Source: Candidatus Omnitrophota bacterium (GTDB taxonomy: Bacteria > Omnitrophota > Gorgyraeia > Zapsychrales > Aceulaceae). Taken from it: 64,000 bases of DNA. A model generated the notes under the pieces. It had not been told where the DNA came from. It did no database searches and saw only the letters and a list, made by a program, of their open reading frames with translations. A program made the translations under genes and the position numbers. Positions 1 to 64,000 of the stretch are shown piece after piece. The stretch spans positions 87,084 through 151,083 of the forward strand of contig JAKQPK010000023.1 in the NCBI GenBank assembly GCA_029564765.1. Reading direction: 5' to 3'. The first letter of the stretch is position 1, and every line of letters begins with the position of its first letter.

Positions 1-692
1 TCAACAGGGTTCATCGCTACGCCGCGCACCTTGCCGCGTCGACCAAGCCATCGCGAGCGCCCTGCTTTACCGATCGAAATAGATTCATGCTCTACATTCC
101 CGATCTGACCAATGGTCGCACGACAGGTTGTCCTGATCTTGCGGACTTCGCTAGAAGGCAAACGAATATGCGCTTCCGATCCTTCTTTTGCCATGATCTG
201 CGCCGCAGTCCCGGCGGATCGAACGATCTGACCACCTTGCCCTGGCTGCAGTTCAATATTATGGATCGCCGTTCCTAAAGGAATATTAGCGATCGGCATA
301 CAGTTGCCTGGTTTGATCTCTGCGTCTGGATCAAACGTGCTGATCACCGTATCCCCAACCTTTAATTCAAGTGGAGCGATGATATAGGACCTTACTTTAT
401 CTGGATACTCGATCAGCGCAATCCGTGAGGATCGGTTTGGATCGTATTCGATCGCCAACACTTTTGCGACAGCATCAATGCGATCACGCTTGAAATCAAC
501 CAACCGGTACATACGCTTATGTCCACCGCCACGAAAACGCATTGTAATGCGGCCATAGCTATTACGCCCGCCCGAACTATGCAGAGGTGTTAATAACGAC
601 TTCTCTGGTCTTGACTTAGTGATCTCAGCAAAATCAGACAACACAGTATGGCGCAACGCATTTGTTGTGGGGCGAAATTTCTTCAGTCCCAT
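1..692 (-). CDS. rplB: 50S ribosomal protein L2, N-terminal ~230 aa; 3' end of the gene runs off the window start
   Basis: Reverse-complement of 692 downward reads [15 protein letters not shown]..., the canonical L2 N-terminus. The ATG overlaps the rplW TAA stop. Synteny with rplW/rplD/rplC supports the call. Confidence 0.9.
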
Positions 693-970
693 TAAGTCAC
701 CTCAATTTTGTGGCCTTCGTGGAGTGTCACAATAGCCTTTTTCCAGTCTGGCACGCGTCCTAAGATCTGTCGAACACGCTTTTTCTTCCCAGGAACAATA
801 CAGGTATGAACGCTGTGAACTTTAACCTTGTAGATCTCTTCAACCGCTTTACGGATCTCAACCTTTGTCGCCCGACGATCCACCTCAAAAAGATACTTCC
901 TGTCCTCTTCTAAGGCTGTTCCTTTTTCAGTGCGGATCAATGTTTTTACTTTATCGTAACTATTGGCCAT
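692..970 (-). CDS. rplW: 50S ribosomal protein L23
   Basis: 92-aa ORF in the S10-operon position between L4 and L2, with an L23-like sequence (KVHSVHT...GKKKR). Confidence 0.92.
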
Positions 971-1019
971 ATTAACAAGCTTTCTCTGGTATTCTCTATC
1001 GTATTGCTTTAAAAATGAA

Positions 1020-1643
1020 TTATTGGATCCGTTTTAGCAAATCCTTAAAAGCGGATTTTGTAATCAACAACTTCTTGTTCTGCAAAATATCATGAGCCGT
1101 CACATCGCAAGAGCGAACCATTCGCAAGGAGGCAATGTTGCGGGAGACGCGAAAAACCTTTTCATCAATCGATTCAACAACGGCAATGATCTTCCCAGTC
1201 AACTTTAAATTCTTTAAGATCTTTACAAAATCTTTTGTCTTATCTGAGCTTGTCTTCAACTGTTCGACACAGCACAGATCATTTTCCTTAAATTTTGAGT
1301 TCAGGCTTGCGCCCAGCGCGGCAATCTTAACCTTGCGCGGGACTTGATAAGTAAAATCTTTTGGATGAGGCCCAAAAGTTGTTCCGCCTCCATGCCACAA
1401 AGGTGATCGGGAAGACCCTGCACGCGCGCGTCCCGTTCCTTTCTGTCGCCAAGGCTTCTTGCCTCCACCTGAAACTTCAGCTCGCTCCTTCGTGGAAGCA
1501 TTCCCTTGGCGGAGATTGGCTTGATACATCATAATCGCTTGATGCAGCGCATGGACATTGACCACGCTATCAAAAATACCTTCAGGAAGCTTTAGCTCAT
1601 CAACTTTCTTCCCTTGAAGATCATAAACATCACAGACTGGCAT
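1020..1643 (-). CDS. rplD: 50S ribosomal protein L4
   Basis: 207-aa ORF between rplC and rplW with an L4-like Gly/Arg-rich loop (GTGRARAGSSRSPLWHGGG). Confidence 0.92.
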   Translation of the reverse strand: MPVCDVYDLQGKKVDELKLPEGIFDSVVNVHALHQAIMMYQANLRQGNASTKERAEVSGGGKKPWRQKGTGRARAGSSRSPLWHGGGTTFGPHPKDFTYQVPRKVKIAALGASLNSKFKENDLCCVEQLKTSSDKTKDFVKILKNLKLTGKIIAVVESIDEKVFRVSRNIASLRMVRSCDVTAHDILQNKKLLITKSAFKDLLKRIQ

Positions 1644-2353
1644 TATGCTTTACCCTTTGCTTTTTGCTTCCTTTGCTTAAGCGGATTGCGTGAAACAGCT
1701 GCCGCCGCTTTCTTTTCGTCTAATGATTTAAAGGCTTTCTTCTTTGATCTATTGATCATCAAATAAGCACGCTTATGTCCTGGAACAGCTCCCTTGACAA
1801 TCAGCAAATTCTTTTCAACGTCAACATCCATGACGCGTAGCCCTTGCACTGTAACGCGATCCATCCCCATATGCCCAGGCATTGTACGCCCTTTCCAGAC
1901 ACGAGATGGTTCCGTGGAAGAAGAAACTGACCCAATGCGACGGTGATGCATAGAGCCGTGTCCGCCAGGACCGCCTCCCCATCCCCAGCGCTTCATGCCG
2001 CCTTGGAATCCTTTTCCAATAGACGTCCCGGTAACATCCACAAAATCGCCTGGTCGGAATAGATCAGCCTTAATGAACTGTCCGACTTGACAATCTTTCA
2101 CATCTTCAGCCTCAAACTCACGAACAAGCTTTAAGGGTTTGATCCCGTTCTTTTTAAAAAATCCTAATTCAGATCTTTTCATTCTTGATTCGACACCGTC
2201 TCCAAAGCCCAGCTTTATCTTCTTTTTTGGCGTCTCTTGCAATCCAAGAACACAACATGGCCCTGCTTCGATAACCGTGACAGGAATAATATTCCCATCT
2301 TTATCAAAGATCTGTGTCATGCCTAATTTTTTTCCCAATAATCCACGAACCAT
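1643..2353 (-). CDS. rplC: 50S ribosomal protein L3
   Basis: The N-terminus MVRGLLGKKLGMTQIFDKDGN is classical L3, and the gene follows rpsJ in operon order. Confidence 0.95.
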   Translation of the reverse strand: MVRGLLGKKLGMTQIFDKDGNIIPVTVIEAGPCCVLGLQETPKKKIKLGFGDGVESRMKRSELGFFKKNGIKPLKLVREFEAEDVKDCQVGQFIKADLFRPGDFVDVTGTSIGKGFQGGMKRWGWGGGPGGHGSMHHRRIGSVSSSTEPSRVWKGRTMPGHMGMDRVTVQGLRVMDVDVEKNLLIVKGAVPGHKRAYLMINRSKKKAFKSLDEKKAAAAVSRNPLKQRKQKAKGKA

Positions 2354-2374
2354 GTTGCTGTCTTCTCCTTGCCC

Positions 2375-2677
2375 TTATTGCTTGATCTCCACATCAACGC
2401 TAGCAGGTAAATTAAGCTTGCGCAATGCTTCAACGGTTTTCGCTGTCGGGTCTAACAGATCGATCAGACGCTTATGCGTAGCGATTCCAAATTGCTCACG
2501 TGATTTCTTATCGATAAACGTAGAGCGTAATACCGTGTACAATTCCTTCTTGGTCGGCAAAGGAATAGGTCCAACGACCCGTGCTCCCGTACGCTTTGCT
2601 GTCTCGACGATCTCTTGCGTTGATTGATCAATGAGCCGATGATCGTATGCTTTGAGTTTGATTCTGATTTTTTGCAT
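2375..2677 (-). CDS. rpsJ: 30S ribosomal protein S10
   Basis: 100-aa ORF starting [19 protein letters not shown]..., matching the S10 family. It lies 8 nt downstream of tuf. Confidence 0.95.
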
Positions 2678-2685
2678 ATATTCTC

Positions 2686-3879
2686 TTATTTTAGGATCTC
2701 AGAAATAACACCAGCACCAACGGTCCTACCACCTTCGCGGATAGCAAAGCGAAGTTCTTTTTCCATGGCGACAGGCGTGATCAATTCGATCTCCAATTCC
2801 ACGTTGTCACCTGGCATCGCCATTTCAACACCTTTTGGCAAATTGGCTGTTCCGGTAACATCGGTTGTTCTAAAATAAAACTGAGGGCGATATCCATTGA
2901 AAAATGGGGTATGTCGTCCACCTTCTTCCTTGCTTAAGACGTAAACGCTTGCCTTAAACTTTGTATGTGGTGTGATCGATCCTGGCTTAGCGAGAACCAT
3001 ACCTCTTTCGATCGTGTTCTTATCAACACCGCGTAAAAGAAGGCCAAGGTTATCACCTGCCTGCCCTTGGTCAAGCTCTTTACGGAACATTTCAACGCCA
3101 GTCACAACCGTCTTTTGAACATCAGGACGAAGACCAACAATGTCTAATTCTTCACCAACCTTGACGATACCACGCTCAACACGGCCTGTTGCAACAGTTC
3201 CACGGCCAGATATCGAGAAGACATCTTCTACGGCCATTGAGAATGGTTTGTCTAGATCACGTTGTGGTTCTGGAATGAATTCATCAACCGCCTTCATTAG
3301 ATCCATGATCGGCTGTGTTTTAGCCGCATCATCAGAATTGGTCAACGCATCCAAAGCGCTTCCCTTAATGATCGGCGTCTTATCTCCATCGAACTTATAT
3401 TTTGTCAAAAGATCTCGAAGTTCCATTTCCACAAGATCTAAAAGTTCTTTATCTTCAACTTGGTCACACTTATTCATGAAAACAACAATACGAGGAACAT
3501 TCACTTGGCGAGCCAAAAGAATGTGCTCGCGAGTCTGAGGCATAGCACCATCTGCTGCGGAGACGACAAGAATAGCACCATCCATCTGCGCGGCACCAGT
3601 GATCATATTTTTGATATAGTCCGCGTGACCAGGGCAATCGATGTGCGCATAGTGACGCTTTTCCGTTTCATACTCAAGATGAGAAATGTTGATAGTAACG
3701 CCACGCTCTTTTTCTTCAGGAGCATTATCGATCGAATCAAAGCTTCTCGCCTCAGCAAAGCCTTTTTTCGCCAAAACAGTTGTGATAGCGGCGCTTAAGG
3801 TCGTCTTTCCATGATCAACATGACCAATCGTTCCGATGTTTAAGTGAGGTTTACTCCTGATAAATTTTCCTTTTGCCAT
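2686..3879 (-). CDS. tuf: Elongation factor Tu
   Basis: 397 aa with [18 protein letters not shown] and NKCD GTPase motifs. Located in the str operon after fusA. Confidence 0.98.
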
Positions 3880-3911
3880 GTTCGTTTCCTCCGGTTAAAA
3901 TTTTCTTTCAA

Positions 3912-5993
3912 TTATGCTTTTTTAGTCTTTCCCTGTATTTTCTCGGCTACAAAAGCAGGAACTTCCGCATAAAATGCGGGCTCCATTGAAAATGTAGCAC
4001 GTCCTTGTGATAAAGAGCGGATCGCGCCGGCGTAATTGAACATTTCGGCGAGAGGGACTTCACATCGTGTTGTCTTTAGCATGCCACGATTCCCCATTTC
4101 GGCAATCTTTGCTCTTCGTGTGTTCAGATCACCTACGATAGTGCCCATGAACTGCTCAGGGGCAACAACTTCCACATCCATGATAGGCTCTAAGAAAATG
4201 GAATGACCTTTACGCAAAGCATCATATAAAGCATTCTTTGCGGCTAATTGGAATGCCAATTCGCTAGAATCAACATCATGATAAGAACCGTCAACAAGCG
4301 TGACGATAATATCATCAACAGGATAACCACCTAAAATACCGGTCAAGGCTGCCGTTCGGATGCCTTCTTCAACAGGCTTAATAAACTCACGCGGGATCGC
4401 GCCACCCTTGATCTTATCAACAAAGACAACGCCCTTTCCTTTTTCTTCTTGAGGCTCAACGTCGATGATGACGTGACCGTATTGACCACGGCCACCAGAC
4501 TGAGAAATGTGCTTACCGGTAACACCCGTAACCTTTTGTTTGATCGTTTCTTTATAAGCAACTTGGGGACGGCCAACCTTTGTCTCAAGCCCGAATTCAC
4601 GTTTCATGCGCTCGATGATGATCTCCAAATGCAACTCACCCATACCAGAAACGATCGTCTCGCCGGTCTCCTTGTCGTAGCGGCAACGAAAAGATGGATC
4701 CTCATCCAGAAATTTCTTAAGAGTTAAGCCCATCTTGTCTTGATCTGCTTTCGTTAATGGTTCCAGAGACATCGAAACAACGGGCTCTGGGACTCTCGTG
4801 CTCTCTAGGATTATCGGCGCGCTTTCATCACACAAGGTATCACCGGATTTTGTTTCTTTCAAGCCAACCAGCGCGACGATCTCTCCCGCGCCAACTTGTG
4901 AAACGATCTCCTGCTTGTTCGCATGCATCAAAACGATCTTAGAAATTTTTTCACGGACCTGCTGAGAAGAATTATAGATTTGGGTCCCGGAAACGATCTT
5001 TCCTGAGTAAATACGAGTAAAAAATAATTTACCAACATACTGATCCATAGCGATCTTGAATGTTAAAGCAACAAGTTTTTCACTATCAGAAGCTTGACGC
5101 GTTACAACTTCTCCTGTTTTTGGAGTCGTCCCTTTAACAGGCGGAACGTCGATCGGCGATGGCAAATAATCTGCAACTGCATCTAGAACCATTTGAACAC
5201 CGCGGTTGCGAAGAGAGGCACCGCACAGGACTGGGACAAACACACCTTTTAGAACGGCGCGTCGGATCGCCTGGCGGATCTCATCCACCGTTGGTTCTTT
5301 CTCCTCTAGGAATTTTTCCATTAAGACATCATCTACTTCAGCGATCTTTTCGATCAATGTTTTGCGATATTTCGCAAGTCTTTCCTTAAGATCGGCTGGA
5401 ACTTCTTGAAGTTTAAATTTCATCCCCTGATCATCTTCATAAACGATCAATTGCTGGTTAACGATATCCACAATATCGCTAAAATTATCTTCTGATCCAA
5501 CGGGAAAGTATATCGCAGCAGCATTAGCTCCTAAACGATCGTACATTTGATCGAGAACGTTATCAAAATTTACCCCTAAGCGATCCATCTTATTGATAAA
5601 CGTAATGCGTGGAACGCTGTAGCGATCAGCCTGGCGCCAAACAGTTTCGGTTTGCGGCTGAACTCCGCTGGTAGCGCACAAAACGACAACCGCACCGTCC
5701 AGCACTTTCAACGACCGCTCAACTTCAACAGTAAAATCGACGTGACCGGGAGTATCGATAATATTCACCTTGCAATCTCGCCAAAAACACGTCGTGTTCG
5801 CTGAGGTGATCGTAATGCCGCGTTCTTGCTCTAGCTCCATCCAGTCAGTCGTCGCGTTACCCTCGTCAACAGTTCCCATCTTATGAATAACGCCCGCATA
5901 AAAAAGGATACGCTCGGTGGTGGTCGTTTTGCCAGCATCAATATGTGCAATAATACCAATATTTCTTACTTTACTTAAGGGGATGTCTGCCAT
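3912..5993 (-). CDS. fusA: Elongation factor G
   Basis: 693 aa with [17 protein letters not shown] and NKMD motifs, in the str-operon position. Confidence 0.98.
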
Positions 5994-6004
5994 TTTTTAT
6001 ATTT

Positions 6005-6475
6005 CTACCATCTTAGATGAGCAAAAGCCTGGTTGGCCTCTGCCATTTTGTGGGTTTCGTCTCGTTTTTTTACTGCGGGCCCTTCATTCTTAAAAGCTGC
6101 AAATAATTCGTCCGCGAGCTTTATTTCCATGGGTTTTCCTTTTTTGGAGCGGGCGAAATCGCGAATCCATCGAAGGGAAATCGTATTACCCTTAAGAGGC
6201 AGAACCTCCATAGGGATCTGATAGGTCGAGCCACCGACACGACGTGACTTTACCATTTGTCGTGGACGAACATTATCGATCGCTTTAGCAAAAGTTTTAA
6301 CAACATCTTCTTCGCCTGTTTTCTTTTTAAGGATATCTAACGCCCCATAAACAATCCGTTCAGCCAACGTCTTCTTTCCTTCGATCATGACAATACCGAT
6401 AAAAGTGCCGATCAGTTGATCGTTATATTTTGCGTCAGAAGGTGCAGCACGCTTATTAGCTCTTCGTCTTCTCAT
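6005..6475 (-). CDS. rpsG: 30S ribosomal protein S7
   Basis: 156 aa with an S7-like sequence, located between rpsL and fusA. Confidence 0.95.
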   Translation of the reverse strand: MRRRRANKRAAPSDAKYNDQLIGTFIGIVMIEGKKTLAERIVYGALDILKKKTGEEDVVKTFAKAIDNVRPRQMVKSRRVGGSTYQIPMEVLPLKGNTISLRWIRDFARSKKGKPMEIKLADELFAAFKNEGPAVKKRDETHKMAEANQAFAHLRW

Positions 6476-6846
6476 TATTTATCTCGCTTTGATCCATACT
6501 TTGACCGTGATCGTTTACGGTCTTTAACGCCGGTCGTATCCAATGTTCCGCGAACAATATGATAGCGGACACCCGGTAAATCTTTGACGCGACCGCCGCG
6601 AACAAGGACGATCGAATGTTCCTGCAAATTATGTCCTTCGCCAGGAATATATGATGTAACTTCCATCTTGTTTGACAAGCGAACTCTGGCTATTTTTCGT
6701 AACGCCGAATTTGGCTTCTTTGGCGTCATGGTCTTCACTTGCAAACAAACGCCTCGCCGTTGCGGGCAGTTCGTGAGCGCCGGAGATTTACTCTTCTTGC
6801 TTTTGAGATTCCGGCTCTTTCGTATTAACTGAGAGATCGTCGGCAT
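6475..6846 (-). CDS. rpsL: 30S ribosomal protein S12
   Basis: [10 protein letters not shown]...[13 protein letters not shown]...[11 protein letters not shown] is canonical S12, and the ATG was verified in the nucleotide sequence. Confidence 0.97.
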
Positions 6847-9800
6847 ATTTTACCATTTCTATATTTTTATATTCTTTAAAACCTGTCCCTGCGGGAATCA
6901 AATGACCTACAATAACGTTCTCTTTCAGGCCACGTAAAAAGTCCACTTTACCAGAAGTTGCTGCGTCTGTCAAGACCCTTGTCGTCTCCTGGAAACTCGC
7001 GGCAGAAATAAAACTTTCCGTCGACAAAGAAACCTTTGTAATGCCCAATAACAGCGGTGTTGCAGAGGCTGGTTTTCCTTTTTTCTTTAAGACCGCCTCA
7101 TTCGCCTTCTTGAACAGGATTTTATCCACTTGTTGTCCGACGAGAAAATCCGTATCACCAGATTCTTCGATCTTGACCTTCTTTAACATCTGCCCGATGA
7201 TCAACTCGATATGTTTATCGCTGATGCGCACACCCTGAAGACGATAAACCTCCTGAACTTCGTTAAGCAAATATTCCTGCAAAACTTTATCGCCTGAAAC
7301 GCGCAAAATATCATGAGGAACAACCGGCCCTTCGGTCAATTGTTGACCTGCAAAAACGCGATCCCCTTTGTAGACATTGGGATGTTTGCCATGCGGTAGC
7401 ACGTATTCCTTGGTCATGCCTGTTTGGCTACGGATAATGATCTTGCGCGATCCCTTACGGTCCTCACCAAACTCAACGAACCCATCGATCTCGCTGATGA
7501 TCGCCGGCTCTTTTGGACGACGAGCTTCAAAAAGTTCAGCGACGCGCGGCAAACCACCAGTAATGTCGCGTGTCTTGCCGGATGCGCGAGGGATCTTTGC
7601 AAGCAACTCACCTGCGCCAACTTGTTTTTTATCATGAACAAGAATGTGGGCTCCGACAGGAATGGAATAGATACCCAAAACTTCCATCTTCTCATCTGTA
7701 ACAATGATCTGAGGATGGAATTCTTGTTTGTGTTCGACAACAACGCGCTCAGTAACGCCCGTGATCGGATTTTGTTCGTTCTGGATAGTGACATCTTCTT
7801 TGATGTCTTCAAAGTTGATGATACCTTTAACTTCCGTAATGATCGGGATCGTATATGGATCCCAGTTGACAAAAATAACACCTTTCTTGATCGGCGCCCC
7901 ATCCACAAATTTTAAAACAGCACCTTGCACTAAAGGATAACGCTCGAACTCCCGTCCAAATTCATCATTAATGCTAACGGAACCGTTACGGTTTAAAACA
8001 ATATATTCCTTGCCTTTTTCAACAACACGAAGACCATGATACTTGATAACGCCATCATTCTTGGATCGCAAAAACGATTGTTCAACCGCACGGCTTGCTG
8101 TACCGCCGATGTGGAACGTTCTCATCGTCAACTGCGTACCCGGCTCACCAATACTTTGCGCCGCAATACAACCGACAGCTTCGCCGAGTTCGACGAGCCG
8201 TTGTGTCGCCAGGTTGCGACCGTAGCATTTAACACAAACGCCTCGCTCAGATTCACAAGTCAAAACGCTGCGAATACGCACCTTTTCAATACCCAGCTGC
8301 TCAATGATCTCAGCTTTCTCTTCCGTGATCTGCTGGCCCGCTTCAACGACAAGCTGATCCGTGATAATATCGACAATGTTATCAAGCGCCACGCGACCGA
8401 TAATGCGCTCTTTCAAACTGACAACCACTTCGTCGCCTTCGATGATCGCTGAAACCGTAATACCATTGACGGTCCCGCAATCTTCTTCCGCAACTACGAT
8501 CTCTTGCGCAACGTCTACCAATCGTCGAGTCAAGTATCCCGCATCCGCTGTCTTAAGCGCTGTATCCGCCAAACCTTTACGCGCACCGTGAGTTGAAATG
8601 AAATACTCTAGAACGGTCAATCCTTCACGGAAACTTGCGGTAATAGGATTCTCGATGATCTCGCCTGAAGGTTTCGCCATCAAGCCACGCATACCGGAAA
8701 GCTGACGGATCTGAAGGCGGGATCCTCGCGCGCCAGAGTCTGCCATGATAAACACTGGATTGAACGGGTCCATGCCCTTAAAAACAAGATCGGAGATCGC
8801 TTCAGTTGTGTGTGTCCAAACGTCAATGATCTTGTTGTAACGCTCGCGCGCAGTGATGATACCTTTGCGATACTGATCTTCAACCTTGGCAACTTCTTGT
8901 CGGGAATTCTTGACCAAAACTTGTTTTTCTTCTGGAACAGTCATATCCGCGATACTGATAGAAATACCAGCGGTTGTTGCTGATCGGAATCCTAGCGCTT
9001 TCAGGTCATCCAGAAGAATTGTCGTGGCATATTGCCCAAATCGTTTATAGCAATCAGAAATGACCGCTCCGATCTTTTTCTTATTGAGCGTTTCATTGAC
9101 AAAACCGAATCCTTTAGGCAAAAGATCGTTCAGGAAAATCTTTCCAATCGTTGTTTCTATAACCTGATTCTTTTTTTCTTCTTTCATTTCTTCGCCAAGC
9201 GCTTGTCGCTGTGACACAACAAAGGAAGGGCTCTCTTCACCCCAGACTTTGCAATCAACAAGTCTAAGCTTGATGCGGCTATGCAGGCCAACAAGCCCAT
9301 CATAATAGGCGATCTTCGCCTCCTCGGTCGTCGCAAAAAGCCTTCCTTCGCCCTTAACACCTGGCTTGTCCTTGGTCAAATAATAAAGACCTAAGACAAT
9401 ATCCTGCGTCGGAGAAAGAAGCGGTCGTCCATCTGCGGGAGAAAAAATATTATTAATTGAAAGTAGTTCAAGACGGCACTCCATCTGCGCCTCTAAAGAT
9501 AAAGGAACATGAACAGCCATCTGGTCACCGTCAAAATCAGCATTAAACGCCGCGCAAACCAAAGGATGAAGCTGAATCGCCTTGCCTTCCACTAAAATAG
9601 GCTGAAACGCTTGAATACTCAAACGGTGAAGCGTTGGAGCGCGGTTTAGCATTACAGGATGATCTTGGATCACTTCATCCAGAATGTCCCAAACCTCATT
9701 CTTTGCCCTCTCGACCATTCTCTTGGCACCTTTGATCGTGTGCACAAAACCTCGCTCGCGAAGCTTGCGGATAATGAACGGTTCAAAGAGTTCCAGCGCC

Positions 9801-10888
9801 ATACGCTTTGGTAGGCCGCATTGGTGCAATTTTAATTCGGGACCAACAACAATAACGGATCTGCCAGAATAATCCACGCGCTTACCCAAAAGATTCATGC
9901 GGAATCGGCCTTGTTTGCCTTTTAACATATCCGACAATGATTTTAATGGACGATTGCTAGATCCTAAAACGGGCCTGCCATGGCGTCCGTTGTCAAAGAG
10001 CGCGTCCACAGCTTCTTGAAGCATGCGCTTTTCATTGCGAACGATGATCTCAGGAGCGTTTAAATTAATAAGCTTCTTAAGACGATTGTTGCGATTAATA
10101 ACACGTCGATAAAGATCGTTGAGGTCGGATGTCGCGAAACGTCCACCTTCAAGCGGAACTAACGGCCTAAGATCTGGAGGAATGACCGGTAGGGATTCTA
10201 AGACCATCCAATCTACAGCATTACCAGATTTTTTAAAGTCTTCAGCGATCTTCAATGTCTTGGCGAACTTCTTAGCATTGGCGCCTAAGGGTGAGGATTT
10301 TTCAAGGTCTGCCCTGATCTCTTTACACAGTTTGTCGAGATTGACTTGTTTCAAAAGGTCTTTAATGGCTTCAGCGCCGATCTTTGCCTTAAAAGAATCC
10401 CCGTATTTTGCCAGACACTCTTGATATTTATCCTCATTCAAGAATTGCTTATGCTTCAGCTGAGTGTCGCCAGGATCAACGACCACATATTCTTCATAGT
10501 AAATGATCTTTTCAAGGTCCTTGAGGCCGATCTGTAGCAGTGCCGACAAGCGGCTGGGAACAGCCTTGTAAAACCAGATATGCGTTACAGGGCATGCAAG
10601 CTCAATATGTCCCATGCGTTCACGACGGACAGCAGAGCGGGTTACTAAAACACCACAACGGTCGCAGACGATGCCCTTGAATTTAATACCCTTATATTTA
10701 CCGCAATTGCATTCCCAGTCGCGGACAGGGCCAAAGATCTTCTCGCAGAACAAACCATCTTTTTCTGGTTTCAAGGTGCGGTAATTCAACGTCTCTGCCT
10801 TGCGGACTTCGCCATTCGACCAAGAACGAATTATATCCGGCGAAGCAAGCTTGATCGCAATATGATCGTAAACTTTTTCTTGGCTCAT
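6788..10888 (-). CDS. rpoC: DNA-directed RNA polymerase subunit beta'
   Basis: 1366 aa with a Zn-binding CxxC...CxxC N-terminus and the NADFDGD catalytic motif. The stop codon lies 59 nt inside rpsL. Confidence 0.98.
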
Positions 10889-10891
10889 GTT

Positions 10892-13800
10892 TTATTTTTC
10901 CTTCTTCTCTTCTTTTTTATCTTCAGATACAGGCTCAGAGCTCTGCATCCGGATATCTAAGCATAAACCCTGCAATTCTTTCATGAGAACATTGAAAGAC
11001 TCTGGGGTTCCCGGGGTCAACTTCTGCTCACCCTTAACGATCGCTTCGTAAATACGGCTACGTCCAGCGACGTCATCGCTTTTAACTGTCAGCATTTCTT
11101 GCAATGTGTAAGCGGCACCGTACGCTTCCAATGCCCAAACTTCCATTTCACCAAACCTCTGGCCGCCAAAATGCGCCTTACCACCTAATGGCTGTTGGGT
11201 TACCAGCGAATATGGACCGATCGAGCGAGCATGGATCTTTTCATCGACAAGATGAATAAGTTTCATCATATAGATATAACCAACGGTCACCTTTTGATCA
11301 AAAGGCATACCCGTATATCCATCGTGCACGGTAGTCTTTCCATTTTCTGGAAGCTGAGCTTCTTTTAACAAAGCGCAGATTTCAGACTCTTTCGCACCAT
11401 TAAAAACAGGTGTTTCACATTCAAACCCTAGAACATGAGCAGCCCATCCAAGGTGTGTCTCCAAAAGCTGTCCAACGTTCATACGCGAAGGAACACCTAA
11501 AGGATTAAGGATAATATCGACTGGTGTTCCATTAGATAAGAATGGCATATCTTCTTCCGGCAAAACGCGAGCCACAACGCCTTTGTTACCATGACGTCCT
11601 GCCATTTTATCCCCTTCAGAAACCTTTCGCTTTGTCGCAATGTAGACAATGACACGCTTGAGAACGCCCGCAGGCAACTCATCCCCGCACTTTACCTTCT
11701 CAATTTCGTGTTCTTGCTCATCAGAAAGCTCTTGGATACGGTCATTAAAATAGATCATCGCATCCCCGGCCTCTTCTGTCTCGCGAATCTGTCGCTCGGT
11801 CATTTTCTCAAAGGTTTTACGATCAACCTTGAGGATCTTCATCAATCGCTTCTCTTTTTCTTCTTTTAAAAATTCGATCTCTTGCTTGTAATAACGCTTG
11901 ATCTTATCGATCTCAATCAGCTCTTTCTTTTTATCTTCTTTCGACTTTCGGCCACGCTCACTACGCTGAAAAACTTCCACGTTAACAACAACCCCCTCTT
12001 CCCCTGGAGGAAGCGTGAGCGATGTATCACGGATGTCTGCGGCTTTTTCGCCGAAAATAGCGCGCAACAAGCGTTCTTCCGGTGTCAACTCTTTTTCGCT
12101 CTTGGGAGTTACCTTGCCAACTAAAATGTCGCCTGCTTTCACTTCGGCGCCAACACGGATGATGCCTTCTTCAGTCAGGTCGTTCAAAGCTTCTTCGCCA
12201 ACGTTAGGAATGTCACGAGTGATCTCTTCATTGCCCAAACGTGTCTCACGAGCTTCGACCTCAAAACGCTCAATATGGATGGAAGTAAAAACATCATCCT
12301 TGACCAAACGCTGATTCAGGATGATGGCGTCTTCAAAGTTATAACCTCTCCATGGCATGAACGCGACAAGAATATTGCGCCCCAGCGCCAATTTTCCACG
12401 TTCGGTGGCGACCCCATCCGCAATGACCTGGCCTGCCTGGACATAATCACCAAGCTTAACGATCGGCTTATTATGAAGACAAGTATTCGCATTAGAACGT
12501 AAGAAATTCTTTAAGGGATAAACGGTCTTGCCAATGACAATCTCGCGGGCATCAACTTTCGTGACTTTGCCGGACTCGCGCGCGATCACAACCGCGCCTG
12601 AATCACGTGCCACTGCCTCCTCCATACCGGTACCAACGTATGGAGCTTCCGTATCCATCAAAGGAACGGCTTGACGCTGCATGTTCGAGCCCATCAACGC
12701 GCGATTCGCGTCATCATGCTCTAAAAACGGGATCAAGGATGTTGCTGGCGAAACAAGCTGCTTAGGAGATACATCCATGTAGTCAACCTTGTTCGGGCTG
12801 ACATAAGGAAAATCTGCACGATAACGACATGAAATCTCTTTTTCCAGGAAGTTTCCACCTTTATCAATAGGAGTGCTCGCTTGCGCGATATACTTCGTTT
12901 GATCGATATCCGCTGTTAAATATTCGATCTTATTCGTGACACGTCCTTCTTCTACTTTGCGGTAGGGCGTTTCGATAAATCCTAATTCATTAACACGGGA
13001 ACAGTTTGTCAAGGATGCGATCAAACCAATATTCGGACCTTCAGGGGTCTCGATCGGACAAACGCGGCCATAATGCGTAGGATGAACGTCGCGGACTTCA
13101 AATCCCGCGCGCTCACGGGATAATCCGCCAGGACCTAAAGCGCTAAGACGTCGTTTGTGCGTTGTTTCCGCGAGAGGGTTTCCTTGGTCTAAGAATTGAG
13201 AGAGTTGGCTACGGGCAAAAAAATCTTGGATTTGGCTTGAGAACAAGCGTGAATTGATCAAATGGTGCGCGGTCAGATTTTCAAATGTATTCATAACGAC
13301 CAAACGTTCCTTAATGGAGCGTTCGATGCGGGCGAGGCCAATACGGACTTGGTTTTGCACGAGTTCACCAACGGTTTTGATCCGTCGATTCCCTAAGTGA
13401 TCAATGTCATCGATCTCCCCTTGCCCATCGCGAAGCTTGAAAAGATACTTGATAACTTCTGCGACCGTTGCCAGATCTAAAATACGATTATCTAGATCGA
13501 CATTCATGCCGAGTTTTCGATTGATAATATAGCGTCCCACTTTGCTCAACTCATATCGGCGAATGTCGAAGAACAATCTAAAGAACAACGCTTCCGCAAC
13601 TTCGATCGTTGCCGGTTCCGTTGGACGCATTTTACGATAAAAATCTAATAACGCATCTTCCTTTGTTTTCGTATGGTCCTTTTCTAGTGTATTCTTCAGC
13701 TTTGAAAAATCCTCGCCAAAAAGTTTCTGCATTTCTTCTTCGCTGGAAAGACCCATGATGCGCAAGATCTGTGTCGCGGGAAAACTACGACGACGATCTA

Positions 13801-14350
13801 CATAGGCTAATAAAACATCATTAAGATCATATTTGATCTCGAACCATGCGCCACGAGAGGGAATGATACGCCCTTGATAGATCACCTTTCCCGTTGGATG
13901 AGGCTCTTGCTCGAACGAGACACCCGGCGGCCTCTGGATCTGCGATACAACGACACGCTCATCGCCATTAATGATAAAGGTGCCTGTCTCGGTCATCAAA
14001 GGGAAATCGCCGAAGTAAACCTCCTGCTCTTTGATCTCAACCGGAGTCACTAAGCGCAAAGTAACCTTAAGCGGGGCTGAATAGGTCATGCTGCGTCGTT
14101 GGCATTCGCGAGAAGAATATTTTTCTTTCCCAAGCTGATAGCTGATGTACTCCATGCGCACCTGGCCATCATAGCTTTCAAAAGGAAATGTTTCGCGGAA
14201 AACTTCCTCAAGCCCTTGATTCTTTCGCTCTTCCGGCTTTACGAACCTTTGCAGAAAGTGGTCATAAGACACGACTTGGACATCGAGCAAATTAGGTAAG
14301 GTAAATGTATCCTTAAATTTGCTAAAGTCCCGGATTTCTCTTTTTCTCAT
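10892..14350 (-). CDS. rpoB: DNA-directed RNA polymerase subunit beta
   Basis: 1152 aa with conserved beta-subunit blocks. It sits 3 nt upstream of rpoC. Confidence 0.98.
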
Positions 14351-14390
14351 ATTTGGCTTTTGAGTTGTTTAGAGTTGGTTAGAGATCGTG

Positions 14391-14816
14391 TTATTTAACT
14401 TCAACGACAGCGCCAGCAGCGGTCAACTTTTTCTTTAAGTCTTCAGCTTCTTCCTTGGCAATTCCCTCTTTAACCGTCTTCGGAGCACCCTCAACCAAGT
14501 CCTTAGCTTCTTTTAGACCTAAGTTCGTTGCAGCTCTGACTTCCTTAATAACAGCGATCTTGTTCCCACCGGCTTCTTTCAAAACAACATCAAAAGTTGT
14601 TTTTTCTTCAGCTGGAGCAGCGGCTGCTCCACCGGCAGCGCCAGCCATCATGGGCATGCCCATCATGGGAGCTGCTGCGGTGATCCCAAACTTCTTCTCG
14701 AGACCTTTGACAAGGTCAGAAAGCTCAAGCGCAGTCAAGCCTTCAATGGTCTTGACCACCTCTTCGAGTTTCGGTGAGAGCTTTATTTCTTCTTTTTCTT
14801 GGACTGTTTCTGACAT
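14391..14816 (-). CDS. rplL: 50S ribosomal protein L7/L12
   Basis: 141 aa with an Ala/Gly/Met-rich hinge and a conserved C-terminal domain ([12 protein letters not shown]). Confidence 0.95.
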
Positions 14817-14881
14817 TTTACTTTCCTCCTGTTTCGATTCACATTGACTTCCACAAAAGTGGAATTTGAAGCATCTCAGAC

Positions 14882-15433
14882 TTAGCTAGACTTATCGCCA
14901 GATGAGCCTGAGGCTGATTTATCGCTTAACTGCTTTAAAATATATATTAAATCCCTCGTATTGGCATTTAAAGCATTGAGCAGCCTGGATAGCGGCGACT
15001 GGATACTCTGTGCCAACATCGTCAACAGCACATCACGGGAAGGAAGATCGGATAAGCGTTGGATATCATTCTGCGCGACGGTCTTGCCATCAAGAACTCC
15101 ACCTCTGATGTTAACGGCTTCGTTGGCTTTTGAGATCTTGACAAGGACTTTGGCGATCTCAACAGAGTCCTTGTCGCTCCAAACAAATGCGACTTGACTT
15201 TTCACGTCCCCGATAAGAGATGAAAACTTGATCTCTTCTAAGGCCTTTTTCGCTACGCGATTCTTAGAAACATATACTTTAGCGCCCACAGCGCTCAGAG
15301 CCTTGCGAACATCGCTCATCTTAGGAGACGACATTTTATCATAACTAAATAAAAAAGTCGTTCCGCGGTCCTTAACATTCTGACGGATCTTCTCCGAAAC
15401 GCTTTCGCGGATTAAACGTCCAACTTTCTTCAT
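14882..15433 (-). CDS. rplJ: 50S ribosomal protein L10
   Basis: 183 aa in the position between rplA and rplL. Its start overlaps the rplA stop (ATGA). Confidence 0.92.
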
Positions 15434-16110
15434 AGCGCAATCCTCAATCCTGGCCCCATGGTGGTCGACAATGAAAGGCTCTTAATAAAATCTACTTTAA
15501 CAGATGTTGGTTTTGCATGCTGGATCGCATCGATAACCTGTCGAGCGTTCGCTTCGATCTTATCTGCAGCAAAAGACCTCTTGCCGATACCAACATGGAT
15601 CCCACCTTGTTTATCTGCTTTGAATTCAACGCGTCCAGCCTTAACTTCCGTGATCGCTTTCTCAATATCATTGGTAACTGTACCCGCTTTTGGCGAAGGC
15701 ATCAGACCCTTAGGGCCCAAAACACGTCCAAGCTTGCTTAAGTCGCGCATAATATCTGGAGTCGCTATGACGCAATCAAAATCCATGAACCCATTCATCA
15801 CTTTCTCGATCAAATCCTCTGCGCCAACATGTTCCGCGCCCATTTCTTTCGCCTTCATCGCTTGCTCACCTTTGCAGAATGCGATAACGCGCACTTTCTT
15901 TCCAAGTCCATGCGGTAACAGCACCGTGCCTCGGATCGCTTGATCAGTCGCTTTAAGATCAACATTCAGATGAAAATGCAACTCAACAGTTTCGTCAAAT
16001 TTTGTCTTTGGAAAAGCAGAGATAGCCGCAATACCTTCCTGGAGTGAATACTGCTTTGCGGTATCAAGCTTTTCATAACCCTGCTTCATGCGTTTTGATA
16101 CTTTAGCCAT
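15430..16110 (-). CDS. rplA: 50S ribosomal protein L1
   Basis: 226 aa of the L1 family, downstream of rplK. Confidence 0.95.
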   Translation of the reverse strand: MAKVSKRMKQGYEKLDTAKQYSLQEGIAAISAFPKTKFDETVELHFHLNVDLKATDQAIRGTVLLPHGLGKKVRVIAFCKGEQAMKAKEMGAEHVGAEDLIEKVMNGFMDFDCVIATPDIMRDLSKLGRVLGPKGLMPSPKAGTVTNDIEKAITEVKAGRVEFKADKQGGIHVGIGKRSFAADKIEANARQVIDAIQHAKPTSVKVDFIKSLSLSTTMGPGLRIAL

Positions 16111-16535
16111 TATCCTGTCACCTCAATGCCCATGCTGCGGGCTGTCCCCTTAATCGTCTCAATCGCTTTTTGAGTATCGGCAGTATTTAAGTCTTCCATT
16201 TTCAATTTGACAATTTCTTCGATCTGCTTCATGGTCACGGTCCCGATCTTCTCTTTTCCCGCTTGCCCTGACGCCTTCGCTAAATTCGCTGCTTTCTTGA
16301 TCAACACGGAACTCGGTGGACTCTTAATAATAAAATCAAAAGATTTATCTTTATAAACCTTAATGATCGCTGGAAGAATAAGGCCTTCCTTGCCCTTGGT
16401 CTTCTCATTGAATTGCTTGCAGAACATCATAATGTTGATCCCATGCTGACCTAAGGCGGGACCAACGGGTGGCGCAGGATTCGCTTGCCCTGCGGGGACA
16501 TAAAGCTTGATTTGCGCGACGACTTCTTTTGCCAT
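16110..16535 (-). CDS. rplK: 50S ribosomal protein L11
   Basis: 141 aa starting [41 protein letters not shown], which is canonical L11. Confidence 0.95.
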
Positions 16536-16536
16536 A

Positions 16537-17061
16537 TTAGACCTTCTCGACTTGCCAGTATTCTAGTTCTACGAGTGTTGAGCGTCCAAAGATCGAGACG
16601 CTTACCTTAAGCTTTCCTCTGTCTGGGTGGATCTCCATGACAGCTCCATTGAAATTTGCGAACGGTCCTTCAGTGATCTGAATTGCTTCTCCCACTTCAT
16701 AAACCGTTTTTGGGCTTGGCTTGGCACCTGTTTCTTCTGTCTTTTTCAAGATATTGTCTACTTCCTTGTCAGACAGTGGTGCCGGCTTATGGCCTGCCCC
16801 GATAAATCCTGCAATCCCGGGAGTTGTTTTGACCAAATACCAACTCTCGTTATTCATTTCCATTTTGATCAATAAATATCCAGGAAAAAATTTACGTGTC
16901 GAAATGCACTTTTTTCCTCGACGAACTTCTGATATCTGCTCTGTAGGGACAACGACTTCCCCGATATACTTCTTAAGTTCTGTTGTGGCCATGCGCTTTT
17001 CAAGGCCGACCTTGGCGCGCTCTTCACAACCAGTTTGAGTATGGACAACGTACCATTTCAT
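16537..17061 (-). CDS. nusG: Transcription termination/antitermination factor NusG
   Basis: 174 aa with an NGN domain and a KOW motif, in the secE-nusG-rplK context. Confidence 0.93.
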
Positions 17062-17065
17062 AGTA

Positions 17066-17251
17066 TTATCGGATTATTAACCCCAATAGTCGTGAAAGTC
17101 CAAGATCAACAGCCCCGATGAAAAGCCCCAAGAAAAATGTTGTGCCGATGACGATCCATGTCGCATCATAAAGTTCCGCGCGTGTCGGCCAACTAACCTT
17201 CTTGAGCTCCACCACAACTTCTGATAAAAAATTCTGGATCTTTCCGAACAT
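17066..17251 (-). CDS. secE: Preprotein translocase subunit SecE
   Basis: 61 aa with a single C-terminal TM helix, immediately upstream of nusG. Confidence 0.85.
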   Translation of the reverse strand: MFGKIQNFLSEVVVELKKVSWPTRAELYDATWIVIGTTFFLGLFIGAVDLGLSRLLGLIIR

Positions 17252-17265
17252 TGTTATTACCTTCT

Positions 17266-17339
17266 ACAGGCCTGGTAGGACTCGAACCTACAACACACGG
17301 TTTTGGAGACCGTCGCTCTACCAATTAGAGCTACAGGCC
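17266..17339 (-). tRNA. tRNA-Trp (anticodon CCA)
   Basis: A cloverleaf was read by eye on the minus strand: a 7-bp acceptor (AGGCCUG/CAGGCCU), a D-arm, an anticodon loop CUCCAAA, a T-arm GUAGG/CCUAC and discriminator G. No CCA is encoded. Confidence 0.9.
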
Positions 17340-17350
17340 TATAAACTAAA

Positions 17351-17503
17351 ACTATTTCTTTGTTTCTTTGTGTTGAGTATGTCGACGACAAAAAGGACAG
17401 AACTTTTTAAGCTCGATCCGTTCAGGCTTTTTCTTTTTGTCTTTGGTGCTGCAATAGTTAATCCTATCGCACTCTTTGCATTGAAATTGAATATTTTCGC
17501 GCA
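17351..17503 (-). CDS. rpmG: 50S ribosomal protein L33 (50 aa), absent from the ORF track because it is under 60 aa
   Basis: Manual reverse-complement translation gives MRENIQFQCKECDRINYCSTKDKKKKPERIELKKFCPFCRRHTQHKETKK*. It carries the CxxC...CxxC zinc-ribbon signature of L33, in the classical rpmG-(tRNA-Trp)-secE-nusG context. Confidence 0.85.
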
Positions 17504-17524
17504 TGTTAAGGTCTTTTCAGATTA

Positions 17525-17597
17525 AGCCCTCGACCGGAATTGAACCGGTGACCCCGTCCTTACCAAGGACGTGCTCTACCGACTGAGCTACAAGGGC
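17525..17597 (-). tRNA. tRNA-Thr (anticodon GGU)
   Basis: A cloverleaf was read by eye: acceptor GCCCUUG/CGAGGGC, D-arm GCUC/GAGC, anticodon stem CGUCC/GGACG with loop UUGGUAA, and T-arm ACCGG/CCGGU. Confidence 0.9.
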
Positions 17598-17613
17598 AAA
17601 CATATGAAGCAAG

Positions 17614-17642
17614 AGTATACTTTTCAAACACCTATTTGTCAA
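17614..17642 (-). promoter_or_regulatory. Candidate sigma70 promoter: consensus -35 TTGACA, a 17-nt spacer, then -10 TATACT, directing the tRNA-Thr-rpmG-tRNA-Trp-secE unit
   Basis: Minus strand reads TTGACAaataggtgtttgaaaagTATACT. The -35 is at 17637-17642, the -10 at 17614-17619, and the tRNA 5' end lies about 17 nt downstream. Confidence 0.55.
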
Positions 17643-17708
17643 GTATTTTATTTATCTTAGTTAAATAAAATATACTTACGACAAACTATTTCTATGACAA
17701 CGAAGGGA

Positions 17709-18881
17709 TCAGGTGAGTTTTAGGAAGCGTCGCTTACCGATTTTCAGAATACACGGCTTTGATGGGATCTCTATGCTAGTGACGACGGTCGTTCCATCGG
17801 TAACCGCCCCTTGGGCAATAAGAGCTCTGGCCTTATTCTTTGAATCGGCGAGTCCTTGACTTACTAAAACATCGACCAATGTCTTCGCCTCCCCCGTCGC
17901 GACACTGTATACAGGGATATCGTCCGGGGTTTCTCGACTAGAAAAAACTTTTTCAAACGCTTCACGTTCTTGACGTGCTTCTTGTAACGAATAAAATTGT
18001 CGAACAATATCTTCTGCAAGCCTTAATTTGGCTTCCTTTGGATGCAACGCCCGCGTCTGCGCTACGTCAAGATCGGTTAGTAATTCATAATATCGATACA
18101 TCAGTTGATCACTGATGGACATCACCTTGCCAAAGATCTCTTTTGCGGGTTCATCAATGCCGATATAATTACCCAGCGACTTGCTCATTTTATTAATGCC
18201 ATCGGTTCCCTCTAAAAGAGGCATCATGATGACAGCCTGAGGTTCCTGGGCAAGCGCCTCCTGTAATTGACGCCCCATCAGCAAATTAAATTTCTGATCT
18301 GAACCTCCCAGCTCAACATCTGCCCGCAAGTAAACAGAATCGTACGCTTGCAACAACGGATAAATAAATTCAAGGATGCTAATCTCTTTTTGGTCTTCAA
18401 AGCGTTTTTTAAAATCTGCGCGCGCGAGCATTTGTGCGACAGTGCAATGCGCTGAAAGCTCAAGCATGTCTTGTGCGGTTAGCTTCTTGAGCCAGCGGCT
18501 ATTAAAAACAACTTTTGTCTTGTTGCGATCAAGGATCTTAAAAACTTGTCGCTGGTAAGTCCGTGCATTCTTCGCGACCTGCTGAGGTGTCATGCGGATA
18601 CGCGCTTGATCGCGACCAGAAGGATCCCCGATCTGAGCGGTGAAATCCCCAATAATAAAAAAAACCGTATGTCCTAGATCTTGAAACTGGCGCAATTTAC
18701 GCAACAACACGACATGGCCTAAATGCAAATCAGGAGCCGTAGGATCGAAACCGGCTTTAACATGCAGGGATTTACGTTTTTTCTGAGCGTGCTCGATCTT
18801 CTTCCTGAGAATATCAACGCTAATGATTTCGGTTGTCCCGGAAGAGATCTTGTGAAGAATGGTATCGGCAGAATGTGTCAT
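17709..18881 (-). CDS. tyrS: Tyrosyl-tRNA synthetase with a C-terminal S4 domain
   Basis: HLGH (HIGH-type) and KMSKS motifs are present. The ORF-track start at 18887 is a TTG, and the first ATG, which I use here, is at 18881. Confidence 0.92.
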   Translation of the reverse strand: MTHSADTILHKISSGTTEIISVDILRKKIEHAQKKRKSLHVKAGFDPTAPDLHLGHVVLLRKLRQFQDLGHTVFFIIGDFTAQIGDPSGRDQARIRMTPQQVAKNARTYQRQVFKILDRNKTKVVFNSRWLKKLTAQDMLELSAHCTVAQMLARADFKKRFEDQKEISILEFIYPLLQAYDSVYLRADVELGGSDQKFNLLMGRQLQEALAQEPQAVIMMPLLEGTDGINKMSKSLGNYIGIDEPAKEIFGKVMSISDQLMYRYYELLTDLDVAQTRALHPKEAKLRLAEDIVRQFYSLQEARQEREAFEKVFSSRETPDDIPVYSVATGEAKTLVDVLVSQGLADSKNKARALIAQGAVTDGTTVVTSIEIPSKPCILKIGKRRFLKLT

Positions 18882-18942
18882 AAGCAAATCCGCCTATCCC
18901 ATCGAAGATCATTCTTCGACGGAATAGGCGCAATGATCATGA

Positions 18943-20523
18943 TTAATTTGCAACTGGATCTTCTGGATTTGAAACGTCGGTCTTGGCGCTCAGGCCGATC
19001 TTCATCTGGTCGACATCCACCTTGATAACCTTAACGGTGATCTTATCTCCAGCCTTCAAGGTTTCAACGCGCGACTTCTCGATCTCAGATGCATAGATCA
19101 AGCCCTCAAGCTCATCTTCGAGCTTGACAAAAACACCAAAATCAGTGTTAAGGACAACTTCAGCTTCCGCAACAAGGCCAATAGAATAACGCTTAGCGAT
19201 CTCTGGCCAGGGATTTTCTTTCAGCTGCTTATAGCCAAGGTTTATTTTGCGTTGCTCTGGATCGATCGCCAGAATAACAACGTCAACGCTCTGTCCCTTT
19301 TTGAAGATCTCCTGCGGATGATTAACCTTGCGGGTCCACGACATATCAGAAACGTGAATCATGCCTTCAATGCTTCCTTCGATCTCAACGAAAGCACCGT
19401 AATCAGTAAAGCCGCGCACCTTACCCGCGACCTTTGTCCCGATCGGAAATTTGCCTTCAACCTCCAACCATGGGTTCTTTTCAAGCTGTTTTAAACTTAA
19501 AGAGATGCGCTTGGTATCCTTATCAATGCTGATGATCTGTACCTCAGCCATATCCCCGATGGCGAACATTTCCTGAGGATTAACCATTTTCTTCTGCCAT
19601 GAAATTTCTGATGAGTGTAGCAACCCTTCAATTCCCTTATCGATCTCAATGAAAAGCCCGTAGGGCATGATATTGACGATCTTTCCTTTGATCTTGCTGC
19701 CGATCGGATATCTTTCTTCAACGCCTTCCCAAGGATTCGCGGTGATCTGCTTTAAGCCTAAGGAAACTTTTGAATTCTCACGATCAAAATCAAGGATCAT
19801 GATCTCGATCTTATCCCCAACAGCGACCAACTCAGAAGGATGATTAATACGGGACCAGCTCATATCCGTAATGTGCAAAAGTCCGTCGATGCCGCCCAGA
19901 TCAATAAATGCACCGAAATCCGTAATACCCTTGACGGTTCCCGTGCGACGCTGACCTTTTTCGATCTTCTCCCAAAGCTTTGTCTTAACCTCATCCCTCT
20001 CCTTTTGAATAACTTCCCTGCGAGAAAGGATAATGTTACGTCTTGGCTTGTTCATTTTGGTAATAAAGAACTTGTATTTTGTGCCTATCACATCCTTGAT
20101 CGCCATCCCCTTAAAAGCGGAAAGGGATCGAGGCAGGAACGCGTCTACGCCTTCGATATCAACGATATACCCGCCGTTCACTTGTTTGATGACCCGCCCG
20201 TCGATATAAGAACCTTCATCAAGTTGATCAGCGATCTTCTGCCAGCCTTGAAGCCGCTGGGCTTTCGTATAGGACAAGATCAGGCGTCCGCTCTCATCTT
20301 CAACAGACTCAACGAGAACTTCGACCCGATTACCAATCTTCACTTTTTCTGGATCACGAAACTCATCGACAGATATAAAACCTTCGGACTTATAGCCGAT
20401 ATCAACAATGATATCTTGCATGGTAATACCGATGATCTCACCCTCGACGATCTCTCCTTCCTTAAGATCGCGCATGGACTGCGCGTACAACTCAGCTAAT
20501 GAAACTTCTTCTTTGTTTGACAT
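18943..20523 (-). CDS. rpsA: 30S ribosomal protein S1 (six S1 domains)
   Basis: 526 aa with repeated S1 OB-fold modules (recurring GxV.G.V...FGAFV motifs). Confidence 0.95.
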   Translation of the reverse strand: MSNKEEVSLAELYAQSMRDLKEGEIVEGEIIGITMQDIIVDIGYKSEGFISVDEFRDPEKVKIGNRVEVLVESVEDESGRLILSYTKAQRLQGWQKIADQLDEGSYIDGRVIKQVNGGYIVDIEGVDAFLPRSLSAFKGMAIKDVIGTKYKFFITKMNKPRRNIILSRREVIQKERDEVKTKLWEKIEKGQRRTGTVKGITDFGAFIDLGGIDGLLHITDMSWSRINHPSELVAVGDKIEIMILDFDRENSKVSLGLKQITANPWEGVEERYPIGSKIKGKIVNIMPYGLFIEIDKGIEGLLHSSEISWQKKMVNPQEMFAIGDMAEVQIISIDKDTKRISLSLKQLEKNPWLEVEGKFPIGTKVAGKVRGFTDYGAFVEIEGSIEGMIHVSDMSWTRKVNHPQEIFKKGQSVDVVILAIDPEQRKINLGYKQLKENPWPEIAKRYSIGLVAEAEVVLNTDFGVFVKLEDELEGLIYASEIEKSRVETLKAGDKITVKVIKVDVDQMKIGLSAKTDVSNPEDPVAN

Positions 20524-20666
20524 TATTCTTTTCCTCTTTTCGATAGAATTCTTTTTCAGAAAGAAAATGGATTTCCTTTGCGAAAAAGTATTAGATTATG
20601 TGCGAAAAGCTTTTATTTGTCAACTAAAATTTTAGCGGGGAAACCTTTTTAATATAAGGAAGGAGC

Positions 20667-21272
20667 TTACGTAGAAGGTTTGCTCTCGCTCGCCAATGCT
20701 TTCATGGCATCATAAACTCGCTGAGCGACCTCTTGGTAAGAGAGCTGACCGCTTATCTGAACAGGATTACCAAAAAAAACACTCACAGGGGCTCTTTGGA
20801 TGCCTTTGAATCCTTTTGGCATCGCTTTGTCAGACCCCATAATAAAGGCGGGAACAACAGGAACCTGCGCTTTGATGGCCAAAAAACCAACCCCCGCCTT
20901 CACCTCGGAAGTATCAAGGTCTTCTGACCTTCTGCCCCCTTGGGGGAACATCACGACACCCTGCTGCGCTTTAAGCCTTCTTAAGGCCTCCTTGATCCCC
21001 TGCATATCAAAAGCCCCTCGCTTAACAGGAAAAGCGCCAAATTGATAAAGAAAAAAATTAACGAACCAATTCTTGAAAAGAGATTTCTTCGCGACAAAAC
21101 TTAGACGCCGCCCTGAAGCAACACCGACAAGCATGGGATCCAGATTGCTTAAATGATTACAGGCGATGATATAACCGCCATGACGGGGGATCTTTTCTTG
21201 GCCACAAGCCTTCAGGGATAAATATAACTCATAAAATATCTTCTGAAGGTAAAAAGCGATCCAGTAAATCAT
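20667..21272 (-). CDS. plsC: 1-acyl-sn-glycerol-3-phosphate acyltransferase
   Basis: HxxxxD motif (NHLSNLD) and an FPQGGR block typical of LPA acyltransferases. Confidence 0.82.
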   Translation of the reverse strand: MIYWIAFYLQKIFYELYLSLKACGQEKIPRHGGYIIACNHLSNLDPMLVGVASGRRLSFVAKKSLFKNWFVNFFLYQFGAFPVKRGAFDMQGIKEALRRLKAQQGVVMFPQGGRRSEDLDTSEVKAGVGFLAIKAQVPVVPAFIMGSDKAMPKGFKGIQRAPVSVFFGNPVQISGQLSYQEVAQRVYDAMKALASESKPST

Positions 21273-21274
21273 TT

Positions 21275-22756
21275 TTAGATCTTTTTAAGTATGGCCTTAG
21301 CGAACTCGATCAAGGCCTTCGCCTTTGACATGGATGTCGCTTCCACATAAGCGCGCACCAAAGGCTCTGTCCCTGAAGGCCTGAACATGACCCAATTTTC
21401 ATCCTCGCAAATGAGTTTCACGCCATCAAAGGTTTTTACATCAACTACTTTCTTGCCTAAAACACGACTGATCGATCTTAGCTTATCTAAGTCCACACTC
21501 TTTTTCGTTGTCGTGATCGCGGCTCGCTCGTAATAATAGCGGCCAAATTCTTTCTCCATATCCGCGATCAAACGCTTGATACTTTTCTTTTGATAGACCA
21601 TCATTTCCAGCAACAAAAGCCCCGCCAAAGTCCCATCCCTTTCCGGGATATAATTCTGAACCCCGATCCCTCCGGCCTCTTCTCCTCCAGCCAGAATATC
21701 CTCAGAGGTCATCAGATCCGAAATATATTTAAATCCAACGGGTGTTTCATAGAGCTTAAGGCCAAGCTTCGCGGTGATCTTATCAAGCATGGTCGTCCCG
21801 CAAATGGTTTTAACAACACCTCCTGTTTTTCCCTTATTGCGAACAAAATGTAAGATGATCAAAGCCAATATCTTCTGAGGATTAATATACTCCCCGTCAG
21901 AGGTAACGGCCGCGATACGGTCTGCGTCCCCGTCCAAGATCATGCCAAGATCAAATTTTTCTTTTTTCACGCGCGCCATGATGCCGCCGACATATTTTTC
22001 GATCGGCTCTGGCTTACCACCCTCAAAAGAAGGATTAATATCAGCACGCATGACTTCAGCGCGAATGTTCGTTCCTTCTAAAATGCGTAATGCCAATGAG
22101 TCACCACTGCCGTGCATCGCGTCAACCAAGACCTTGCAACGTGCTTTTTTAATGGCTTTCAGGTCAATATAGCTGCGGATGAACTGCACGTAGTCTTCCT
22201 TAAAATCAAAGATGGTCAGATCCTTCTTCGCTTTTGCTTGCTCAAAATCGGTCGTCTTAACATCTGTTGCGCACAAATATTCCTCCACAATATCCGTGAT
22301 CTCGCGCGAAGCAGCTCCTCCTTGCGCTGTTTTGATCTTCAAGCCATTAAATTGTCCCGGATTATGGCTGGCCGTGATCATGATACCCGCCACACATTGC
22401 TGGCGCGTTACGCCAAAGCTTAATGTCGGTGTTGGAATAGGCGCATCGGAAAGAAAAACTTCAATATCGTTAGCAGCCAAAACGCACGCAACGATCCTAG
22501 CGTACTCATCAGATAAAAATCGAGTATCATAACCTATGGCAACACGCCTGCGCAAACCCGCTGGCTTGCGCAAATCGCCGTTAACCCACTCACTGATCGC
22601 TTGCGCCAAGATCGCTACATTCTTGAACGTGAATTCTTTAGAGATGACAGCACGCCACCCGTCTGTTCCAAAACGGATCTCCTGCCTTGCTTCGGGGATG
22701 ACAACGCAATCTTTTTGTTTTTGCTTTGCCTTTGTCTTTACGATCTTACGTTTCAT
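21275..22756 (-). CDS. Phosphoglucomutase/phosphomannomutase-family phosphohexomutase
   Basis: GTDGWRA N-terminal motif and the TASHNP active-site serine loop. 493 aa. Confidence 0.85.
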   Translation of the reverse strand: MKRKIVKTKAKQKQKDCVVIPEARQEIRFGTDGWRAVISKEFTFKNVAILAQAISEWVNGDLRKPAGLRRRVAIGYDTRFLSDEYARIVACVLAANDIEVFLSDAPIPTPTLSFGVTRQQCVAGIMITASHNPGQFNGLKIKTAQGGAASREITDIVEEYLCATDVKTTDFEQAKAKKDLTIFDFKEDYVQFIRSYIDLKAIKKARCKVLVDAMHGSGDSLALRILEGTNIRAEVMRADINPSFEGGKPEPIEKYVGGIMARVKKEKFDLGMILDGDADRIAAVTSDGEYINPQKILALIILHFVRNKGKTGGVVKTICGTTMLDKITAKLGLKLYETPVGFKYISDLMTSEDILAGGEEAGGIGVQNYIPERDGTLAGLLLLEMMVYQKKSIKRLIADMEKEFGRYYYERAAITTTKKSVDLDKLRSISRVLGKKVVDVKTFDGVKLICEDENWVMFRPSGTEPLVRAYVEATSMSKAKALIEFAKAILKKI

Positions 22757-23318
22757 AGATATGGTTCTCCTTTATGTAGTTTAACACAGGCTCTGGGACG
22801 AAATATCGAACCGTTCTCTGCTGGAATAGCCGCATTCGAACGTACGATGATGAAATATCAATACCCGGCATAATAACGCTATGGTGTTTGATGTCATGGC
22901 TCTTTTTAACACACCCCGGCCTGTTCACAACAATGAATTCCGCGATCTTGCGGATATCATCAATATACCGCCAACTGGGCAGCTGAGATAAAGTGTCGCC
23001 ACCAATAATGAAATATAGTTTAGCATCTACGTACTGCTGGCGCAAATGCTGCATCGTATCGATCGTGTACGATTTCCCTCTTTTCGCTATCTCAAAATCA
23101 GAGACCTCAAAGTCTTGATTTCCTTCAATGGCCAATCTGACCATATGATATCGATACTTCGCGCCGGCAACTGCGTGCGAATTTTTATGTGGTGGCATAT
23201 GAGCCGGCATAAAAATAACCTTTGTTAAATGCATCCGCTCCAGCGCCATTTGCGCGATCGCTAAATGACCAATGTGGATGGGGTTGAATGTCCCTCCTAA
23301 AACTCCGATGCGCTCCAT
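22746..23318 (-). CDS. nadD: Nicotinate-nucleotide adenylyltransferase
   Basis: GGTFNPIHIGH (H/T-x-G-H) motif. The start is placed at ATG 23318 (MERIGVLGGTFNP), which matches NadD N-termini. The ORF-track start at 23372 would overlap proA. Confidence 0.88.
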   Translation of the reverse strand: MERIGVLGGTFNPIHIGHLAIAQMALERMHLTKVIFMPAHMPPHKNSHAVAGAKYRYHMVRLAIEGNQDFEVSDFEIAKRGKSYTIDTMQHLRQQYVDAKLYFIIGGDTLSQLPSWRYIDDIRKIAEFIVVNRPGCVKKSHDIKHHSVIMPGIDISSSYVRMRLFQQRTVRYFVPEPVLNYIKENHIYET

Positions 23319-23337
23319 ATATCTTTTATGCCTACCT

Positions 23338-24597
23338 TTATGAACGAACTTGGCCATTACCAAGAATTTCATACTTATAAGTTGTTAGTTCTTCTAAAGC
23401 CATCGGCCCTCGCGCGTGCAGCTTGTCCGTGCTGATCCCTATTTCCGCGCCAAAACCAAACTCATAACCATCAGTAAAGCGGGTCGAGGCGTTAACATAA
23501 ACACAGGCGGAATCAACAGATCTTAAGAAATGTTTTGCTTCGGACTTATTGCGTGTGATGATCGCGTCTGAATGCTTAGTGCCATAATAATTAATATGCT
23601 CTATGGCCTCTTGCGCACCTTTAACGACCTTTACTGCCAGAATAAGATCTAAATACTCTTCAAACCAGTCCTTGTCCGTTGCCTTCCCAATTTTCGCTGC
23701 GCAGATCTGGCGTGTTTTAGGACACCCTCGAACCTCCACACCCGCGTCGATAAACTCTGATATCATGCCAGGCAAGAACTTTCTTGCGATGCGCTCATCC
23801 ACTAATAATGTTTCCATGGCGTTGCAAACACCCGGTCGCTGGACCTTGGCATTCAAGCATATCTTGCGCGCCATCGCAAGGTCCGCAGAAGCGCCAACAT
23901 AAACGTGACAAACACCTTTGTAATGTTTTACCACCGGAATATAAGAATTTTCAACAACAAAACGGATCAGCCCCTCCCCTCCGCGCGGAATAACAAGATC
24001 GATATGTTGATCTTGGCGCAAAAGAACGTCCAAGGCTCCACGATCAGTTACGTCAATGAATTGGATCGCATCCACGGATATCTTCGTTTTACGCAAAGCT
24101 ATTCTTAGCACTTTAAAGATAGCCCGATTCGAAAAGATCGCTTCTTTACCGCCTCGTAAAATAACCGCGTTCCCTGATTTAAGACACAAGCCGGCGCAAT
24201 CACTTGTGACATTAGGTCGAGATTCATAAATGACCCCAATGACCCCAATAGACGTCCTAACCTTTCGGATCACAAGTCCGTTAGGCCTCTTAAAGACCCT
24301 CAAGACCTGACCAACTGGATCCTGAAGGCGTGCCGTATCCTGAAGGCAAGCAGCCATCGCTTCAACACGCTTAAGGTTAAGCGTCAATCGATCGATAAGG
24401 GCGGCTGAATAACCATTAGCGCGCGCGGCATCAACGTCCTTTTTATTCTCCCGTAACAAAAAATTCTTGCGCGCGATCAAAGCATGCGCCATCAGAAGAA
24501 GCGCTTTGTTCTTTTCTTGCGTTGATATCAAGGCAAGCGATCGGGAAGCTTTTTTTGCCCGCTGAGCGATCGCTGATATGTTTTTCTCGAACTTCAT
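23338..24597 (-). CDS. proA: Gamma-glutamyl phosphate reductase
   Basis: ProA blocks are present (VIGVIYESRPNV, GNAVILRGGKE). The start is placed at ATG 24597 (MKFEKNISAIAQRAKKAS) with an AAGGGTG SD 8 nt upstream. The ORF-track start is 24633. Confidence 0.92.
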   Translation of the reverse strand: MKFEKNISAIAQRAKKASRSLALISTQEKNKALLLMAHALIARKNFLLRENKKDVDAARANGYSAALIDRLTLNLKRVEAMAACLQDTARLQDPVGQVLRVFKRPNGLVIRKVRTSIGVIGVIYESRPNVTSDCAGLCLKSGNAVILRGGKEAIFSNRAIFKVLRIALRKTKISVDAIQFIDVTDRGALDVLLRQDQHIDLVIPRGGEGLIRFVVENSYIPVVKHYKGVCHVYVGASADLAMARKICLNAKVQRPGVCNAMETLLVDERIARKFLPGMISEFIDAGVEVRGCPKTRQICAAKIGKATDKDWFEEYLDLILAVKVVKGAQEAIEHINYYGTKHSDAIITRNKSEAKHFLRSVDSACVYVNASTRFTDGYEFGFGAEIGISTDKLHARGPMALEELTTYKYEILGNGQVRS

Positions 24598-24607
24598 AAC
24601 TGCACCC

Positions 24608-25696
24608 TTACCGTTGAGACAGAACCATATCATCGCAGTGAATGACTTCTGCCTTTTGCTTTTTATCTTTTGCCGTATGCAGATCGCTAACGGAATAGTT
24701 CACGATGCCTCGAGCAAATTCCTGACCCTGCTGGTCAACAACGGCGACAACATCATCCTTTCTGAAATGACCTTCCCAGCCCACGATACCCGGCAACAAA
24801 AGGCTTTTCCCACCCTTAAGTAAAGCCTGTCGAGCGCCCGCGTCAACAATGATCTTTCCTTTGGGTTTGGCGGCAAACGAGATCCAATGACGCTTTGCTA
24901 AGAGCCTATCTTCTTTCTCGACGAATAAAGTTCCGACCTGCCCACCTTTAAGAATGTCTGCGATAACACATGGCGCATTGGCGTTAGCAATAATGCATGG
25001 GATCTTTGCCTGTGTAACGATCTTAACTGCCTCCAATTTTGTGACCATGCCGCCTTTTGAAATGTTCTTATTCGGCGTTCCAAGGGCCAGACTCTCTATC
25101 TCTTTCGTGACCTCTTTGATCTCGCGAAAAACTTTCTTGTCTGAACTCTGAGTGTCATAAAGACCATCGACGTCGGAGAGGATCAGAAGCAGGTCCGCGC
25201 CAATCAAGCTAGCAACCAATGCTGAAAGCCGATCGTTATCGCCGAACTTGATCTCATCATTTGATATCGTGTCATTCTCGTTAATGATAGGGATGACATC
25301 GTATTCTAAGATCTTTTCAATGGTTTTTCGAGCGCTATTGTAACGCAACCGATCTCTAAAATCATCCCACGTGAGCAAAACTTGAGCGCAACACAATCCA
25401 TTTTTTCTAAAAAGCTGTGTATACAAATGCATGAGAACATTTTGCCCTATAGCGGCTAATGCTTGTAGCGAGGTAACATCCGCTGGGCGCAGGCGCTGGC
25501 CGAGCTCGCCTAACCCTAGAACAATAGAGCCAGAGCTTACGAGTACAACATCAATGCCTTGTCGTGACACAGCGCAGATCTCGCTGGCTAGCGACTCAAA
25601 AGCAGAAGCTTTCGGATTCATGTAATAGTTCGCGATCGTTGCCGAACCTAGCTTGATAACGATACGCTTGATTTTTCTTTCGAATGTTCTCGACAT
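24608..25696 (-). CDS. proB: Glutamate 5-kinase (with PUA domain)
   Basis: 362 aa starting IVIKLGSATI... with amino-acid-kinase family motifs. The ATG was verified. The gene overlaps the 3' end of obg by 49 nt. Confidence 0.93.
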   Translation of the reverse strand: MSRTFERKIKRIVIKLGSATIANYYMNPKASAFESLASEICAVSRQGIDVVLVSSGSIVLGLGELGQRLRPADVTSLQALAAIGQNVLMHLYTQLFRKNGLCCAQVLLTWDDFRDRLRYNSARKTIEKILEYDVIPIINENDTISNDEIKFGDNDRLSALVASLIGADLLLILSDVDGLYDTQSSDKKVFREIKEVTKEIESLALGTPNKNISKGGMVTKLEAVKIVTQAKIPCIIANANAPCVIADILKGGQVGTLFVEKEDRLLAKRHWISFAAKPKGKIIVDAGARQALLKGGKSLLLPGIVGWEGHFRKDDVVAVVDQQGQEFARGIVNYSVSDLHTAKDKKQKAEVIHCDDMVLSQR

Positions 25697-26658
25697 AAAA
25701 CCTTCTTTATTTCCTGGATAAGCTTATCCAGCCCTTCTTTCTCAAGGGCTGAGATCAAAAAGATCTTTCCTTTAATCTTTTTCTTGAACCGTTTGAGGTT
25801 TTCCTTGCTCTCCGGTAGGTCGATCTTATTGCCAACGATGATCTGCTTTTTAAAAGAAAGCTGTTCACTGTATGACTCCAACTCATGATTGATCTTTTCG
25901 TAATCTTCGATCGGATCCCGACCGTCCACGCCCGCCATATCAATGACATGAACTAGGATGCGTGTTCGCTCCGCGTGCCGCAAAAATCGGTCTCCCAAAC
26001 CTTTTCCGTGATGCGCCCCTTCAATAAGCCCTGGAAGATCAGCGACAACGAATTGAGAATAATCCTCTTGGTCCTGAACGAACCCCAGGATCGGTTGGCG
26101 CGTAGTAAAAGGGTAACTTGCGATCTTGGAGCGAACTCTAGAAATACTGGAGATCAATGTTGACTTGCCTGCGTTAGGAAAGCCGATCAATCCAACATCC
26201 GCAACAGTCTTGAGCTCAAAATGAATGGTTCGCGCTTCGCCCTGCCCAGCCGGTTTTGGTGTTCGATTTTTGTTGTTGCCAATGCCCCCGGCACCACCTC
26301 TAGCAACGACGACGCTTTGGCCGTCTCCTGCCAGATCCTTGATCATAAGGCCTGTGTCGTGATCGCGAACGATCGTGCCGACAGGAACCTTCAAAATGCA
26401 ATCTTCGCCGGTTTTTCCGTGCTTATTCTTGCTGCTGGCATGGCCACCGCGCTGCGCTTCATGGTGCTGGCGAAATTTATAGTCTAGCAGTGTCTGGACC
26501 GACCGGCTTGCGAGCACGACAACACTACCGCCACGGCCACCATCGCCACCGTCGGGACGGGGATAGCGCGTCCTGAGATCCTGATAAAAACTTTCGCACC
26601 CCTTCCCTCCGTCTCCGGCTTTGATAAAGATTCTTGCTTCATCAACGAAGGCGCTCAT
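25648..26658 (-). CDS. obg: GTPase Obg/CgtA
   Basis: Gly-rich Obg N-domain (GDGGKG...GGDGGRGG) and the G-domain motif GFPNAGKST. Confidence 0.95.
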   Translation of the reverse strand: MSAFVDEARIFIKAGDGGKGCESFYQDLRTRYPRPDGGDGGRGGSVVVLASRSVQTLLDYKFRQHHEAQRGGHASSKNKHGKTGEDCILKVPVGTIVRDHDTGLMIKDLAGDGQSVVVARGGAGGIGNNKNRTPKPAGQGEARTIHFELKTVADVGLIGFPNAGKSTLISSISRVRSKIASYPFTTRQPILGFVQDQEDYSQFVVADLPGLIEGAHHGKGLGDRFLRHAERTRILVHVIDMAGVDGRDPIEDYEKINHELESYSEQLSFKKQIIVGNKIDLPESKENLKRFKKKIKGKIFLISALEKEGLDKLIQEIKKVLCREHSKEKSSVSLSS

Positions 26659-26691
26659 AGAATGGATCCTTCTCTTGCGAGAACAAAAACG

Positions 26692-27009
26692 CTATGCTTT
26701 TGCTTCGATCTTGGCAATTTTAAGAATGGTCAATTTCTGACGATGCCCTTTTTTCCAAGACGTATTCTTACGCTTGGAATATTTAAAGGACACGGCTTTG
26801 TTGTCTTTGGCTTCAGCTGCCACGACATCAGCCTTAACCTTGACATCTGACAAGAATGGATTTCCGATCTTAACAGTTTCTCCATCTTCAAAAAGAAGAA
26901 CTTGATCAAGCTGGACAGACTTTTCAGCTTTTTCAAGGCGCTGAACACTGATCGTGTCACCTTCGGTGATTTTGTATTGCTGAGAACCTACCTGAACAAT
27001 TGCGTACAT
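26692..27009 (-). CDS. rplU: 50S ribosomal protein L21
   Basis: 105 aa starting MYAIVQVGSQQYKITEGD..., which is canonical L21. Confidence 0.93.
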   Translation of the reverse strand: MYAIVQVGSQQYKITEGDTISVQRLEKAEKSVQLDQVLLFEDGETVKIGNPFLSDVKVKADVVAAEAKDNKAVSFKYSKRKNTSWKKGHRQKLTILKIAKIEAKA

Positions 27010-27036
27010 GATGCCTCCTTTAAATAAGCTCGTACA

Positions 27037-28341
27037 CTACCCCGTCTTCACTTGCCCTCTGCCTTGACAATAAGGACAAGGACTGAAAGACATGGATTGT
27101 ATTGTTTTTCCTGTGCGCGCCCTGGTCATTTCCAAAAGACCAAGCTGTGAGATACGCGTAAGCTCTGTTTTGGCGTGATCTTTCTCGAGCGCTTTTTCTA
27201 AGGCCTGCAAAACCTGCCGCTTGTGGCCTTCCCTGTTCATATCAATAAAATCGATGACAATAATACCACCTAAATCCCGTAAGCGCAACTGTCGCGCGAT
27301 CTCGGTCGCTGCCTCCATATTGACCATGAACGCCGCGTCTTCTGGAGAAGCATTGACCTTAAAACGGCCACTATTCACATCAACCACGGTCAATCCTTCA
27401 GTAGGTTCGATTACAACATAAGCGCCAGATTTTAAATAAACCTTGGTCTCATAGATCTTATTCAACTGCTTTGTGATATTCTTCGCCTCGAACAATGGCG
27501 CCTCACCGCGGTAATGCTGGATACGATTGATCATTTCATTTCCGATCAACGTAAAAACAAACTTGCGAATACGATGATAGGCTTCCTGAGAATCAACGAT
27601 AATGCTGTCAATATCATCACGTAGAAAATCTCGGACGATCCTCCAGACCAGATCATATTCCTTGTACAACAACGCGGGCGCCTGTTTTCCTTCTGACTGC
27701 TTACGGATCTTCTGCCAAATCTCATAGAGAAACTTGGCATCGCGGACAATTTCACGCTTACCCTTATCTAAGGCAACTGTTCTAATAATGAAGCCGCTGT
27801 TTTTCGCAAAATCTAGATCCTTCAAAAGCTCTCTCAGACGATGCCTCTCATCGCCTGTATCGATCCTCTTTGAAACACCTAGATGTTTGTCATAAGGCAT
27901 AAAAACAACAAACCGCCCAGGAAGGCTCACGTGAGAAGTAAGCCGAGCACCTTTTGTGCCAAAGGGCTCTTTAACGACTTGAACAATGATCTCATCCCCT
28001 TTAGATAATGCCGGAGGATGTTCTGATCTTTTTTTAGTCTCCTTCGGTTTTACCTGCGGGTTTAGGATCTTTTCAATAAATTTTCGAGGACCCGATAGCT
28101 CTTCTTCCACTAACGGATTGACTATATCGGTCAAATACAAAAATCCGTTCTTTTCTTGCCCGATGTTAACAAACGCCGCATTAATGGACGGCAAGATGGA
28201 TTCAACGCGCCCTTTATAAATATTGCCTAGCAGCGTTCCTTCGGACTCTCTTTCGATATAAAAATCTTCCAGCACGCCACTTTCTATAATAGCGACACGC
28301 GTCTCACCTTCTTTAATATTAACTAAGATTTCTTTGGACAT
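27037..28341 (-). CDS. rng: Ribonuclease E/G family endoribonuclease (RNase G-like, 434 aa)
   Basis: N-terminal S1 domain plus an RNase E/G catalytic core with a DNase I-like region and a C-terminal Cys pair. Rne/Rng family assigned by overall conserved-block similarity. Confidence 0.85.
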   Translation of the reverse strand: MSKEILVNIKEGETRVAIIESGVLEDFYIERESEGTLLGNIYKGRVESILPSINAAFVNIGQEKNGFLYLTDIVNPLVEEELSGPRKFIEKILNPQVKPKETKKRSEHPPALSKGDEIIVQVVKEPFGTKGARLTSHVSLPGRFVVFMPYDKHLGVSKRIDTGDERHRLRELLKDLDFAKNSGFIIRTVALDKGKREIVRDAKFLYEIWQKIRKQSEGKQAPALLYKEYDLVWRIVRDFLRDDIDSIIVDSQEAYHRIRKFVFTLIGNEMINRIQHYRGEAPLFEAKNITKQLNKIYETKVYLKSGAYVVIEPTEGLTVVDVNSGRFKVNASPEDAAFMVNMEAATEIARQLRLRDLGGIIVIDFIDMNREGHKRQVLQALEKALEKDHAKTELTRISQLGLLEMTRARTGKTIQSMSFSPCPYCQGRGQVKTG

Positions 28342-28349
28342 AGGATAGG

Positions 28350-29765
28350 TTATTTCTTCTTCTCGAACCGCTTCTCTGCAACGCCTAGTTGATCAGCGTC
28401 ATTGACCTTTTCTGGCTGAATCACATGTGGCGTAATAAAGATGATCAGTTCTGTTTTGGTTAGCGTTTTTTCGCTTTTTTGAAAGGCAAGACCCATGATA
28501 GGGATATCGCCAAAGAAAGGCACTTTCTTTTTTGTATCGTTCCACTGCTTCTTGATCAAACCCGCGATCACAAGTGTTTGGCCATCCTTGATCATAACTC
28601 GCGTCGATGCGGATTCCGTGCTTAGTCGCGGAACACTCGTAGACTCCACCTGCACATAATCTAAGATCGCTGTTACCTTAGGCTCAACCTCTAAGGTAAT
28701 ATATCCTAGCTTATTGACTTGTGGCGTGACCTCAAAAATAATGCCAATGTCCTTATACTCCCACCCAGAAACTTGTAATTTTGCCTGCTCTTCATTGTAT
28801 GTGTATTGAGGCAAGGGATACTGGGTGCCAACAACAATATTTGCCTTCTGATTATCAAGGGTCGTAATGCGCGGATTGGAAAGGATATCTGTCCCAGAGC
28901 GCGACTTCAGCAATTCCAGGACGGCCTGCATTTGAGAAAAATCCAAGACACCAAAAGTAAACAAATTTGTATCTGGCGTTGGGAAGTTCATGCCTGGGCC
29001 ACTTAAAAATTTATTAGAGGAATTTTCGGTGAACGGCCAATATGCCGGCCTTGCAGAACCTGAAGCGCCCGCTTTAAAAGTCCAATCAATACCCATATTT
29101 TCCGTGTTTGTCAGCGTCGTCTCAATGATCTTTGCTTCAATAAGGACCTGCGGCGTCGCGGCATCAAGACGCTCCACGACCTTAGCGACTACCTCTAAAT
29201 TGCTTGGTGTATCTCGCACGATCAGCACGTTCGTCCTTTTGTCAAAATTGACCGTACCCCGAGCTGTCAGCATCTTCTCTATTGAGCCAACGACTTGGGT
29301 CGCATCTGCATAATCTAAAATAAAGGTTTTTGTCATGACAGACTCTTGGTCTGCCAATATCAAATCATCTTCGCGCAGTTTCTTTAAGTTCTGAACCGTC
29401 GTAACGACAATAATGTTGCCGCGCTGATCATACCCATAACCATACGTCTTTAGGATCACATTGAGCGCGTCTTGCCAAGTCACATTCTTAAGCTTAATGG
29501 TCACTAACCCTTGAACATCAGGACTTGGAACAATATTGATCTTTGCCTTGTACGATAAGATTTCCAGGACATTGCGAATATCTGCGTTCTCAAAATCTAG
29601 AGTAACGCAGCCATCACAAACCGCCTCATGGGCATCAGAAGCTGTTTGGGCTGCCGCAGGCCCTGCGCTCTTCCCCGTAGTTGTATTCTCCTGCTGAGCT
29701 AAAAGCTGCTGGATCATGATCCCAAGACATAAGATACCAAAAATAGCAATAACATATTTCTTCAT
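28350..29765 (-). CDS. pilQ: Type IV pilus secretin PilQ (outer-membrane secretin family)
   Basis: Signal peptide, N0/N1-type domains (TFILDYADATQV...NVLIVRD) and a C-terminal secretin domain (VPFFGDIPIMGLAFQ...LIIFITPHVI). Confidence 0.88.
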   Translation of the reverse strand: MKKYVIAIFGILCLGIMIQQLLAQQENTTTGKSAGPAAAQTASDAHEAVCDGCVTLDFENADIRNVLEILSYKAKINIVPSPDVQGLVTIKLKNVTWQDALNVILKTYGYGYDQRGNIIVVTTVQNLKKLREDDLILADQESVMTKTFILDYADATQVVGSIEKMLTARGTVNFDKRTNVLIVRDTPSNLEVVAKVVERLDAATPQVLIEAKIIETTLTNTENMGIDWTFKAGASGSARPAYWPFTENSSNKFLSGPGMNFPTPDTNLFTFGVLDFSQMQAVLELLKSRSGTDILSNPRITTLDNQKANIVVGTQYPLPQYTYNEEQAKLQVSGWEYKDIGIIFEVTPQVNKLGYITLEVEPKVTAILDYVQVESTSVPRLSTESASTRVMIKDGQTLVIAGLIKKQWNDTKKKVPFFGDIPIMGLAFQKSEKTLTKTELIIFITPHVIQPEKVNDADQLGVAEKRFEKKK

Positions 29766-29768
29766 GCC

Positions 29769-30131
29769 TTACTCCTTTTTCAGGTTCAAGCTAAATTCCT
29801 GACCTTGTCGATACAGCGTAACTGAATCTTGATTCACCGCAGTGACCACAAAACCTCCAATACGGTCTTCGATCTTGACAACCCTGCTGTTGATGATCGC
29901 AAACCTCTCTCCGTCAGGGTCATAGATGACCCCCTCTAAAACCATGTCTGAAAATTGCAAGCTATCATCATAAGATAGGATCGCACCGCTAGATGATACC
30001 AATGGCCAAAATGGATCGCGCCGCCCATGAGAGTCATACATAAAATCTTCTTGCGCAATTGCAAGAGCGGCTGACAAAAACAAGGCCAGGGTCCCTATGG
30101 CTGCAATAAAAAATCGCTTCATCATGCTCAT
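29769..30131 (-). CDS. pilP: PilP-like pilus assembly lipoprotein/periplasmic protein
   Basis: 120 aa with a signal peptide and a C-terminal beta domain resembling the PilP/GspC HR domain. It occupies the pilP slot in pilMNOPQ order. Confidence 0.6.
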   Translation of the reverse strand: MSMMKRFFIAAIGTLALFLSAALAIAQEDFMYDSHGRRDPFWPLVSSSGAILSYDDSLQFSDMVLEGVIYDPDGERFAIINSRVVKIEDRIGGFVVTAVNQDSVTLYRQGQEFSLNLKKE

Positions 30132-30712
30132 TTCTTTTTTACAATAAAAACATTAACTGTAGCCGTGACAATATTCTTCTTAACAGAGCCGGCATCTTTC
30201 ATGATCTCAAAATTATCAATGCTCATAAACGTTTCATCATTTTCCAGCTTGTAAAAAAATGTGCCGATCTCATGGTATCCACCTTCCGCGCTTAAAGCGA
30301 TCGGTAATGAGAAATATTCGCCATGCTCATTACTCAAGACCCTTGTCTCTGCGTTATTTAAAGGTGCGATCTGGTTGATCCTGATCGAGGATTTAGCCGC
30401 CAGCCTGGAGATCTTGTCGATCATCATGATCGCTTCTTCCTTTGGCAGGATACTATTCTCAATCCTGCTTAGCTTATCCTTCAGATTGACTATCTCTTCG
30501 CGGAGAACCGGTAATCGCTGCAGATTGTCTTTTGTCTCCCTAACCCCTTGCGATGTCTCCACAATTTTCTTTCTAGTTGATGCAAGGGCTTGCAACTGAG
30601 GTCTCATGATCAAGAAAAAATCAACAATAACAATAAAAATGATCGCGAAACCTAGCAGGACATAGCTTAGCTGTCTGGTCATTTCTATTTTAGGAAGCAA
30701 TTGTTTATCCAT
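30128..30712 (-). CDS. pilO: PilO-like inner-membrane pilus assembly protein
   Basis: 194 aa with one N-terminal TM helix, a coiled-coil and a periplasmic domain. It occupies the pilO slot. Confidence 0.7.
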   Translation of the reverse strand: MDKQLLPKIEMTRQLSYVLLGFAIIFIVIVDFFLIMRPQLQALASTRKKIVETSQGVRETKDNLQRLPVLREEIVNLKDKLSRIENSILPKEEAIMMIDKISRLAAKSSIRINQIAPLNNAETRVLSNEHGEYFSLPIALSAEGGYHEIGTFFYKLENDETFMSIDNFEIMKDAGSVKKNIVTATVNVFIVKKK

Positions 30713-30713
30713 C

Positions 30714-31307
30714 TTACTTACCGCCTACTTGCAATCGAAGAACAAAATTAGCGATCTCTGTAGTGTTGACCCTGCGACGACCTGTAAAATTCATATCAGG
30801 GTCCTTCAATCCTTTCATGAACAACGAATTGCTACGTAAATTTGTACTGAACGTGTTGACGATATTCGCGTAGTCGCCTTTTTTGGAGACTACGCTTCCT
30901 TCCATGATAAAGTTTTCTTTTGTTAGCGTCATGCGCGCCAACCACGTTCCAGGCGTCATCGCATCACTAACCGCATTCAGCTTTTGGGACCACGAAAGTC
31001 GTTTTCCCGTAGTAACGCTTTCAATGGTCGAAATTTTCTGGCGCAAAACCTTCAACTCCGCCAACACAGCATTAACCTCGGTTCTCTGAGGACCAATGCC
31101 TGCGAGGGATACTTCAATAGCCTTGCACGTCCCCATTTGCACAAATATCGTTAATTGCAATACAATATTAACAATGAACAAAAATGCCAAGAAACCACCG
31201 ACAATACCTATAGAAATTTCCAGCGGAATAGCTTGGACCGCTCGATGGAAGAGTCGATATTTCTTTCGCTTAACAAGTTCTTCGGGGACAAGATTGATAT
31301 TAATCAT
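30714..31307 (-). CDS. pilN: PilN-like inner-membrane pilus assembly protein
   Basis: The N-terminus MININLVPEE matches the PilN INLLP motif, followed by a single TM helix. Confidence 0.75.
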   Translation of the reverse strand: MININLVPEELVKRKKYRLFHRAVQAIPLEISIGIVGGFLAFLFIVNIVLQLTIFVQMGTCKAIEVSLAGIGPQRTEVNAVLAELKVLRQKISTIESVTTGKRLSWSQKLNAVSDAMTPGTWLARMTLTKENFIMEGSVVSKKGDYANIVNTFSTNLRSNSLFMKGLKDPDMNFTGRRRVNTTEIANFVLRLQVGGK

Positions 31308-32391
31308 TTTTTGTCAATGCCAGTCCTAAAGCTACGCATAACTGATCAGCCTGCGCTAAAAAGTCTTGTTTATCAACGTTTCCTGAAAACTCCAAATCAG
31401 GGGACGGGGCCCAAGCCTGAACAGGAATCTCAAGTTCTTTGGTCAAGAAATCTTGAAGGCCCTGCAAGCGCGCTCCCTGTCCAGCTAGCAAAATCTTTAT
31501 AACGCGCGCCCCATCTTCTGAACTAAAATAATCGAAAGAAAGGCGGATCTCTGATACAAAATTCATTAAAACGGGATGACAGGCCTTTAGCACATCTTCC
31601 TGCTTATCTTGAGAGGAACATTTTATTTTTTCCGCTCCTTGAAAGTCCAAACTAAGCAAGCTCATGATCTTCTGGGTAAAATCTTTTCCTCCGATCGCGA
31701 TCTCTCTGGTAAAACGAGGACCATGGTCCCGGAAAATAATAATCGTCGACTTGGCCTCCCCAACGTCTAAAAAGGCAAAAGCTTCCTTTTTTACGCTAGC
31801 CGGCAAAGAAATTGATCGTGTTTCTTTTTGCCCTTCAATGACCGCATTCGCAGCAGCAATCGCATGTAAGCCTATAAAATTCGCTTGTAAACCAAGATTT
31901 GAGATCATCTGCAAGCGATCTTTAACGATGTCCTTTTTTGCTACTGCAACAAGAACCGACATCTTATTGTCTTTTATCTGGCCATCATCGATAATTTGGC
32001 AATCAATATAGATCTCATTGCTCGGGAAAGGAAAATATTTGTCAGACTCGATCAACAAAGAGTCTTTTAACTGCGTGACTGGCATGCGAGGCATTCGAAT
32101 GAAACGGATCAAGGTTCCCTGGCCTGCAAGTCCCGTAAAAACGTTTTTTGACTCACTATCAATCTTTTTCAAGAGATTCCGGACTGCTGAAAGGACATCC
32201 CGGTCATGTACAGGCTCTACAGCCCAATTCATGATCTTAACATTTTTACTAGTCCGGACAACCTCAACCGCCTTGCATTGATAATTGCCAATATCAAGAC
32301 CTATAGAGGTCTCCTGAGGTCCGACAGGGATGTATTTTCTGATTAAAGAAAAATACGTATCTATAATATTTTGAATTTTATGCTTAAACAT
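31300..32391 (-). CDS. pilM: Type IV pilus assembly ATPase-fold protein PilM (actin-like)
   Basis: 363 aa with an FtsA/actin-like fold. It starts the pilMNOPQ block downstream of the pilA terminator. Confidence 0.85.
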   Translation of the reverse strand: MFKHKIQNIIDTYFSLIRKYIPVGPQETSIGLDIGNYQCKAVEVVRTSKNVKIMNWAVEPVHDRDVLSAVRNLLKKIDSESKNVFTGLAGQGTLIRFIRMPRMPVTQLKDSLLIESDKYFPFPSNEIYIDCQIIDDGQIKDNKMSVLVAVAKKDIVKDRLQMISNLGLQANFIGLHAIAAANAVIEGQKETRSISLPASVKKEAFAFLDVGEAKSTIIIFRDHGPRFTREIAIGGKDFTQKIMSLLSLDFQGAEKIKCSSQDKQEDVLKACHPVLMNFVSEIRLSFDYFSSEDGARVIKILLAGQGARLQGLQDFLTKELEIPVQAWAPSPDLEFSGNVDKQDFLAQADQLCVALGLALTKND

Positions 32392-32496
32392 TTATTTAAT
32401 AAATATAATATTCTTATTATTTCTTATCTTATTATATTTGCTTTTACTCTCTAATCAAATATTAACTCATTTTTCTTTCTGTCCCAGAAAAACCTT

Positions 32497-32537
32497 AAAA
32501 AACAAAGAGGGCTTGGGATTTCATCCCAAGCCCTCTT
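32497..32537 (-). terminator. Rho-independent terminator downstream of pilA
   Basis: Perfect 15-bp stem (AAGAGGGCUUGGGAU / AUCCCAAGCCCUCUU) with a 3-nt loop, followed by UGUUUUUU on the minus strand. Confidence 0.8.
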
Positions 32538-32557
32538 CAAAAACCACACTTACAGCC

Positions 32558-32947
32558 TTATTGAGCTGTTAACACACCACCTGTTGTAATGGTATAGGTT
32601 GATGAACCTGTAACATTACGCGAGACAGGAGTAGCTGTCAACGTATACCCTGTAGTTGTAAATGTACAGGCGTATGAAAAACCTGACAAATTGCTTCCAC
32701 AGTACGCTGTGTTAAGATAAGGCGGTGTCGCATTCATAAGCGATGTTATTTGAGCTGGATAACTTCCGGTGTTCGCAGTGCCGTATGTTTCAGCTGCCGT
32801 AGAAATGGCGCGAAGAGTGCTCTGCGCTAAGCTATCGTTGGCTGAAAGTCTTGCGCGAAGCAAGTTCGGAATAGCGATCGCGGCTAACAACGCAATGATC
32901 GCAACAACGATCATGATTTCGACCAATGTAAAACCTTTTTTATTCAT
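32558..32947 (-). CDS. pilA: Type IVa major pilin (prepilin with class III signal peptide)
   Basis: MNKKG|FTLVEIMIVVAIIALLAAIAIP has a 5-aa leader, Gly-1, Phe+1 and Glu+5. A C-terminal Cys pair forms the D-region, and the C-terminal part is Thr/Ser/Gly-rich. Confidence 0.9.
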   Translation of the reverse strand: MNKKGFTLVEIMIVVAIIALLAAIAIPNLLRARLSANDSLAQSTLRAISTAAETYGTANTGSYPAQITSLMNATPPYLNTAYCGSNLSGFSYACTFTTTGYTLTATPVSRNVTGSSTYTITTGGVLTAQ

Positions 32948-33091
32948 TGTTCTCTCCTCCTTTCAGGATTCAGATTGAACATCTCTGAAAATCTGCCTCG
33001 CGAGAAGAGAATGAGCAGAATGTATGATGCCGTCGAAGGGATGACTCTTGCTCTGCGTGCTTTTTTTCAGGACAGTTCTAATCCTTTTTTT

Positions 33092-33120
33092 ATTTTACCT
33101 TCACCTCCTTTCATTGTCAA
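33092..33120 (-). promoter_or_regulatory. Candidate sigma70 promoter for pilA (-35 TTGACA, 17-nt spacer, -10 TAAAAT)
   Basis: Minus strand reads TTGACAatgaaaggaggtgaaggTAAAAT, about 140 nt upstream of the pilA ATG. Confidence 0.5.
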
Positions 33121-33216
33121 ACCTGTTTTAGCTTTTATTTCAAACACCCTTCAATGTAAGTATAGCACTTGAAGAAAAGAATTGACTGAAAAGATCGTGG
33201 AAAGGTTTTTGCAGGA

Positions 33217-34248
33217 CTATCTTTGGGTGAAGGTTTTCTCGAGGGATCTTTTCTGGCGATCCAAACTTTTGAGAAGGGCCTGAAGCCTGAGCGATTCCTT
33301 ATTAAGATCGTGATTTGCTTTCTGAAGATTATCGATATCAGATCGTAATAAAAGAATTGCCGGGCTCGCAGGGGCCTTGCGTATCGCTTGCCATTCTTTT
33401 CTTTTGGCGTTGAGCAATTCCTGAAGATCCTCGAGGACGGCCTGAGAGGCGACGAGAGTATCAGAGCCCTCATCAGACCCCTCCTTAGAAAAGGAGGCCG
33501 CGAGAATCTTTCCCTGCTTCTCAACAGCCGCTATTTTTTCTCTTGTACTCACCACTTCTGCTTTTAAATGTTGTCGGTCAAGGTTCGCACAGTTGTAAGC
33601 CAAATAACTATCAATGGCCTGTCGGCTAGCAGTTCTCACATCTTGCCCGAGTCGTTGCCATCCTTGATCCTGAGCGCTAAACCAAGCATCCACCCTACTT
33701 TGACCTTCATCAAGGTAGGCGTTTAGCTGCTGATCTTTTTGTTGGCGAGTAAAGAAACTTTTCTCAATGCCTTCAATGTCTTTCGTAGACTGAGATATGG
33801 TCTTTTGCAGCTCCCGGCTCAATTCTTTTTCCTTGTTAATAGAATTCGCAAGGCTCGCTTTCTCTTGGATCAGGGTCAAATATTTCTTATCAAGATTCCC
33901 AGATTGCTCAAGAAAAAACAGCATTTTCTCCTGGTGATCATTCAGCAAGGCTTCAAGTTCCCTTGATTGAGAGCTCAACAAAACAAGATCTGACAAAAAA
34001 CCATACGCCTGCTGATTTAAGTTCTGGATGGAAGTCTTAAGGCGCATATTCTCAGTTGAAAGCAAGGCATTTGTCCTCTGCAGATCCTTTGTGGCTTGAT
34101 CAAGAGCTTCTAGCCCATGATACCAGCGATCAGCCAGGCGAAAAGGGGCCTGTGCACTATCGAGAGGCTGAGCAAAAGCGCTGGATGCTGCTAGCCATGA
34201 TCCTATTAACAAAAAACAAATCAAACGCACGTTGATCCCTCGCTTCAT
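33217..34248 (-). CDS. Hypothetical secreted Gln/Leu-rich coiled-coil protein (343 aa) encoded inside the pilB-pilC-pilA region
   Basis: Signal peptide (…AASSAFA|QP), extensive heptad-like Q/L/K/E-rich sequence and an internal EGSDEGSD repeat. It starts 2 nt after the pilC stop. I recognise no family. Confidence 0.6.
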   Translation of the reverse strand: MKRGINVRLICFLLIGSWLAASSAFAQPLDSAQAPFRLADRWYHGLEALDQATKDLQRTNALLSTENMRLKTSIQNLNQQAYGFLSDLVLLSSQSRELEALLNDHQEKMLFFLEQSGNLDKKYLTLIQEKASLANSINKEKELSRELQKTISQSTKDIEGIEKSFFTRQQKDQQLNAYLDEGQSRVDAWFSAQDQGWQRLGQDVRTASRQAIDSYLAYNCANLDRQHLKAEVVSTREKIAAVEKQGKILAASFSKEGSDEGSDTLVASQAVLEDLQELLNAKRKEWQAIRKAPASPAILLLRSDIDNLQKANHDLNKESLRLQALLKSLDRQKRSLEKTFTQR

Positions 34249-34249
34249 A

Positions 34250-35458
34250 CTAACGGATAGCTGATGTTAAGCTAATGATCGGTAAAAATAACGCGATAAC
34301 GATGAACCCGACAACGATCCCCAGAAAACCAATGATCAAAGGTTCGATCATGCTGGTCAATCCAGCGACAGCCGCGTCAACTTGGTCCTCGTAGAATTCA
34401 GCGATCTTTGTCAACATGGTATCAAGTTTTCCTGTCTTCTCTCCGACGGAAATCATGCGTGTAACCATCTGCGGAAAAACACCGCTTTGGATCAACGGTT
34501 CAGAAATACTTTCTCCTTCTTGAATATGTTTTGCCGCATCCTCGACCGTTAGCTCAATAACACGGTTTCCAGAACTCTTCCCAACAATGTCCAACGCCGT
34601 TAAAATAGGCACGCCGCTTTGAATCAAGGTCGCCAATGTACGACTAAACCGGCTCAATGCAACCTTTTGGATCAGCGGCCCAAAGATAGGAAGTTTTAAG
34701 CTTATCCTATCTATCTGGAGGCTTCCAGCTTGAGTCTTTTTATAATTCACAAAAAAAACAAAACCAGCGATCCCTGCTAAGACCAACCATAAAAAGCTAG
34801 CCTTCAGATTATCGCTAATAAAAATAAGGATCTGCGTCATTCCCGGCAACTCTTTGCCTAAGGACTCGTAGATCCCCTTAAATGTTGGAACAACTTTTAC
34901 AAGCAAAAGCACTGTGATCAGAACCGCCATGGTGATGACAACGGCTGGATACACCATGGCAGACTTCACTTTGTTGCGAAGCTTTAGCGCTTTCTCCATA
35001 TAGCCAGCGATACGATCCAATAAAGCGCTCAAAGCCCCTCCTGTTTCTCCAGCCTTCACCATGCTGATAAATAAACTGTCAAAAACTCTTACGTGCTTGG
35101 AGAATGAAGCTGAGAGACTATTACCAACAGAAACATCTTCACGAACAGCGCTGATCACACTTTTAAAATATTTCTGGGTCACTTGCTCTTCCAGAGCTTC
35201 CAAGCTTTGCAAGATAGGGATCCCAGCATCGATCATCGTTGAGAGCTGTCGAGTAAAGATCACAAGGTCTTCTGATTTAACCTTTTCTTCGCCAACTGAA
35301 AAATCCTTCAAAGAAAAGCCCCGGTCTTCTTCAACTGAAATAATGATCAAGCTTCGCTTGCGTAACTCCTTAATGACAAGTTCCTTGCTTTCGGCCGTAA
35401 CTTTTCCAGTAACGGTCGTTGCGTTCTCGTCTTTTGCGATGTATTTGAATTTTGCCAT
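34250..35458 (-). CDS. pilC: Type IV pilus inner-membrane platform protein PilC (GspF family)
   Basis: 402 aa with duplicated GspF-type domains and three TM segments, downstream of the pilB ATPases. Confidence 0.9.
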   Translation of the reverse strand: MAKFKYIAKDENATTVTGKVTAESKELVIKELRKRSLIIISVEEDRGFSLKDFSVGEEKVKSEDLVIFTRQLSTMIDAGIPILQSLEALEEQVTQKYFKSVISAVREDVSVGNSLSASFSKHVRVFDSLFISMVKAGETGGALSALLDRIAGYMEKALKLRNKVKSAMVYPAVVITMAVLITVLLLVKVVPTFKGIYESLGKELPGMTQILIFISDNLKASFLWLVLAGIAGFVFFVNYKKTQAGSLQIDRISLKLPIFGPLIQKVALSRFSRTLATLIQSGVPILTALDIVGKSSGNRVIELTVEDAAKHIQEGESISEPLIQSGVFPQMVTRMISVGEKTGKLDTMLTKIAEFYEDQVDAAVAGLTSMIEPLIIGFLGIVVGFIVIALFLPIISLTSAIR

Positions 35459-35493
35459 TACATTTTTCTCCCTATTTTAAAAGCTGACGCTAA

Positions 35494-37200
35494 TCAATCT
35501 TCTGAGGTAACACGCAAAACCTCCTCGACTGTTGTCTTGCCGGACACAAGCTTTTCAACAGCGTCCTCCCACAAGGTTGTCATGCCTTTTTTCATTGCAT
35601 AATCTTTAATAGCCGATGACGATGTTCCTTTGATCAGCATTTCACGGACAGCCTCATCGACTTCTAGAACCTCTAAGATGCCCATACGGCCATAGTATCC
35701 GGTGTGACGACAAAAATCACAACCTTTCGCGGTAAACAATGCCGTTTCCGGCTTGATACGCGTCGCGAAACCTTTGAGAACATGATCAGGAATATCCGCG
35801 GGCTCTTTGCATTTAGGACAAAGTGTCCTGCACAAACGCTGCGCGCAAATCGCAATAACACTTGATGCAACCAAAAAAGATTCAACGCCCATATCCACAA
35901 GACGCGTTAAAGCGCCGGCTGCGTCATTAGTATGCAAAGTAGACAGGACAAGCTGTCCTGTTAAGGATGCCTTGATCGCAATATCTGCTGTTTCTGAGTC
36001 GCGGATCTCTCCCAGCATAACAACGTCAGGACTTTGACGCAAGATGGCACGCAACCCAGAAGCGAATGTCAAGCCAATGTCTGATTTGATCTGGATCTGA
36101 GTCAAGCCATCGACCAGATACTCAACAGGATCTTCAACGGTAATAATATTCTTATCCGGAGTATTCAACTGGCTTATGATCGAATAAAGTGTCGTTGATT
36201 TTCCGCTTCCCGTAGGACCGGTCACAAGGATCATGCCAAAAGGTCGCGCGATCGACTCCTTAAGTCTCTGGGCGGGCCCTGGAGAAAAACTTAGACCATC
36301 AAGCCCCATCGAAAGATTCATTTTGTCTAAAATACGGATAACCACTTTTTGTCCGTAGGTCGTCGGAAGAAGCGATACGCGAAAATCAACTTCGCGAGAT
36401 TGTAGGCGCATTTTAAAGCGTCCATCTTGGGGTATCTGCATCTCCGTAATGTCAACACCAGACATGATCTTGATACGAACGATGATGGCGTTCTGGTTCA
36501 CCTTAGGAATGCTCAAAACCTCCTGCAGAACTCCGTCAACCCGATAACGAACACGCGCATCCGATTCCGCGGGCTCGATGTGGATATCCGAAGCCCGCTG
36601 CTTAATGGCCTCACGGATGATCAGATCGACCATGCGCACAATAGGCGCCTGACCGCTTTCTTCCACATTGATCGCGGCGAACTCCTGAGCGCCTTTATCG
36701 TCTACGACTTGAAAATCTTCCGTATCAATGTCGCGGCTGACCTCAGCGACACTTTGGATGTCGGCTGAACCATAATATTCATCGATCGCTTGCGCGATCT
36801 TCGCATTTTCGCTCAAGACAACATCGACGTTCCTGCCTGTCAAAAGCTTTAGATCGTCAATGGCAAAAATATTAAACGGATCCGATAATGCAACGGTCAC
36901 GGTATTGCCCAACCTCGATATAGGGATGATATGATATTGTCGCGCGATTTTCTCAGAAATGATCTCTTTAAGATTAGGATCGATCTTATATTTTGCGAGA
37001 TTAATAGTCGGGATATTGAGCTCCCGAACCAAAAGGCTTAATAAGTCTTGCTCAGAGATCAGGCCTTTTTCAATAAACGCTTTTTCCAGGCTGATGGATC
37101 TCTTTTTGTGGAGCGTGACGGCCTCTTCTACATCTTTTTCTTTAATGTGATGCAGCTGTGCGAGCGCTTCAAAAACTTTTTCCTTGATCGTTTTGGCCAT
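35494..37200 (-). CDS. pilB: Type IV pilus assembly ATPase PilB (GspE family), 568 aa
   Basis: GspE N-terminal domain, Walker A GPTGSGKST, Asp/His boxes and a tetracysteine motif (CPKC...CDFC). Confidence 0.9.
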   Translation of the reverse strand: MAKTIKEKVFEALAQLHHIKEKDVEEAVTLHKKRSISLEKAFIEKGLISEQDLLSLLVRELNIPTINLAKYKIDPNLKEIISEKIARQYHIIPISRLGNTVTVALSDPFNIFAIDDLKLLTGRNVDVVLSENAKIAQAIDEYYGSADIQSVAEVSRDIDTEDFQVVDDKGAQEFAAINVEESGQAPIVRMVDLIIREAIKQRASDIHIEPAESDARVRYRVDGVLQEVLSIPKVNQNAIIVRIKIMSGVDITEMQIPQDGRFKMRLQSREVDFRVSLLPTTYGQKVVIRILDKMNLSMGLDGLSFSPGPAQRLKESIARPFGMILVTGPTGSGKSTTLYSIISQLNTPDKNIITVEDPVEYLVDGLTQIQIKSDIGLTFASGLRAILRQSPDVVMLGEIRDSETADIAIKASLTGQLVLSTLHTNDAAGALTRLVDMGVESFLVASSVIAICAQRLCRTLCPKCKEPADIPDHVLKGFATRIKPETALFTAKGCDFCRHTGYYGRMGILEVLEVDEAVREMLIKGTSSSAIKDYAMKKGMTTLWEDAVEKLVSGKTTVEEVLRVTSED

Positions 37201-37205
37201 TATTT

Positions 37206-38933
37206 CTATACTTTCTCATCTACGGCTGTCACCCGGACAACTTCTTCTATCGAGGTAAGTCCCACCGCGGCTTTTAACAAAGCATCTTCGCGCATTGTTA
37301 CCATACCTTCCTGTCGAGCCATTTCTTTTATCTTCATTTCCCCTGCATGGTCAAGGATCAGCTTTTTAACAGTGGGTGAAAGCAGCATGACCTCCGTTAT
37401 GCCCACCCGCCCTCGATATCCAAGATCGAAACAATGTCGGCACCCTTTGGCCTTAAAGAATGTTGGTTTATGTTCGAGCTTCATCGTTGAGAGGCCGAGC
37501 TTTTGGACTAAGTAATCTGGGACATCATAAGGCTCTTTGCATTTATCGCACAGCTTACGCAAAAGCCTCTGAGCAACAATGGACAAAACAGACGAACAAA
37601 TAAGAAAAGGCTCAATGCCCATATTCATCATACGAATAATGGACCCAGCGGCTGTTGTGGTATGCAGCGAACTTAAAACTAAGTGTCCCGTAAGGGCCGC
37701 CTTCACCGCCACGTCCAAAGTTTCAAAATCCCTGATCTCCCCGATCATGACAACATCAGGATCCTGGCGCAAGATCGCCCTTAAGGCTGAGGCAAAGGTC
37801 AGGTTGACCTGGGGCTTAATATTAACCTGATTGATCCCTTTCATCTGGTATTCGACCGGATCCTCAACCGTTACAATGTTCTTTTCGGTGGAGTCAATAA
37901 ACTTTAGAACAGAGTACAAGGTTGTTGTTTTCCCGCTTCCAGTCGGCCCGCAAGTCAGGATCATGCCGTGGGGTTTACGTGCGCATTCGCGTAAAACATC
38001 CAATGCTTTCGCGTTAAATCCTAATTTAGTCAGATCTAGCATAGCCGCGTTCTTATCTAAAACTCGCAAGACAACTTTTTCTCCAAAAGCTGTCGGCAGA
38101 ACGCTGACGCGGAAGTCAACCTCTCTCTTTCGGTCTGTCACAGCCTTGAAACGTCCGTCCTGAGGAAGGCGATGCTCAGAAATATCCAGATTGGACATGA
38201 TCTTGATACGGGAGACGACAGGAAAATGGAGCGTTTTTGACATCCGATCAACTTCGCGAATGATACCATCAACACGATAGCGAATGCGCAACGCTTTCTG
38301 TAAAGGCTCAACGAAAATATCGCTGGCTTTCGCAGCAATAGCCTGACGAATGATCGCATCCGTCAATCGGATCGTTGGCGCGTCCTCAGCCAAATTCTCG
38401 ATCTTCTCTTTGTCGATCTGCTTTTGACCTTCTTTGACAAGCTCCATCTCTTCCAAGCTTGAAATATCTTTCATAATATCTTCAAAGGCTTGCATTGCAT
38501 CTTCAGAATAAAAAATACCGATCGCCCTCTCGATCTCTTTAGCAGAAGCTGCAACGCCACATACCTTAAGACCTGTCAACGCATTAATATTGTCGATCGT
38601 TAGCACATCAGAAGGATTAGCCATAGCCAAAAAAAGCGTCCGGCCCAAACGAATAATAGGGACAACTTGATAATTAATGATCACGGATTTTGGCAGGATA
38701 TCAAGGACTTGCTTTTCAACTCTGGCATCAGCGATATCAAAAGATTGACGGCCGATTTTGTCAAGCATCGCTGAAACTAATTTGCTTTCTGAAACAGTAT
38801 CTGATTGAATAAGGATATCCATGAACAGAAGGTTGTCCGCTTCGGCGGTGGATACCGCGCGATCTAACGAAGCGTCATCTACGAGCTTTGCTTCCAGCAG
38901 AAAGCTTTTTAGATATTCAACGGGCGAGAACAT
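37206..38933 (-). CDS. Second full-length PilB/GspE-family secretion ATPase paralog (575 aa)
   Basis: GspE N-domain, Walker A GPTGSGKTTT, a conserved core and a tetracysteine motif (CDKC...CRHC). Tandem to pilB with a 5-nt gap. Confidence 0.88.
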   Translation of the reverse strand: MFSPVEYLKSFLLEAKLVDDASLDRAVSTAEADNLLFMDILIQSDTVSESKLVSAMLDKIGRQSFDIADARVEKQVLDILPKSVIINYQVVPIIRLGRTLFLAMANPSDVLTIDNINALTGLKVCGVAASAKEIERAIGIFYSEDAMQAFEDIMKDISSLEEMELVKEGQKQIDKEKIENLAEDAPTIRLTDAIIRQAIAAKASDIFVEPLQKALRIRYRVDGIIREVDRMSKTLHFPVVSRIKIMSNLDISEHRLPQDGRFKAVTDRKREVDFRVSVLPTAFGEKVVLRVLDKNAAMLDLTKLGFNAKALDVLRECARKPHGMILTCGPTGSGKTTTLYSVLKFIDSTEKNIVTVEDPVEYQMKGINQVNIKPQVNLTFASALRAILRQDPDVVMIGEIRDFETLDVAVKAALTGHLVLSSLHTTTAAGSIIRMMNMGIEPFLICSSVLSIVAQRLLRKLCDKCKEPYDVPDYLVQKLGLSTMKLEHKPTFFKAKGCRHCFDLGYRGRVGITEVMLLSPTVKKLILDHAGEMKIKEMARQEGMVTMREDALLKAAVGLTSIEEVVRVTAVDEKV

Positions 38934-38936
38934 ATA

Positions 38937-39380
38937 TTATCCATAATGTTTCTTGATAGCCGCGCGCACATCTGTCGCCGTGCTGACAAAAGCCTGAACG
39001 GAACAATGCGTCAGCGCCTCAACTTCTTCAATGGAGCCTGTATGCAAAGGATTGGCCATGGCCAAGGTCAAGCTAGCTCCGATCTTATCAATTGGTATCA
39101 GGCAATGCTGACGGCAGACGTCAGCAGAAACAGCTGACAAAACCTCGGGCTCTATCTCATAGTTGGATAACGGAAGATAAGGAAAACCGTACTGGGATGT
39201 CAAGGCCTGAGCAATATCCTCTTCCGAAGCGTACTTAAGGAACATCAGCGCCTCTCCCAGCAGGCCACCTTTCTCCTTCTGATACTCAATGGCTTCCTGC
39301 AACTGGTGGACATTGATCACTCCACGCTCTACAAGAAGATCCCCGATAAATTTTGGATTAATTCGCTTATATCCTTGCAT
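38937..39380 (-). CDS. Standalone T2SS-E N-terminal (MshEN-like) domain protein, 147 aa
   Basis: FIGDLLVERGVINVHQLQEAIEYQ and LLGEALMFLKYASEEDIAQALTSQ resemble the two tandem 24-residue MshEN motifs (xLGxxLLxxGLLxxxxLxxxLxxQ). It sits 3 nt upstream of the ATPase paralog. Confidence 0.7.
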   Translation of the reverse strand: MQGYKRINPKFIGDLLVERGVINVHQLQEAIEYQKEKGGLLGEALMFLKYASEEDIAQALTSQYGFPYLPLSNYEIEPEVLSAVSADVCRQHCLIPIDKIGASLTLAMANPLHTGSIEEVEALTHCSVQAFVSTATDVRAAIKKHYG

Positions 39381-39451
39381 AAGAAACCATATTGGTCTTT
39401 ATATTATCGCATGAATGGATTATTTTCATATAAAACATTAAAAATTTCAAA

Positions 39452-40558
39452 TCAAAACATTTTTCGCTGACGGGCCAAGCTCAACAAAAAACCAAACATC
39501 AAGATGCATACCAGAAAAGACGAACGTCCGTAGCTCACGAACGGCAAGGTGATCCCAACGATAGGACAAAGGCCCAGAACCATGCCAATATTGATGATAA
39601 CCTGAAGGGCAAAGATCGCAACGATGCCTGCCCCCGCCAAGTGGCTAAATTTTTCTTTAGTTTGCTCAACGGCGCGGAGCCCGGACAGGATCAACAGATA
39701 AAAACAAACAACGACAATAACGCTGCCGACAAAACCCCATTCTTCCCCGATCACGGAGAAAATAAAATCCGTATGTCGTTCTGGCAAGAAATTCAGCTGA
39801 TTTTGAGTCCCCGAAAGCCATCCTTTGCCAAAAATCTGACCAGATCCGATAGCGATCTTGGATTGAATAATGGTATAGCCAGCCCCTAATGGATCGACAT
39901 TGGGATTCAAGAAAACAAGCAATCGATCCTTTTGATAAGGCTTCATCATATGCCACAATATCGGCATCGCTAAAAGACACACGCCCAAGAACCCTCCCAA
40001 ATGCTTGGTAGAAACCCCTGCTGCAAAAGCCATAACAAAAAAGATCCCAACCAGCAAAATGGCCGTTCCAAGATCTGGTTGCTTAAAGATAAGGATCGCC
40101 GGAGCGGCCGTCATCGCGAAAGGAATAAAGAAATCAGAAACGATCGCCGGCCTTGACCATGGATTATAAAAGGAAACCTTGGGTTTATGGTCGGTATAAT
40201 AACGCGCCAACGCCAAGATCAAGGAAAGCTTCATAAACTCAGAGGGTTGAAAATTAAAACCAAAAATTTCGATCCATCGCTTTGCACCTAAAGCGTAGTA
40301 TCCGAAAAGAAAGATCGCGACCAGTAAAAAAACGTTGATGCCATAAGCAATATACGCAAGGTCATAGTATCTGCGATGGTCAACACGCCCTAAAAAAAAG
40401 ATCGCGACTACACCTAGAATAGAGAAAACGAGCTGATTATAAAATACTTCCTGTGTGACACGTGAATTCTGAAAAGAGGCGCTAAAAAGAGCAAGCAAGC
40501 CAGAAACGATGATGATCATAAGGCTAACCCACATGGCTTTTTTGAGATCTGATAGCAT
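39452..40558 (-). CDS. rodA: SEDS-family peptidoglycan glycosyltransferase RodA (FtsW/RodA/SpoVE family)
   Basis: 368 aa, polytopic. Adjacent to PBP2 and mreBCD, so assigned as RodA rather than FtsW. Confidence 0.85.
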   Translation of the reverse strand: MLSDLKKAMWVSLMIIIVSGLLALFSASFQNSRVTQEVFYNQLVFSILGVVAIFFLGRVDHRRYYDLAYIAYGINVFLLVAIFLFGYYALGAKRWIEIFGFNFQPSEFMKLSLILALARYYTDHKPKVSFYNPWSRPAIVSDFFIPFAMTAAPAILIFKQPDLGTAILLVGIFFVMAFAAGVSTKHLGGFLGVCLLAMPILWHMMKPYQKDRLLVFLNPNVDPLGAGYTIIQSKIAIGSGQIFGKGWLSGTQNQLNFLPERHTDFIFSVIGEEWGFVGSVIVVVCFYLLILSGLRAVEQTKEKFSHLAGAGIVAIFALQVIINIGMVLGLCPIVGITLPFVSYGRSSFLVCILMFGFLLSLARQRKMF

Positions 40559-42265
40559 CTAAAGGATTTCCAGGGCTTTCATTTCTTTAAGCAATTGCGC
40601 GCTAACACGGCACGCGTTATAACTAGATCCCCCATATTCTAAAAAAACACAGAATGCAATGCGTGTCTTTGCTGATGGGCAATATCCAACGAACCAGGCA
40701 TGATGTTCTTGATTCCCGGAAGACTGGGCTGTTCCTGTCTTGCCGAGAACGAGAAGGTCTTTCATGAAAACAGCGCGCGCCGTCCCTCCTTCGCCTGCGA
40801 CAGCCGCTCGCAAGCCCTCCTTAACTTGGTCTAAAATATTCTTCGGCAAATGAATAACGCGCGCTACTTGCCCCTGGGGTTGCGCATGGGCACCGATGGA
40901 TTGTGCGATATACGGTTGTATTTGGCGGCCATCTCGAGCAACGGTCGCGATCATGTTCACTATCTGGATCGGGGTCACCAAAAGATCACCTTGTCCAATA
41001 GAAAAATTGAGGGTGTCTCCCTTGCTCCATCGTCGAGCACGAAAACCATCTGGATGCGGAACATGGCCGCGTTCTTCATACGGCAGGTCGATCTTTGTAA
41101 AAACCCCTAACCCAAAAAGGCGGGCATACTCTTCCATCAGCTTAGGGCCAATGATAAGGCCTGTATTAAAAAAATAAACATTGCACGAATGACCAAGCCC
41201 CTGCGTAAAATCCTGAGCACCATGGGTATGGGAACAACGAAAGGCGCGATTTCCCAACGTATAAGACCCATGGCAAACAAAGGTCGTATGCGGATTGATC
41301 TTTTTTGTGTAAAGGCCAGCGATCGCTACCGGGATCTTGAACACAGACCCGGGAGGATACTGTCCCCGGATCGCCCGATTGAACAAGGGAGCGCGAGTAT
41401 CGGTAAAATATCGCACGCGATTGTTTGAGGCAGCCTCGCTCGCGAAATCATTAGGATCAAAGCTAGGCGCACTGACCATCCCCAGGATCGCCCCATCGTC
41501 TAAATTCATAACAATGATAACGCCTCGCTGCTCTCGCATCAGCGTCTGAGCTATCTGCTGGATACGCGCGTCAAGCGTGGTCATTACGTCTTCGCCTGGA
41601 TGAGCGACCTTCATACCTAAAACACGAACTTGCTGCCCTCGGTTATTCACCTCGATCTGAAGTCCACCATTGACACCTCTCAACATCTGATCATACTGCT
41701 CTTCGATGCCGGAATAGCCCATTACACCATCTATCGTGTAACCATATTCTTTAAGTCTTTCGATCCGTTCTTGGCTCATTTTAGCAACGTATCCTAGGAC
41801 ATGAGCCCCCGCTTCCCCAAAGGGATAATGCCTGCGAGATCGCACCTGAACGAGAAGGCCAGGAAAACGAAATTTATTCTCTTCTAAAATGATCGCTTTT
41901 TCCCGAGGAACATCCTCCGCGATCACAACAGGGGCGAACGATGCCGTTCTTTTTCTCTGATAGATCGCGTCTATCCTCCCTTGACCAAAGCCTAGGACGC
42001 TTCCCAAAAAAGAAAAGAGCTCATCTCTGTCCTGCAACTCTTGCGGGATGACCAAAACATCGAATGCGGCTAATGTATCAGCTAGGGCGATGCCGTTACG
42101 GTCCAGGATGCGCCCACGATTGGAATGCACGGGAACAACGCGGATACAATTGGAAACGCTCAATTGTTGATAGTATTCACCTTGAAAGATCTGAGTATAA
42201 CCCAAACCAACGATCAAGATGATAAAAGAGAATGTGATAATTACTTTGAAACTTTTAAGGCGCAT
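40559..42265 (-). CDS. mrdA: Penicillin-binding protein 2 (elongasome transpeptidase)
   Basis: 568 aa with an N-terminal TM helix, a PBP dimerisation domain and a transpeptidase domain containing the SVFK motif. Located next to rodA and mreD. Confidence 0.9.
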   Translation of the reverse strand: MRLKSFKVIITFSFIILIVGLGYTQIFQGEYYQQLSVSNCIRVVPVHSNRGRILDRNGIALADTLAAFDVLVIPQELQDRDELFSFLGSVLGFGQGRIDAIYQRKRTASFAPVVIAEDVPREKAIILEENKFRFPGLLVQVRSRRHYPFGEAGAHVLGYVAKMSQERIERLKEYGYTIDGVMGYSGIEEQYDQMLRGVNGGLQIEVNNRGQQVRVLGMKVAHPGEDVMTTLDARIQQIAQTLMREQRGVIIVMNLDDGAILGMVSAPSFDPNDFASEAASNNRVRYFTDTRAPLFNRAIRGQYPPGSVFKIPVAIAGLYTKKINPHTTFVCHGSYTLGNRAFRCSHTHGAQDFTQGLGHSCNVYFFNTGLIIGPKLMEEYARLFGLGVFTKIDLPYEERGHVPHPDGFRARRWSKGDTLNFSIGQGDLLVTPIQIVNMIATVARDGRQIQPYIAQSIGAHAQPQGQVARVIHLPKNILDQVKEGLRAAVAGEGGTARAVFMKDLLVLGKTGTAQSSGNQEHHAWFVGYCPSAKTRIAFCVFLEYGGSSYNACRVSAQLLKEMKALEIL

Positions 42266-42729
42266 TTTTTAAAGAAAAGGAACGCATAAGGTCCAATAGC
42301 CGTTGTTGTAATGATCTCTGGAATGGCCAGAAACCAAGCGATATCCCTAAATCCTCCCGAAGCGAAAAAAGCTGCTACAATATAAAGAATCGAAACATTT
42401 AAAGCGCTCAAAAAGAACGCAAGCGCAATCTTAAGATATAGAGCATCGATCTGAAAAATATATTTTTTAAGCAGCAAAACGATATAGGAAGAAATGATAA
42501 AAGAAAAAATATTAACGCCGAACACCCCTACCAAAAGACTGTCCTTAAGAAGCCCAGCTGCAACGGCAGCCCACAGACCATAACGCGAACCCCAGAACAG
42601 ATTGATAAAAATAACGAACAGGATCAGAAAGTTCGGCTTCACCCAGAAGCTGAAAACATGAAAAACACCTATCTCGATGAGAAAAAGCAGATAACAGCTT
42701 ATCAGGATCCATAAAGTTTTCTTGATCAT
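42241..42729 (-). CDS. mreD: Rod shape-determining protein MreD
   Basis: 162-aa polytopic membrane protein immediately after mreC. Confidence 0.7.
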   Translation of the reverse strand: MIKKTLWILISCYLLFLIEIGVFHVFSFWVKPNFLILFVIFINLFWGSRYGLWAAVAAGLLKDSLLVGVFGVNIFSFIISSYIVLLLKKYIFQIDALYLKIALAFFLSALNVSILYIVAAFFASGGFRDIAWFLAIPEIITTTAIGPYAFLFFKKCALKVSK

Positions 42730-42740
42730 AGGATATCTTA

Positions 42741-43526
42741 TTAACGATCGATAACGACAAAAACCTCTTCCAACTGCGAGAAGACGACTGCAGGCTTAAT
42801 CAGACAATCAAGCGTAGGACTTGCAAGATTTTCTTGGACATCGATAATGCGCCCGATCAGGAGCCCTTCTGGAAAAAAAGAACTGATCTTCGAGGTCACG
42901 ACAATATCACCGACCTGAACATCCGAGGTCACAGGAAGGTATTGCAAGCGACACGTCCCTCGAAGCGTTCCAGAGACAACGCCCTGATCGCGCGTGCGCT
43001 CAAGGGAAGCCGCAACGCTAAATCGAGAGTCAGTCAGCATTGTCACTTTCGCCAGCTGATCCCCGACCTCTGAAATTTTTCCAACAACCCCAGAGGACGT
43101 GACGACTGGCATTCCTTGCCGCACACCCTGTTTCTTTCCCTTATCAATAATGATAGCCGCTGACCAATTCGCCGGATCGCGCATAAGCACATGGGCTGCG
43201 ATTAAGGAAAAAGAAGACTGACGCTTAAAATCCAACAACGCGCGCAAACGGGCATTTTCTTTCAAGACCTCTTCCTGCTGCCAAGCCTGCTGGACCAAAG
43301 GCTCCATTTGTTTCTTAAAAACTTGATACTCATTATAGGTCTTGTGATAAAAAAGGATCTTTCTTATTTCTCTGAATGGGAATAACGCGACCTGGATCGG
43401 CCATGAACTCGCCTGGAGGACATCTGTTTTCAGATTAGAAAAAAGTTGCTGCGGAAGAAAAAGGCAAATAAAAGCGGTAGTAGCGATCAGGAAATAAACT
43501 AGAGCTTTCTTGGATTTCTTAAGCAC
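42741..43526 (-). CDS. mreC: Rod shape-determining protein MreC
   Basis: N-terminal TM helix and coiled-coil, with an MreC beta-domain block (GMPVVTSSGVVGKISEVG...MLTDSRFSVAA). Confidence 0.85.
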   Translation of the reverse strand: MLKKSKKALVYFLIATTAFICLFLPQQLFSNLKTDVLQASSWPIQVALFPFREIRKILFYHKTYNEYQVFKKQMEPLVQQAWQQEEVLKENARLRALLDFKRQSSFSLIAAHVLMRDPANWSAAIIIDKGKKQGVRQGMPVVTSSGVVGKISEVGDQLAKVTMLTDSRFSVAASLERTRDQGVVSGTLRGTCRLQYLPVTSDVQVGDIVVTSKISSFFPEGLLIGRIIDVQENLASPTLDCLIKPAVVFSQLEEVFVVIDR

Positions 43527-43550
43527 ATCAACTCACTACTCGTTATGCGA

Positions 43551-44624
43551 TCAATATTCAAATCGGGTAGGAACAACAAGGCCTCGTCGAAGGCGAGCCG
43601 GCATATCGAGCGTCTGCCCTGTGCCTAGAACGACCGCGGTTAAAGGGTCATCGGCAATGTGCACAGGAAGACCAGTTTCTTCAGAGATCAGTTTATCCAA
43701 GCCGCGCAACATCGCTCCCCCGCCGGCCATAACGATACCGCGATCAATCAGATCGGCAGCCAATTCAGGCGGCGTGTGTTCCAGTGTCGCTTTCGATGCC
43801 TCTACAATAGCGCGCACAGGGCCTTGCAAAGATTCGCGAACCTCGACAGAAGTGATCGTGATCGTCTTAGGTAGGCCAGAAATAAGATCGCGGCCACGAA
43901 CATCCATCGTTAGCTCTTCGTCCAATGGATAGGCGGATCCGATACGGATCTTGATCTCTTCCGACGTGCGTTCACCGATCATCAAATTATAATTCTTTCC
44001 TAAATAATCCATGATCGCCGCGTCCATTTCATCTCCAGCGATACGGATCGACTGCGCGTAAACAATGCCACCTAGGGATAAAACCGCGAATTCCGTGGTC
44101 CCTCCTCCGATATCAACGATCATATTTCCGGCGGGATCTTCAACTGGAAGGCCGGCTCCGACCGCTGCGGCCTTTGGCTCTTCGATCAGATCAACGGAAC
44201 GCGCTCCCGCTCGCTCGGCTGAATCCTTGACCGCTCTTTTTTCAACTTCCGTGATCCCTGAAGGGATCGCAACGACCATCGCTGGCCTAGCGATCACAAA
44301 TCGCCGATGCACTTTCTTAATAAAATACCGTAGCATCGCTTCAGTGATCTCAAAGTCAGAAATGACACCATCCTTCATAGGGCGCACCGCGACAATATTG
44401 CCGGGCGTTCTTCCGAGCATACGCTTTGCCTCTTCGCCAACAGCGATCACTTGACCTGTTTCTTTATGAAGAGCAACGACGGAAGGCTCGCACAAAACCA
44501 CTCCTTCTCCTTTGATGTAGACGAGTGTTGTCGCTGTGCCAAGATCGATCCCCATATCATTAGAAAAAAGACCAACGATATAATTGATCGTCTTTTTAAA
44601 TATTTTCCAGAACTTTTCCCACAT
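43551..44624 (-). CDS. mreB: Rod shape-determining actin homolog MreB
   Basis: [27 protein letters not shown] aligns with the MreB N-terminus. Actin/Hsp70 fold motifs are present. Confidence 0.95.
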
Positions 44625-44698
44625 AAGAGAGCTCCTTAATAATAATATTTATAAAAATCATATCGGAAAAGGCCCTAACTGTCAAATGAAAGGATATT

Positions 44699-45991
44699 TT
44701 ATCTTTTTTTAAGCTTCGCTCCGATTTCCTGAAGATCTGATATAAAATCAGGATAAGATTTCCTAACACACTCAATATCCTTGACTTGCGTCCCTATTTT
44801 TAGCCCTAAAACGCTAAATGCCATTGCCAAGCGATGATCCTGGCGAGGATCCAAAATAACATCCTGTCTGTAAAAAGCTTGAGGGTAAATGGTTAATGAG
44901 TCTTTTTCCTCTCTGATACAAGCCCCTATCTTTAAGAGTTCCGATCGAAGATCACTAATACGATCAGATTCCTTTGCGCGCGCGTGAGCAATATGACAAA
45001 GTTTTGTTCTGCCCTTAGCAAAAAGCGCTAAGACAGCCATAATAGGAACCAGATCTGGACAATCACGCAAAGAAAAAACGCCTCCAGAAAGAAGATGTGG
45101 TCCTTTCACCTTAAGGGACGTCTTTGTCTTTATGATCCGCGCGCCCATACGCTTTAAAAAAGCCATGATCTGGCCATCTGCCTGGACCAGCTCATCACAA
45201 AAGAAACCCTGCAAAGTCAACTGAGACCTGCTTAAGATCCCTGCCGCAAGCAAAAAAGCAGCTAATCCGTAATCCGAAGGAACGGTAAACTGTCCCAACC
45301 CGCTATATTTCTGTTCGCCCTTAATGACAAAGCGTGCGCTAGATGCCTTATCGATCTTAATGCCGGCTTTTTTTAAAATAGCCAAAGTCATATCAACATA
45401 AGTTTTTGAAACAGCTGTCTTGCCCGTGACTTTCAAGGTCGTATCTTTTTGTAAAAAAGGACACGCGATCAGTAAGGCAGAAATAAATTGGGAACTCAGT
45501 GATCCATCGATCGAAATATTGCCTGAACGCAAGAAGCCTTTGTTAATACGGATAGGAATGGTTTCTTTTAGGCCTTTTCCTCTCACATCACGACCCATGC
45601 GCCGCAAAGTTTCTGTTAAGAATTTATTAGGCCTTGATCGCAGTGTCCCTTGTCCCAACACCATGCTAGGGCCAGGCCTCAGCGCCAATAGCGGCAAAAG
45701 GAACCGCAGTACAGTACCTGATTCTCCCACAGAACATTTAAGAAGATCTTTTGTAAAGTTAAAATCAGCTTGGATCGTGATCGTTCGACCATCAGCGGAA
45801 ATGATAACACGTGCGCCCAGAGCTTTGGCAGCGTCCAACGCTCGTCGCACATCATCACAGGACGAAACGTTTTGAAGAATGGAACGACCGCCGCAGGCCG
45901 CGACGATCACTGAACGAATAGAATATGACTTAGAGGAAGGCGATCTGACCGCTCCCCGCAGGTAAGGCGTAGGCCGAACGTCAAGTATCAT
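44699..45991 (-). CDS. aroA: 3-phosphoshikimate 1-carboxyvinyltransferase (EPSP synthase)
   Basis: SKSYSIR, DGSLSSQFISALLIA, ESDRI and DHRLAMAFSVLGL blocks match AroA rather than MurA. Confidence 0.85.
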   Translation of the reverse strand: MILDVRPTPYLRGAVRSPSSKSYSIRSVIVAACGGRSILQNVSSCDDVRRALDAAKALGARVIISADGRTITIQADFNFTKDLLKCSVGESGTVLRFLLPLLALRPGPSMVLGQGTLRSRPNKFLTETLRRMGRDVRGKGLKETIPIRINKGFLRSGNISIDGSLSSQFISALLIACPFLQKDTTLKVTGKTAVSKTYVDMTLAILKKAGIKIDKASSARFVIKGEQKYSGLGQFTVPSDYGLAAFLLAAGILSRSQLTLQGFFCDELVQADGQIMAFLKRMGARIIKTKTSLKVKGPHLLSGGVFSLRDCPDLVPIMAVLALFAKGRTKLCHIAHARAKESDRISDLRSELLKIGACIREEKDSLTIYPQAFYRQDVILDPRQDHRLAMAFSVLGLKIGTQVKDIECVRKSYPDFISDLQEIGAKLKKR

Positions 45992-46791
45992 TTTTTAATC
46001 AGAACGCGGTCGTTAGGTTGGACGCTTTGTGCTGACAGCGGCTCTAGGAAGTCCGCGACGGACATGATGTTTTGCACGCGGGCAATCCTTCCTTCGCCTA
46101 AAAGCGTGTCACCGCGATAAAATTCAACGATCATTCCTTCAGAAATGCCGCTTGAGGCCCCAAGATCGATGATCGCAAAATTATTTTCTTGATTTAACTT
46201 AAGGATCTGCCCTTGAGCAGGCGTATCCATGCCGGTCGCCTGTTCAGGCACCCCTTCGGGGGTAACAATGATCGTTTCCAGGCTCACACCTGTCGAGGAA
46301 GAAAGTTTCCCTTCTATGCCCTTTAATTTCTCTTCAGCCTCTTGCAATTTATTAGACAGCTGATCGCGCAAATCTTTTGCCGCATTGATTTCACTTTCTA
46401 AAAATGTATTGCGTTCACGTAGCACAATCACTTCATCTTGGAACTTCTTTCGCTCGCTACCGATCGTTTCAACCAGCCCTTTTAAATTCACATTCTCTTT
46501 TTTGATCTCATCTTTTAATCCTTTTTCAAGCTCGAGATCATCCATGAGCCCGCTGATCTTATCATCCTGCTCTTTCATTTTATTCGTCAGGACAACGATC
46601 TCTTCCTGGGCTGCCTTATATTGCTCTTCGATCTTGCGACGAGCGTCTTCAGAAACGACAAGTTTCTTTTCCACGCCAGATCTGATCTCGCGCTCTTTCA
46701 CAAGAAAAAAAGTCACGATCGAAGTAAGAGATAGCAACATCAAAAAGAAAACAATAAGAAAAATAGTGAATGTTTTCCCTGAACGGTTCAT
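45988..46791 (-). CDS. Hypothetical membrane-anchored coiled-coil protein with a C-terminal ~80-aa beta domain (267 aa)
   Basis: The ATG at 46791 has a strong AAGGAG SD. There is one N-terminal TM helix (FTIFLIVFFLMLLSLTSIVTFFLV), about 150 aa of Lys/Glu-rich coiled-coil and a Gly-rich C-terminal domain. Its stop overlaps the aroA start. The ORF-track N-terminal extension to 47022 would run into rluD. Confidence 0.6.
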   Translation of the reverse strand: MNRSGKTFTIFLIVFFLMLLSLTSIVTFFLVKEREIRSGVEKKLVVSEDARRKIEEQYKAAQEEIVVLTNKMKEQDDKISGLMDDLELEKGLKDEIKKENVNLKGLVETIGSERKKFQDEVIVLRERNTFLESEINAAKDLRDQLSNKLQEAEEKLKGIEGKLSSSTGVSLETIIVTPEGVPEQATGMDTPAQGQILKLNQENNFAIIDLGASSGISEGMIVEFYRGDTLLGEGRIARVQNIMSVADFLEPLSAQSVQPNDRVLIKK

Positions 46792-46888
46792 AGATAACTC
46801 CTTTATAAATAAATTTTTATTAAACTTATTATAAAATAAACCCCAATGAAGTAAAGAGAAGTTTCTGGAAAAAGGGCTGTCGTGAAAA

Positions 46889-47779
46889 TCATCCCAGAAG
46901 AAATTCTGAGGGCGTGGGCGATGAAAACTCAACCCAAGCCTTTGTTTGAGGATGAAAGAAAGCAAGAGCCTTGGCATGAAGAGCGAGCCGAGAGAAAGAA
47001 TTCTTCTTCCCGTACTTTTCATCTCCCAAGATCGGATGTCCTAGATGGGCCATGTGTACGCGCAGCTGATGCATTCTCCCTGTTCTTGGCATCAACAACA
47101 CGAGCGAGGCTTTGGAAAATCTTTTGAGCACCCTATAAAAGGTTTGGGCTTCTTTTGGTTCCCGCGCCAGAACAGAACGCTTTTGGCGATGCAAAGGGTC
47201 TGGCCCTAAAGGGGCATCGATCACGCCTTCGTCAAATTCCACGCATCCTTCCACGAGCGCGACATAGCACTTCTTCACGATCCGCCCTTCAAATTGATGG
47301 GCCAAATCAACATGCGCCCTGTTGCTCTTGACCGCCACCATCAATCCGGATGTTTCCTTATCGAGTCGATGAACAATGCCGGGCCTCGTCATATCATCGT
47401 TGACGTTGGAGAGCTTCTTGCAATGACAAAGCAAAGCGTTGACCAAAGTTCCGCTGCCACATCCGGCACCAGGGTGCACCGTCATGCCCGAAGGCTTATT
47501 GATAACGATCAAAACGCTATCTTCATAAAAAACATCTAAAGGAATATTCTCGGGCTTGACATCAAAAGATATCTTGTCCTGAACGCTTACATCAACGGTC
47601 TCCCCTGCGATAAGTTTATAATTGTTTTTACGCGGAATACCATTGATACTGACAGAACCGCTCTTGATCAGATGCTGAACAAAAGCTCTCGAAGGACAAA
47701 GCGGGATTGCCTTGGCGAGAAAAACATCAAGACGTTTATGCGCGTCTTCGGGCGCGATGCAAAAGGTATATGTCGGCAT
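46889..47779 (-). CDS. rluD: 23S rRNA pseudouridine synthase, RluA/RluD family
   Basis: S4-like N-terminus and the HRLDKETSGLMV catalytic Asp motif. Confidence 0.88.
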   Translation of the reverse strand: MPTYTFCIAPEDAHKRLDVFLAKAIPLCPSRAFVQHLIKSGSVSINGIPRKNNYKLIAGETVDVSVQDKISFDVKPENIPLDVFYEDSVLIVINKPSGMTVHPGAGCGSGTLVNALLCHCKKLSNVNDDMTRPGIVHRLDKETSGLMVAVKSNRAHVDLAHQFEGRIVKKCYVALVEGCVEFDEGVIDAPLGPDPLHRQKRSVLAREPKEAQTFYRVLKRFSKASLVLLMPRTGRMHQLRVHMAHLGHPILGDEKYGKKNSFSRLALHAKALAFFHPQTKAWVEFSSPTPSEFLLG

Positions 47780-48476
47780 AGAAGGCCAAAAATATCATGG
47801 CAACATTGATCAACTGAAAAATACCTAGCCCTAGGATGATCGGCTCATAATCCGCACGGAAAAATTGAACGATCAGCCGCTCGAATGATGCCAGAATGAA
47901 ATACCAGCAGAAGATCCGTCCTTCCACAACATGGCGAGCCTGGCCAATCTTTAGAATAACAAAGATAAGGAATAAATTAATCGCCGAATAAAGCTGTGTT
48001 GGATGCAGGGTTTGTTGATGGACAGGAAAATACATGCCCTGGCCCCAAGGCTTTCCATGACAACAACCGTTGAAGAAACATCCTATACGCCCTAAAGATT
48101 GGCCTAGTGCTGCGTACGGGATAACAAAATCAAGCGTTTTCAACAAAGGTAATTTATGATAACGAATAAAAAGAACACCCACAACAGTGGAAAGGATCAA
48201 GCCACCCTGCCACGCGAGGCCTCCCTGATGCAAATAAAAAACCTCTAGTGGATGCTGCAGAAAATAATGCACATGAAGGATGATGAAAAAAAGGCGACTG
48301 CCAATGATACCCGCGACAGAGACCCAGAAAACAAGGTCTACCATGACATTCGGGTCCCAGTGTTTTCGTCTTGCGTCATGTTGCAACAAGAACGTGCAGA
48401 CCACGACCGCAACGGCGACCATGGCCCCATAGCTGTAGATCGTAAACGTTCCTATTTGGCAGAGGATGGGATGCAT
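47736..48476 (-). CDS. lgt: Prolipoprotein diacylglyceryl transferase
   Basis: Polytopic protein with the Lgt signature region (GRIGCFFNGCCHGKP). Confidence 0.9.
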   Translation of the reverse strand: MHPILCQIGTFTIYSYGAMVAVAVVVCTFLLQHDARRKHWDPNVMVDLVFWVSVAGIIGSRLFFIILHVHYFLQHPLEVFYLHQGGLAWQGGLILSTVVGVLFIRYHKLPLLKTLDFVIPYAALGQSLGRIGCFFNGCCHGKPWGQGMYFPVHQQTLHPTQLYSAINLFLIFVILKIGQARHVVEGRIFCWYFILASFERLIVQFFRADYEPIILGLGIFQLINVAMIFLAFYADIYLLHRARRRA

Positions 48477-48922
48477 GTCAAAATAAAGACGCAGGCGCCT
48501 ATCGTTATGGCGCTGTCTGCAATGTTAAAAACAGGCCAGATCCTAAGATCAATAAAATCAATAACGAAGCCATATTGCAAGCGGTCGATCAAATTCCCGA
48601 TGGCCCCGCTGATGATCAGAGAAAAGGACACAACGGACAACCGACCCGGCAGTGGGCTTTGAGGATGAACAAACAACATCCAGCTAAAAAAAAGTACCGA
48701 GGCTAGTGATACACCAATAAAAATGAATCCCTGGTCCTTGAACAAGCCAAAGGCGATCCCCGTATTATGCACTAATGTAAAATGGAATATGTTACGTATA
48801 ACGGGAATGGACTCTCCTAGCGAAAGCGTATTCAGAAAGAAAAGTTTTGACAATCGATCCGCGCAAACGACCAAAGAGACCAGAGGGATGGCAATAAAAA
48901 AGATCTCATGGGTTCTTTTCAT
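48452..48922 (-). CDS. lspA: Lipoprotein signal peptidase II
   Basis: 156 aa with NTGIAFGLF and FNIAD conserved motifs. Confidence 0.9.
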   Translation of the reverse strand: MKRTHEIFFIAIPLVSLVVCADRLSKLFFLNTLSLGESIPVIRNIFHFTLVHNTGIAFGLFKDQGFIFIGVSLASVLFFSWMLFVHPQSPLPGRLSVVSFSLIISGAIGNLIDRLQYGFVIDFIDLRIWPVFNIADSAITIGACVFILTCIPSSAK

Positions 48923-48954
48923 AAGGCATGGTCACGCTTGTGTCTGAAAAACGA

Positions 48955-49350
48955 TTATTTCTCGTGCTTTTCCTGACACTTTAGACAGAACGCAACATAA
49001 GGAAGAGCCTCTAGACGTCTTGCTGGGATCTCGCATCCGCATTCCTCGCAGAGGCCAAAGTTCCCCGCTTCAATACGTTTAAGGGCTTTATCGATCTTCT
49101 GCAATAATTCACGATCATTCGAGGCGAGCCCTAGAGAAAATTCACGGTCATACATATCCGTGGCAACATCAGCCAAATGCATTACATGGCCAGAAACATC
49201 GCCGGAATCGCTGCGCTCCGAGGGTGACGCGTGATCGGCAATCTTCTTAATGTCATGGACGATCTTTTCCTTCAGGTCCATGAGAATGGTCTGGTATTTA
49301 AGGACTTTTTTCTTGTCGATCTTTGTTTTTGGCATTTGCTTCTCCTTCAA
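48955..49350 (-). CDS. DksA/TraR-family C4 zinc-finger protein
   Basis: C-terminal CEECGCEIP...CLKCQ (CxxC-N17-CxxC) and an upstream acidic coiled-coil region. 131 aa. Confidence 0.8.
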   Translation of the reverse strand: MKEKQMPKTKIDKKKVLKYQTILMDLKEKIVHDIKKIADHASPSERSDSGDVSGHVMHLADVATDMYDREFSLGLASNDRELLQKIDKALKRIEAGNFGLCEECGCEIPARRLEALPYVAFCLKCQEKHEK

Positions 49351-49392
49351 ATTATTAAGATGACATATTCTTTAATGATCTCAACCAAAACC

Positions 49393-52218
49393 TTACTTGT
49401 TGCCAGGAACGCTCTCAACGACAGCCAGGCAACGCACGCATATCTGCGGGTGATCCTGATGGGCTCCAACCGACGCGCAATAATTCCAGCATCGTGCGCA
49501 TTTTTGACCGTCCGCCCTATCGACAACAATTTGTGTTTTAGGGCACTCAGCGCTGATATCAGATACAATGCCAGCATCCCAAACAACTTCGCACTGAGAA
49601 ACAATAAAAACAGCCCTGAGCATTTCAACATCAAATCGTGATAGCTGATCAAAGATATTCTTGCTCGCTGTACGAATAACAACCTTAGCTTCCAAAGAAC
49701 TACCAATAAGCCCTTGCTGACGTTTTTCTTCCAAGGATTTTAACGCGTAAGGTCGAAATGTCGCCAACAAAAATCCCCATTTGGACTCAAGGTCGCCATC
49801 GCGGACCCAATCATCAGGAGTAGAATTCCATTGAAGCAAATGTACGCTGGAAATATTTTTTAGCGCTGTTGTTTTAGGCATTGCTTCAAAAATTTCATGG
49901 GCTGTAAAGCTTAGGACGGGAGCCAATAATCGAACTAAAATATCGATCGTATGATACAGAACGGTTTGCGCGCTTGCGCGTTCGCGCGATTTAGCCGCCG
50001 AAGTATACAGTCTATCTTTTAGGATGTCAAGATAAATGCCGGACAATGTCTCGTTGCAAAAAGAATAGAGCTCTTGATAGACCATCGCAAAATCATATTC
50101 TTCGTATTTTTTCTCAACAAGATCTTTTGTCCACGACAATCGGGAGAGCGCCCAGCGGTCGATCTCCAAAAGCTGATCGTGGGCAAGAGTGTCCTTGTCA
50201 GGATCAAAATCATAAAGATTGCTCAGAATAAACCTAACCGTGTTGCGGATCTTGCGATACGCGTCAACGAGGCGATCTAGGATCTCCTTGGAAACACGGA
50301 TATCATCATTGTAGTTGCTGGAAGCGACCCATAAACGCAAGAAGTCTGCGCCGTAATTCTTGATGATGTCTTGCGGTGAAACAACATTGCCCAAGGATTT
50401 TGACATTTTGCGTCCTTGGCCGTCCACCACAAAACCATGGGTTAAAACAGCTTTAAACGGCGGCTTCCCATCGATCGCGACAGATGGAATAAGCGAAGAT
50501 TGGAACCAGCCACGATGCTGGTCTGACCCCTCCAAATATAAAGCGACCGGAATATCTTTGTGCATCATGCCCTTAACGACCGCTTGATGACTCACCCCTG
50601 AGTCGAACCAAACATCCAAAATATCATCAGCTTTCGCAAAATCATCCTTGCCGCAATCCGGGCACTTGAAGCCTTGAGGCAGAAGGTCCTTAATGTCTTT
50701 CTCAAACCAGGCGCTCGTTCCTTCTTTCTTAACGATCTCTTTAAAATGACCGATCACTTCAGAAAATAATTTCTGCTCATCGCTACACCCGTGACAAATA
50801 ACAGCCGGAATAGGTACGCCCCAGTACCGCTGACGCGACAGACACCAGTCCGGACGGGTCTTGATCATGCCTTCGATGCGCTCTTTCCCCGCTTCAGGGA
50901 TCCACTGTACATCATTCTGAGCTGCTTCTAACAACTTGTGACGAAGGCCATTGTGGTCGATACGCGCGAACCACTGCTTCGTTGCACGAAAAATGACAGG
51001 CTTCTTGCAGCGCCAGCAATGAGGATAAGAGTGATCGATGTTCTCCTGTGCGAATAAAACTTTTTTCTCGTTAAGTTTCGCAATAATAGCTTCATTCGCC
51101 TTAAACACATGCTGGCCAGCAAACTCCCCAGCCTCCGCGCTAAAGATCCCGCGAGAATCAACCGGCATCACAACGTCAAGTTTAAATCTTAGTCCTGTTT
51201 CAAAATCTTCTTGTCCATGACCAGGTGCCGTGTGCACAAGCCCCGTACCATCTTCCCGAGTAACATAATCAACCGCGACAACAGGACATTTCTCTCGCAA
51301 ACCAAAAGGATGACAGTAAATAAATTTTGTTAGGTCTTTTCCGCGGCATTGTTTGATAACTTTAAATTTCTGGATGCCCCCTTTGGCTAAAACTTTCTCG
51401 GCCAAGGTCTTTTCTAGAATGAGAACGCTGTCGCCCGTTTCAACAAAAGAATACTCATACTCCGGATGAATGGCAACCGCCACGTTCGCCAAGAGCGTCC
51501 AAGGTGTCGTGGTCCAGACAAGCAAAAAAAGTTCTTTGCCTTTAAGATCACATGGAACACCCTCAGGATTGCTCACAGGAAATTTAACATACACAGATGG
51601 CGAAGTATGATTTTCGTATTCTACCTCCGCCTCCGCCAAAGCAGTCTCGCAACTTGCGCACCAATTGACCGGTTTTAGTCCTCGATAAATATAACCCTTC
51701 TGGTTCAACTGCTCCAGCGAATGCAAGATCCAATATTCATATTCCGGCGTCAAAGTAAGATATGGTTTGTCCCATTCGCCAAAAACACCTAAGCGCTTGA
51801 ACTGATCACGCTGAAGGGCAACGTATTTCATTGCATACTCATGGGCCTTGCGCCTGAAGTCCACCCGCTCAACCTGTGATTTGTGCGCTTTCATTTCTTT
51901 CAATAGCTGATGCTCGATCGGAAGCCCATGACAATCCCAACCCGGCACATATAGACTATCAAACCCTTGCATCGTCTTGAATTTAACGATCATATCCTTA
52001 AGGATCTTATTCAAGGCATGTCCGATGTGAATATTGCCATTCGCATACGGTGGCCCATCATGAAGCGTAAATTCAGGTTTTCCTTTTGCCTGAGCGCGGA
52101 TCGCCTGGTACAAGCCATTCTTTTCCCATGCCTCCAACAGCTTCGGCTCCTTCTGAGCCAGATCAGCCTTCATAGAAAAAGATGTTTTCGGTAAATTCAG
52201 CGTTTCTTGATAGCTCAT
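49393..52218 (-). CDS. ileS: Isoleucyl-tRNA synthetase
   Basis: HIGH (PYANGNIHIGH) and KMSKS motifs, a CP1 editing domain and a C-terminal zinc-binding Cys cluster. The start is set at the verified ATG 52218 (MSYQETLNLPK). The ORF-track extension to 52338 would overlap the upstream MTAP gene. Confidence 0.97.
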   Translation of the reverse strand: MSYQETLNLPKTSFSMKADLAQKEPKLLEAWEKNGLYQAIRAQAKGKPEFTLHDGPPYANGNIHIGHALNKILKDMIVKFKTMQGFDSLYVPGWDCHGLPIEHQLLKEMKAHKSQVERVDFRRKAHEYAMKYVALQRDQFKRLGVFGEWDKPYLTLTPEYEYWILHSLEQLNQKGYIYRGLKPVNWCASCETALAEAEVEYENHTSPSVYVKFPVSNPEGVPCDLKGKELFLLVWTTTPWTLLANVAVAIHPEYEYSFVETGDSVLILEKTLAEKVLAKGGIQKFKVIKQCRGKDLTKFIYCHPFGLREKCPVVAVDYVTREDGTGLVHTAPGHGQEDFETGLRFKLDVVMPVDSRGIFSAEAGEFAGQHVFKANEAIIAKLNEKKVLFAQENIDHSYPHCWRCKKPVIFRATKQWFARIDHNGLRHKLLEAAQNDVQWIPEAGKERIEGMIKTRPDWCLSRQRYWGVPIPAVICHGCSDEQKLFSEVIGHFKEIVKKEGTSAWFEKDIKDLLPQGFKCPDCGKDDFAKADDILDVWFDSGVSHQAVVKGMMHKDIPVALYLEGSDQHRGWFQSSLIPSVAIDGKPPFKAVLTHGFVVDGQGRKMSKSLGNVVSPQDIIKNYGADFLRLWVASSNYNDDIRVSKEILDRLVDAYRKIRNTVRFILSNLYDFDPDKDTLAHDQLLEIDRWALSRLSWTKDLVEKKYEEYDFAMVYQELYSFCNETLSGIYLDILKDRLYTSAAKSRERASAQTVLYHTIDILVRLLAPVLSFTAHEIFEAMPKTTALKNISSVHLLQWNSTPDDWVRDGDLESKWGFLLATFRPYALKSLEEKRQQGLIGSSLEAKVVIRTASKNIFDQLSRFDVEMLRAVFIVSQCEVVWDAGIVSDISAECPKTQIVVDRADGQKCARCWNYCASVGAHQDHPQICVRCLAVVESVPGNK

Positions 52219-52219
52219 C

Positions 52220-53077
52220 TTATGATATGTACTTTCCGATAATGATCTTAAGGTCTTCTTTGACCTTAGCGGGGATCTGATCGTGCTGCGTGATGATCGC
52301 GAACTTAAGAGCTTCTTCCGCGCCAAAAATAGGAACACAAGCGATCTTCGGGATCGCCGCTTTCAAGATGCTTTTTGCATGACCAACGTTCTTGTTCAGA
52401 TACTCAATGATCATATCGATGCTGACGCTTTCATGGGTTTGATGCCAACAATCATAATCGGTCACAGCGGCTAGGGTCGCGTAAGCGATCTCTGCTTCGC
52501 GCGCGAGCTTAGCTTCCGTGGCGTTCGTCATGCCGATAATATCCATCTTCCAACTTCGATACAAAAAAGATTCCGCGCGCGTCGAAAATTGTGGGCCTTC
52601 CATATTCAAATAAACACCTCCGCGATGCACAGGAATCTTTAGCGCTTTTGCCGTTTTTTCAAGAATGTCGCACAACTGAGGGCAAAAAGGATCAGCTAAA
52701 GAGACATGCGCGACAATACCGTCGCTAAAAAATGTTGACCGGCGATCGACAGCGCGATCAATGAACTGGTCCGGAATAACAAAATCCATCGGCTTTAATT
52801 CTTCCTTGAGGCTTCCGCACGCAGAGACAGAGATGATAGCGCTCACACCCAGGTGTTTCATGCCATAAATATTGGCGCGATAATTAATATCGCGAGGACT
52901 GATGCGATGCCCTCGGCCATGGCGAGGCAAAAAAACAACCTCAACACCTTCCAGAGCACCACAATGATACGTGTCTGAAGGATCCCCAAAAGGAGTTGTC
53001 AATTTAACTTCTTTAAGGCCCGTGATCCCCTCGATATTATAAAGACCACTTCCGCCAATGACGCCGACTTTTCGCAT
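52220..53077 (-). CDS. mtnP: 5'-methylthioadenosine phosphorylase / purine nucleoside phosphorylase family
   Basis: 285 aa starting MRKVGVIGGSGLY..., with PNP/MTAP family blocks. Confidence 0.85.
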   Translation of the reverse strand: MRKVGVIGGSGLYNIEGITGLKEVKLTTPFGDPSDTYHCGALEGVEVVFLPRHGRGHRISPRDINYRANIYGMKHLGVSAIISVSACGSLKEELKPMDFVIPDQFIDRAVDRRSTFFSDGIVAHVSLADPFCPQLCDILEKTAKALKIPVHRGGVYLNMEGPQFSTRAESFLYRSWKMDIIGMTNATEAKLAREAEIAYATLAAVTDYDCWHQTHESVSIDMIIEYLNKNVGHAKSILKAAIPKIACVPIFGAEEALKFAIITQHDQIPAKVKEDLKIIIGKYIS

Positions 53078-53080
53078 GTC

Positions 53081-53878
53081 TTATCTCCTGGACAATTGTT
53101 TAGCTCGCCTGACTGCCGCCTGCAATGCTTTCACAAAGATCTTCCCCACTTTATGCTTCTTAAAAACTTCAACAGCCGCATGCGTTGTTCCACCCTTAGA
53201 GGTCACCTTGGCTCGCAAGGTTGCCGGCGACTCATAAACGCTCTTTAAAAGATGCACGCTACCCGCGAATGTTTCAATCACAAGATGCGCAGCTACTTGT
53301 TCGCTTAACCCAACTTTTTTTGCCGCTTCGATCATCTGCTCCATAAGAAAGAAAACATACCCCGGCCCGCTCCCGGAAGTGGCCGTGACCATGTCAATAA
53401 GCTCTTCTTTAACGATCAATGTTTTTCCTAGACGATCAAAGATCTCACCAGCGATCTTCAGATCGCCAGCTTGCGCAAAACGTCCCCTGGCTAAAGCCGT
53501 GACGGCTCTCTGAACAACGGCCGGTAAATTAGGCATAGTCCGTATCACGCGGACCCGCCCTCCAAGCTTTTTCTCGATATAATTCGTTGTGATGCCAGCA
53601 GCTACAGAAATGATCAAATGTCTTTTTGTAACGAATGGCTTAAGGCTAGCGAGCGTCTCATCGAAGTCCTGCGGCTTAACCGCCAGAATGATCACAGAAC
53701 ATCTTTGCGCGAGGCCTTCAATGCGATCGCTCTTGATACGGTATTTTTTAATAAGATAACGCTGGCGTTCTACAGATTTTTCGCTTACGCAAACATGCAA
53801 ATGCTTGCGGCAGCTAGCGAGGATCGCCTCACCCATATTCCCACCGCCAATGATCCCAATATTTTTTATTTTCACCAT
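53081..53878 (-). CDS. proC: Pyrroline-5-carboxylate reductase
   Basis: NAD(P)-binding GIIGGGNMGEA N-terminus and a P5CR C-terminal dimerisation domain. Confidence 0.9.
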   Translation of the reverse strand: MVKIKNIGIIGGGNMGEAILASCRKHLHVCVSEKSVERQRYLIKKYRIKSDRIEGLAQRCSVIILAVKPQDFDETLASLKPFVTKRHLIISVAAGITTNYIEKKLGGRVRVIRTMPNLPAVVQRAVTALARGRFAQAGDLKIAGEIFDRLGKTLIVKEELIDMVTATSGSGPGYVFFLMEQMIEAAKKVGLSEQVAAHLVIETFAGSVHLLKSVYESPATLRAKVTSKGGTTHAAVEVFKKHKVGKIFVKALQAAVRRAKQLSRR

Positions 53879-53882
53879 TACG

Positions 53883-54566
53883 TTAACCTACCTGAAAGAT
53901 CGCTCGTCCGATACGTAGCATATTAGCACCTTCTTCCAGAGCGATCGGATAGTCATCGCTCATGCCCATCGATAAATACTGCATACAGATATTCTTAGAT
54001 CCGCGGAAATCTTGTTCCATCTCCTGAAAAATATCATGAAGTCGTCGAAAACAGCCACGAATCTCTATTTTATCCTGCGTGAGAGGGCCTATGGTCATCA
54101 ATCCTTTCACGTGCACGGTCGGACAACCCTCAAGATGCTTTAAAAGGTCTGCGGCATGGTCCGGCGCCACGCCAAACTTCTGCGCCTCACCCGATGTATT
54201 CACTTGAAGCAAAACATCGATCGTTCGATGGATCCTTGCGCACTGACGATCAATCTCTTTGGCTAAATCTAAAGAGTCCACCGACTGGATCATATCGAAT
54301 AATTGAACGGCTTGCTTGACCTTGTTGGTCTGCAAATGGCCGATCATATGCCTGGTAATATGCCCAAAATTGGAATATTTCGCGACAGCCTGCTGCAATC
54401 TATTTTCAGCGATGTGCTGCAATCCTGCGTCAACAGCTTGTTGAATGCTTTGAATGTCGCTATATTTTGTCACACCGATAATGACGATTTCCTGGGGATC
54501 GCGATCAGCTGAACGGCAAATATCCGCAACAGAAGCTCTTATCCGGTCAATATTTTCGCGAATCAT
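53883..54566 (-). CDS. yggS: YggS-family PLP-binding protein (PLP homeostasis)
   Basis: 227-aa alanine-racemase-N-like TIM barrel with conserved GHLQTNK and MGMSDD blocks. Confidence 0.88.
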   Translation of the reverse strand: MIRENIDRIRASVADICRSADRDPQEIVIIGVTKYSDIQSIQQAVDAGLQHIAENRLQQAVAKYSNFGHITRHMIGHLQTNKVKQAVQLFDMIQSVDSLDLAKEIDRQCARIHRTIDVLLQVNTSGEAQKFGVAPDHAADLLKHLEGCPTVHVKGLMTIGPLTQDKIEIRGCFRRLHDIFQEMEQDFRGSKNICMQYLSMGMSDDYPIALEEGANMLRIGRAIFQVG

Positions 54567-54654
54567 TGCCCTAAAGTATCACAAAAGCCCTATGCCGTCA
54601 AATGCAAAAACAGCACTTTATAATATATTTATAGGATTAGAAATATTAGAAGGA

Positions 54655-54984
54655 TTAAACGGCCGCGCTGACCCCTGGGCGGATATCGATACGCAGCGAA
54701 TGGCAGAAATCGATCCTTAAAAGGCTCCCTTCCTGGGTAATGTAGGAAGTCCCTTTAACGCGCAGAGAAAATTTTTCGATCTTTTCTTTAGAATCATACG
54801 TCTTGCAAATATAGTACTCTGGCTGAGCGAGCTCCCTGACAGGGGCTGTAACAGCGCTAACCACATAAACGATCGTCTTATGGGAAGAGACCAAGAAGCC
54901 TTGTTTTTCTGTTTTTTCGACCAACGAAATGACCTTGCGGCGCTTGGCGGTTGACGTTAGATTTTTAAAAGCGATCTCTCGCAT
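54655..54984 (-). CDS. Hypothetical small protein (109 aa). Weak resemblance to the YggU/DUF167 family (VTAP...KGTS pattern), family not established
   Basis: An ORF with SD AAAGGAAG 6 nt before the ATG, located next to yggS. The resemblance rests on pattern matching only. Confidence 0.45.
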   Translation of the reverse strand: MREIAFKNLTSTAKRRKVISLVEKTEKQGFLVSSHKTIVYVVSAVTAPVRELAQPEYYICKTYDSKEKIEKFSLRVKGTSYITQEGSLLRIDFCHSLRIDIRPGVSAAV

Positions 54985-55000
54985 AACTTCCTTTCTATTT

Positions 55001-55048
55001 GGCTAAGTCGCCTGGGGATGTTCATGGGCACCCTCAGGCGGCTTAGTC
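55001..55048. other. 17-bp imperfect inverted repeat (hairpin) immediately upstream of the 54984 start codon
   Basis: Plus-sense ggctaagtcgcctgggg / cctcaggcggcttagtc with a 14-nt loop gives 17 contiguous pairs, 3 of them G-U. In minus-sense RNA the same three positions are A-C mismatches. Confidence 0.5.
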
Positions 55049-55165
55049 ATGTCCTCCATGGCTGGTGGGGACTACCAATATTGTCAAGATTCTGCTTTCC
55101 GTGGCTCAACCTATTGAGAGTATAACATCGCAACCCAAGCAAACAAGGCATGTCAAGGCCGCAGA

Positions 55166-55179
55166 GGAAAACGTTTTCC
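55166..55179. promoter_or_regulatory. Perfect 14-bp palindrome GGAAAACGTTTTCC (core GAAAACGTTTTC), candidate operator
   Basis: Self-complementary and CG-centred. Lies about 20 nt upstream of a candidate -35 for the 54984 gene. Confidence 0.4.
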
Positions 55180-55316
55180 GTGCACGCGCAAAAACTTCAC
55201 TTTCTCGACGGTAAGAAAGAAAAAAGATCTCGATCAGCCTAAAAAAAAATGAAAAAACGGTCACGAAGGACCTGTCAAGGTCTGTCCTAAAAACCAGATC
55301 TTGTCAAGCAAGGAGA

Positions 55317-55332
55317 AGAAAACGTTTTCTTT
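55317..55332. promoter_or_regulatory. Perfect 16-bp palindrome AAGAAAACGTTTTCTT, second copy of the GAAAACGTTTTC core
   Basis: Self-complementary and abutting the plsY stop codon, about 150 bp from the first copy. Confidence 0.4.
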
Positions 55333-55967
55333 TAAGTTTTACGGAAAGGAAAGCGAAAGCGGGATTCTCTGCCCTGCAGAAGCCTCTGGATGTTTGGCCG
55401 ATGGCGCAGGACCACAAGCCCGCAAAAAACGACCCCTAACATCACAAGCTCTAAAGGCTGAGCGAACAAGACCATCAAAAACGGCAAGGCAGCTGCCGCG
55501 ACAATGGAGGCTAAAGAAACATATCCAAATGCTACAAAAACAATGAGCCATGTCAGGACGCATAAGGCCACGGCAAGGCGTAAGGACGCCACTTGGATCG
55601 TTAACCCTAAAAAAACGCCAAGGCTTGTCGCAACACCCTTGCCGCCTTTGAATCTTAGGAAAACGGTCCAGTTGTGTCCGCAAACCGCGACAAGTCCGCA
55701 GAAGATATACGACAAATGATCGTGCAGGCCCAAAATCCTTGGAACAACAGCTACTGCCACAACGCCTTTCAGGACGTCCAGCAGAAGGACGAGGATCCCA
55801 GGTGTTTTTCCAAGGACGCGGAAAACGTTGGTCGCGCCCATATTCTTAGATCCATGTTCGCGGATATCGATCCCCTTAAGCAGCTTACCAGCCCAATACC
55901 CAGTTGGGATAGATCCTAAAGTATAGGAAAAAATAAATCCTAAGATCAGCTTAGCGAGAACTATCAT
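55332..55967 (-). CDS. plsY: Glycerol-3-phosphate acyltransferase PlsY
   Basis: 211-aa polytopic protein with the PlsY N-terminal motif (GSIPTGYW...GSKNMGATNVFR). Confidence 0.9.
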   Translation of the reverse strand: MIVLAKLILGFIFSYTLGSIPTGYWAGKLLKGIDIREHGSKNMGATNVFRVLGKTPGILVLLLDVLKGVVAVAVVPRILGLHDHLSYIFCGLVAVCGHNWTVFLRFKGGKGVATSLGVFLGLTIQVASLRLAVALCVLTWLIVFVAFGYVSLASIVAAAALPFLMVLFAQPLELVMLGVVFCGLVVLRHRPNIQRLLQGRESRFRFPFRKT

Positions 55968-56511
55968 TAAAGACCTTCACTCCCCTGTAAAGATAATCTG
56001 CTCCTGAAAGAATTGACAAGATGCCAACAGCATACCATAGCGCTGGAAAGAATGACAAATGCAGCAAGACCCCGATGATCGCGATCACCTGGAAAAAGGT
56101 CGTCATGCGCCCTAAGCGGGACGGAACAACATCGATGCTCCCTCGGGTCAGATAAACCGCGGCTCCGCCGACCAACAAGATCGCATCCCGACTAATAACG
56201 ATCAAAAGGATCCATAAAGGGATCCCGGCCGGCGTCGAGATCTCTCTGGCGACATACAAACAAATAAAAGCGCTCATCAATAAAAACTTGTCGGCGAGCG
56301 GATCGAGGATCGCCCCGATCTTTGTGTCCTGATGATATTTTCGAGCAAAGTATCCATCGACGATATCAGTGAAGATGGCAACAAAGAAAATACCCAAGGC
56401 AACGTAGCGAAGATAGTCGTGCTCCGGCTGATAATAAACAATCGCCGAAACAAAGAAAGGGACGGCCAGAATGCGAATCAAAGTCATAATATTCGCGATA
56501 TTAACTGACAT
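55951..56511 (-). CDS. pgsA: CDP-diacylglycerol--glycerol-3-phosphate 3-phosphatidyltransferase (CDP-alcohol phosphatidyltransferase family)
   Basis: DIVDGYFAR...GAILDPLADK matches the CDP-OH phosphatidyltransferase signature. Confidence 0.85.
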   Translation of the reverse strand: MSVNIANIMTLIRILAVPFFVSAIVYYQPEHDYLRYVALGIFFVAIFTDIVDGYFARKYHQDTKIGAILDPLADKFLLMSAFICLYVAREISTPAGIPLWILLIVISRDAILLVGGAAVYLTRGSIDVVPSRLGRMTTFFQVIAIIGVLLHLSFFPALWYAVGILSILSGADYLYRGVKVFNDSSR

Positions 56512-56512
56512 C

Positions 56513-56758
56513 TTACGGCTCCACTTCTTTTAGCTGAGTTCCATCCACAGGACAAATGTTCACTTGGGGACTAAATCGGCGTCCGCACGTGGGACAATAT
56601 TTCACGCGTGCCGCCGCTGATACAGCTCCGGCCACAGATTCGATCGCAGATCGAACATCGTTCGGGCTTTCTTTGGTAGATGCTGCCTTCTTTTGATAGG
56701 ACCCGACGGATTGACATCCACCAAAAAAAAGGATCATCAGAAAAATGAACCACTTCAT
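56513..56758 (-). CDS. Hypothetical small lipoprotein (81 aa) with a C-terminal zinc-ribbon-like Cys cluster
   Basis: Signal peptide with lipobox LFFGGC. The C-terminus reads CPTCGRRFSPQVNICPVDG. Tightly packed between lepB and pgsA. Confidence 0.5.
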   Translation of the reverse strand: MKWFIFLMILFFGGCQSVGSYQKKAASTKESPNDVRSAIESVAGAVSAAARVKYCPTCGRRFSPQVNICPVDGTQLKEVEP

Positions 56759-56759
56759 A

Positions 56760-57344
56760 TCATTGCACCGCCCGGATACGATTCAAAGGCCAATAAATGA
56801 TTTCTGCCTTGCCAACAAGATAATGCTCAGGAACAAAACCCCAGAAACGGCTGTCCATGCTGGAAGCGCTATTATCCCCTAGAACAAAATAAAAACCGTC
56901 CGGCACTTTAACGGCTTGGCCCTTGGCCCCATAGTCTCCTCGGTTATAATAATAACGGTTCAAGATCTTTCGATCCTGGATCTTGGCACCATCAACATAA
57001 ATCGCGCCATCCCGAATGACAACTGTCTCTCCCGGAAAAGCGATCAAGCGCTTAATAAAATCCCTCTGAGGGTCTTCAGGATACTTAAAAACAATGATGT
57101 CACCGCGCTGCAGCTTCCCATAGCCGGGCAAACGCCAGCGCGTCCCAGGGATCTGAGGGCCATATTTCATTTTGTTGACAAGGACACGGTCCCCTTCCAG
57201 AAGGGTCGTTCGCATAGATCCGGTCGGGATCTTGAACGCCTGTACCACGAATGTGCGGATAATCATCGCCAACAAGAACGCGATCACAATCGATTCTGTC
57301 CACTCGCGCACCGCTGAACCTTTACGAAAGAAATTATTCATCAT
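56760..57344 (-). CDS. lepB: Signal peptidase I
   Basis: Catalytic Ser box (GSMRTTL) and the GDNSASSMDSRFWG box. 194 aa. Confidence 0.9.
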   Translation of the reverse strand: MMNNFFRKGSAVREWTESIVIAFLLAMIIRTFVVQAFKIPTGSMRTTLLEGDRVLVNKMKYGPQIPGTRWRLPGYGKLQRGDIIVFKYPEDPQRDFIKRLIAFPGETVVIRDGAIYVDGAKIQDRKILNRYYYNRGDYGAKGQAVKVPDGFYFVLGDNSASSMDSRFWGFVPEHYLVGKAEIIYWPLNRIRAVQ

Positions 57345-57345
57345 T

Positions 57346-59136
57346 TCATATCCTTAGGACCGCGAGAAATGCCTCTTGAGGGATCTCTACTTGGCCAATC
57401 TGTTTTAAACGTTTTTTACCTTCTTTTTGTTTTTCCCAAAGCTTACGTTTACGTGAAATATCGCCCCCATAGCACTTAGCGGTAACATTTTTCCCAACGG
57501 AACGAACCTTGGCGCTGGAGATAATACGACCGTTCGCTGACGCCTGAATTTTGACCTCAAAGAGCTGCTGAGGGATCAACTCTTTTAATTTGGAAACGAG
57601 AGCCAGGCCTTTCTCATAAGACCTCTCCTTATGCACCAGACAAGAAAAGGCGTCACAAACTTTATCATTGATCAATATATCAAGCTTGGTGATGTCCGTT
57701 GGAAAATAACCTTTTAGCTCGTAATCGATCGAACCGTAACCGCGCGTGGCCGACTTGATCATGTCGTTGAAATCAACAATGACCTCCGAAAGCGGAATAT
57801 CAAAAACAACCTTCATGCGATCCGATACATACATGCTTTCCTGATAGATGCCGCGCTTGGACTTTGCTAGGTCCATGATCGCATCCATCATCGTTACAGG
57901 TGAAAAGATCGCTACTGACAAATACGGTTCTTCGATCTTTGAGACGGCAGTCCAATCAGGCAGCTGAATTGGGCTTTCAACTTCCATGACCTCCCCGTTG
58001 CGCTTGGTGACGCGGTAGCTAACATTGGGCGTTGTGAGAATGAGGTTGAGATTGTATTCACGCTCTAATCGTTCTTGAACGATCTCCATGTGCAATAACC
58101 CCAAAAAACCGCAACGAAAACCATGGCCAAAAGACTGTGAAGATTCAGGTTCATAGACAAAGCTGGGATCGTTTAGATGAAGTTTTTCCATTGCTTCGCG
58201 CAAAGCGATAAAATCTCCTGAGTTCTCTGGATAAACACCAGCGAACACCAAAGGCTTTAGTTGTCGATATCCCTCCAAGGCTTTCTCTGAGGGATGCGCA
58301 GCATCCGTGATCGTGTCCCCTACATGAACCTCTCTGGGCTCACGGATATTGCATGTGATATAGCCGACCTCTCCGCTCGTCAGTTCGCGCACTTTTTCCG
58401 CTTCGGGCCGAAAAACTCCGATCTCCTCGATCGTCACTTCCTTGTTGCCATGCATCATCTTGACCCGCATGTTTTCTTTCAGGATACCGTTGACAACGCG
58501 CACATAAACAACAACACCTTTATAAGTATCATATTTTGAATCAAAGATCAGCGCTTGCGCGGGTGCACCGTCATCGCCTTCGGGGTGTGGAATGAACTCA
58601 ACGACCTTTTCCAAAACATCTTTAATGCCAAGGCCTTCCTTTGCGGAGCAAAGGATCATGTCTTTTTCTTTAAAGTTAAAGATCTCACTGAGCTCTGTTT
58701 TGACGATCCCAAGGTCGATATTAGCAATGTCGATCTTATTAATGACGGGAATGATCTCAAGATTGTTCTCGATCGCCAAATAATAATTGCCGATGGTTTG
58801 TGACTCAACCCCCTGAGAGGCGTCGACAACAAGCAAAGCACCCTCGCATGCCCTTAACGACTTCTCAACCTCATAAGTGAAATCAACATGGCCAGGTGTA
58901 TCGATGAGGTTCAAGATGTATTCTTTCCCATCGTTAGCCTTATAGTTTAAACGCACAGCGGATGCTTTGATCGTGATGCCTCGCTCGCGCTCTAGGTCCA
59001 TATCATCAAGGATCTGGTTCTGGAACTTGCGCTCATCGATCGCTCCAGTAGCCAACATCAAGCGGTCCGCTAAAGTTGACTTACCGTGATCGATATGAGC
59101 AATGATCGAAAAATTACGAATGAGGGATTTATCCAT
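57346..59136 (-). CDS. lepA: Elongation factor 4 (LepA)
   Basis: [17 protein letters not shown] and NKID GTPase motifs plus the LepA C-terminal domain. The start is set at the verified ATG 59136 (MDKSLIRNFSIIAHIDHGKST). Confidence 0.96.
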   Translation of the reverse strand: MDKSLIRNFSIIAHIDHGKSTLADRLMLATGAIDERKFQNQILDDMDLERERGITIKASAVRLNYKANDGKEYILNLIDTPGHVDFTYEVEKSLRACEGALLVVDASQGVESQTIGNYYLAIENNLEIIPVINKIDIANIDLGIVKTELSEIFNFKEKDMILCSAKEGLGIKDVLEKVVEFIPHPEGDDGAPAQALIFDSKYDTYKGVVVYVRVVNGILKENMRVKMMHGNKEVTIEEIGVFRPEAEKVRELTSGEVGYITCNIREPREVHVGDTITDAAHPSEKALEGYRQLKPLVFAGVYPENSGDFIALREAMEKLHLNDPSFVYEPESSQSFGHGFRCGFLGLLHMEIVQERLEREYNLNLILTTPNVSYRVTKRNGEVMEVESPIQLPDWTAVSKIEEPYLSVAIFSPVTMMDAIMDLAKSKRGIYQESMYVSDRMKVVFDIPLSEVIVDFNDMIKSATRGYGSIDYELKGYFPTDITKLDILINDKVCDAFSCLVHKERSYEKGLALVSKLKELIPQQLFEVKIQASANGRIISSAKVRSVGKNVTAKCYGGDISRKRKLWEKQKEGKKRLKQIGQVEIPQEAFLAVLRI

Positions 59137-59806
59137 GAGACTGAATGTGGTCAATGACTTTCTGAACAACGTCCTGAATGGACATGTTGGTTGAATCGAT
59201 AACGATCGCATCATCTGCTATTTTTAAAGGACCAACCTTGCGCGTAAGATCCTTTGTGTCCCTATCCTGAAGATCCTGCTGCACCTGCGCGCATGCGACC
59301 GCTTTGCCCTTTTCGCTCATTTCTTTGCAGCGACGATTGGCGCGCTCTTCAAAGCGAGCGTCTAAATAAAACTTACAAAATGCGTTTGGGAACACGACCG
59401 TTCCAATGTCGCGGCCTTCAGCGATAACATTTGTCTTCGCGCCAATAGCTCTCTGCTGCTCCACCATCACATCGCGCACTCCTGCTGTGCGGGCAATATA
59501 AAAAGTGTTGTTCGTTACCTCAGGGCTGCGAATTTCTTCGGTTACCTCTTGTCCATCGAGCAAAACTTTCAAAGCGTGATGATCGCCGATCTTTAGATCG
59601 ATACGCGTCGACCTCGCAAGCGCTGTTAAGCTTGCCTCATCATTGAGGTCAATTTTCTCGCGCAGCGCTTTCAGGGTAAGAGAGCGGTACATCGCGCCTG
59701 TATCGAGATACATAAAACCTAGTCTTTTCGCGACTTCTTTGGCGATCGTGCTCTTACCGGCGCCGGCCGGTCCATCGATCGCGACAACAATAGGCGCATT
59801 ATGCAT
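59129..59806 (-). CDS. cmk: Cytidylate kinase
   Basis: P-loop AIDGPAGAGKSTIAK and a CMP-binding region. 225 aa. Confidence 0.93.
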   Translation of the reverse strand: MHNAPIVVAIDGPAGAGKSTIAKEVAKRLGFMYLDTGAMYRSLTLKALREKIDLNDEASLTALARSTRIDLKIGDHHALKVLLDGQEVTEEIRSPEVTNNTFYIARTAGVRDVMVEQQRAIGAKTNVIAEGRDIGTVVFPNAFCKFYLDARFEERANRRCKEMSEKGKAVACAQVQQDLQDRDTKDLTRKVGPLKIADDAIVIDSTNMSIQDVVQKVIDHIQSHG

Positions 59807-60662
59807 GAAGGCCGTCCCGTTTTTCTTTTGATCTCTTAAAGGATTCCATCAAAAAATTTTCGTCTCCAACAACAATAGCCTTGCGGTACCCGGCAATGGT
59901 CTTGATGATGTCATCCAAACTTTTTGTCATGTTTTTCGCGTTCTGCATGCAGATATCAGCCCATAGCTCGGGATTGGAAGAGGCGATCCGTGTTGTATCA
60001 CGTAATCCCGTGGCCCCAAAAGGCAAATAATCCGCAGGTATCGCGTCCATTAGGCCGTATGCCAATAGATGAGGAACGTGACTTGTGTACGCGACGATCG
60101 TATCATGTTCATCAGGAGAGATAGTCTTGATCTTAGCTCCTGCCCTGGTCCAAAATTCTGACACTTTGTCCAAAGCGCCTTTGTTGGTCTTATCCGTTGG
60201 TGTCAGCAAGCAATGGCTTTGCTCAAAAAGGGACGCGGTGCTAAATTCAATGCCTTTCTTTTCTGAACCGGCCAAAGGATGAGAACCGACAAACAACACA
60301 TGATTTGGAAAATGTTTTTGCGCCGCCTGAACAATGGTCGCCTTGGTGCTCCCAACATCCGTGACAATGCATCCACGCTTTAGATGTGCGCCTAAGGTCG
60401 TGATAAGTGTTAGGATCGTCTGGATCGGCGTTGCCAGTACAACAAGGTCCGCGTTCTCAACAGATTTCACGATATTGCTTGAGCCATGATCGATGATCTT
60501 ATTCTTCAACGCGTATTGCAATGCGGCCTGCCGTCGAGAGACGCCGACAACCTCCCGCGCAAGATGGTTCTTTTTTATCGCCATCGCCAGTGATCCACCC
60601 AACAAGCCTATCCCGATGACAGTGACCTTGCGAAACATTAAAGGGTTCCGTTGAAAGCGCAT
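59799..60662 (-). CDS. tyrA: Prephenate (or arogenate) dehydrogenase
   Basis: Rossmann N-terminus VTVIGIGLLGGSLA and a TyrA-family C-domain, within an aromatic amino-acid gene block. Confidence 0.85.
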   Translation of the reverse strand: MRFQRNPLMFRKVTVIGIGLLGGSLAMAIKKNHLAREVVGVSRRQAALQYALKNKIIDHGSSNIVKSVENADLVVLATPIQTILTLITTLGAHLKRGCIVTDVGSTKATIVQAAQKHFPNHVLFVGSHPLAGSEKKGIEFSTASLFEQSHCLLTPTDKTNKGALDKVSEFWTRAGAKIKTISPDEHDTIVAYTSHVPHLLAYGLMDAIPADYLPFGATGLRDTTRIASSNPELWADICMQNAKNMTKSLDDIIKTIAGYRKAIVVGDENFLMESFKRSKEKRDGLHA

Positions 60663-60663
60663 A

Positions 60664-61680
60664 TTACAAATCCCGTCCGATCGCCAAAGCGACTTTCTTT
60701 AGTTCCCTAACAAGGCTGCTGAAGCCTTGGGGGATCAGCGACTGAACGCCGTCGGACATTGCTTCTTCCGGATGATCATGGACCTCAACGATCAAACCAT
60801 CCGCGCCAGCGGCAACCGCCGCGCGTGAAGCACTCGCGACCAGGCTGCGGCGCCCTGTCGCATGACTGGGGTCAACCACGATCGGCAAGTGGGAAAGCTC
60901 TTTGACAACAGCAACCGCGTTAATGTCCAAGGTGTTGCGCGTTTGTGTCTCAAATGTACGGATACCGCGCTCACATAAGATCACGTCAAAATTTCCCTCT
61001 GAAAGAATGTATTCTGCCGACATCAACCACTCTTTGATCGTTGCGCTAATGCCTCTTTTTAACATAACAGGTTTCTTTGTCTTGCCGAGTTCCCGCAACA
61101 AAGTAAAATTCTGCATATTGCGCGCGCCGACCTGCAAGACATCAACATACTTGACCATCAATGGAATGTCGCGTGGATCGACGACTTCGGAAACGGTAGC
61201 GATGCCGTACTTTTCAGAAGCTTCTTTCAAATATTTAAGCCCTTCCTCGCCTAATCCTTGAAAATCATAAGGAGATGTCCGAGGCTTGAACGCCCCACCG
61301 CGTAAAACACTGGCCCCCGCCTTCTTGATCTTCGCAGCGATGGCAAGAAGTGTTTTGCGGTTCTCGACAGCGCAAGGCCCAGCCATAAGGACAACCTTTC
61401 TATCTCCAATCCTTAAGTCTTTGCGAATAGCGATCCTTGAGCTTTCCTTCTTGAATTCCCGCGAGACAAGCCGATAAGGAGCCAAAACCGGCATAACCTC
61501 TTCAACGCCTGGAAAGACCTCAAGAGGTGTAACGCGCAGGACATCTTCAGGCCCTATGAGCCCAATGATCGTGCGCTCAACCCCTCGCGAAACATGCGCT
61601 TTCAATCCTAAATTTTTTGTTTTCTCAAGAATATGCTGGATCTGTTTTTCTGTTGCCTGTGGTTTTAGAACGACGATCAT
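60664..61680 (-). CDS. aroF: 3-deoxy-7-phosphoheptulonate (DAHP) synthase, class I-beta, with an N-terminal regulatory domain
   Basis: KPRTSPYDFQGLGEEGLKYL and the C-terminal metal-binding blocks are present. The ~70-aa N-terminal extension resembles the Thermotoga-type ferredoxin-like regulatory domain. Confidence 0.88.
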   Translation of the reverse strand: MIVVLKPQATEKQIQHILEKTKNLGLKAHVSRGVERTIIGLIGPEDVLRVTPLEVFPGVEEVMPVLAPYRLVSREFKKESSRIAIRKDLRIGDRKVVLMAGPCAVENRKTLLAIAAKIKKAGASVLRGGAFKPRTSPYDFQGLGEEGLKYLKEASEKYGIATVSEVVDPRDIPLMVKYVDVLQVGARNMQNFTLLRELGKTKKPVMLKRGISATIKEWLMSAEYILSEGNFDVILCERGIRTFETQTRNTLDINAVAVVKELSHLPIVVDPSHATGRRSLVASASRAAVAAGADGLIVEVHDHPEEAMSDGVQSLIPQGFSSLVRELKKVALAIGRDL

Positions 61681-62762
61681 AAGATCTCCTTTAAGGCTTG
61701 AATAAATTTTTTATTTTCTTTTGGGGTCCCGATAGAAACGCGAATAAAATTCTCTAGTCCCCAGAAACCCATATCACGCACGATCACACCCTTGCGTAAA
61801 AGCTTCTGCGTGGCCGCTAAGCTATCGGTCTTCAGGTCGATCAAGACAAAATTCGTGACACTTTCAACGAATGGAACCTTCAGCTTTTGAAGGTCCTTGC
61901 ACATTCTCTGTTTTTCCTGGTTTAGGCCGCGGATCATTTTCATATATCGCGGCTTGTCCCCAAGCGCTGCCAATGCCGCCGCCTGGGCCAACGTATTCAC
62001 ATTGAAAGGTTCTCTGACACGATTAAGGATGTCGATCATCTCTTTGCTGGCAACGCCATAGCCAACGCGCAATCCAGCCAAGCTGTACGCTTTAGAAAAA
62101 GTCCGGGTCAGGATCACGTTGGGATATTGCTTAAGTAAACGCAAGCTATTGGGATAATCTTTTTTGCCAACGAACTCATAATAAGCTTCATCAAAGAAGA
62201 CAATGATATTTTCAGGTAAGCCTTTCAAGAAGTCCTCTACTTCACACTGTGTTACGTAGGTCCCGGTCGGATTATTAGGATTGGCGATAAAGATGATCTT
62301 TGTTCTTTCCGTGACAGCCTGACGAATCGCCTGAAGGTCGTAGCGAAAATCCTTTAAAGGCACTAAGCGAATGTTCGCTCCAGAGATCTTGGTCGCGATC
62401 TCGTAGATAAGGAATGTCGGATGCGCGGTTATGATCTCATCGCCTTCCGCGGCGAATGCTTTTGTTACCAAGACAATGATCTCGTCAGAGCCGTTGCCGA
62501 AAACTAGCTGATCAGTATCAACACCCAACTGCTTAGCGATCGCCTGGCGTAAACAAAAACAATTACCGTCAGGATAACGGTTCAGCTCCTTTAATTCCTT
62601 GATGATCGCCTTTAAAACCTTCGGTGTCGGCGGATAAGGATTTTCATTGGAAGCAAGCTTATAGACTTCTTTCAATCCCAACTCGCGCTTGACCTCTTCA
62701 ATGGGTTTTCCAGGAAGATAAGGTTTCACATTTAAGATATTCTTTTTGACAATATTTCTCAT
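61677..62762 (-). CDS. hisC: Histidinol-phosphate / aromatic aminotransferase (class II PLP aminotransferase)
   Basis: SNENPYPP and the Lys-containing SKAYSLAGLRVGY motifs. Located inside the aromatic block (pheA-hisC-aroF-tyrA). Confidence 0.8.
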   Translation of the reverse strand: MRNIVKKNILNVKPYLPGKPIEEVKRELGLKEVYKLASNENPYPPTPKVLKAIIKELKELNRYPDGNCFCLRQAIAKQLGVDTDQLVFGNGSDEIIVLVTKAFAAEGDEIITAHPTFLIYEIATKISGANIRLVPLKDFRYDLQAIRQAVTERTKIIFIANPNNPTGTYVTQCEVEDFLKGLPENIIVFFDEAYYEFVGKKDYPNSLRLLKQYPNVILTRTFSKAYSLAGLRVGYGVASKEMIDILNRVREPFNVNTLAQAAALAALGDKPRYMKMIRGLNQEKQRMCKDLQKLKVPFVESVTNFVLIDLKTDSLAATQKLLRKGVIVRDMGFWGLENFIRVSIGTPKENKKFIQALKEIL

Positions 62763-63835
62763 ATATCCTCTTGAGGGTACGATCCAACAACTTTTAAATA
62801 TTTACACATCCCTTCCAGCTGCCCTAAGGCTTTTTTAACCTTCGCATCATCCCGATGTCCGATCAAATCGACAAAAAAGTAGTAATCCCATGCCTTCTTC
62901 TTTGAAGGCCGTGATTCGATCTTGGTCAGATTGATACCTAGCTTTCGAAATGGAACAAGCATGTCATGCAACGCGCCCACCTTGTCTTTAATAGAAAAGA
63001 TCAAGGACGTCTTATCCTTTCCGGTAGGGGGAACATCCTGCCTGGCGATCACAAAAAAACGCGTCATGTTGTGCGCCATATCTTGAATATTCTCACGGAT
63101 GATCGGCACCTCGTAAACCTTGGCGGCTAAACTAGAGGCGATCGCCGCGGAATACCGTTGCTTCGCGGCTTTCTGAGCAGCCTCCGTGTTGGACGCTACC
63201 CAGATCTGGCCAGCCGTTGGCAAGTTCGCGGCAAGCCAATGACGGCACTGCCCGAACGATTGCGGGTTAGAGTAGATCGTCTTAACGTCTTTGAGATTCT
63301 CTTTGGATAACAAGTGCTGTTCAACCTTGATCGTTGTCTGCGCGCAGATCCTCAGGTCGGAATCCACCAACATGTCGCAGGTATGCGTTACCGCGCCTTC
63401 GATGGAATTCTCGACAGGAACAACGCCATAGTCGCAGTCGCCATGGTCTACTTTCTGAAAGACCTCATCGATGCTGTTACACGCAACGTACTCAACCTGC
63501 GAACCAAACTTTTTGTTGGCCGCCATATGCGTAAAAGATCCCTGCGTCCCAAGGAAAGAAATACGCAAAGCTTTCTCTAAGGACAAAGAACCTGACATGA
63601 TCTCACGGTAGATCGCCTCCAGCGTCGATGCGGTCATAGGGCCGCGATTAGCGCCCTTAACGCTGTCAAAAACCTGCTTTTCTCTGTCCGGGGCATAAAT
63701 TCCTTTTTGATGCTTTTTCTTTTCATGGCCAATGGCAAGGCTCGCCCTCGCGCGCTCATTGAGCAAACGCACGATCTTTCCGTCAAGAACATCAATCTTT
63801 TTACGCAACGTTGGGATGCTCATCCGTTCCTCCAT
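62759..63835 (-). CDS. pheA: Bifunctional chorismate mutase / prephenate dehydratase (P-protein) with a C-terminal ACT domain
   Basis: N-terminal CM domain (LRKKIDVLDGKIVRLLNERA), a PDT domain with ESRP motif (TKIESRPS) and an ACT domain. Confidence 0.9.
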   Translation of the reverse strand: MEERMSIPTLRKKIDVLDGKIVRLLNERARASLAIGHEKKKHQKGIYAPDREKQVFDSVKGANRGPMTASTLEAIYREIMSGSLSLEKALRISFLGTQGSFTHMAANKKFGSQVEYVACNSIDEVFQKVDHGDCDYGVVPVENSIEGAVTHTCDMLVDSDLRICAQTTIKVEQHLLSKENLKDVKTIYSNPQSFGQCRHWLAANLPTAGQIWVASNTEAAQKAAKQRYSAAIASSLAAKVYEVPIIRENIQDMAHNMTRFFVIARQDVPPTGKDKTSLIFSIKDKVGALHDMLVPFRKLGINLTKIESRPSKKKAWDYYFFVDLIGHRDDAKVKKALGQLEGMCKYLKVVGSYPQEDI

Positions 63836-64000
63836 CGCTTACCACATCTTTTAATTGTTCCGCTGATGTTGCCTGATCTTCCTCTACAGCAGGCTCTAAT
63901 GCTTCATGCGCTGGCTGCGATTGGATCTGCTCAGACTCTATCACATCTTTTTCATCTAATGGCAGCATGTCTCCTGCTGTCGGAGAATACTCTGCGGCCT
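63812..64000 (-). CDS. 3' end of an unidentified upstream gene (C-terminal acidic tail ...EEDQATSAEQLKDVVSDGGTDEHPNVA*); its 5' end lies beyond the window
   Basis: An open frame on the minus strand runs from the window edge to a TAA at about 63812, overlapping the pheA start by about 24 nt. It does not appear in the ORF track. No family recognised. Confidence 0.3.

Follow-up and report, generated by a model that had tools for sequence, protein, structure and literature searches.

An exported coiled-coil protein encoded in Omnitrophota type IV pilus clusters, a candidate accessory of the pilus machine

Between pilC and pilA, in a 64,000-nucleotide stretch of a Candidatus Omnitrophota genome (contig JAKQPK010000023.1, hereafter the window), lies a gene for an exported coiled-coil protein, here named X (33217..34230, minus strand). 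X belongs to an undescribed family that is confined to type IV pilus (T4P) clusters, usually in the pilC-pilA slot, in every readable context, and no description of the gene was found in the Omnitrophota and T4P literature. The reading that we favor, with a probability of roughly 45%, is that X serves the Omnitrophota type IVa pilus (T4aP) machine as a clade-specific accessory.

The pilus cluster of the window is located directly downstream of mreBCD-pbp2-rodA. X comes immediately after pilC, the gene of the platform protein in the same operon (34250..35458, minus strand; T2SSF at 7e-66 and PilC-family NCBIfam models at about 1e-120), and 270 nt before pilA, the gene of the major pilin (32558..32947, minus strand; N_methyl and pilin model matches). 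An intrinsic terminator with a 17-bp stem follows pilA (32503-32539; terminator scan). The initial annotation held that PilM/N/O/P/Q, the platform protein and the ATPases were accounted for by separate genes. Pfam and NCBIfam confirmed PilC, two PilB-like ATPases, PilA, PilM, PilO (30128-30712) and PilQ, while PilN (30714-31307) is assigned solely from its position and PilP (29769-30131) from a T2SSB/T2SSC-like match below threshold. The same models also identified a stand-alone MshEN protein. With the exception of PilT, the canonical T4aP parts, including minor pilins, are encoded separately in the cluster. Scans of PilQ models revealed no AMIN domain in the PilQ of the window (471 aa). The gap between X and pilA contains a sigma-70-like promoter (33092..33120, minus strand; TTGACA, 17-nt spacer, TAAAAT; 11 of 12 consensus matches), which is a pattern match only, as four such sites are present in the region and 3.7 are expected by chance. 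Because of this promoter-like site, the sequence suggests that pilA may have its own promoter and that X would be the last gene of a pilB-pilB-pilC-X unit.

The frame adjoining pilC was originally reported as 343 aa long. Its span (33217..34248, minus strand) is correct, but the in-frame ATG at 34248 is not conserved, and the GTG at 34230, six codons downstream, is more likely to be the conserved start. The resulting product has 337 aa (stop codon at 33217-33219; ORF list, translation and JGI gene call P0001). In a comparison of the window with loci L007, L003 and L005, the GTG is favored because it is preceded by GAGGGA, because it was the start called by JGI, and because the closest homologue offers GTG only, having ATT where the ATG would be. 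The Shine-Dalgarno-like GAGGGA (34236..34241, minus strand; read directly) is placed 5 nt upstream of the GTG, inside the 19-nt gap after the pilC stop, and a G-rich block occupies this place in L007. Only 1 nt separates the pilC stop (TAG, 34252-34250) from the ATG (34248-34246), and the gap does not exceed 19 nt with either start (2-35 nt in orthologous loci), which agrees with the proposal that X is probably operonic with pilC. The same-strand ORF at 33135..33524 (129 aa, TTG start) that overlaps X was rejected as an out-of-frame artefact within it.

X is a real, selected gene. Over 335 codons aligned with the L001 orthologue, dN/dS equals 0.22; dS (1.10) is similar to that of the neighboring genes, while dN reaches 0.244 compared with 0.006-0.086 in the neighbors. 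X is the fastest-evolving protein of the locus, with about 10 times the divergence of its neighbors (3-40 times in dN) and an identity of 61% where PilC has 96%.

When 1.84 billion proteins (1.84e9 representatives) were searched exhaustively with a profile, 32 matches were obtained at E <= 1e-3, most of them 320-350 aa long and collinear over their full length. Only about 25 relatives were recognized, nearly all of 330-350 aa. Word-indexed searches found only two to three homologues, and the family is visible only by exhaustive profile search. The 21 full-length members, which share 15-25% identity, measure 339 ± 10 aa. In a sister clade, the pilC-pilA slot is occupied by a form of 565-571 aa, the N-terminus of which aligns to the N-terminus of the short form (hhalign probability 96.5%). 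Coiled-coil profile matches are prone to composition artefacts, and for the long form and the most distant members homology is deduced in part from the position and architecture that they have in common. Automatic pipelines mislabel the family: in IMG, P0008 is named "Lpp", and P0016 and P0020 are named "chromosome segregation ATPase".

Gene order around X was compared across related genomes. An ORF encoding a signal peptide followed by a coiled coil occurs after pilC in 11 Omnitrophota loci (L003, L004, L005, L007-L013 and L015), and in each of the six contigs that were looked up, relatives with identities down to about 17% lie in a pilus cluster. Specifically, the distant members P0016 and P0020 share the identical order rodA-MshEN-pilB-pilB-MshEN-pilC-X-pilA-pilMNOPQ, P0024 follows pilC, and P0013 precedes pilins. 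In P0012, X is fused to TPR repeats; this gene shares 4 nt with the end of a secretin gene and is followed by pilM and pilA. The best NCBIfam match of its TPR region is PilW (TIGR02521; 6.9e-16, 58.5 bits vs a cut-off of 154), and YbgF scores lower (TIGR02795; 1.1e-4, 22.8 bits vs a cut-off of 90.1); all TPR-family scores fall far short of their curated cut-offs. Conservation at the same position, which had been proposed as a check, was found in the 11 related loci but not in the otherwise syntenic, more distant Omnitrophota loci L014 and L017, nor in any of the non-Omnitrophota loci. This distribution therefore points to a clade-specific accessory rather than a general part of the machine.

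The protein starts with a predicted Sec signal peptide (residues 1-20, MRLICFLLIGSWLAASSAFA; 34171..34230, minus strand), in which M-R is followed by the hydrophobic stretch LICFLLIGSWLAA and then by SSAFA↓QP. Cleavage is predicted before Q21 at an A-x-A site, on the basis of hydropathy and of a low pLDDT in residues 1-28. Conservation of this A-x-A↓Q site extends through the family, with Q21 present in 78% of members. The consensus A↓Q has no Cys at the cleavage site, and there is no lipobox. Hydropathy and this family-wide conservation both support the cleavable signal peptide that was proposed at the outset. Mature X has about 317 residues, some 310 of which make up heptad-repeat helix. Strong a/d hydrophobic periodicity (28-residue windows) covers 71% of the residues, far above the values obtained by the same scan on 30 shuffles of X (mean 11%, maximum 23%), in line with the heptad-like character first noticed. 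A 20-sequence AlphaFold2 (AF2) model (pLDDT 82.9) has one continuous helix over residues 31-249, with pLDDT >90, followed by helices 258-285 and 290-336, and no strand anywhere. The description of the protein as Gln-rich is moderately accurate: its Gln content of 9.5% exceeds that of all 52 other ORFs of the window (mean 3.7%, sd 1.5, maximum 8.4%), but Leu (15%) and Ala (10%) are more common.

Four segments can be distinguished in the mature protein. The N-terminal conserved module (residues 32-75; 34006..34137, minus strand), delimited by alignments, heptad register, column frequencies and the conservation profile, consists of an L-x-D-x-W motif (W36) and a leucine zipper with Asn at heptad position a (N54 invariant, N61 in 87%) and Leu at d (L43, L50, L57, L64 and L71). 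The variable central rod (residues 76-249; 33484..34005, minus strand), delimited by the AF2 model, the heptad scan, the Gly/Pro and indel profile and the conservation profile, continues the single helix, retaining the heptad pattern with free sequence; weak Gly/Pro hot spots are located near residues 173-179 and 205-211 in other family members. It is followed by the acidic Gly/Ser linker EGSDEGSD (residues 250-257 in the 337-aa numbering; 33460..33483, minus strand), which is predicted to be disordered (pLDDT <50), indel-rich and variable in length. The repeat reported here does exist, but it is a single four-residue duplication in a non-conserved linker, replaced by ETGADTDPDD in a 61%-identical homologue. 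The C-terminal conserved leucine zipper (residues 290-337; 33220..33363, minus strand), delimited by the alignment, the Gly/Pro profile, the conservation profile and column frequencies, comes after APASP (residues 285-289), the most conserved helix break of the family. It contains an invariant N306 at a, L309 and L316 are 96% conserved, and the last 23 residues are identical in the 61%-identical orthologue. N54 and N306, both at heptad a, are invariant in 23 sequences, and Leu at d (L43, L50, L57, L64, L71, L309 and L316) is 70-96% conserved. As judged from these alignments, the family conserves total length and the two ends of the rod, while the sequence of the rod is free.

Searches for known families and folds gave generic results. 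Against Pfam, NCBIfam and PHROGs, X yielded only sub-threshold coiled-coil noise, and the Pfam matches of 20 relatives were scattered and sub-threshold, with no family common to more than three of the 20 (DivIC, SMC, CENP-F, ZapB, Filament and similar models among X and its relatives). A PDB sequence profile search returned only myosin, tropomyosin, GCN4, spectrin, crescentin and the like; 8qox_B ("Conserved membrane protein") matched X at E 2e-6, through zipper columns only. Foldseek against the PDB, queried with the first model of X, gave a best E of 0.037 and mostly antiparallel coiled-coil hairpins. X matched neither the prepilin N-methylation motif nor the models of PilA, PilB, PilC, PilM, PilN, PilO, PilP, PilQ, PilT or minor pilins in Pfam and NCBIfam, in accordance with the earlier statement that it fits no canonical T4aP component. 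A clear match to a family unrelated to pili, such as OmpH/Skp, had been named as a refutation; there was no OmpH match for X at E up to 10 or in 20 relatives, and the strandless AF2 model differs from the OmpH chaperone (about 160 aa), in which helical arms extend from a beta-barrel trimerization core. SMC, the family of ATPases with ABC-type heads at both termini and a hinge domain behind the IMG label of P0016 and P0020, was rejected (TIGR02168, 15.7 bits vs a cut-off of 567, coiled-coil columns only) and is also at odds with the signal peptide and the 337-aa length. The septum zipper DivIC/FtsB, a short zipper with a bitopic membrane anchor, matched residues 43-82 only (14.9 bits, E 0.024, vs 28.9) and disagrees with a cleavable signal peptide and the absence of division genes around X. 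A FimV/TsaP-type accessory was discarded in view of the lack of LysM matches in X or 20 relatives.

After export and cleavage, mature X would form a parallel, in-register homodimer, because its sequence follows GCN4-type rules for parallel-dimeric leucine zippers, with Leu at d and, at a, a buried Asn together with small or beta-branched residues. The rule that such an a/d pattern specifies parallel in-register dimers in GCN4 is attributed to established coiled-coil studies of Harbury and colleagues (1993). The ends of X resemble those of GCN4/bZIP zippers in having Leu at nearly every d and an invariant buried Asn at a; the likeness is structural only, X having no basic DNA-binding region and being extracytoplasmic. 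The Gly/Pro residues that certain relatives carry around positions 173-179 and 205-211 prompted us to consider an intramolecular antiparallel hairpin, turning close to residue 175 or within the EGSD linker. It is disfavored rather than refuted for X, since single-chain AF2 modeling keeps residues 31-249 as one helix.

In such a dimer, residues 31-249 would make a rod about 33 nm long, to which a flexible acidic linker joins the C-terminal zipper as a hinged part. Docking may take place at the conserved zippers of the two ends, with the variable rod as a spacer of fixed length. X would be part of the machine and not of the fiber, because it appears to be expressed with the platform and the ATPases and not from the pilin promoter. 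Most likely it would bridge or brace envelope-spanning parts, one end contacting PilP or the coiled coils of PilN/PilO and the opposite end the secretin or a pilotin-like factor, a role to which the TPR-fused relative encoded right after a secretin gene also points. PilN and PilO (GspL and GspM in the T2SS) offer a partial parallel as cluster-encoded, presumably structural envelope proteins of the pilus machine with a periplasmic dimeric coiled coil. Both, however, are anchored in the inner membrane as bitopic proteins and combine a short coiled coil with a ferredoxin-like globular domain. X, with its cleavable signal peptide, lacks both the anchor and a globular domain, and it gave no match at threshold to PilN, PilO or T2SSM models. 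P0012 resembles TPR pilotins in its best TPR score and in being encoded after the secretin gene, where a pilotin-like helper is expected; PilW/PilF/Tgl are TPR lipoproteins, and the X of the window has neither TPR nor lipobox.

The initial suggestion of a periplasmic scaffold or an envelope-spanning alignment factor is a candidate role, and length limits the geometries open to it. Residues 31-249 would span about 33 nm, the whole mature chain about 45 nm if extended, and the 565-571 aa form about 80 nm. Because rods of 33-45 nm, and about 80 nm in the sister form, are long for a normal periplasm, a simple strut from inner to outer membrane is unlikely unless the rod is oblique, in plane or folded back. 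A more specific and rather improbable proposal is that X represents a new class of T4P component, a periplasmic coiled-coil ruler or brace with two length classes (about 340 and 570 aa) and invariant Asn-bearing ends that dock it between the inner-membrane platform and the secretin or pilotin, or join dimers head to tail into an intermediate-filament-like ring or cage around the machine. If this were true, X would compensate for the short PilQ (471 aa). Against the favored reading of X as a machine part, L014 and L017 lack X, so that the machine can do without it in general, and fast divergence also fits a surface-exposed or secreted protein.

The alternative that survives best, although it is clearly less probable than a machine part, is that the pilus machine handles X as a substrate or passenger. 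Once exported by Sec, the dimeric rod would be driven out via the PilQ secretin, or it would be displayed on the cell surface or the pilus as a fibrillar adhesin or host-contact factor. X has a Sec signal peptide and neither membrane anchor nor lipobox, and its gene lies within the pilus cluster next to the pilin gene. TcpF of the Vibrio cholerae TCP and CofJ of ETEC CFA/III, which are secreted by the pilus machine, are likewise soluble, anchorless proteins with a Sec signal peptide encoded within T4P clusters. Exposed proteins typically evolve fast, and X is the fastest-evolving protein of its locus. Rod lengths (337 and about 570 aa) beyond the usual periplasm also agree with an external location, for which M-protein-like coiled-coil fibrils provide a second analogy, as does the proposal that T4a pili attach Omnitrophota to hosts (PMC10066038). 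However, X has no globular, adhesive or enzymatic domain, and conservation falls on the total length and the two zippers rather than on a tip. It is also predicted to be expressed with pilC and the ATPases, with a promoter-like site separating pilA, and the TPR-fused relative beside a secretin gene resembles periplasmic pilotin or scaffold proteins. The T4P-secreted proteins known to us, TcpF and CofJ among them, are globular and belong to T4b systems, whereas X is a pure coiled coil from a T4a-type cluster, known from sequence.

It is improbable, in turn, that X is a general coiled coil of the envelope, either a spacer or tether or a coordinator of peptidoglycan remodeling like Lpp, CpoB/YbgF or EnvC, to which the pilus operon would be incidental. 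On the one hand, the pilus cluster always comes after rodA in the X clade, the fused relative has the CpoB-like order of signal peptide, coiled coil and TPR, P0008 carries the "Lpp" label in IMG, and a conserved length suits a spacer that sets a distance. On the other hand, X is always inside the pil block, three or four genes from rodA, and the rearranged locus L048 (secretin, X-TPR, pilM, pilA) keeps X with the pilus genes and not with rodA. CpoB shares with X a signal peptide and an N-terminal coiled coil, but the coiled coil has about 70 residues in CpoB and about 300 in X, and CpoB/YbgF have a C-terminal TPR and a tol-pal context, whereas the X of the window has no TPR and pil neighbors; even the fused TPR is closest to PilW and not to YbgF. 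Like X, Lpp is an exported, purely coiled-coil envelope protein whose length could set a distance. Nevertheless, Lpp is a trimeric lipoprotein of about 56-58 residues with a lipobox Cys and a C-terminal Lys linking it to peptidoglycan, while X has about 317 residues when mature, no lipobox, a dimer-type a/d pattern and an end in ...KTFTQR. Lpp-like attachment to peptidoglycan was rejected for the family, the C-termini of which are basic without a conserved terminal Lys, and no LytM, LysM or OmpA-like domain was found in X.

Still more doubtful is the polymerization of X dimers head to tail through their zipper ends, in the way of intermediate-filament rods and crescentin. The product would be a filament, ring or cage in the periplasm, surrounding pilus machines or lying between them. 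Like intermediate-filament rods, X combines conserved ends and rod length with a variable center, similar N-x-x-L...(E)N-x-x-L motifs with an invariant buried Asn are found at both ends, and a few members weakly match Filament, Rod_CreS or Tropomyosin models. Such Pfam matches, however, are usual for any long coiled coil and are scattered here (no more than three of 20 members), and docking to other proteins would explain conserved ends equally well. Finally, a non-functional ORF, i.e., a chance or decaying frame in the pilC-pilA spacer as its low-complexity composition and lack of a database family might indicate, is effectively refuted by the dN/dS of 0.22, by a frame, length, signal peptide and invariant residues kept in more than 20 lineages at 15-25% identity, and by its Shine-Dalgarno sequence and conserved start.

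Few bacterial machines have been mapped as well as the type IV pilus, and its inventory of parts is commonly regarded as complete. Omnitrophota are uncultivated bacteria, many of them ultra-small, and a host-dependent life has been proposed for them. The scope of our finding is limited in that the function of X is a prediction from sequence, the family is small and belongs to a single clade, and accessory proteins beyond the standard set are no rarity in pilus clusters. The family signature can nonetheless be used by annotators against the "Lpp" and "chromosome segregation ATPase" mislabels. T4a pili are the proposed organelle of host attachment in Omnitrophota (PMC10066038). Because X is exported, found only in pilus clusters, a member of no described family, and constant in length and zipper ends down to about 17% identity, it makes a tangible candidate for an adaptation, of the pilus machine or of host contact, that is specific to this lineage.

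The coiled-coil gene between pilC and pilA occupies a genuine open reading frame (33217-34248), which lies on the minus strand, a correction to the initial annotation. The ATG implied there (34248) does stand immediately beyond the pilC stop codon, at a distance of 1 nt, but the conserved start is a GTG at 34230. This GTG opens the JGI gene call (P0001) and is preceded, at a distance of 5 nt, by a Shine-Dalgarno sequence, GAGGGA, and the closest homologue carries ATT in place of the ATG, so the product is most likely a protein of 337 aa, the numbering of which is used here. Whichever start is used, the gene is operonic with pilC. Pattern scans detected no terminator-like site 3' of it and placed a sigma-70-like site with 11 of 12 consensus matches between it and pilA. 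This pattern match (TTGACA, 17-nt spacer, TAAAAT; 33120-33092, minus strand) is the best of the region and sits in the 270-nt spacer preceding pilA (32948-33216, minus strand), the size of which is similar in related loci (about 230-450 nt). A 129-aa frame with a TTG start (33135-33524, minus strand) overlaps the 3' third of the gene in another frame of the same strand and appears, from its Arg/Pro/Ser-rich translation, to be an out-of-frame artefact.

The type IVa pilus cluster is wedged between mreBCD-pbp2-rodA and rng-rplU-obg-proBA (span 27037-44624, minus strand). Read 5' to 3' on that strand, mreB, mreC, mreD, PBP2 and rodA are followed by a stand-alone MshEN protein of 147 aa (38937-39380), two PilB-like ATPases in tandem (37206-38933 and 35494-37200), pilC (34250-35458), the coiled-coil gene and pilA (32558-32947). 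After pilA come a strong terminator, pilM, a PilN-sized frame, pilO, a PilP-like frame and pilQ, and then RNase G, rplU, obg, proB and proA. The same order was found in related loci (L001, L003-L005, L009, L012, L013, L015, and L049), and this linkage to housekeeping genes is unusually stable, since it is kept where PilC is only about 60% identical. Both ATPases (35494-38933) are full-length with an N-terminal MshEN domain each, and the MshEN-only protein passes the c-di-GMP-binding motif model (60.5 bits, cut-off 38). This trio is kept in the related Omnitrophota loci that cover the region, and four loci (L008, L011, L049, and L051) carry a second free-standing MshEN gene, located between pilB2 and pilC. 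No PilT-type retraction ATPase was seen in the scanned parts of the window (about 23-52 kb). The frames at 30714-31307 and 29769-30131 (both minus strand) were assigned as PilN and PilP by position, size and an N-terminal hydrophobic segment. The former did not reach the PilN model and gave only a weak TamB match; the latter did not reach the PilP model, scored 28.2 bits for T2SSB against a cut-off of 28.4, and matched T2SSC and CdsD_C weakly. All genuine-looking frames of at least 150 aa across the full 64 kb lie on the minus strand, a strictly co-directional stretch that includes, besides the pilus cluster, ileS, lgt, lspA and candidate genes for rpoB/rpoC, EF-G and EF-Tu, for which size was the sole criterion. 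Another coiled-coil frame, nearly equal in size (344 aa; 45988-47022, minus strand), lies upstream of aroA and mreB and combines an internal stretch of hydrophobic residues (FTIFLIVFFLMLLSLTSIVTFFLV) with a long coiled coil and a small domain at the C-terminus. Pfam gave no match to it, and NCBIfam nothing beyond SMC/EzrA-like coiled-coil noise. Translation probably begins downstream of the called start, because the latter overlaps the neighbouring pseudouridine synthase frame.

A genome scan with PilC assigned the window to Candidatus Omnitrophota: the PilC of the window is 96% identical to that of one MAG, 80% to that of an Omnitrophota MAG and 75% to that of Ca. Aceula meridiana. We surveyed the slot after pilC in related loci with at least 60% PilC identity and readable sequence 3' of the gene (L003, L004, L005, L007, L008, L009, L010, L011, L012, L013, and L015). 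All of them have a frame with a signal peptide and pure coiled coil 2-50 nt after pilC, followed by a pilin gene wherever the contig reaches that far. The short form spans 307-348 aa, and a 403-aa frame in L008 looks like an N-terminally extended version of it. In a sister group the gene takes a long form of 565-571 aa (L009:7216-8913; L012:7209-8915; L013:7219-8916; L015:7215-8930), roughly 230 residues longer. The L010 copy looks like a long form too, with a similar beginning from about 7200 before it runs off the contig end. Because the long form, too, varies little in length, with 30-62% identity among its four complete copies, the family has two discrete length classes. The two forms aligned N-terminus to N-terminus with an hhalign probability of 96.5%, a value to be read with caution for coiled coils.

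Besides the gene itself, word-indexed searches recovered just two relatives. When 1.84 billion representatives were searched exhaustively with an HMMER profile, 32 proteins matched at E <= 1e-3; some 25 of these are 320-352 aa long and match collinearly over their entire length. Every distant match for which the context was looked up lies in a pilus cluster. Specifically, two of them (P0016 and P0020) share the order rodA-MshEN-pilB-pilB-MshEN-pilC-coiled-coil gene-pilA-pilMNOPQ-RNase G, another (P0024) directly follows pilC, and P0013 lies upstream of pilins. In a rearranged pilus cluster (L048), the relative P0012 (L048:289-1695) is fused to C-terminal TPR repeats, which scored best against the PilW pilotin model (6.9e-16, under the model's cut-off). 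Its gene has a 4-nt overlap with the end of the preceding one, whose product terminates in a secretin C-terminal motif, and is followed by pilM and a pilA resembling that of the window. This 'Rosetta stone' fusion is a possible hint of a functional link with a TPR or secretin partner. The tie to pili is strongly supported, because gene order is conserved across deep divergence. Within the clade, the gene is kept in all places that could be inspected. Conservation at this position extends to every locus of the slot survey but not to L014 and L017, two Omnitrophota loci that are more distant (PilC 47-49% identical). These keep the order MshEN-pilB-pilB-pilC and have pilin genes directly 3' of pilC; L014 continues with pilM, pilO, pilP and pilQ, and both show a short PilB-like match upstream. 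Since the gene is also missing from the non-Omnitrophota loci examined, it is a clade-specific insertion into a conserved cluster.

Measured against L001 (GCA_964486675.1), an orthologous locus with full synteny, the gene has dN 0.244, dS 1.10 and dN/dS 0.22, whereas its neighbours have dN 0.006-0.086 and dN/dS 0.009-0.082. It is therefore under purifying selection, and yet no other protein of the locus evolves nearly as fast (61% identity versus 96% for PilC). Conservation is concentrated in the N-terminal zipper (residues 31-65) and about 40 C-terminal residues, the last 23 of which are identical in the orthologue, and the centre is free. Across the family, likewise, ends and length are conserved and the central sequence is free.

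The N-terminus of the protein has every mark of a Sec signal peptide (MR, a hydrophobic core of 13 residues, then SSAFA|QP) and no lipobox, in line with the signal peptide first reported. Windows of strong a/d periodicity cover 71% of its residues versus 11% on average (23% at most) in shuffles, which bears out the heptad-like sequence first reported, and the positional homologues behave in the same way. An AlphaFold2 model built on a 20-sequence alignment (pLDDT 82.9) predicts a single unbroken helix of about 33 nm (residues 31-249), a disordered linker (250-257) and two further helices (258-285 and 290-336) around a break at 286-289 (APASP). The description as Gln-rich holds in moderation: Gln (9.5%) is the highest among the 53 frames of the window (mean 3.7%, sd 1.5), but the dominant residue is Leu. 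The EGSDEGSD repeat is present, but as one 4-residue duplication coinciding with the disordered linker, where the family alignment has most indels, and even the 61%-identical orthologue does not keep it.

An alignment of 23 short-form members, 15-25% identical to the window protein save three closer relatives, has only two invariant columns, N54 and N306, both at heptad a positions. N61, also at a, is 87% conserved, and the flanking d positions (L43, L50, L57, L64, L71, L309, and L316) are Leu in 70-96% of members. W36 is 73% conserved, the A|Q cleavage context is kept, full-length members measure 339 ± 10 aa (n=21), and the most conserved helix break (284-291) precedes the C-terminal zipper. 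By the rules of coiled-coil oligomerisation established on GCN4 variants, Leu at d positions together with an Asn buried at an a position directs parallel, in-register dimerisation, and on this basis the protein would form such a dimer.

As initially reported, no canonical type IVa pilus component was matched: Pfam, NCBIfam and PHROGs scans yielded only sub-threshold coiled-coil noise, and no Pfam family was common to more than 3 of 20 relatives. The names 'Lpp' and 'chromosome segregation ATPase' carried by relatives were rejected as automatic coiled-coil artefacts, as the defining features of both families are absent. On these scans, no known family fits. We found no published description of the gene in the Omnitrophota or type IV pilus literature; the main survey of Omnitrophota, which reports that T4a pili are common across all classes and proposes host attachment as their role, mentions no such component (PMC10066038). 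What the analysis shows is an exported-type coiled-coil gene under selection, of an undescribed family confined to the type IVa pilus clusters of one Omnitrophota clade.

We tentatively favour, at a probability of roughly 0.45, a mature protein that forms a parallel dimeric rod and serves the pilus machine as a structural accessory. The zippers at both ends would be docking modules and the rod a spacer, the protein being co-expressed with the platform and ATPases and not with the pilin. From the TPR-fused relative next to a secretin, one end would seem to work near the secretin or a pilotin; for the other, the PilN and PilO coiled coils would be plausible partners. A simple perpendicular strut was rejected because the predicted rod (main helix 33 nm, whole rod about 45 nm, long form about 80 nm) would exceed a typical periplasm. 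The 'periplasmic scaffold or alignment factor' first suggested is a hypothesis that fits only in part. That related clusters do without the gene is a difficulty for a machine part. The rapid evolution and missing anchor would favour a pilus-secreted or surface fibril, which we consider unlikely but the most serious competitor. A general envelope spacer or peptidoglycan-remodelling coordinator is improbable, given that cluster rearrangement leaves the gene among pil genes, and a head-to-tail, intermediate-filament-like polymer is more improbable still. Selection and conservation refute a spurious frame. The gene represents a new small protein family, probably a lineage-specific accessory added to a well-known machine.

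Follow-up and report, generated by a model that had tools for sequence, protein, structure and literature searches.

Why should a pilus locus with a single platform gene encode two full-length extension ATPases, and place before them a free-standing copy of their N-terminal domain? The question is raised by a 64-kb stretch of a Candidatus Omnitrophota genome, hereafter the window. On its minus strand, a stand-alone two-subdomain MshEN/GSPII protein (N147, 147 aa, 38937..39380; PF05157, NF053729) is followed by two PilB-type ATPases with degenerate N-domains (N1Ds), PilB1 (575 aa, 37206..38933; His box LTGH...LHTTTA) and PilB2 (568 aa, 35494..37200; LTGQ), and then by the platform protein PilC (402 aa, 34250..35458), with two T2SSF repeats in Pfam and matches to the NCBIfam PilC/GspF families. 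The successive gaps measure 3, 5 and 35 nt. The HMM search proposed in an earlier note on this DNA finds MshEN (PF05157) in N147, PilB1 and PilB2 (E = 1e-16, 4e-13 and 8e-23) and T2SSE (PF00437) in the two long proteins (E = 1.7e-138 and 1e-136), which share 42% identity across 556 residues. Reading frames and Pfam agree with that note on three successive N-domain genes, a 147-aa N-domain protein and two full-length ATPases, and the order of the minus-strand reading frames bears out its placing of the trio directly upstream of pilC. With moderate confidence, we read the locus as one pilus machine with two non-redundant extension motors and a c-di-GMP receptor domain acting in trans. The trio would form the motor end of a standard Omnitrophota type IVa pilus operon, and PilB1 and PilB2, anciently diverged, would both serve the single adjacent PilC/PilMNOPQ machine.

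The arrangement had been thought unusual in comparison with a canonical locus, a view that conservation does not sustain: the layout is standard and phylum-wide in Omnitrophota and not peculiar to the source genome. A scan of genome contigs, with one genome per species, confirmed at least 555 relatives of N147. Of 82 distinct loci fetched, 65 have the two full-length ATPases, arranged as N147-PilB1-PilB2-(MshEN2)-PilC, and the loci without PilB2 are all interrupted by a contig end, except one (L072). The longer order rodA–N147–PilB1–PilB2–(optional second MshEN)–pilC is found in essentially all related Omnitrophota loci with enough sequence, and rodA stands upstream of N147 in 73 loci. In the window rodA ends 71 nt before N147, as the last of the conserved upstream neighbours mreB, mreC, mreD, PBP2 (mrdA) and rodA (39452..44624, minus strand). 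Across the loci the median gaps are 3 nt for N147/PilB1 and 4.5 nt for PilB1/PilB2, and every module with a readable interval has exactly one pilC (64/64). N147 has 2899 homologs, the best 120 of which are almost all stand-alone proteins of 147-150 aa. The cluster varies a known pilus machinery and does not amount to a new kind of system. The earlier note had allowed that the tandem might be common and already described in the clade; common it is, and no published description of the N147-PilB1-PilB2 layout was found in the literature, the layout being apparently undescribed.

By score, both ATPases belong with type IVa PilB, and not with GspE, PilT or TfpB. PilB1 and PilB2 reach 637 and 629 bits with the PilB model TIGR02538, 566 and 599 bits with the GspE model, both below its cutoff, 184 and 186 bits with the PilT model, and 446 and 488 bits with the TfpB model NF053534, whose cutoff is 850. 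Their best solved matches in a PDB search are the Geobacter and Myxococcus PilBs. A neighbour-joining (NJ) tree, with almost no bootstrap support at its deep nodes, places them among PilBs (A. baumannii PilB, N. gonorrhoeae PilF) and, at deep-node bootstraps of 0-1, apart from two GspE references, one of which is the root. The phylogenetic check suggested earlier indicates that neither is an ordinary GspE, as judged from the higher PilB scores and the pilMNOPQ neighbours, the deep nodes of the tree being unsupported.

Could the two ATPases instead belong to different filaments or functions, with one driving the pilus and the other a pseudopilus of T2SS type, a pilus for competence or a further pilin set encoded elsewhere? 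Several PilB homologs usually denote distinct machines, as do MshE and PilB in V. cholerae; PilB2 is nearer GspE than PilB1 is; and the data consist of a 64-kb window, so that a second pilC or pilin set could sit elsewhere in the genome. We nevertheless find this improbable, and the earlier suggestion that one paralog serves another pilin or pseudopilin set is disfavoured because there is only one pilC per module and the ATPases are never apart. Extension ATPases are generally platform-specific, the PilB model outscores the GspE model for both proteins, and the neighbours are not gspC-M genes but a pilMNOPQ block recognised by Pfam (28350..32391, minus strand), made of pilM (31300-32391), a pilN-like gene (30714-31307), pilO (30128-30712), a pilP-like gene (29769-30131) and the pilQ secretin gene (28350-29765), all on the minus strand.

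A phmmer search of all reading frames of at least 50 aa found no further T2SSE-family ATPase in the 64-kb window, confirming that the window has no PilT-like gene. The companion claim, that it has no prepilin peptidase, stands for the part scanned with Pfam, where Peptidase_A24 is absent from the reading frames between 17.7 and 63.8 kb. Nothing follows from the lack of pilT and pilD in the window, because PilT is encoded in Omnitrophota and adjoins the module in some relatives: a canonical PilT (358 aa, AETGHLV...) has matches named Candidatus Omnitrophica at 82-84% identity, and it lies directly upstream of N147-PilB1-PilB2-PilC in locus L092 and in the P0135 contig. These observations also weigh against the recruitment of one PilB paralog as a retraction motor replacing PilT, which appears highly improbable to us. 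Such a recruitment would fit the window without PilT, the altered His box of PilB2 and the bifunctional or motor-independent retraction that other type IV filament systems are known to use; yet both paralogs carry the N1D and tetracysteine, which PilT/PilU lack and which are typical of PilB/GspE-clade ATPases. The PilT and PilU retraction pair resembles the present one in being a tandem of paralogous PilT-like ATPases of which one depends functionally on the other. Those are N1D-less retraction motors, whereas the Omnitrophota pair is PilB-type with N1D and Zn-binding tetracysteine.

Judging from their residues, PilB1 and PilB2 both look catalytically competent. The translations give the Walker A motifs GPTGSGKT (PilB1) and GPTGSGKS (PilB2), the Asp box VEDPVEY in both, the Walker B motif with catalytic Glu DVVM(I/L)GEIRD, and the tetracysteines CDKC...CRHC and CPKC...CDFC. 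According to translations and ortholog alignments, both paralogs retain the Asp-box Glu, the second His and the four Cys; also retained are the residues aligned to R257, R271, R286 and R455 of G. metallireducens (Gm) PilB, the roles of the aligned residues being taken from PMC5424180. The claim that both ATPases are complete holds for Walker A, Asp box and tetracysteine; a complete His box is strictly true of PilB1 only, because Gln replaces the first His in PilB2 (LTGQ). This Gln, Q416, aligns to H413 of Gm PilB, and LTGQ is present in every PilB2-type sequence with a readable motif, as against His in 158/158 of the other sequences read; LHTTTA is the His-box signature of PilB1. In the NJ tree, bootstrap reaches 88 for the PilB2 clade and 72 for the extended PilB1 clade, and the two clades are not sisters, at a node without support. 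As far as sequences tell, the paralogs are old and distinct.

Two extension motors for one pilus are known from A. baylyi, which uses PilB and TfpB (PMC11656802). As there, two phylogenetically distinct PilB-type ATPases would serve one pilus system, and A. baylyi also has a small accessory protein that modulates a motor, the inhibitor CpiA (PMC11656802). The Omnitrophota system differs in that neither ATPase is a TfpB ortholog by the NF053534 scores, in the strict, phylum-wide adjacency of its motor genes, and in its accessory protein, a detached MshEN domain and not CpiA.

The His-box signatures also invite a reading that we hold to be rather unlikely, in which PilB1 and PilB2 obligatorily share a single hetero-oligomeric ring (an alternating A3B3, for instance); the His-box changes would then have adapted to one another across the A/B interfaces, and N147 would be a regulatory subunit able to detach. 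Both paralog signatures do fall in the His box, the element that in Gm PilB sandwiches T411 where two chains meet and that also senses the gamma-phosphate. No locus separates the two genes, which lie a few nucleotides apart, suggesting translational coupling and 1:1 synthesis, and the ATPase cores covary at 0.75 with RodA controlled. Furthermore, 14 clusters (50% identity) of ~1000-aa proteins contain two complete PilB-type cores per chain, which makes rings of non-identical cores plausible in the superfamily. However, these double-core fusions show no Q/TTT signatures and fall outside the 95-member clade in which both paralog groups sit; each paralog has all the arginine fingers and interface residues that a homohexamer needs, and the solved PilB, PilT and GspE rings matched in PDB searches are all homo-oligomers. 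A 3:3 ring, by our own reasoning, could not oppose identical subunits, unlike the C2-symmetric PilB cycle of PMC5424180.

Returning to two separate motors on one machine, the part played by N147 is suggested by its motifs. Residues 11-63 (39192..39350, minus strand) comprise two 24-residue MshEN-type motifs with a 5-residue spacer, FIGDLLVERGVINVHQLQEAIEYQ-KEKGG-LLGEALMFLKYASEEDIAQALTSQ. Both motifs keep L2, G3, h17, h21 and Q24, near-invariant across the family, as is the exact spacer. Position 1, instead of Arg, is F, H or Q in motif I and an invariant L in motif II, and motif II has Lys in place of Gly at position 10; the published relaxed consensus, [RKPN]hG..hh..[GAS]..., is not matched by N147 at any of these three sites. 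It is the only member of the trio above the cutoff of NF053729 c-di-GMP_motif (60.5 bits, cutoff 38). The core motif hG..hh...hh....h...h..Q occurs in 73/75 N147 and 33/33 MshEN2 sequences, and in 0/73 PilB1 and 0/67 PilB2 sequences; in the L092 homolog, a deeper family member, the motif fits the extended consensus. By these motifs, the N1Ds of the ATPases themselves have lost the c-di-GMP-binding residues and N147 keeps the core motif. The earlier note overlooked this asymmetry between N147 and the ATPase N-domains.

The AF2 model of N147 (pLDDT 86.6) is matched by Foldseek to PilF GSPII-A, its best solved match (TM 0.84), and to MshE with c-di-GMP (0.76-0.80). Of the PilF domains, GSPII-A alone fails to bind c-di-GMP, and GSPII-B binds it at 6 nM with K and L replacing Arg at position 1 (PMC11731258). 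N147 may serve the motor in trans as a c-di-GMP receptor or adaptor, and the earlier idea of a nucleotide-regulated partner is plausible because N147 alone keeps the core motif. It is unlikely, in our opinion, that N147 acts independently of a ligand, as an adaptor or a competitive decoy at the N1D docking site on PilM, PilC or the ATPase, an assembly factor or inhibitor comparable to the motor-protein inhibitors. The replaced Arg and Gly positions and the non-binding GSPII-A as best structural match are in keeping with such a role, as is the most conserved stretch, QYGFPYLPL...CLIPIDKIG, which lies in the C-terminal subdomain, the GspL/PilZ-binding half in relatives (7lkm, 2bh1); the mean pairwise identity of N147, 66% vs ~50% for the ATPase N1Ds, is as expected for a multi-partner interface. 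A pure scaffold, however, would not need the near-invariant motif residues and exact spacer, the NF053729 cutoff is exceeded, Arg-independent high-affinity binding is documented for GSPII-B, and GGDEF-family neighbours recur.

The most likely role of N147 thus remains that of a detached MshEN domain, which would sense c-di-GMP in trans by docking on the motor. In V. cholerae MshE, M. xanthus PilB and C. perfringens PilB2, which bind c-di-GMP in cis through the N-terminal MshEN domain, the same fold with tandem 24-residue motifs is tied to the control of pilus extension; in Omnitrophota a polypeptide of its own bears the motifs, the ATPase N1Ds are degenerate and the position-1 Arg of N147 is replaced. 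In the FimX-PilZ-PilB system of Xanthomonas and Pseudomonas (PMC8389850), a separate small protein relays the c-di-GMP signal by binding the N-terminal region of PilB, and the 7lkm fold match adds a likeness; here an MshEN domain would do the sensing in place of an EAL or PilZ pair, and no PilZ or FimX gene was found in the Omnitrophota module. Thermus thermophilus PilF, with three tandem GSPII/MshEN domains, likewise has several such domains per motor, only some of them c-di-GMP-competent (for N147, as judged by motif). PilF joins its domains in one chain that forms a homohexamer, whereas the Omnitrophota domains are spread over three genes with two ATPase cores. The comparison of the trio to a PilF split over genes has some basis in the GSPII-A match and in a natural N147-PilB1 fusion of 765 aa in one relative (P0132/L084), a two-MshEN ATPase followed by a TGQ-type PilB2 and PilC.

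This fusion is consistent with a preferential docking of N147 on PilB1. In RodA-controlled distance covariation, computed on pairs of related and hence non-independent genomes, N147 is highest with the PilB1 N1D (0.66) and PilB2 with PilC (0.78), a weak sign of N147-PilB1 and PilB2-PilC partnering. We infer that the level of second messenger would gate pilus extension, and prefer a sub-model in which, for example, PilB1 with N147 would be a c-di-GMP-gated priming motor and PilB2 a PilC-coupled processive motor. A HAMP-GAF-GGDEF-family protein is encoded directly upstream of N147 in 27/73 loci, with more GGDEF proteins at L091 and L092; no such HAMP-GAF-GGDEF-type gene occurs in the source window. 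The GGDEF domains beside N147 are degenerate (GDHEF, no RxxD), and these neighbours are therefore not cyclases.

The remaining neighbours complete the picture of the window. A type IV pilin with N_methyl motif (129 aa, 32558..32947, minus strand) is flanked in a pattern scan by a promoter-like site (33092-33120) and a terminator-like hairpin with a 17-bp stem (32503-32539), the counts of such sites not exceeding shuffled expectation. From the sizes of its reading frames alone, the first 17 kb look like rpoBC, ribosomal-protein and EF genes. Between pilC and the pilin gene, a 343-aa protein (33217..34248, minus strand) without family match in Pfam or NCBIfam shows by eye a signal-peptide-like N-terminus and heptad-like repeats, and it keeps the same position in close relatives (L004, L006).

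Three genes on the minus strand form the core of the locus: a stand-alone MshEN protein of 147 aa (N147, 38937-39380), followed by two PilB-type ATPases, PilB1 (37206-38933, 575 aa) and PilB2 (35494-37200, 568 aa), with pilC (34250-35458, same strand) downstream of PilB2. The N147 and PilB1 ORFs are 3 nt apart and those of PilB1 and PilB2 5 nt apart, in a window whose coding is almost wholly minus-strand and whose GC content is about 45%. PF05157 (MshEN, formerly T2SSE_N) matches all three proteins and PF00437 (T2SSE) the two long ones, as the HMM check proposed in the earlier note had anticipated. ORFs and Pfam thus agree with its description of three consecutive N-domain genes, two of them complete ATPases separated by 5 nt, upstream of pilC. 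PilB1 and PilB2 share 42% identity across 556 residues. There is a single N-terminal N1D per ATPase, and the N147 gene stands apart from both, ending in a stop codon of its own. The genes 5' of N147 are mreB, mreC, mreD, PBP2 and rodA, and those 3' of pilC encode a 343-aa protein, a type IV pilin, PilM, a PilN-like protein, PilO, a PilP-like protein and a secretin.

The same layout recurs well beyond this genome. At E <= 1e-5, N147 has 2899 homologs; the best 120 of these are almost all stand-alone, 147-150 aa long and 63-98% identical, and the named ones among them are Candidatus Omnitrophota/Omnitrophica. An exact-sequence look-up of N147 returned no record. The contigs of two of these homologs share the same gene order, and a genome scan with one genome per species gave at least 555 confirmed relatives. 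The order rodA-N147-PilB1-PilB2-pilC recurs throughout 82 distinct fetched loci, with median gaps of 3 nt (N147/PilB1) and 4.5 nt (PilB1/PilB2). Both full-length ATPases are present in 65 of the 82, and the loci without PilB2 are all broken by a contig end, except L072, which has a 5-kb insertion. The module is strictly co-inherited, N147, PilB1 and PilB2 standing beside a single pilC. From this recurrent order and the number of relatives, the layout is therefore a phylum-level trait and not a curiosity of one genome. Because record labels are partly generic or discordant (many TPA bins are named 'uncultured Planctomycetales' and one 'Ca. Elulimicrobium sp.'), the term Omnitrophota-wide rests on bins labelled Omnitrophota or Omnitrophica, on two genera placed there in the NCBI taxonomy (Ca. 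Aceula and Ca. Gygaella) and on shared synteny.

Relatives often carry additional genes around this core. In 33 of 64 loci (e.g. L001:14036-14497, L014, L016, L019-L021), PilB2 and pilC are separated by the gene for a second stand-alone MshEN protein (140-177 aa), so that some Omnitrophota have four MshEN-type domains in a row; this gene is absent from the window, where the PilB2/pilC interval (35459-35493) spans only 35 nt. Between rodA and N147, 27 of 73 loci (e.g. L001:8571-10004) contain a HAMP-GAF-GGDEF-family protein of 470-488 aa, directly 5' of N147 and often overlapping its start. The window lacks this gene as well, its rodA/N147 gap being 39381-39451. These recurrent neighbours were rejected as diguanylate cyclases, since their active site is degenerate (RFGDHEF against GGDEF/GGEEF) and there is no RxxD I-site; the protein is probably a sensor or receptor. 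It therefore supports an association with c-di-GMP-type signalling only, and not local synthesis. In the L091 locus, which belongs to a relative of Ca. Gygaella obscura, PilB2 is followed by an inserted gene (7724-11890) for a protein of 1388 aa that combines GGDEF, a STAND-type NTPase and HEAT repeats, and only then by the second MshEN gene; rodA is separated from the GGDEF gene by a radical-SAM gene.

Both long proteins belong with the PilB ATPases. PilB1 (residues 9-569) and PilB2 (10-566) align end to end with positions 3-563 of TIGR02538, and this alignment, with the Pfam MshEN and T2SSE matches, gives both the N1D, N2D and C-terminal ATPase architecture of PilB, expected at about 560-590 aa. 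TIGR02538 is the top-scoring family for both (637.0 bits for PilB1, 628.8 for PilB2), though below its equivalog cutoff of 675.65, a shortfall that might be expected in a divergent phylum. Among solved structures, PilB of Geobacter and of Myxococcus match them best, and pilC, pilMNOPQ and a pilin are encoded alongside, as PilB membership requires. Other identities were rejected. Scores for GspE (TIGR02533; 565.8 and 598.7 bits) do not reach the equivalog cutoff of 630.25, and the neighbours are pilC and pilMNOPQ, not gspC-M/gspL. Those for TfpB (NF053534; 445.6 and 488.1 bits) are far from the cutoff of 850. For PilT/PilU (TIGR01420) they are low (183.7 and 186.4 bits, cutoff 319), and both proteins carry an N1D and a tetracysteine motif, unlike the N1D-less PilT/PilU proteins of about 345-385 aa.

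The active sites are well preserved. Walker A, the Asp box, an atypical Walker B with catalytic Glu and a tetracysteine Zn motif (CDKC...CRHC in PilB1, CPKC...CDFC in PilB2) are seen in both proteins. Among 72 PilB1 and 66 PilB2 orthologs, Walker A, the Asp-box Glu, Walker B with its Glu, the second His-box His and the four Cys are kept. So are the residues aligned with R257, R271, R286 and R455 of Geobacter metallireducens PilB (Gm PilB), which act there as arginine fingers and inter-chain contacts (PMC5424180). Catalytic and arginine-finger residues are at least 90% conserved in the orthologs, the exception being the first His-box His of PilB2, and both ATPases therefore look catalytically competent. 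The motif description in the earlier note accordingly stands for Walker A, the Asp box and the tetracysteine of both proteins, but not for the His box of PilB2, where the first His is a Gln.

This substitution is one of two His-box signatures, each invariant within its paralog. PilB2 reads LTGQ where other sequences have LTGH, with Gln in every ortholog whose motif is readable, and it keeps the second His of the box, which senses the gamma-phosphate. Q416 of PilB2 aligns with H413 of Gm PilB, which together with H420 sandwiches T411 at an inter-chain contact (PMC5424180). PilB1 has LHTTTA at a position where others mostly have LHTNDA. The tree set further held 171 non-orthologs, namely the best representatives of a library of 1.84 billion proteins and named references; their H413-equivalent is His in 158, Gln in 5 and unreadable in 8, and all five Gln sequences lie inside the extended PilB2 clade. 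A bootstrapped neighbour-joining tree of the ATPase cores recovers the PilB2 clade with 88% and an extended PilB1 clade with 72% support and does not join them as sisters, its deep nodes having a bootstrap of 0-1. Both fall among PilB sequences (A. baumannii PilB, N. gonorrhoeae PilF) and apart from two GspE references, again with deep nodes unsupported, and this placement, with GspE scores below cutoff, gives no sign of the ordinary T2SS GspE that the earlier note had proposed to look for in a tree. Since the deep branching is unsupported, the duplication is called old only in the sense of 'not a recent in-genome duplication'.

N147 differs from the N-domains of its neighbours in what it has retained. 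The MshE-related c-di-GMP motif family NF053729 (cutoff 38) scores 60.5 bits with N147 and 21.9, below cutoff, with PilB2, and does not match PilB1. The core of the published motif, hG..hh...hh....h...h..Q, is found in 73 of 75 N147 sequences and at least once in all 33 second stand-alone MshEN proteins, against 0 of 73 N-domains of PilB1 and 0 of 67 of PilB2; the N1Ds of both ATPases have lost G3 and Q24, and the 24-residue motif feature is absent from them. Judged from these sequences, the core of the motif is retained by the detached domain only and not by the N-domains of the ATPases. N147 keeps L2, G3, h17, h21 and Q24 in both 24-residue motifs and the exact 5-residue spacer. The tested MshEN motif is (R/K/L)LGxx(L/V/I)(L/V/I)xxG(L/V/I)(L/V/I)xxxxLxxxLxxQ in two copies with a 5-residue spacer. 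In N147 the Arg at position 1 gives way to F/H/Q in motif I and, invariantly, to Leu in motif II, and Lys takes the place of Gly at position 10 of motif II. N147 thus fails the relaxed motif of 2016, and its motif II fits the extended consensus of 2024 except at position 10. That consensus was extended by its authors because the GSPII-B domain of Thermus thermophilus PilF, with Lys and Leu at position 1, binds c-di-GMP at 6 nM (PMC11731258). Both motifs of the L092 homolog, a deeper family member, fit it.

A confident AF2 model of N147 (pLDDT 86.6) has the two-subdomain MshEN/GSPII fold, with TM scores of 0.84 to 9g1w (PilF GSPII-A), 0.76-0.80 to 5htl (MshE with c-di-GMP) and 0.66-0.68 to 8pdk; it also superposes on the PilZ-binding N-domain of Xanthomonas PilB. 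An origin as a recent truncated copy of a neighbouring N-domain was rejected, as N147 scores 82 bits to the N-domain of M. xanthus PilB against 57 and 38 to the N1Ds of PilB2 and PilB1. Its mean pairwise identity is 66%, against about 50% for these two N1Ds.

A representative search with PilB1, carried out exhaustively, revealed a natural link between the parts. P0132 is a 765-aa fusion that begins with an N147 ortholog (114 bits) and continues, after a Gly/Arg/Asn-rich linker of about 45 residues, as a PilB1-type ATPase. Its gene (L084:8001-10298) is followed by a TGQ-type PilB2 (10305-12017) and pilC (12052-13263), on a contig of 62.5% GC where the module adjoins glycosyltransferase genes and not rodA. 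Such a fusion speaks for a physical partnership between N147 and PilB1. Covariation of pairwise distances, with RodA as the control, agrees in direction: the highest value for N147 is with the PilB1 N1D (0.66), next to 0.78 for PilB2/PilC and 0.75 for the two cores, values that are statistically weak and taken as a hint only because genome pairs are not independent. The idea of the earlier note, a Thermus PilF split over separate genes, fares unevenly: three GSPII domains on a single ATPase polypeptide are not what the window genes encode, but the best superposition of N147 on GSPII-A and the N147-PilB1 fusion speak for it. P0138 (1005 aa) and P0140 (1080 aa, named as from a Nitrospirae/Nitrospirota bacterium, with a Cys-rich C-terminal tail) are PilB-type ATPases with three or four tandem MshEN domains and near-canonical motifs. 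Previous reports of several GSPII domains on one protein concern PilF homologs of Deinococcus-Thermus alone (PMC11731258), and these two proteins therefore extend the range of this architecture.

We propose that N147 would bind c-di-GMP and dock on the motor, preferentially on PilB1, thereby gating extension, and that PilB1 and PilB2 would share one PilC platform and divide the work on it between them. Against c-di-GMP sensing stand the replaced position-1 Arg and motif II Gly10, the fact that the closest solved relative, GSPII-A, is the PilF domain that does not bind c-di-GMP (PMC11731258), and the degenerate GGDEF domains of the neighbours (GDHEF, no RxxD), hence no cyclases. A bolder reading, which we consider rather doubtful, is that the extension motor is a heteromer in which both paralogs are obligate partners and to which N147 attaches, detachably, as the c-di-GMP sensor. 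Their His-box changes (H to Q; ND to TT) would then be co-adapted at alternating interfaces, and the ultra-small, probably host-dependent Omnitrophota would share the arrangement across the phylum as an ancestral trait. Rings of non-identical cores are plausible in the superfamily, since 14 clusters at 50% identity from the PilB1 search (P0121-P0131, P0133, P0134, P0136) contain proteins of about 980-1050 aa with a short N-domain and two complete PilB-type cores, and a Walker A, a His box and cysteines are present in each core; these clusters lie outside the clade holding both Omnitrophota paralog groups and lack the paralog signatures. The PilT-like ATPases solved and compared so far are all homo-oligomers, and a heteromeric ring, if true, would be the first natural hetero-oligomer among them.

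Alternatively, one PilB paralog could serve as a substitute retraction motor. Searches of both ATPases against every window ORF of at least 50 aa with phmmer recovered no other family member, so that the 64 kb contain neither pilT nor pilU, as the earlier note had stated for the retraction ATPase; nor did Pfam scans of the ORFs at 17.7-63.8 kb reveal a prepilin peptidase, likewise as it had stated. In two divergent relatives (L092:2678-3754 and the P0135 contig), a canonical PilT-type gene (355-358 aa) lies immediately 5' of N147-PilB1-PilB2-pilC, and some of the proteins 80-87% identical to its product are named Candidatus Omnitrophica PilT. The absence of pilT from the window therefore says little, and a substitute retraction role is unlikely. 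Extension by both paralogs with divided roles remains the reading that we prefer, and it would resemble the scheme proposed for the two extension ATPases of A. baylyi, in which TfpB primes assembly and PilB sustains it (PMC11656802).

Two adjacent PilB paralogs and a detached MshEN gene are combined in none of the five closest known systems, which are PilB/TfpB of A. baylyi, Thermus PilF, the MshEN domains that act in cis in MshE and in M. xanthus PilB, the FimX-PilZ relay acting in trans, and PilT/PilU pairs. Type IVa pilus clusters occur in nearly all Omnitrophota classes according to the main genomics paper, which proposes these pili as central to an attachment or predatory lifestyle (PMC10066038) and mentions neither PilB, duplicated or single, nor PilT or c-di-GMP. 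As to whether the tandem is common and already described in the clade, it is indeed common (both ATPases in 65 of 82 loci, at least 555 relatives of N147), but searches of the literature on Omnitrophota PilB, PilT and pili and on stand-alone MshEN proteins turned up no description of the module. The module is thus real, widely conserved and made of parts already known, in a combination new in the literature searched. A review of PilB raised as open questions the role of the N1D, the need for two extension ATPases and whether heteromeric extension ATPases are possible (PMC11656802). A co-inherited PilB pair with a split-off, putative c-di-GMP receptor domain offers a natural and experimentally tractable system for these questions, and with the conserved His-to-Gln change at the H413 equivalent nature has already supplied the substitution for testing the inter-chain role proposed for the His box.

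Several features of the surroundings deserve mention. The cell-shape genes mreB-mreC-mreD-mrdA-rodA (39452-44624) always precede the pilus operon (28350-39380) on the same strand, in 73 related loci as well as in the window, where the two operons are 71 nt apart; from this constant order, elongasome and pilus genes may be co-regulated. Rfam matches in the whole window are limited to two tRNAs, with no c-di-GMP riboswitch near the operon. Counts of promoter and terminator patterns do not exceed shuffled expectation, and a 17-bp hairpin with a T-run directly after the pilin gene (pilA) is the only striking transcription signal of the pattern scan. The 343-aa protein between pilC and the pilin gene (33217-34248) has no Pfam or NCBIfam match; by eye, its N-terminus is signal-peptide-like and its repeats coiled-coil-like, and L003, L004 and L006 carry a protein of similar size at this position. 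Between an EPSP-synthase-family gene and the lgt region, a 344-aa ORF without Pfam match (45988-47022) overlaps a 296-aa ORF (46889-47779), whose position matches that of the pseudouridine synthase gene of L001 and L003.

Follow-up and report, generated by a model that had tools for sequence, protein, structure and literature searches.

The window, that is, the whole 64-kb stretch of DNA that was analyzed, comes from an Omnitrophota bacterium and carries a type IVa pilus motor operon (mshEN-ATPase A-ATPase B-pilC) whose first gene encodes a small, free MshEN protein. The best overall explanation of the data is that this protein is a detachable c-di-GMP-sensing N-domain of the pilus motor, a reading to which we give about an even chance. 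The gene and its parts are located as follows.

38937..39380, minus strand: standalone MshEN/GSPII gene, 147 aa plus stop (ORF list, sequence, Pfam, PDB sequence matches and dN/dS)
39279..39350, minus strand: motif I, residues 11-34, FIGDLLVERGVINVHQLQEAIEYQ, predicted helices alpha1-alpha2 (ungapped with MshE R9-Q32)
39264..39278, minus strand: spacer, residues 35-39, KEKGG (length equal to the MshE spacer KNTGR)
39192..39263, minus strand: motif II, residues 40-63, LLGEALMFLKYASEEDIAQALTSQ, predicted helices alpha3-alpha4 (ungapped with MshE R38-Q61)
38940..39191, minus strand: C-terminal T2SSE_N1-like alpha/beta subdomain, residues 64-147 (Pfam, AF2 and family alignment)

The open reading frame, as given by the ORF list and the sequence, begins with ATG on the minus strand and encodes 147 aa. 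Pfam PF05157 (MshEN) matches residues 64-147 with 61 bits against a cut-off of 23.1, and the PDB sequence matches are the N-domains of PilF, M. xanthus PilB and MshE. An AF2 model built on 37 relatives has a mean pLDDT of 85, with helices at residues 12-18, 24-37, 41-47 and 53-64 followed by an alpha/beta (beta-alpha unit) subdomain; residues 1-9 are disordered in the model and alpha1 begins at residue 12. When the model was compared with known structures using Foldseek, it matched c-di-GMP-bound MshE (5HTL) with a TM of 0.81-0.85 and an rmsd of 2.1 A, and the further matches included PilF GSPII-A, -B and -C, XpsE-N and the X. citri PilB N-domain in the PilZ complex. The predicted structure is the two-subdomain MshEN fold, an N-terminal four-helix bundle with a C-terminal T2SSE_N1 alpha/beta subdomain, and the latter holds the invariant QYGFPYLPL..YEI and the Cys triad C89/C93/C126 of the family alignment. 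Pfam finds the MshEN domain only, and the T2SSE ATPase domain (Walker A/B, His box, tetracysteine motif) is absent; TIGR02538 reaches 70 bits against a cut-off of 676 and covers profile positions 2-136 of 564. Neither Pfam nor NCBIfam matched a PilZ or a degenerate EAL/GGDEF domain in the protein. A sequence-only reading of this DNA had described the standalone protein as MshEN-like, and the Pfam match and the model agree with that description. We regard it as almost certain that this is an MshEN-fold protein of the pilus operon.

Almost all genes of the window lie on the minus strand. The upstream order is mreB-mreC-mreD-pbp2-rodA, a gap of 71 nt and the small gene; downstream, a gap of 3 nt separates the small gene from ATPase A, and a gap of 5 nt separates ATPase A from ATPase B, after which come pilC, an unannotated coiled-coil ORF, a pilin gene, pilM, a pilN-like gene, pilO, a T2SSB-like ORF and a secretin gene.

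39381..39451, minus strand: AT-rich intergenic region between rodA and the small gene, 71 nt (sequence)
37206..38933, minus strand: PilB-like ATPase A, 575 aa (Pfam T2SSE and MshEN)
35494..37200, minus strand: PilB-like ATPase B, 568 aa (Pfam MshEN and T2SSE)
34250..35458, minus strand: PilC platform protein, 402 aa (ortholog in locus L003 annotated T2SSF_N/T2SSF; position kept in 64 loci)
28350..34248, minus strand: remaining pilus cluster from the coiled-coil ORF to the secretin (ORFs; Pfam for the secretin and the T2SSB-like ORF; Pfam of the L003 orthologs)

A weak promoter-like site is located at 39450..39422, within the rodA/mshEN intergenic region. The order rodA-mshEN-ATPaseA-ATPaseB-pilC is kept across 82 related loci, about 80 Omnitrophota genomes when counted at the species level; the operon is carried, for example, by OY759724.1 and by the MAG GCA_964486675.1, whose ortholog shares 98% identity with the small protein. 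In one relative (locus L001) the small gene overlaps ATPase A by 4 nt. Two further genes are found in relative loci and not in the window: a second MshEN gene of the standalone type, which lies between ATPase B and pilC in 33/64 loci, and a HAMP-GAF-GGDEF gene, which lies between rodA and mshEN in 27/74 loci. The latter, which overlaps the small gene in locus L002, was considered as a neighboring cyclase and rejected, because the active site is degenerate in all 29 orthologs: RFGDHEF, RFAEHEF or a similar sequence replaces GG[DE]EF in 29/29 copies, and the RxxD I-site is mostly lost. For this reason, the adjoining GGDEF gene was not counted as evidence for a local cyclase. We also set aside the matches of approximately 150 aa from a search of representative sequences as proof that standalone MshEN proteins are common outside Omnitrophota, since they come mostly from short contigs and include at least one truncated GspE.

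The operon context is extended by one metagenomic homolog, P0127 (locus L084), a protein of 765 aa. Over residues 4-149 it shares 41% identity with the small protein, and over residues 200-758, past a low-complexity linker, 46% with full-length ATPase A; on its contig, the gene is followed by an ATPase-B-like gene and then pilC. P0127 is a natural fusion of the small MshEN domain to ATPase A in the same operon context, and it points to a role of the free protein as an additional N-terminal domain of ATPase A. The small protein is best read as a detached extra N-domain of the pilus motor, and it is likely a physical partner of ATPase A. The link to the pilus motor, proposed earlier from the sequence, is supported by the synteny in about 80 genomes, the 3-nt spacing to ATPase A and the P0127 fusion.

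We considered whether the gene itself is real. Its orthologs are named 'type IV pilus assembly protein PilB' by JGI despite the missing ATPase domain and hypothetical by NCBI, which would fit a decaying fragment of a duplicated pilB or an annotation artefact without function. Among the 120 best matches, homologs are 55-98% identical and mostly standalone proteins of 146-162 aa, the longer ones being P0018, P0022 and P0101 (213-221 aa), and the named ones belong to Omnitrophota MAGs. An exact look-up of the window protein itself returned no record. The orthologs are 58-98% identical with a length of 147-150 aa and conserved start and stop, and a scan of one genome per species found a relative in at least 555 genomes. 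Compared with its closest relative, the small gene has a dN/dS of 0.018 at a dS of 0.50; the values are 0.018-0.019 for the ATPase catalytic regions, 0.036 for the ATPase B N-domain and 0.063 for the ATPase A N-domain, the fastest evolving of these. This result indicates that the small gene is constrained as strongly as the ATPase catalytic domains and is under strong purifying selection. In addition, both ATPases still have their own N-domains according to Pfam. The selection and conservation data rule out the fragment reading, whose probability we consider negligible. Across the fetched loci, median identities to the window protein were 62% (small protein), 52% (ATPase B N-domain) and 29% (ATPase A N-domain), a comparison biased by the choice of loci by similarity to the small protein.

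The earlier reading had fitted two peptides of the protein to the tandem 24-residue MshEN motifs, including the terminal Gln of each, and this fit holds. Using HMMER, residues 10-113 align to residues 8-111 of the 5HTL chain with no change of offset. In a MAFFT alignment of the small protein, MshE, the three PilF GSPII domains and M. xanthus PilB, both 24-residue motifs are free of internal gaps. The tandem 24+5+24 layout is in register (residues 11-34, 35-39 and 40-63; positions 2-53 of NF053729). The MshE/small protein equivalences are R9/F11, L10/I12, G11/G13, D12/D14, G18/G20, L25/L27, L29/I31 and Q32/Q34 in motif I, and R38/L40, L39/L41, G40/G42, D41/E43, G47/K49, L54/I56, L58/L60 and Q61/Q63 in motif II. 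The relaxed pattern of Wang et al. 2016 is fitted at 19/22 constrained positions. NCBIfam NF053729.1, a 53-position model named 'cyclic di-GMP-binding domain-containing protein, MshE-related' (c-di-GMP_motif), matches residues 12-63 with 60.5 bits (E 1e-16, cut-off 38), and it also matches 37/37 family members tested. On this evidence, we judge the motif match of the small protein to be far beyond chance.

The positions that matter for the ligand are also those that the family keeps. Gly at position 3 (G13 and G42), whose backbone amide serves guanine O6/N7 in MshEN receptors, is invariant in the small-protein family, and for Gln at position 24, which forms hydrogen bonds to ribose and phosphate in these receptors, Q63 is invariant and Q34 is conserved in at least 90%; both motifs of the 83 orthologs and of the second standalone paralog have a near-invariant Gly and Gln at positions 3 and 24, respectively. 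L40, G42, E43 and Q63 are invariant, and I56 is invariant in alignment A1 and conserved in at least 90% in A2. The hydrophobic triads under the guanines are kept as I12/I56/L60 and L27/I31/L41, corresponding to L10/L54/L58 and L25/L29/L39 of MshE. Position 1 of motif II is L40, inside the published R/K/L set, and position 1 of motif I is F in this protein and mostly H or Q in the family, outside that set. Judged from these alignments, the residues through which MshE and PilF GSPII-B touch c-di-GMP are retained, and all direct-contact positions seem to be present or conservatively replaced. Further departures from MshE, left unmentioned in the earlier reading, are the replacement of the motif II Arg by L40, of the Gly at position 10 of the same motif by K49 and of D108 in the C-subdomain by N110.

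The N-domains of the two adjacent ATPases had been said to fit the motif much less well, and in the window this is the case. ATPase A fits the relaxed Wang et al. pattern at 14/22 positions and ATPase B at 15/22, and each has 0/4 of the Gly (position 3) and Gln (position 24) residues. NF053729 gave no match to window ATPase A, and its score for window ATPase B was 21.9-24.4 bits, under the cut-off of 38. The window ATPase A motifs read Y/K..A and L/M..K at positions 1/3..24; in ATPase B, position 3 is F and E, and position 24 is H and E. Family-wide, position 3 is K/Q/L and S in ATPase A and I/L/F and D/E in ATPase B, and position 24 of motif II is G/S/A in A and E in B. The expected clade-wide rejection of these N-domains by NF053729 was not observed, but the model matched 35/40 ATPase-A and 36/40 ATPase-B N-domains of other Omnitrophota at E<=1e-3, with best E-values of 1e-14 (A) and 1e-8 (B). 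Therefore, the division of labor between sensor and ATPases holds in the window and is less clean across the clade; the degeneracy claim rests on the Gly/Gln positions only, and the ATPases may not be fully blind to the ligand. Since the ATPase N-domains share the fold without these residues, folding does not require the position-3 Gly or the position-24 Gln.

Published mutants indicate the weight of these positions in MshE, where G11L abolishes binding, G40I costs 72-fold and Q61A costs 12-fold. The missing arginines can be evaluated using PilF GSPII-B, which binds c-di-GMP at 6 nM with K167 and L196 at position 1; its K167L variant binds at 2 nM, and Arg at K167 or L196 weakens binding (PMC11731258). 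The position-1 consensus was extended to (R/K/L), and a hydrophobic residue there is taken as a predictor of high affinity (PMC11731258). The loss of arginine in the small protein is therefore no problem in itself. The earlier statement that the first Arg is replaced by Phe is correct as to F11, and the caveat attached to it is weaker than feared, because in GSPII-B, which binds, the two residues are Lys and Leu. Substitution of Ile for Leu costs only 2.4-fold in PilF constructs, and PilF GSPII-C binds although position 3 of its motif II is Glu. Taken together with the sequence, we hold with modest confidence that the small protein probably binds c-di-GMP.

Against binding stand the departures at position 1 of motif I, K49 and N110, and also the example of PilF GSPII-A, where restoring all six consensus positions fails to confer binding (PMC12002112). 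Binding was regained only once the C-subdomain and a capped turn were removed (PMC12002112), and in the truncated, consensus-restored domain, which binds, the return of Ser to motif II position 1 abolishes binding. This indicates that the motif is necessary, not sufficient. The main alternative, possible though rather unlikely, is that the protein serves the motor as a structural element or adaptor and has no nucleotide ligand; it would be a detached docking domain of the N1 type, in which the motif is kept for fold or contacts. Such a subunit may link ATPase A/B to PilM/PilC or aid assembly of the A/B hexamer. GSPII-A is near-consensus yet non-binding, and it is the PilF domain against which the small protein scores best (64 bits). 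The strongest invariance lies outside the ligand motif, at QYGFPYLPL..YEI, CLIPIDKIG and the core of the C-subdomain, and a subunit present in stoichiometric amounts is suggested by the tight coupling of translation and by the ATPase A fusion. On the other hand, the Gly and Gln residues are dispensable for the fold and nevertheless near-invariant in the 83 orthologs and the second paralog, the NF053729 cut-off is exceeded by 22 bits, and the AF2 model shows no extended, capped helix alpha1 like the one that closes the pocket of GSPII-A. An adaptor is compatible with the docking part of the detachable-sensor explanation, and the ligand is the sole difference between the two.

The absence of c-di-GMP enzymes from the window would also fit an adaptor: scans of the 64 kb found no GGDEF, EAL, HD-GYP or PilZ genes, and Rfam found no c-di-GMP riboswitch and only two tRNAs. 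At the level of the phylum, c-di-GMP signaling seems to exist in Omnitrophota. MshEN-PilZ fusions are among the multidomain proteins most closely related to the small protein, two of these fusions being from named Omnitrophota, and the canonical RxxxR..[DN]xSxxG motif was found in 4/4 fusions examined; in addition, a preprint reports GGDEF domains and PilZ genes in the phylum.

The small protein might instead sense another input, either redox state or a metal via the Cys triad (C89-x3-C93 and C126) or another cyclic dinucleotide such as 3'3'-cGAMP. Of 37 family members, all have C89 and C93 and at least 90% have C126. The triad is missing from the PilB proteins of M. xanthus and Geobacter as well as from the ATPase N-domains and the second paralog, C126 being the only partial exception. 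VcMshEN binds cGAMP weakly. However, the guanine specificity of MshE is given by backbone amides of the Gly and the next residue, which are conserved in the small protein, and such an input might operate alongside c-di-GMP binding instead of displacing it. We consider this reading improbable, and we know of no MshEN domain with a metal site, which counts further against a metal sensor.

Under the preferred explanation of a detachable c-di-GMP-sensing N-domain, the small protein would represent, in unfused form, the (MshEN)2-3-T2SSE architecture known from Clostridia and Thermus PilF. In the mode described for MshE and GSPII-B, one monomeric c-di-GMP would sit in the N-terminal four-helix bundle. 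The Hoogsteen edges of the guanines would be contacted by the backbone amides of G13/D14 and G42/E43, and the ribose and phosphate by Q34 and Q63. Two hydrophobic clusters, I12/I56/L60 and L27/I31/L41, would stack beneath the bases, with F11 and L40 above them. The C-terminal subdomain may dock on ATPase A and/or the PilM/PilC platform, and the c-di-GMP level would then be passed in trans to a motor whose own N-domains lost the Gly/Gln contacts. A more elaborate version appears doubtful to us. In this version, Omnitrophota would have split a PilF-like multi-GSPII motor so that one or two free MshEN modules serve two PilB paralogs with degenerate N-domains, and the first module, which bears the invariant Cys triad, would join c-di-GMP with redox or metal input and be an essential switch subunit present in stoichiometric amounts.

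Members of the Omnitrophota have not been cultured; many are very small, and they may depend on hosts. Type IV pili are a leading candidate for their attachment to, or predation on, other cells. If the small protein binds c-di-GMP, it would offer a simple, purifiable handle on the switching of Omnitrophota piliation and a natural unfused case of an MshEN module acting in trans on PilB. The binding rules of MshEN would be widened to Phe, His and Gln at position 1, which would aid genome-wide censuses of c-di-GMP receptors. Should the small protein prove not to bind, it would stand beside PilF GSPII-A as a second warning against motif-based prediction. For an uncultured phylum, the sensor hypothesis is a concrete one that could be tested cheaply, and it would not surprise a specialist. 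The MshEN domain, its binding mode and its many architectures, among them ATPases with multiple MshEN domains and the ATPase-less PA3740, are already known, as is the NCBIfam naming model; the open-access literature mentioning MshEN yielded no description of an MshEN protein with a gene of its own at the start of a pilus operon, nor of the Omnitrophota family. The small protein is a phylum-wide, unfused variant of the (MshEN)n-T2SSE arrangement.

We finally compared the small protein with known systems. The N-domain of V. cholerae MshE (5HTL), the prototype c-di-GMP receptor, has the same fold, the same 24+5+24 motif and the same Gly, Gln and hydrophobic-triad positions. The two are 25% identical, and the MshE domain is the N-terminus of an ATPase, whereas the small protein is a separate polypeptide. 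The stacking residues R9 and R38 of MshE correspond to F11 and L40, G47 to K49, and D108, which contacts guanine, to N110.

Among the PilF domains, GSPII-B (8PDK) is a high-affinity, arginine-free receptor in which, as in the small protein, a hydrophobic residue replaces Arg at position 1; its L196 is the exact counterpart of L40, and in both proteins Glu follows the motif II Gly. The differences are that GSPII-B belongs to an ATPase in which three such domains are fused, that position 1 of its motif I is Lys and not Phe, His or Gln, and that its C-subdomain pair D266/R268 is N110/L112 in the small protein. The non-binding GSPII-A (9G1W) is the top PilF domain by sequence score, with 34% identity, and is likewise an extra, ATPase-distal GSPII module. 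However, it lacks both Gln, the motif II Gly and the motif II position-1 Arg (Ser in its place), whereas the small protein keeps Gly and Gln, and its alpha1 has an extra turn stabilized by an Ncap, while the small protein has no S/T/D-x-x-E/D/Q cap before residue 11.

The FimX-PilZ-PilB relay of Xanthomonas and Pseudomonas (7LKM) is alike in principle, in that a separate c-di-GMP sensor informs a PilB with a non-binding N-domain, and by Foldseek the PilB N-domain of 7LKM resembles the small-protein model. In the relay, the sensor is a degenerate EAL protein bridged by PilZ, and EAL or PilZ genes were not found in this cluster. The small protein is homologous to the target of the relay, the PilB N-domain, and not to the sensor FimX, and it is not a member of the FimX system.

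P. aeruginosa PA3740 (MshEN-xT2SSE_N1) is also small, with the MshEN module only and no ATPase domain, and it is a c-di-GMP binder involved in swarming (Wang et al. 2016). The C-subdomain of PA3740 is highly diverged, in contrast to the canonical, Pfam-matching T2SSE_N1 of the small protein. The (MshEN)2-4-T2SSE ATPases of Clostridia, Deinococcus-Thermus and Nitrospirota agree in the number of modules: one MshEN lies next to the ATPase, and the distal one bears the motif. In those ATPases, as in P0127, the distal module is fused, whereas here and in about 80 Omnitrophota genomes it is a separate gene product.

The genes of the elongasome are followed directly, on the same strand, by the pilus cluster:

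39452-44624, minus strand: elongasome genes mreB-mreC-mreD-pbp2-rodA
28350-39380, minus strand: pilus cluster

The same junction, with rodA adjoining the gene for the small standalone MshEN protein (mshEN), was observed in 74 related loci. This linkage of cell-shape and pilus genes is unusual. Nearly all credible ORFs of the window (1-64000) are on the minus strand, which carries the operons for ribosomal proteins, rpoB/rpoC and EF-Tu and the tRNA synthetase genes as well as the two clusters above; the sole candidates on the plus strand are two short, doubtful ORFs. Inspection by eye suggested a coiled-coil-like character for two minus-strand ORFs, neither of which had a match in Pfam:

33217-34248, minus strand: 343-aa ORF
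45988-47022, minus strand: 344-aa ORF

The former, flanked by pilC and a pilin gene, begins with a signal-like N-terminal segment, and its ortholog is detectable only in the closest relatives.

Downstream of mshEN, the cluster encodes a pair of motor proteins:

35494-38933, minus strand: tandem pair of PilB-like ATPases, both full-length (ATPase A, then ATPase B)

The Walker A, Walker B-like GEIRD, His box and tetracysteine motifs are intact in both, and TIGR02538 (PilB) is the top-scoring model for each, yet the scores are under its cut-off. No PilT-like retraction ATPase was found within the 64-kb window. The preservation of the tandem pair in more than 60 related loci suggests a heteromeric or dual motor.

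Comparison with the relatives revealed an additional gene in the interval between rodA and mshEN:

L002 (a related locus), 6571-8004, and 28 other loci (e.g. L009, L011-L014): HAMP-GAF-GGDEF gene

It occupies this interval in 27 of 74 relatives and in L002 overlaps the start of mshEN by 4 nt; the equivalent site in the window is a 71-nt gap (39381-39451). All copies have a degenerate GGDEF site, RFGDHEF or RFAEHEF, and most have lost the RxxD I-site. The product is a conserved non-cyclase GGDEF protein linked to the pilus operon.

Three cysteines were found in the C-terminal subdomain of the small protein:

39114-39116, minus strand: C89
39102-39104, minus strand: C93
39003-39005, minus strand: C126

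Among 37 Omnitrophota orthologs, C89 and C93 form an invariant CxxxC pair, and C126 is kept in at least 90%. The pair was not found in the PilB N-domains of M. xanthus and Geobacter, in either neighbouring ATPase or in the second standalone MshEN paralog described below. The conserved cysteines may constitute a metal or redox site.

The MshEN domain itself recurs among relatives in other architectures, two of which lie in pilus operons:

L002, 12036-12497, and 32 other loci: second standalone MshEN gene
L084 (a related locus), 8001-10298: natural fusion gene, product P0127

In 33 of 64 relatives the second standalone gene (~150 aa) separates ATPase B from pilC; the window lacks it, with a gap of 35 nt (35459-35493) at this place. 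Position 1 of both its motifs is hydrophobic, Gly and Gln are conserved, and the L002 copy scored 59.7 bits with NF053729, the c-di-GMP-motif model. In P0127, a domain resembling the small MshEN protein is joined through a low-complexity linker to an ATPase-A-like protein; an ATPase-B-like gene and then pilC come after it, and the operon adjoins glycosyl hydrolase and transferase genes, not rodA. Some close relatives of the small protein (P0018, P0101 and P0124; 214-221 aa) carry, before the full domain, an additional N-terminal four-helix bundle (MshEN_N) bearing its own intact-looking motif. Another protein, P0150, is MshEN fused to a DnaA-ATPase.

The search also recovered, outside the window, MshEN-PilZ fusions (P0157, P0169, P0234 and P0198; 2 of the 4 from Omnitrophota), whose MshEN part is 41-48% identical to the small protein and whose PilZ c-di-GMP motifs are canonical. 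These resemble the PilB-N/PilZ complex of Xanthomonas in that MshEN and PilZ are paired, covalently in the fusions.
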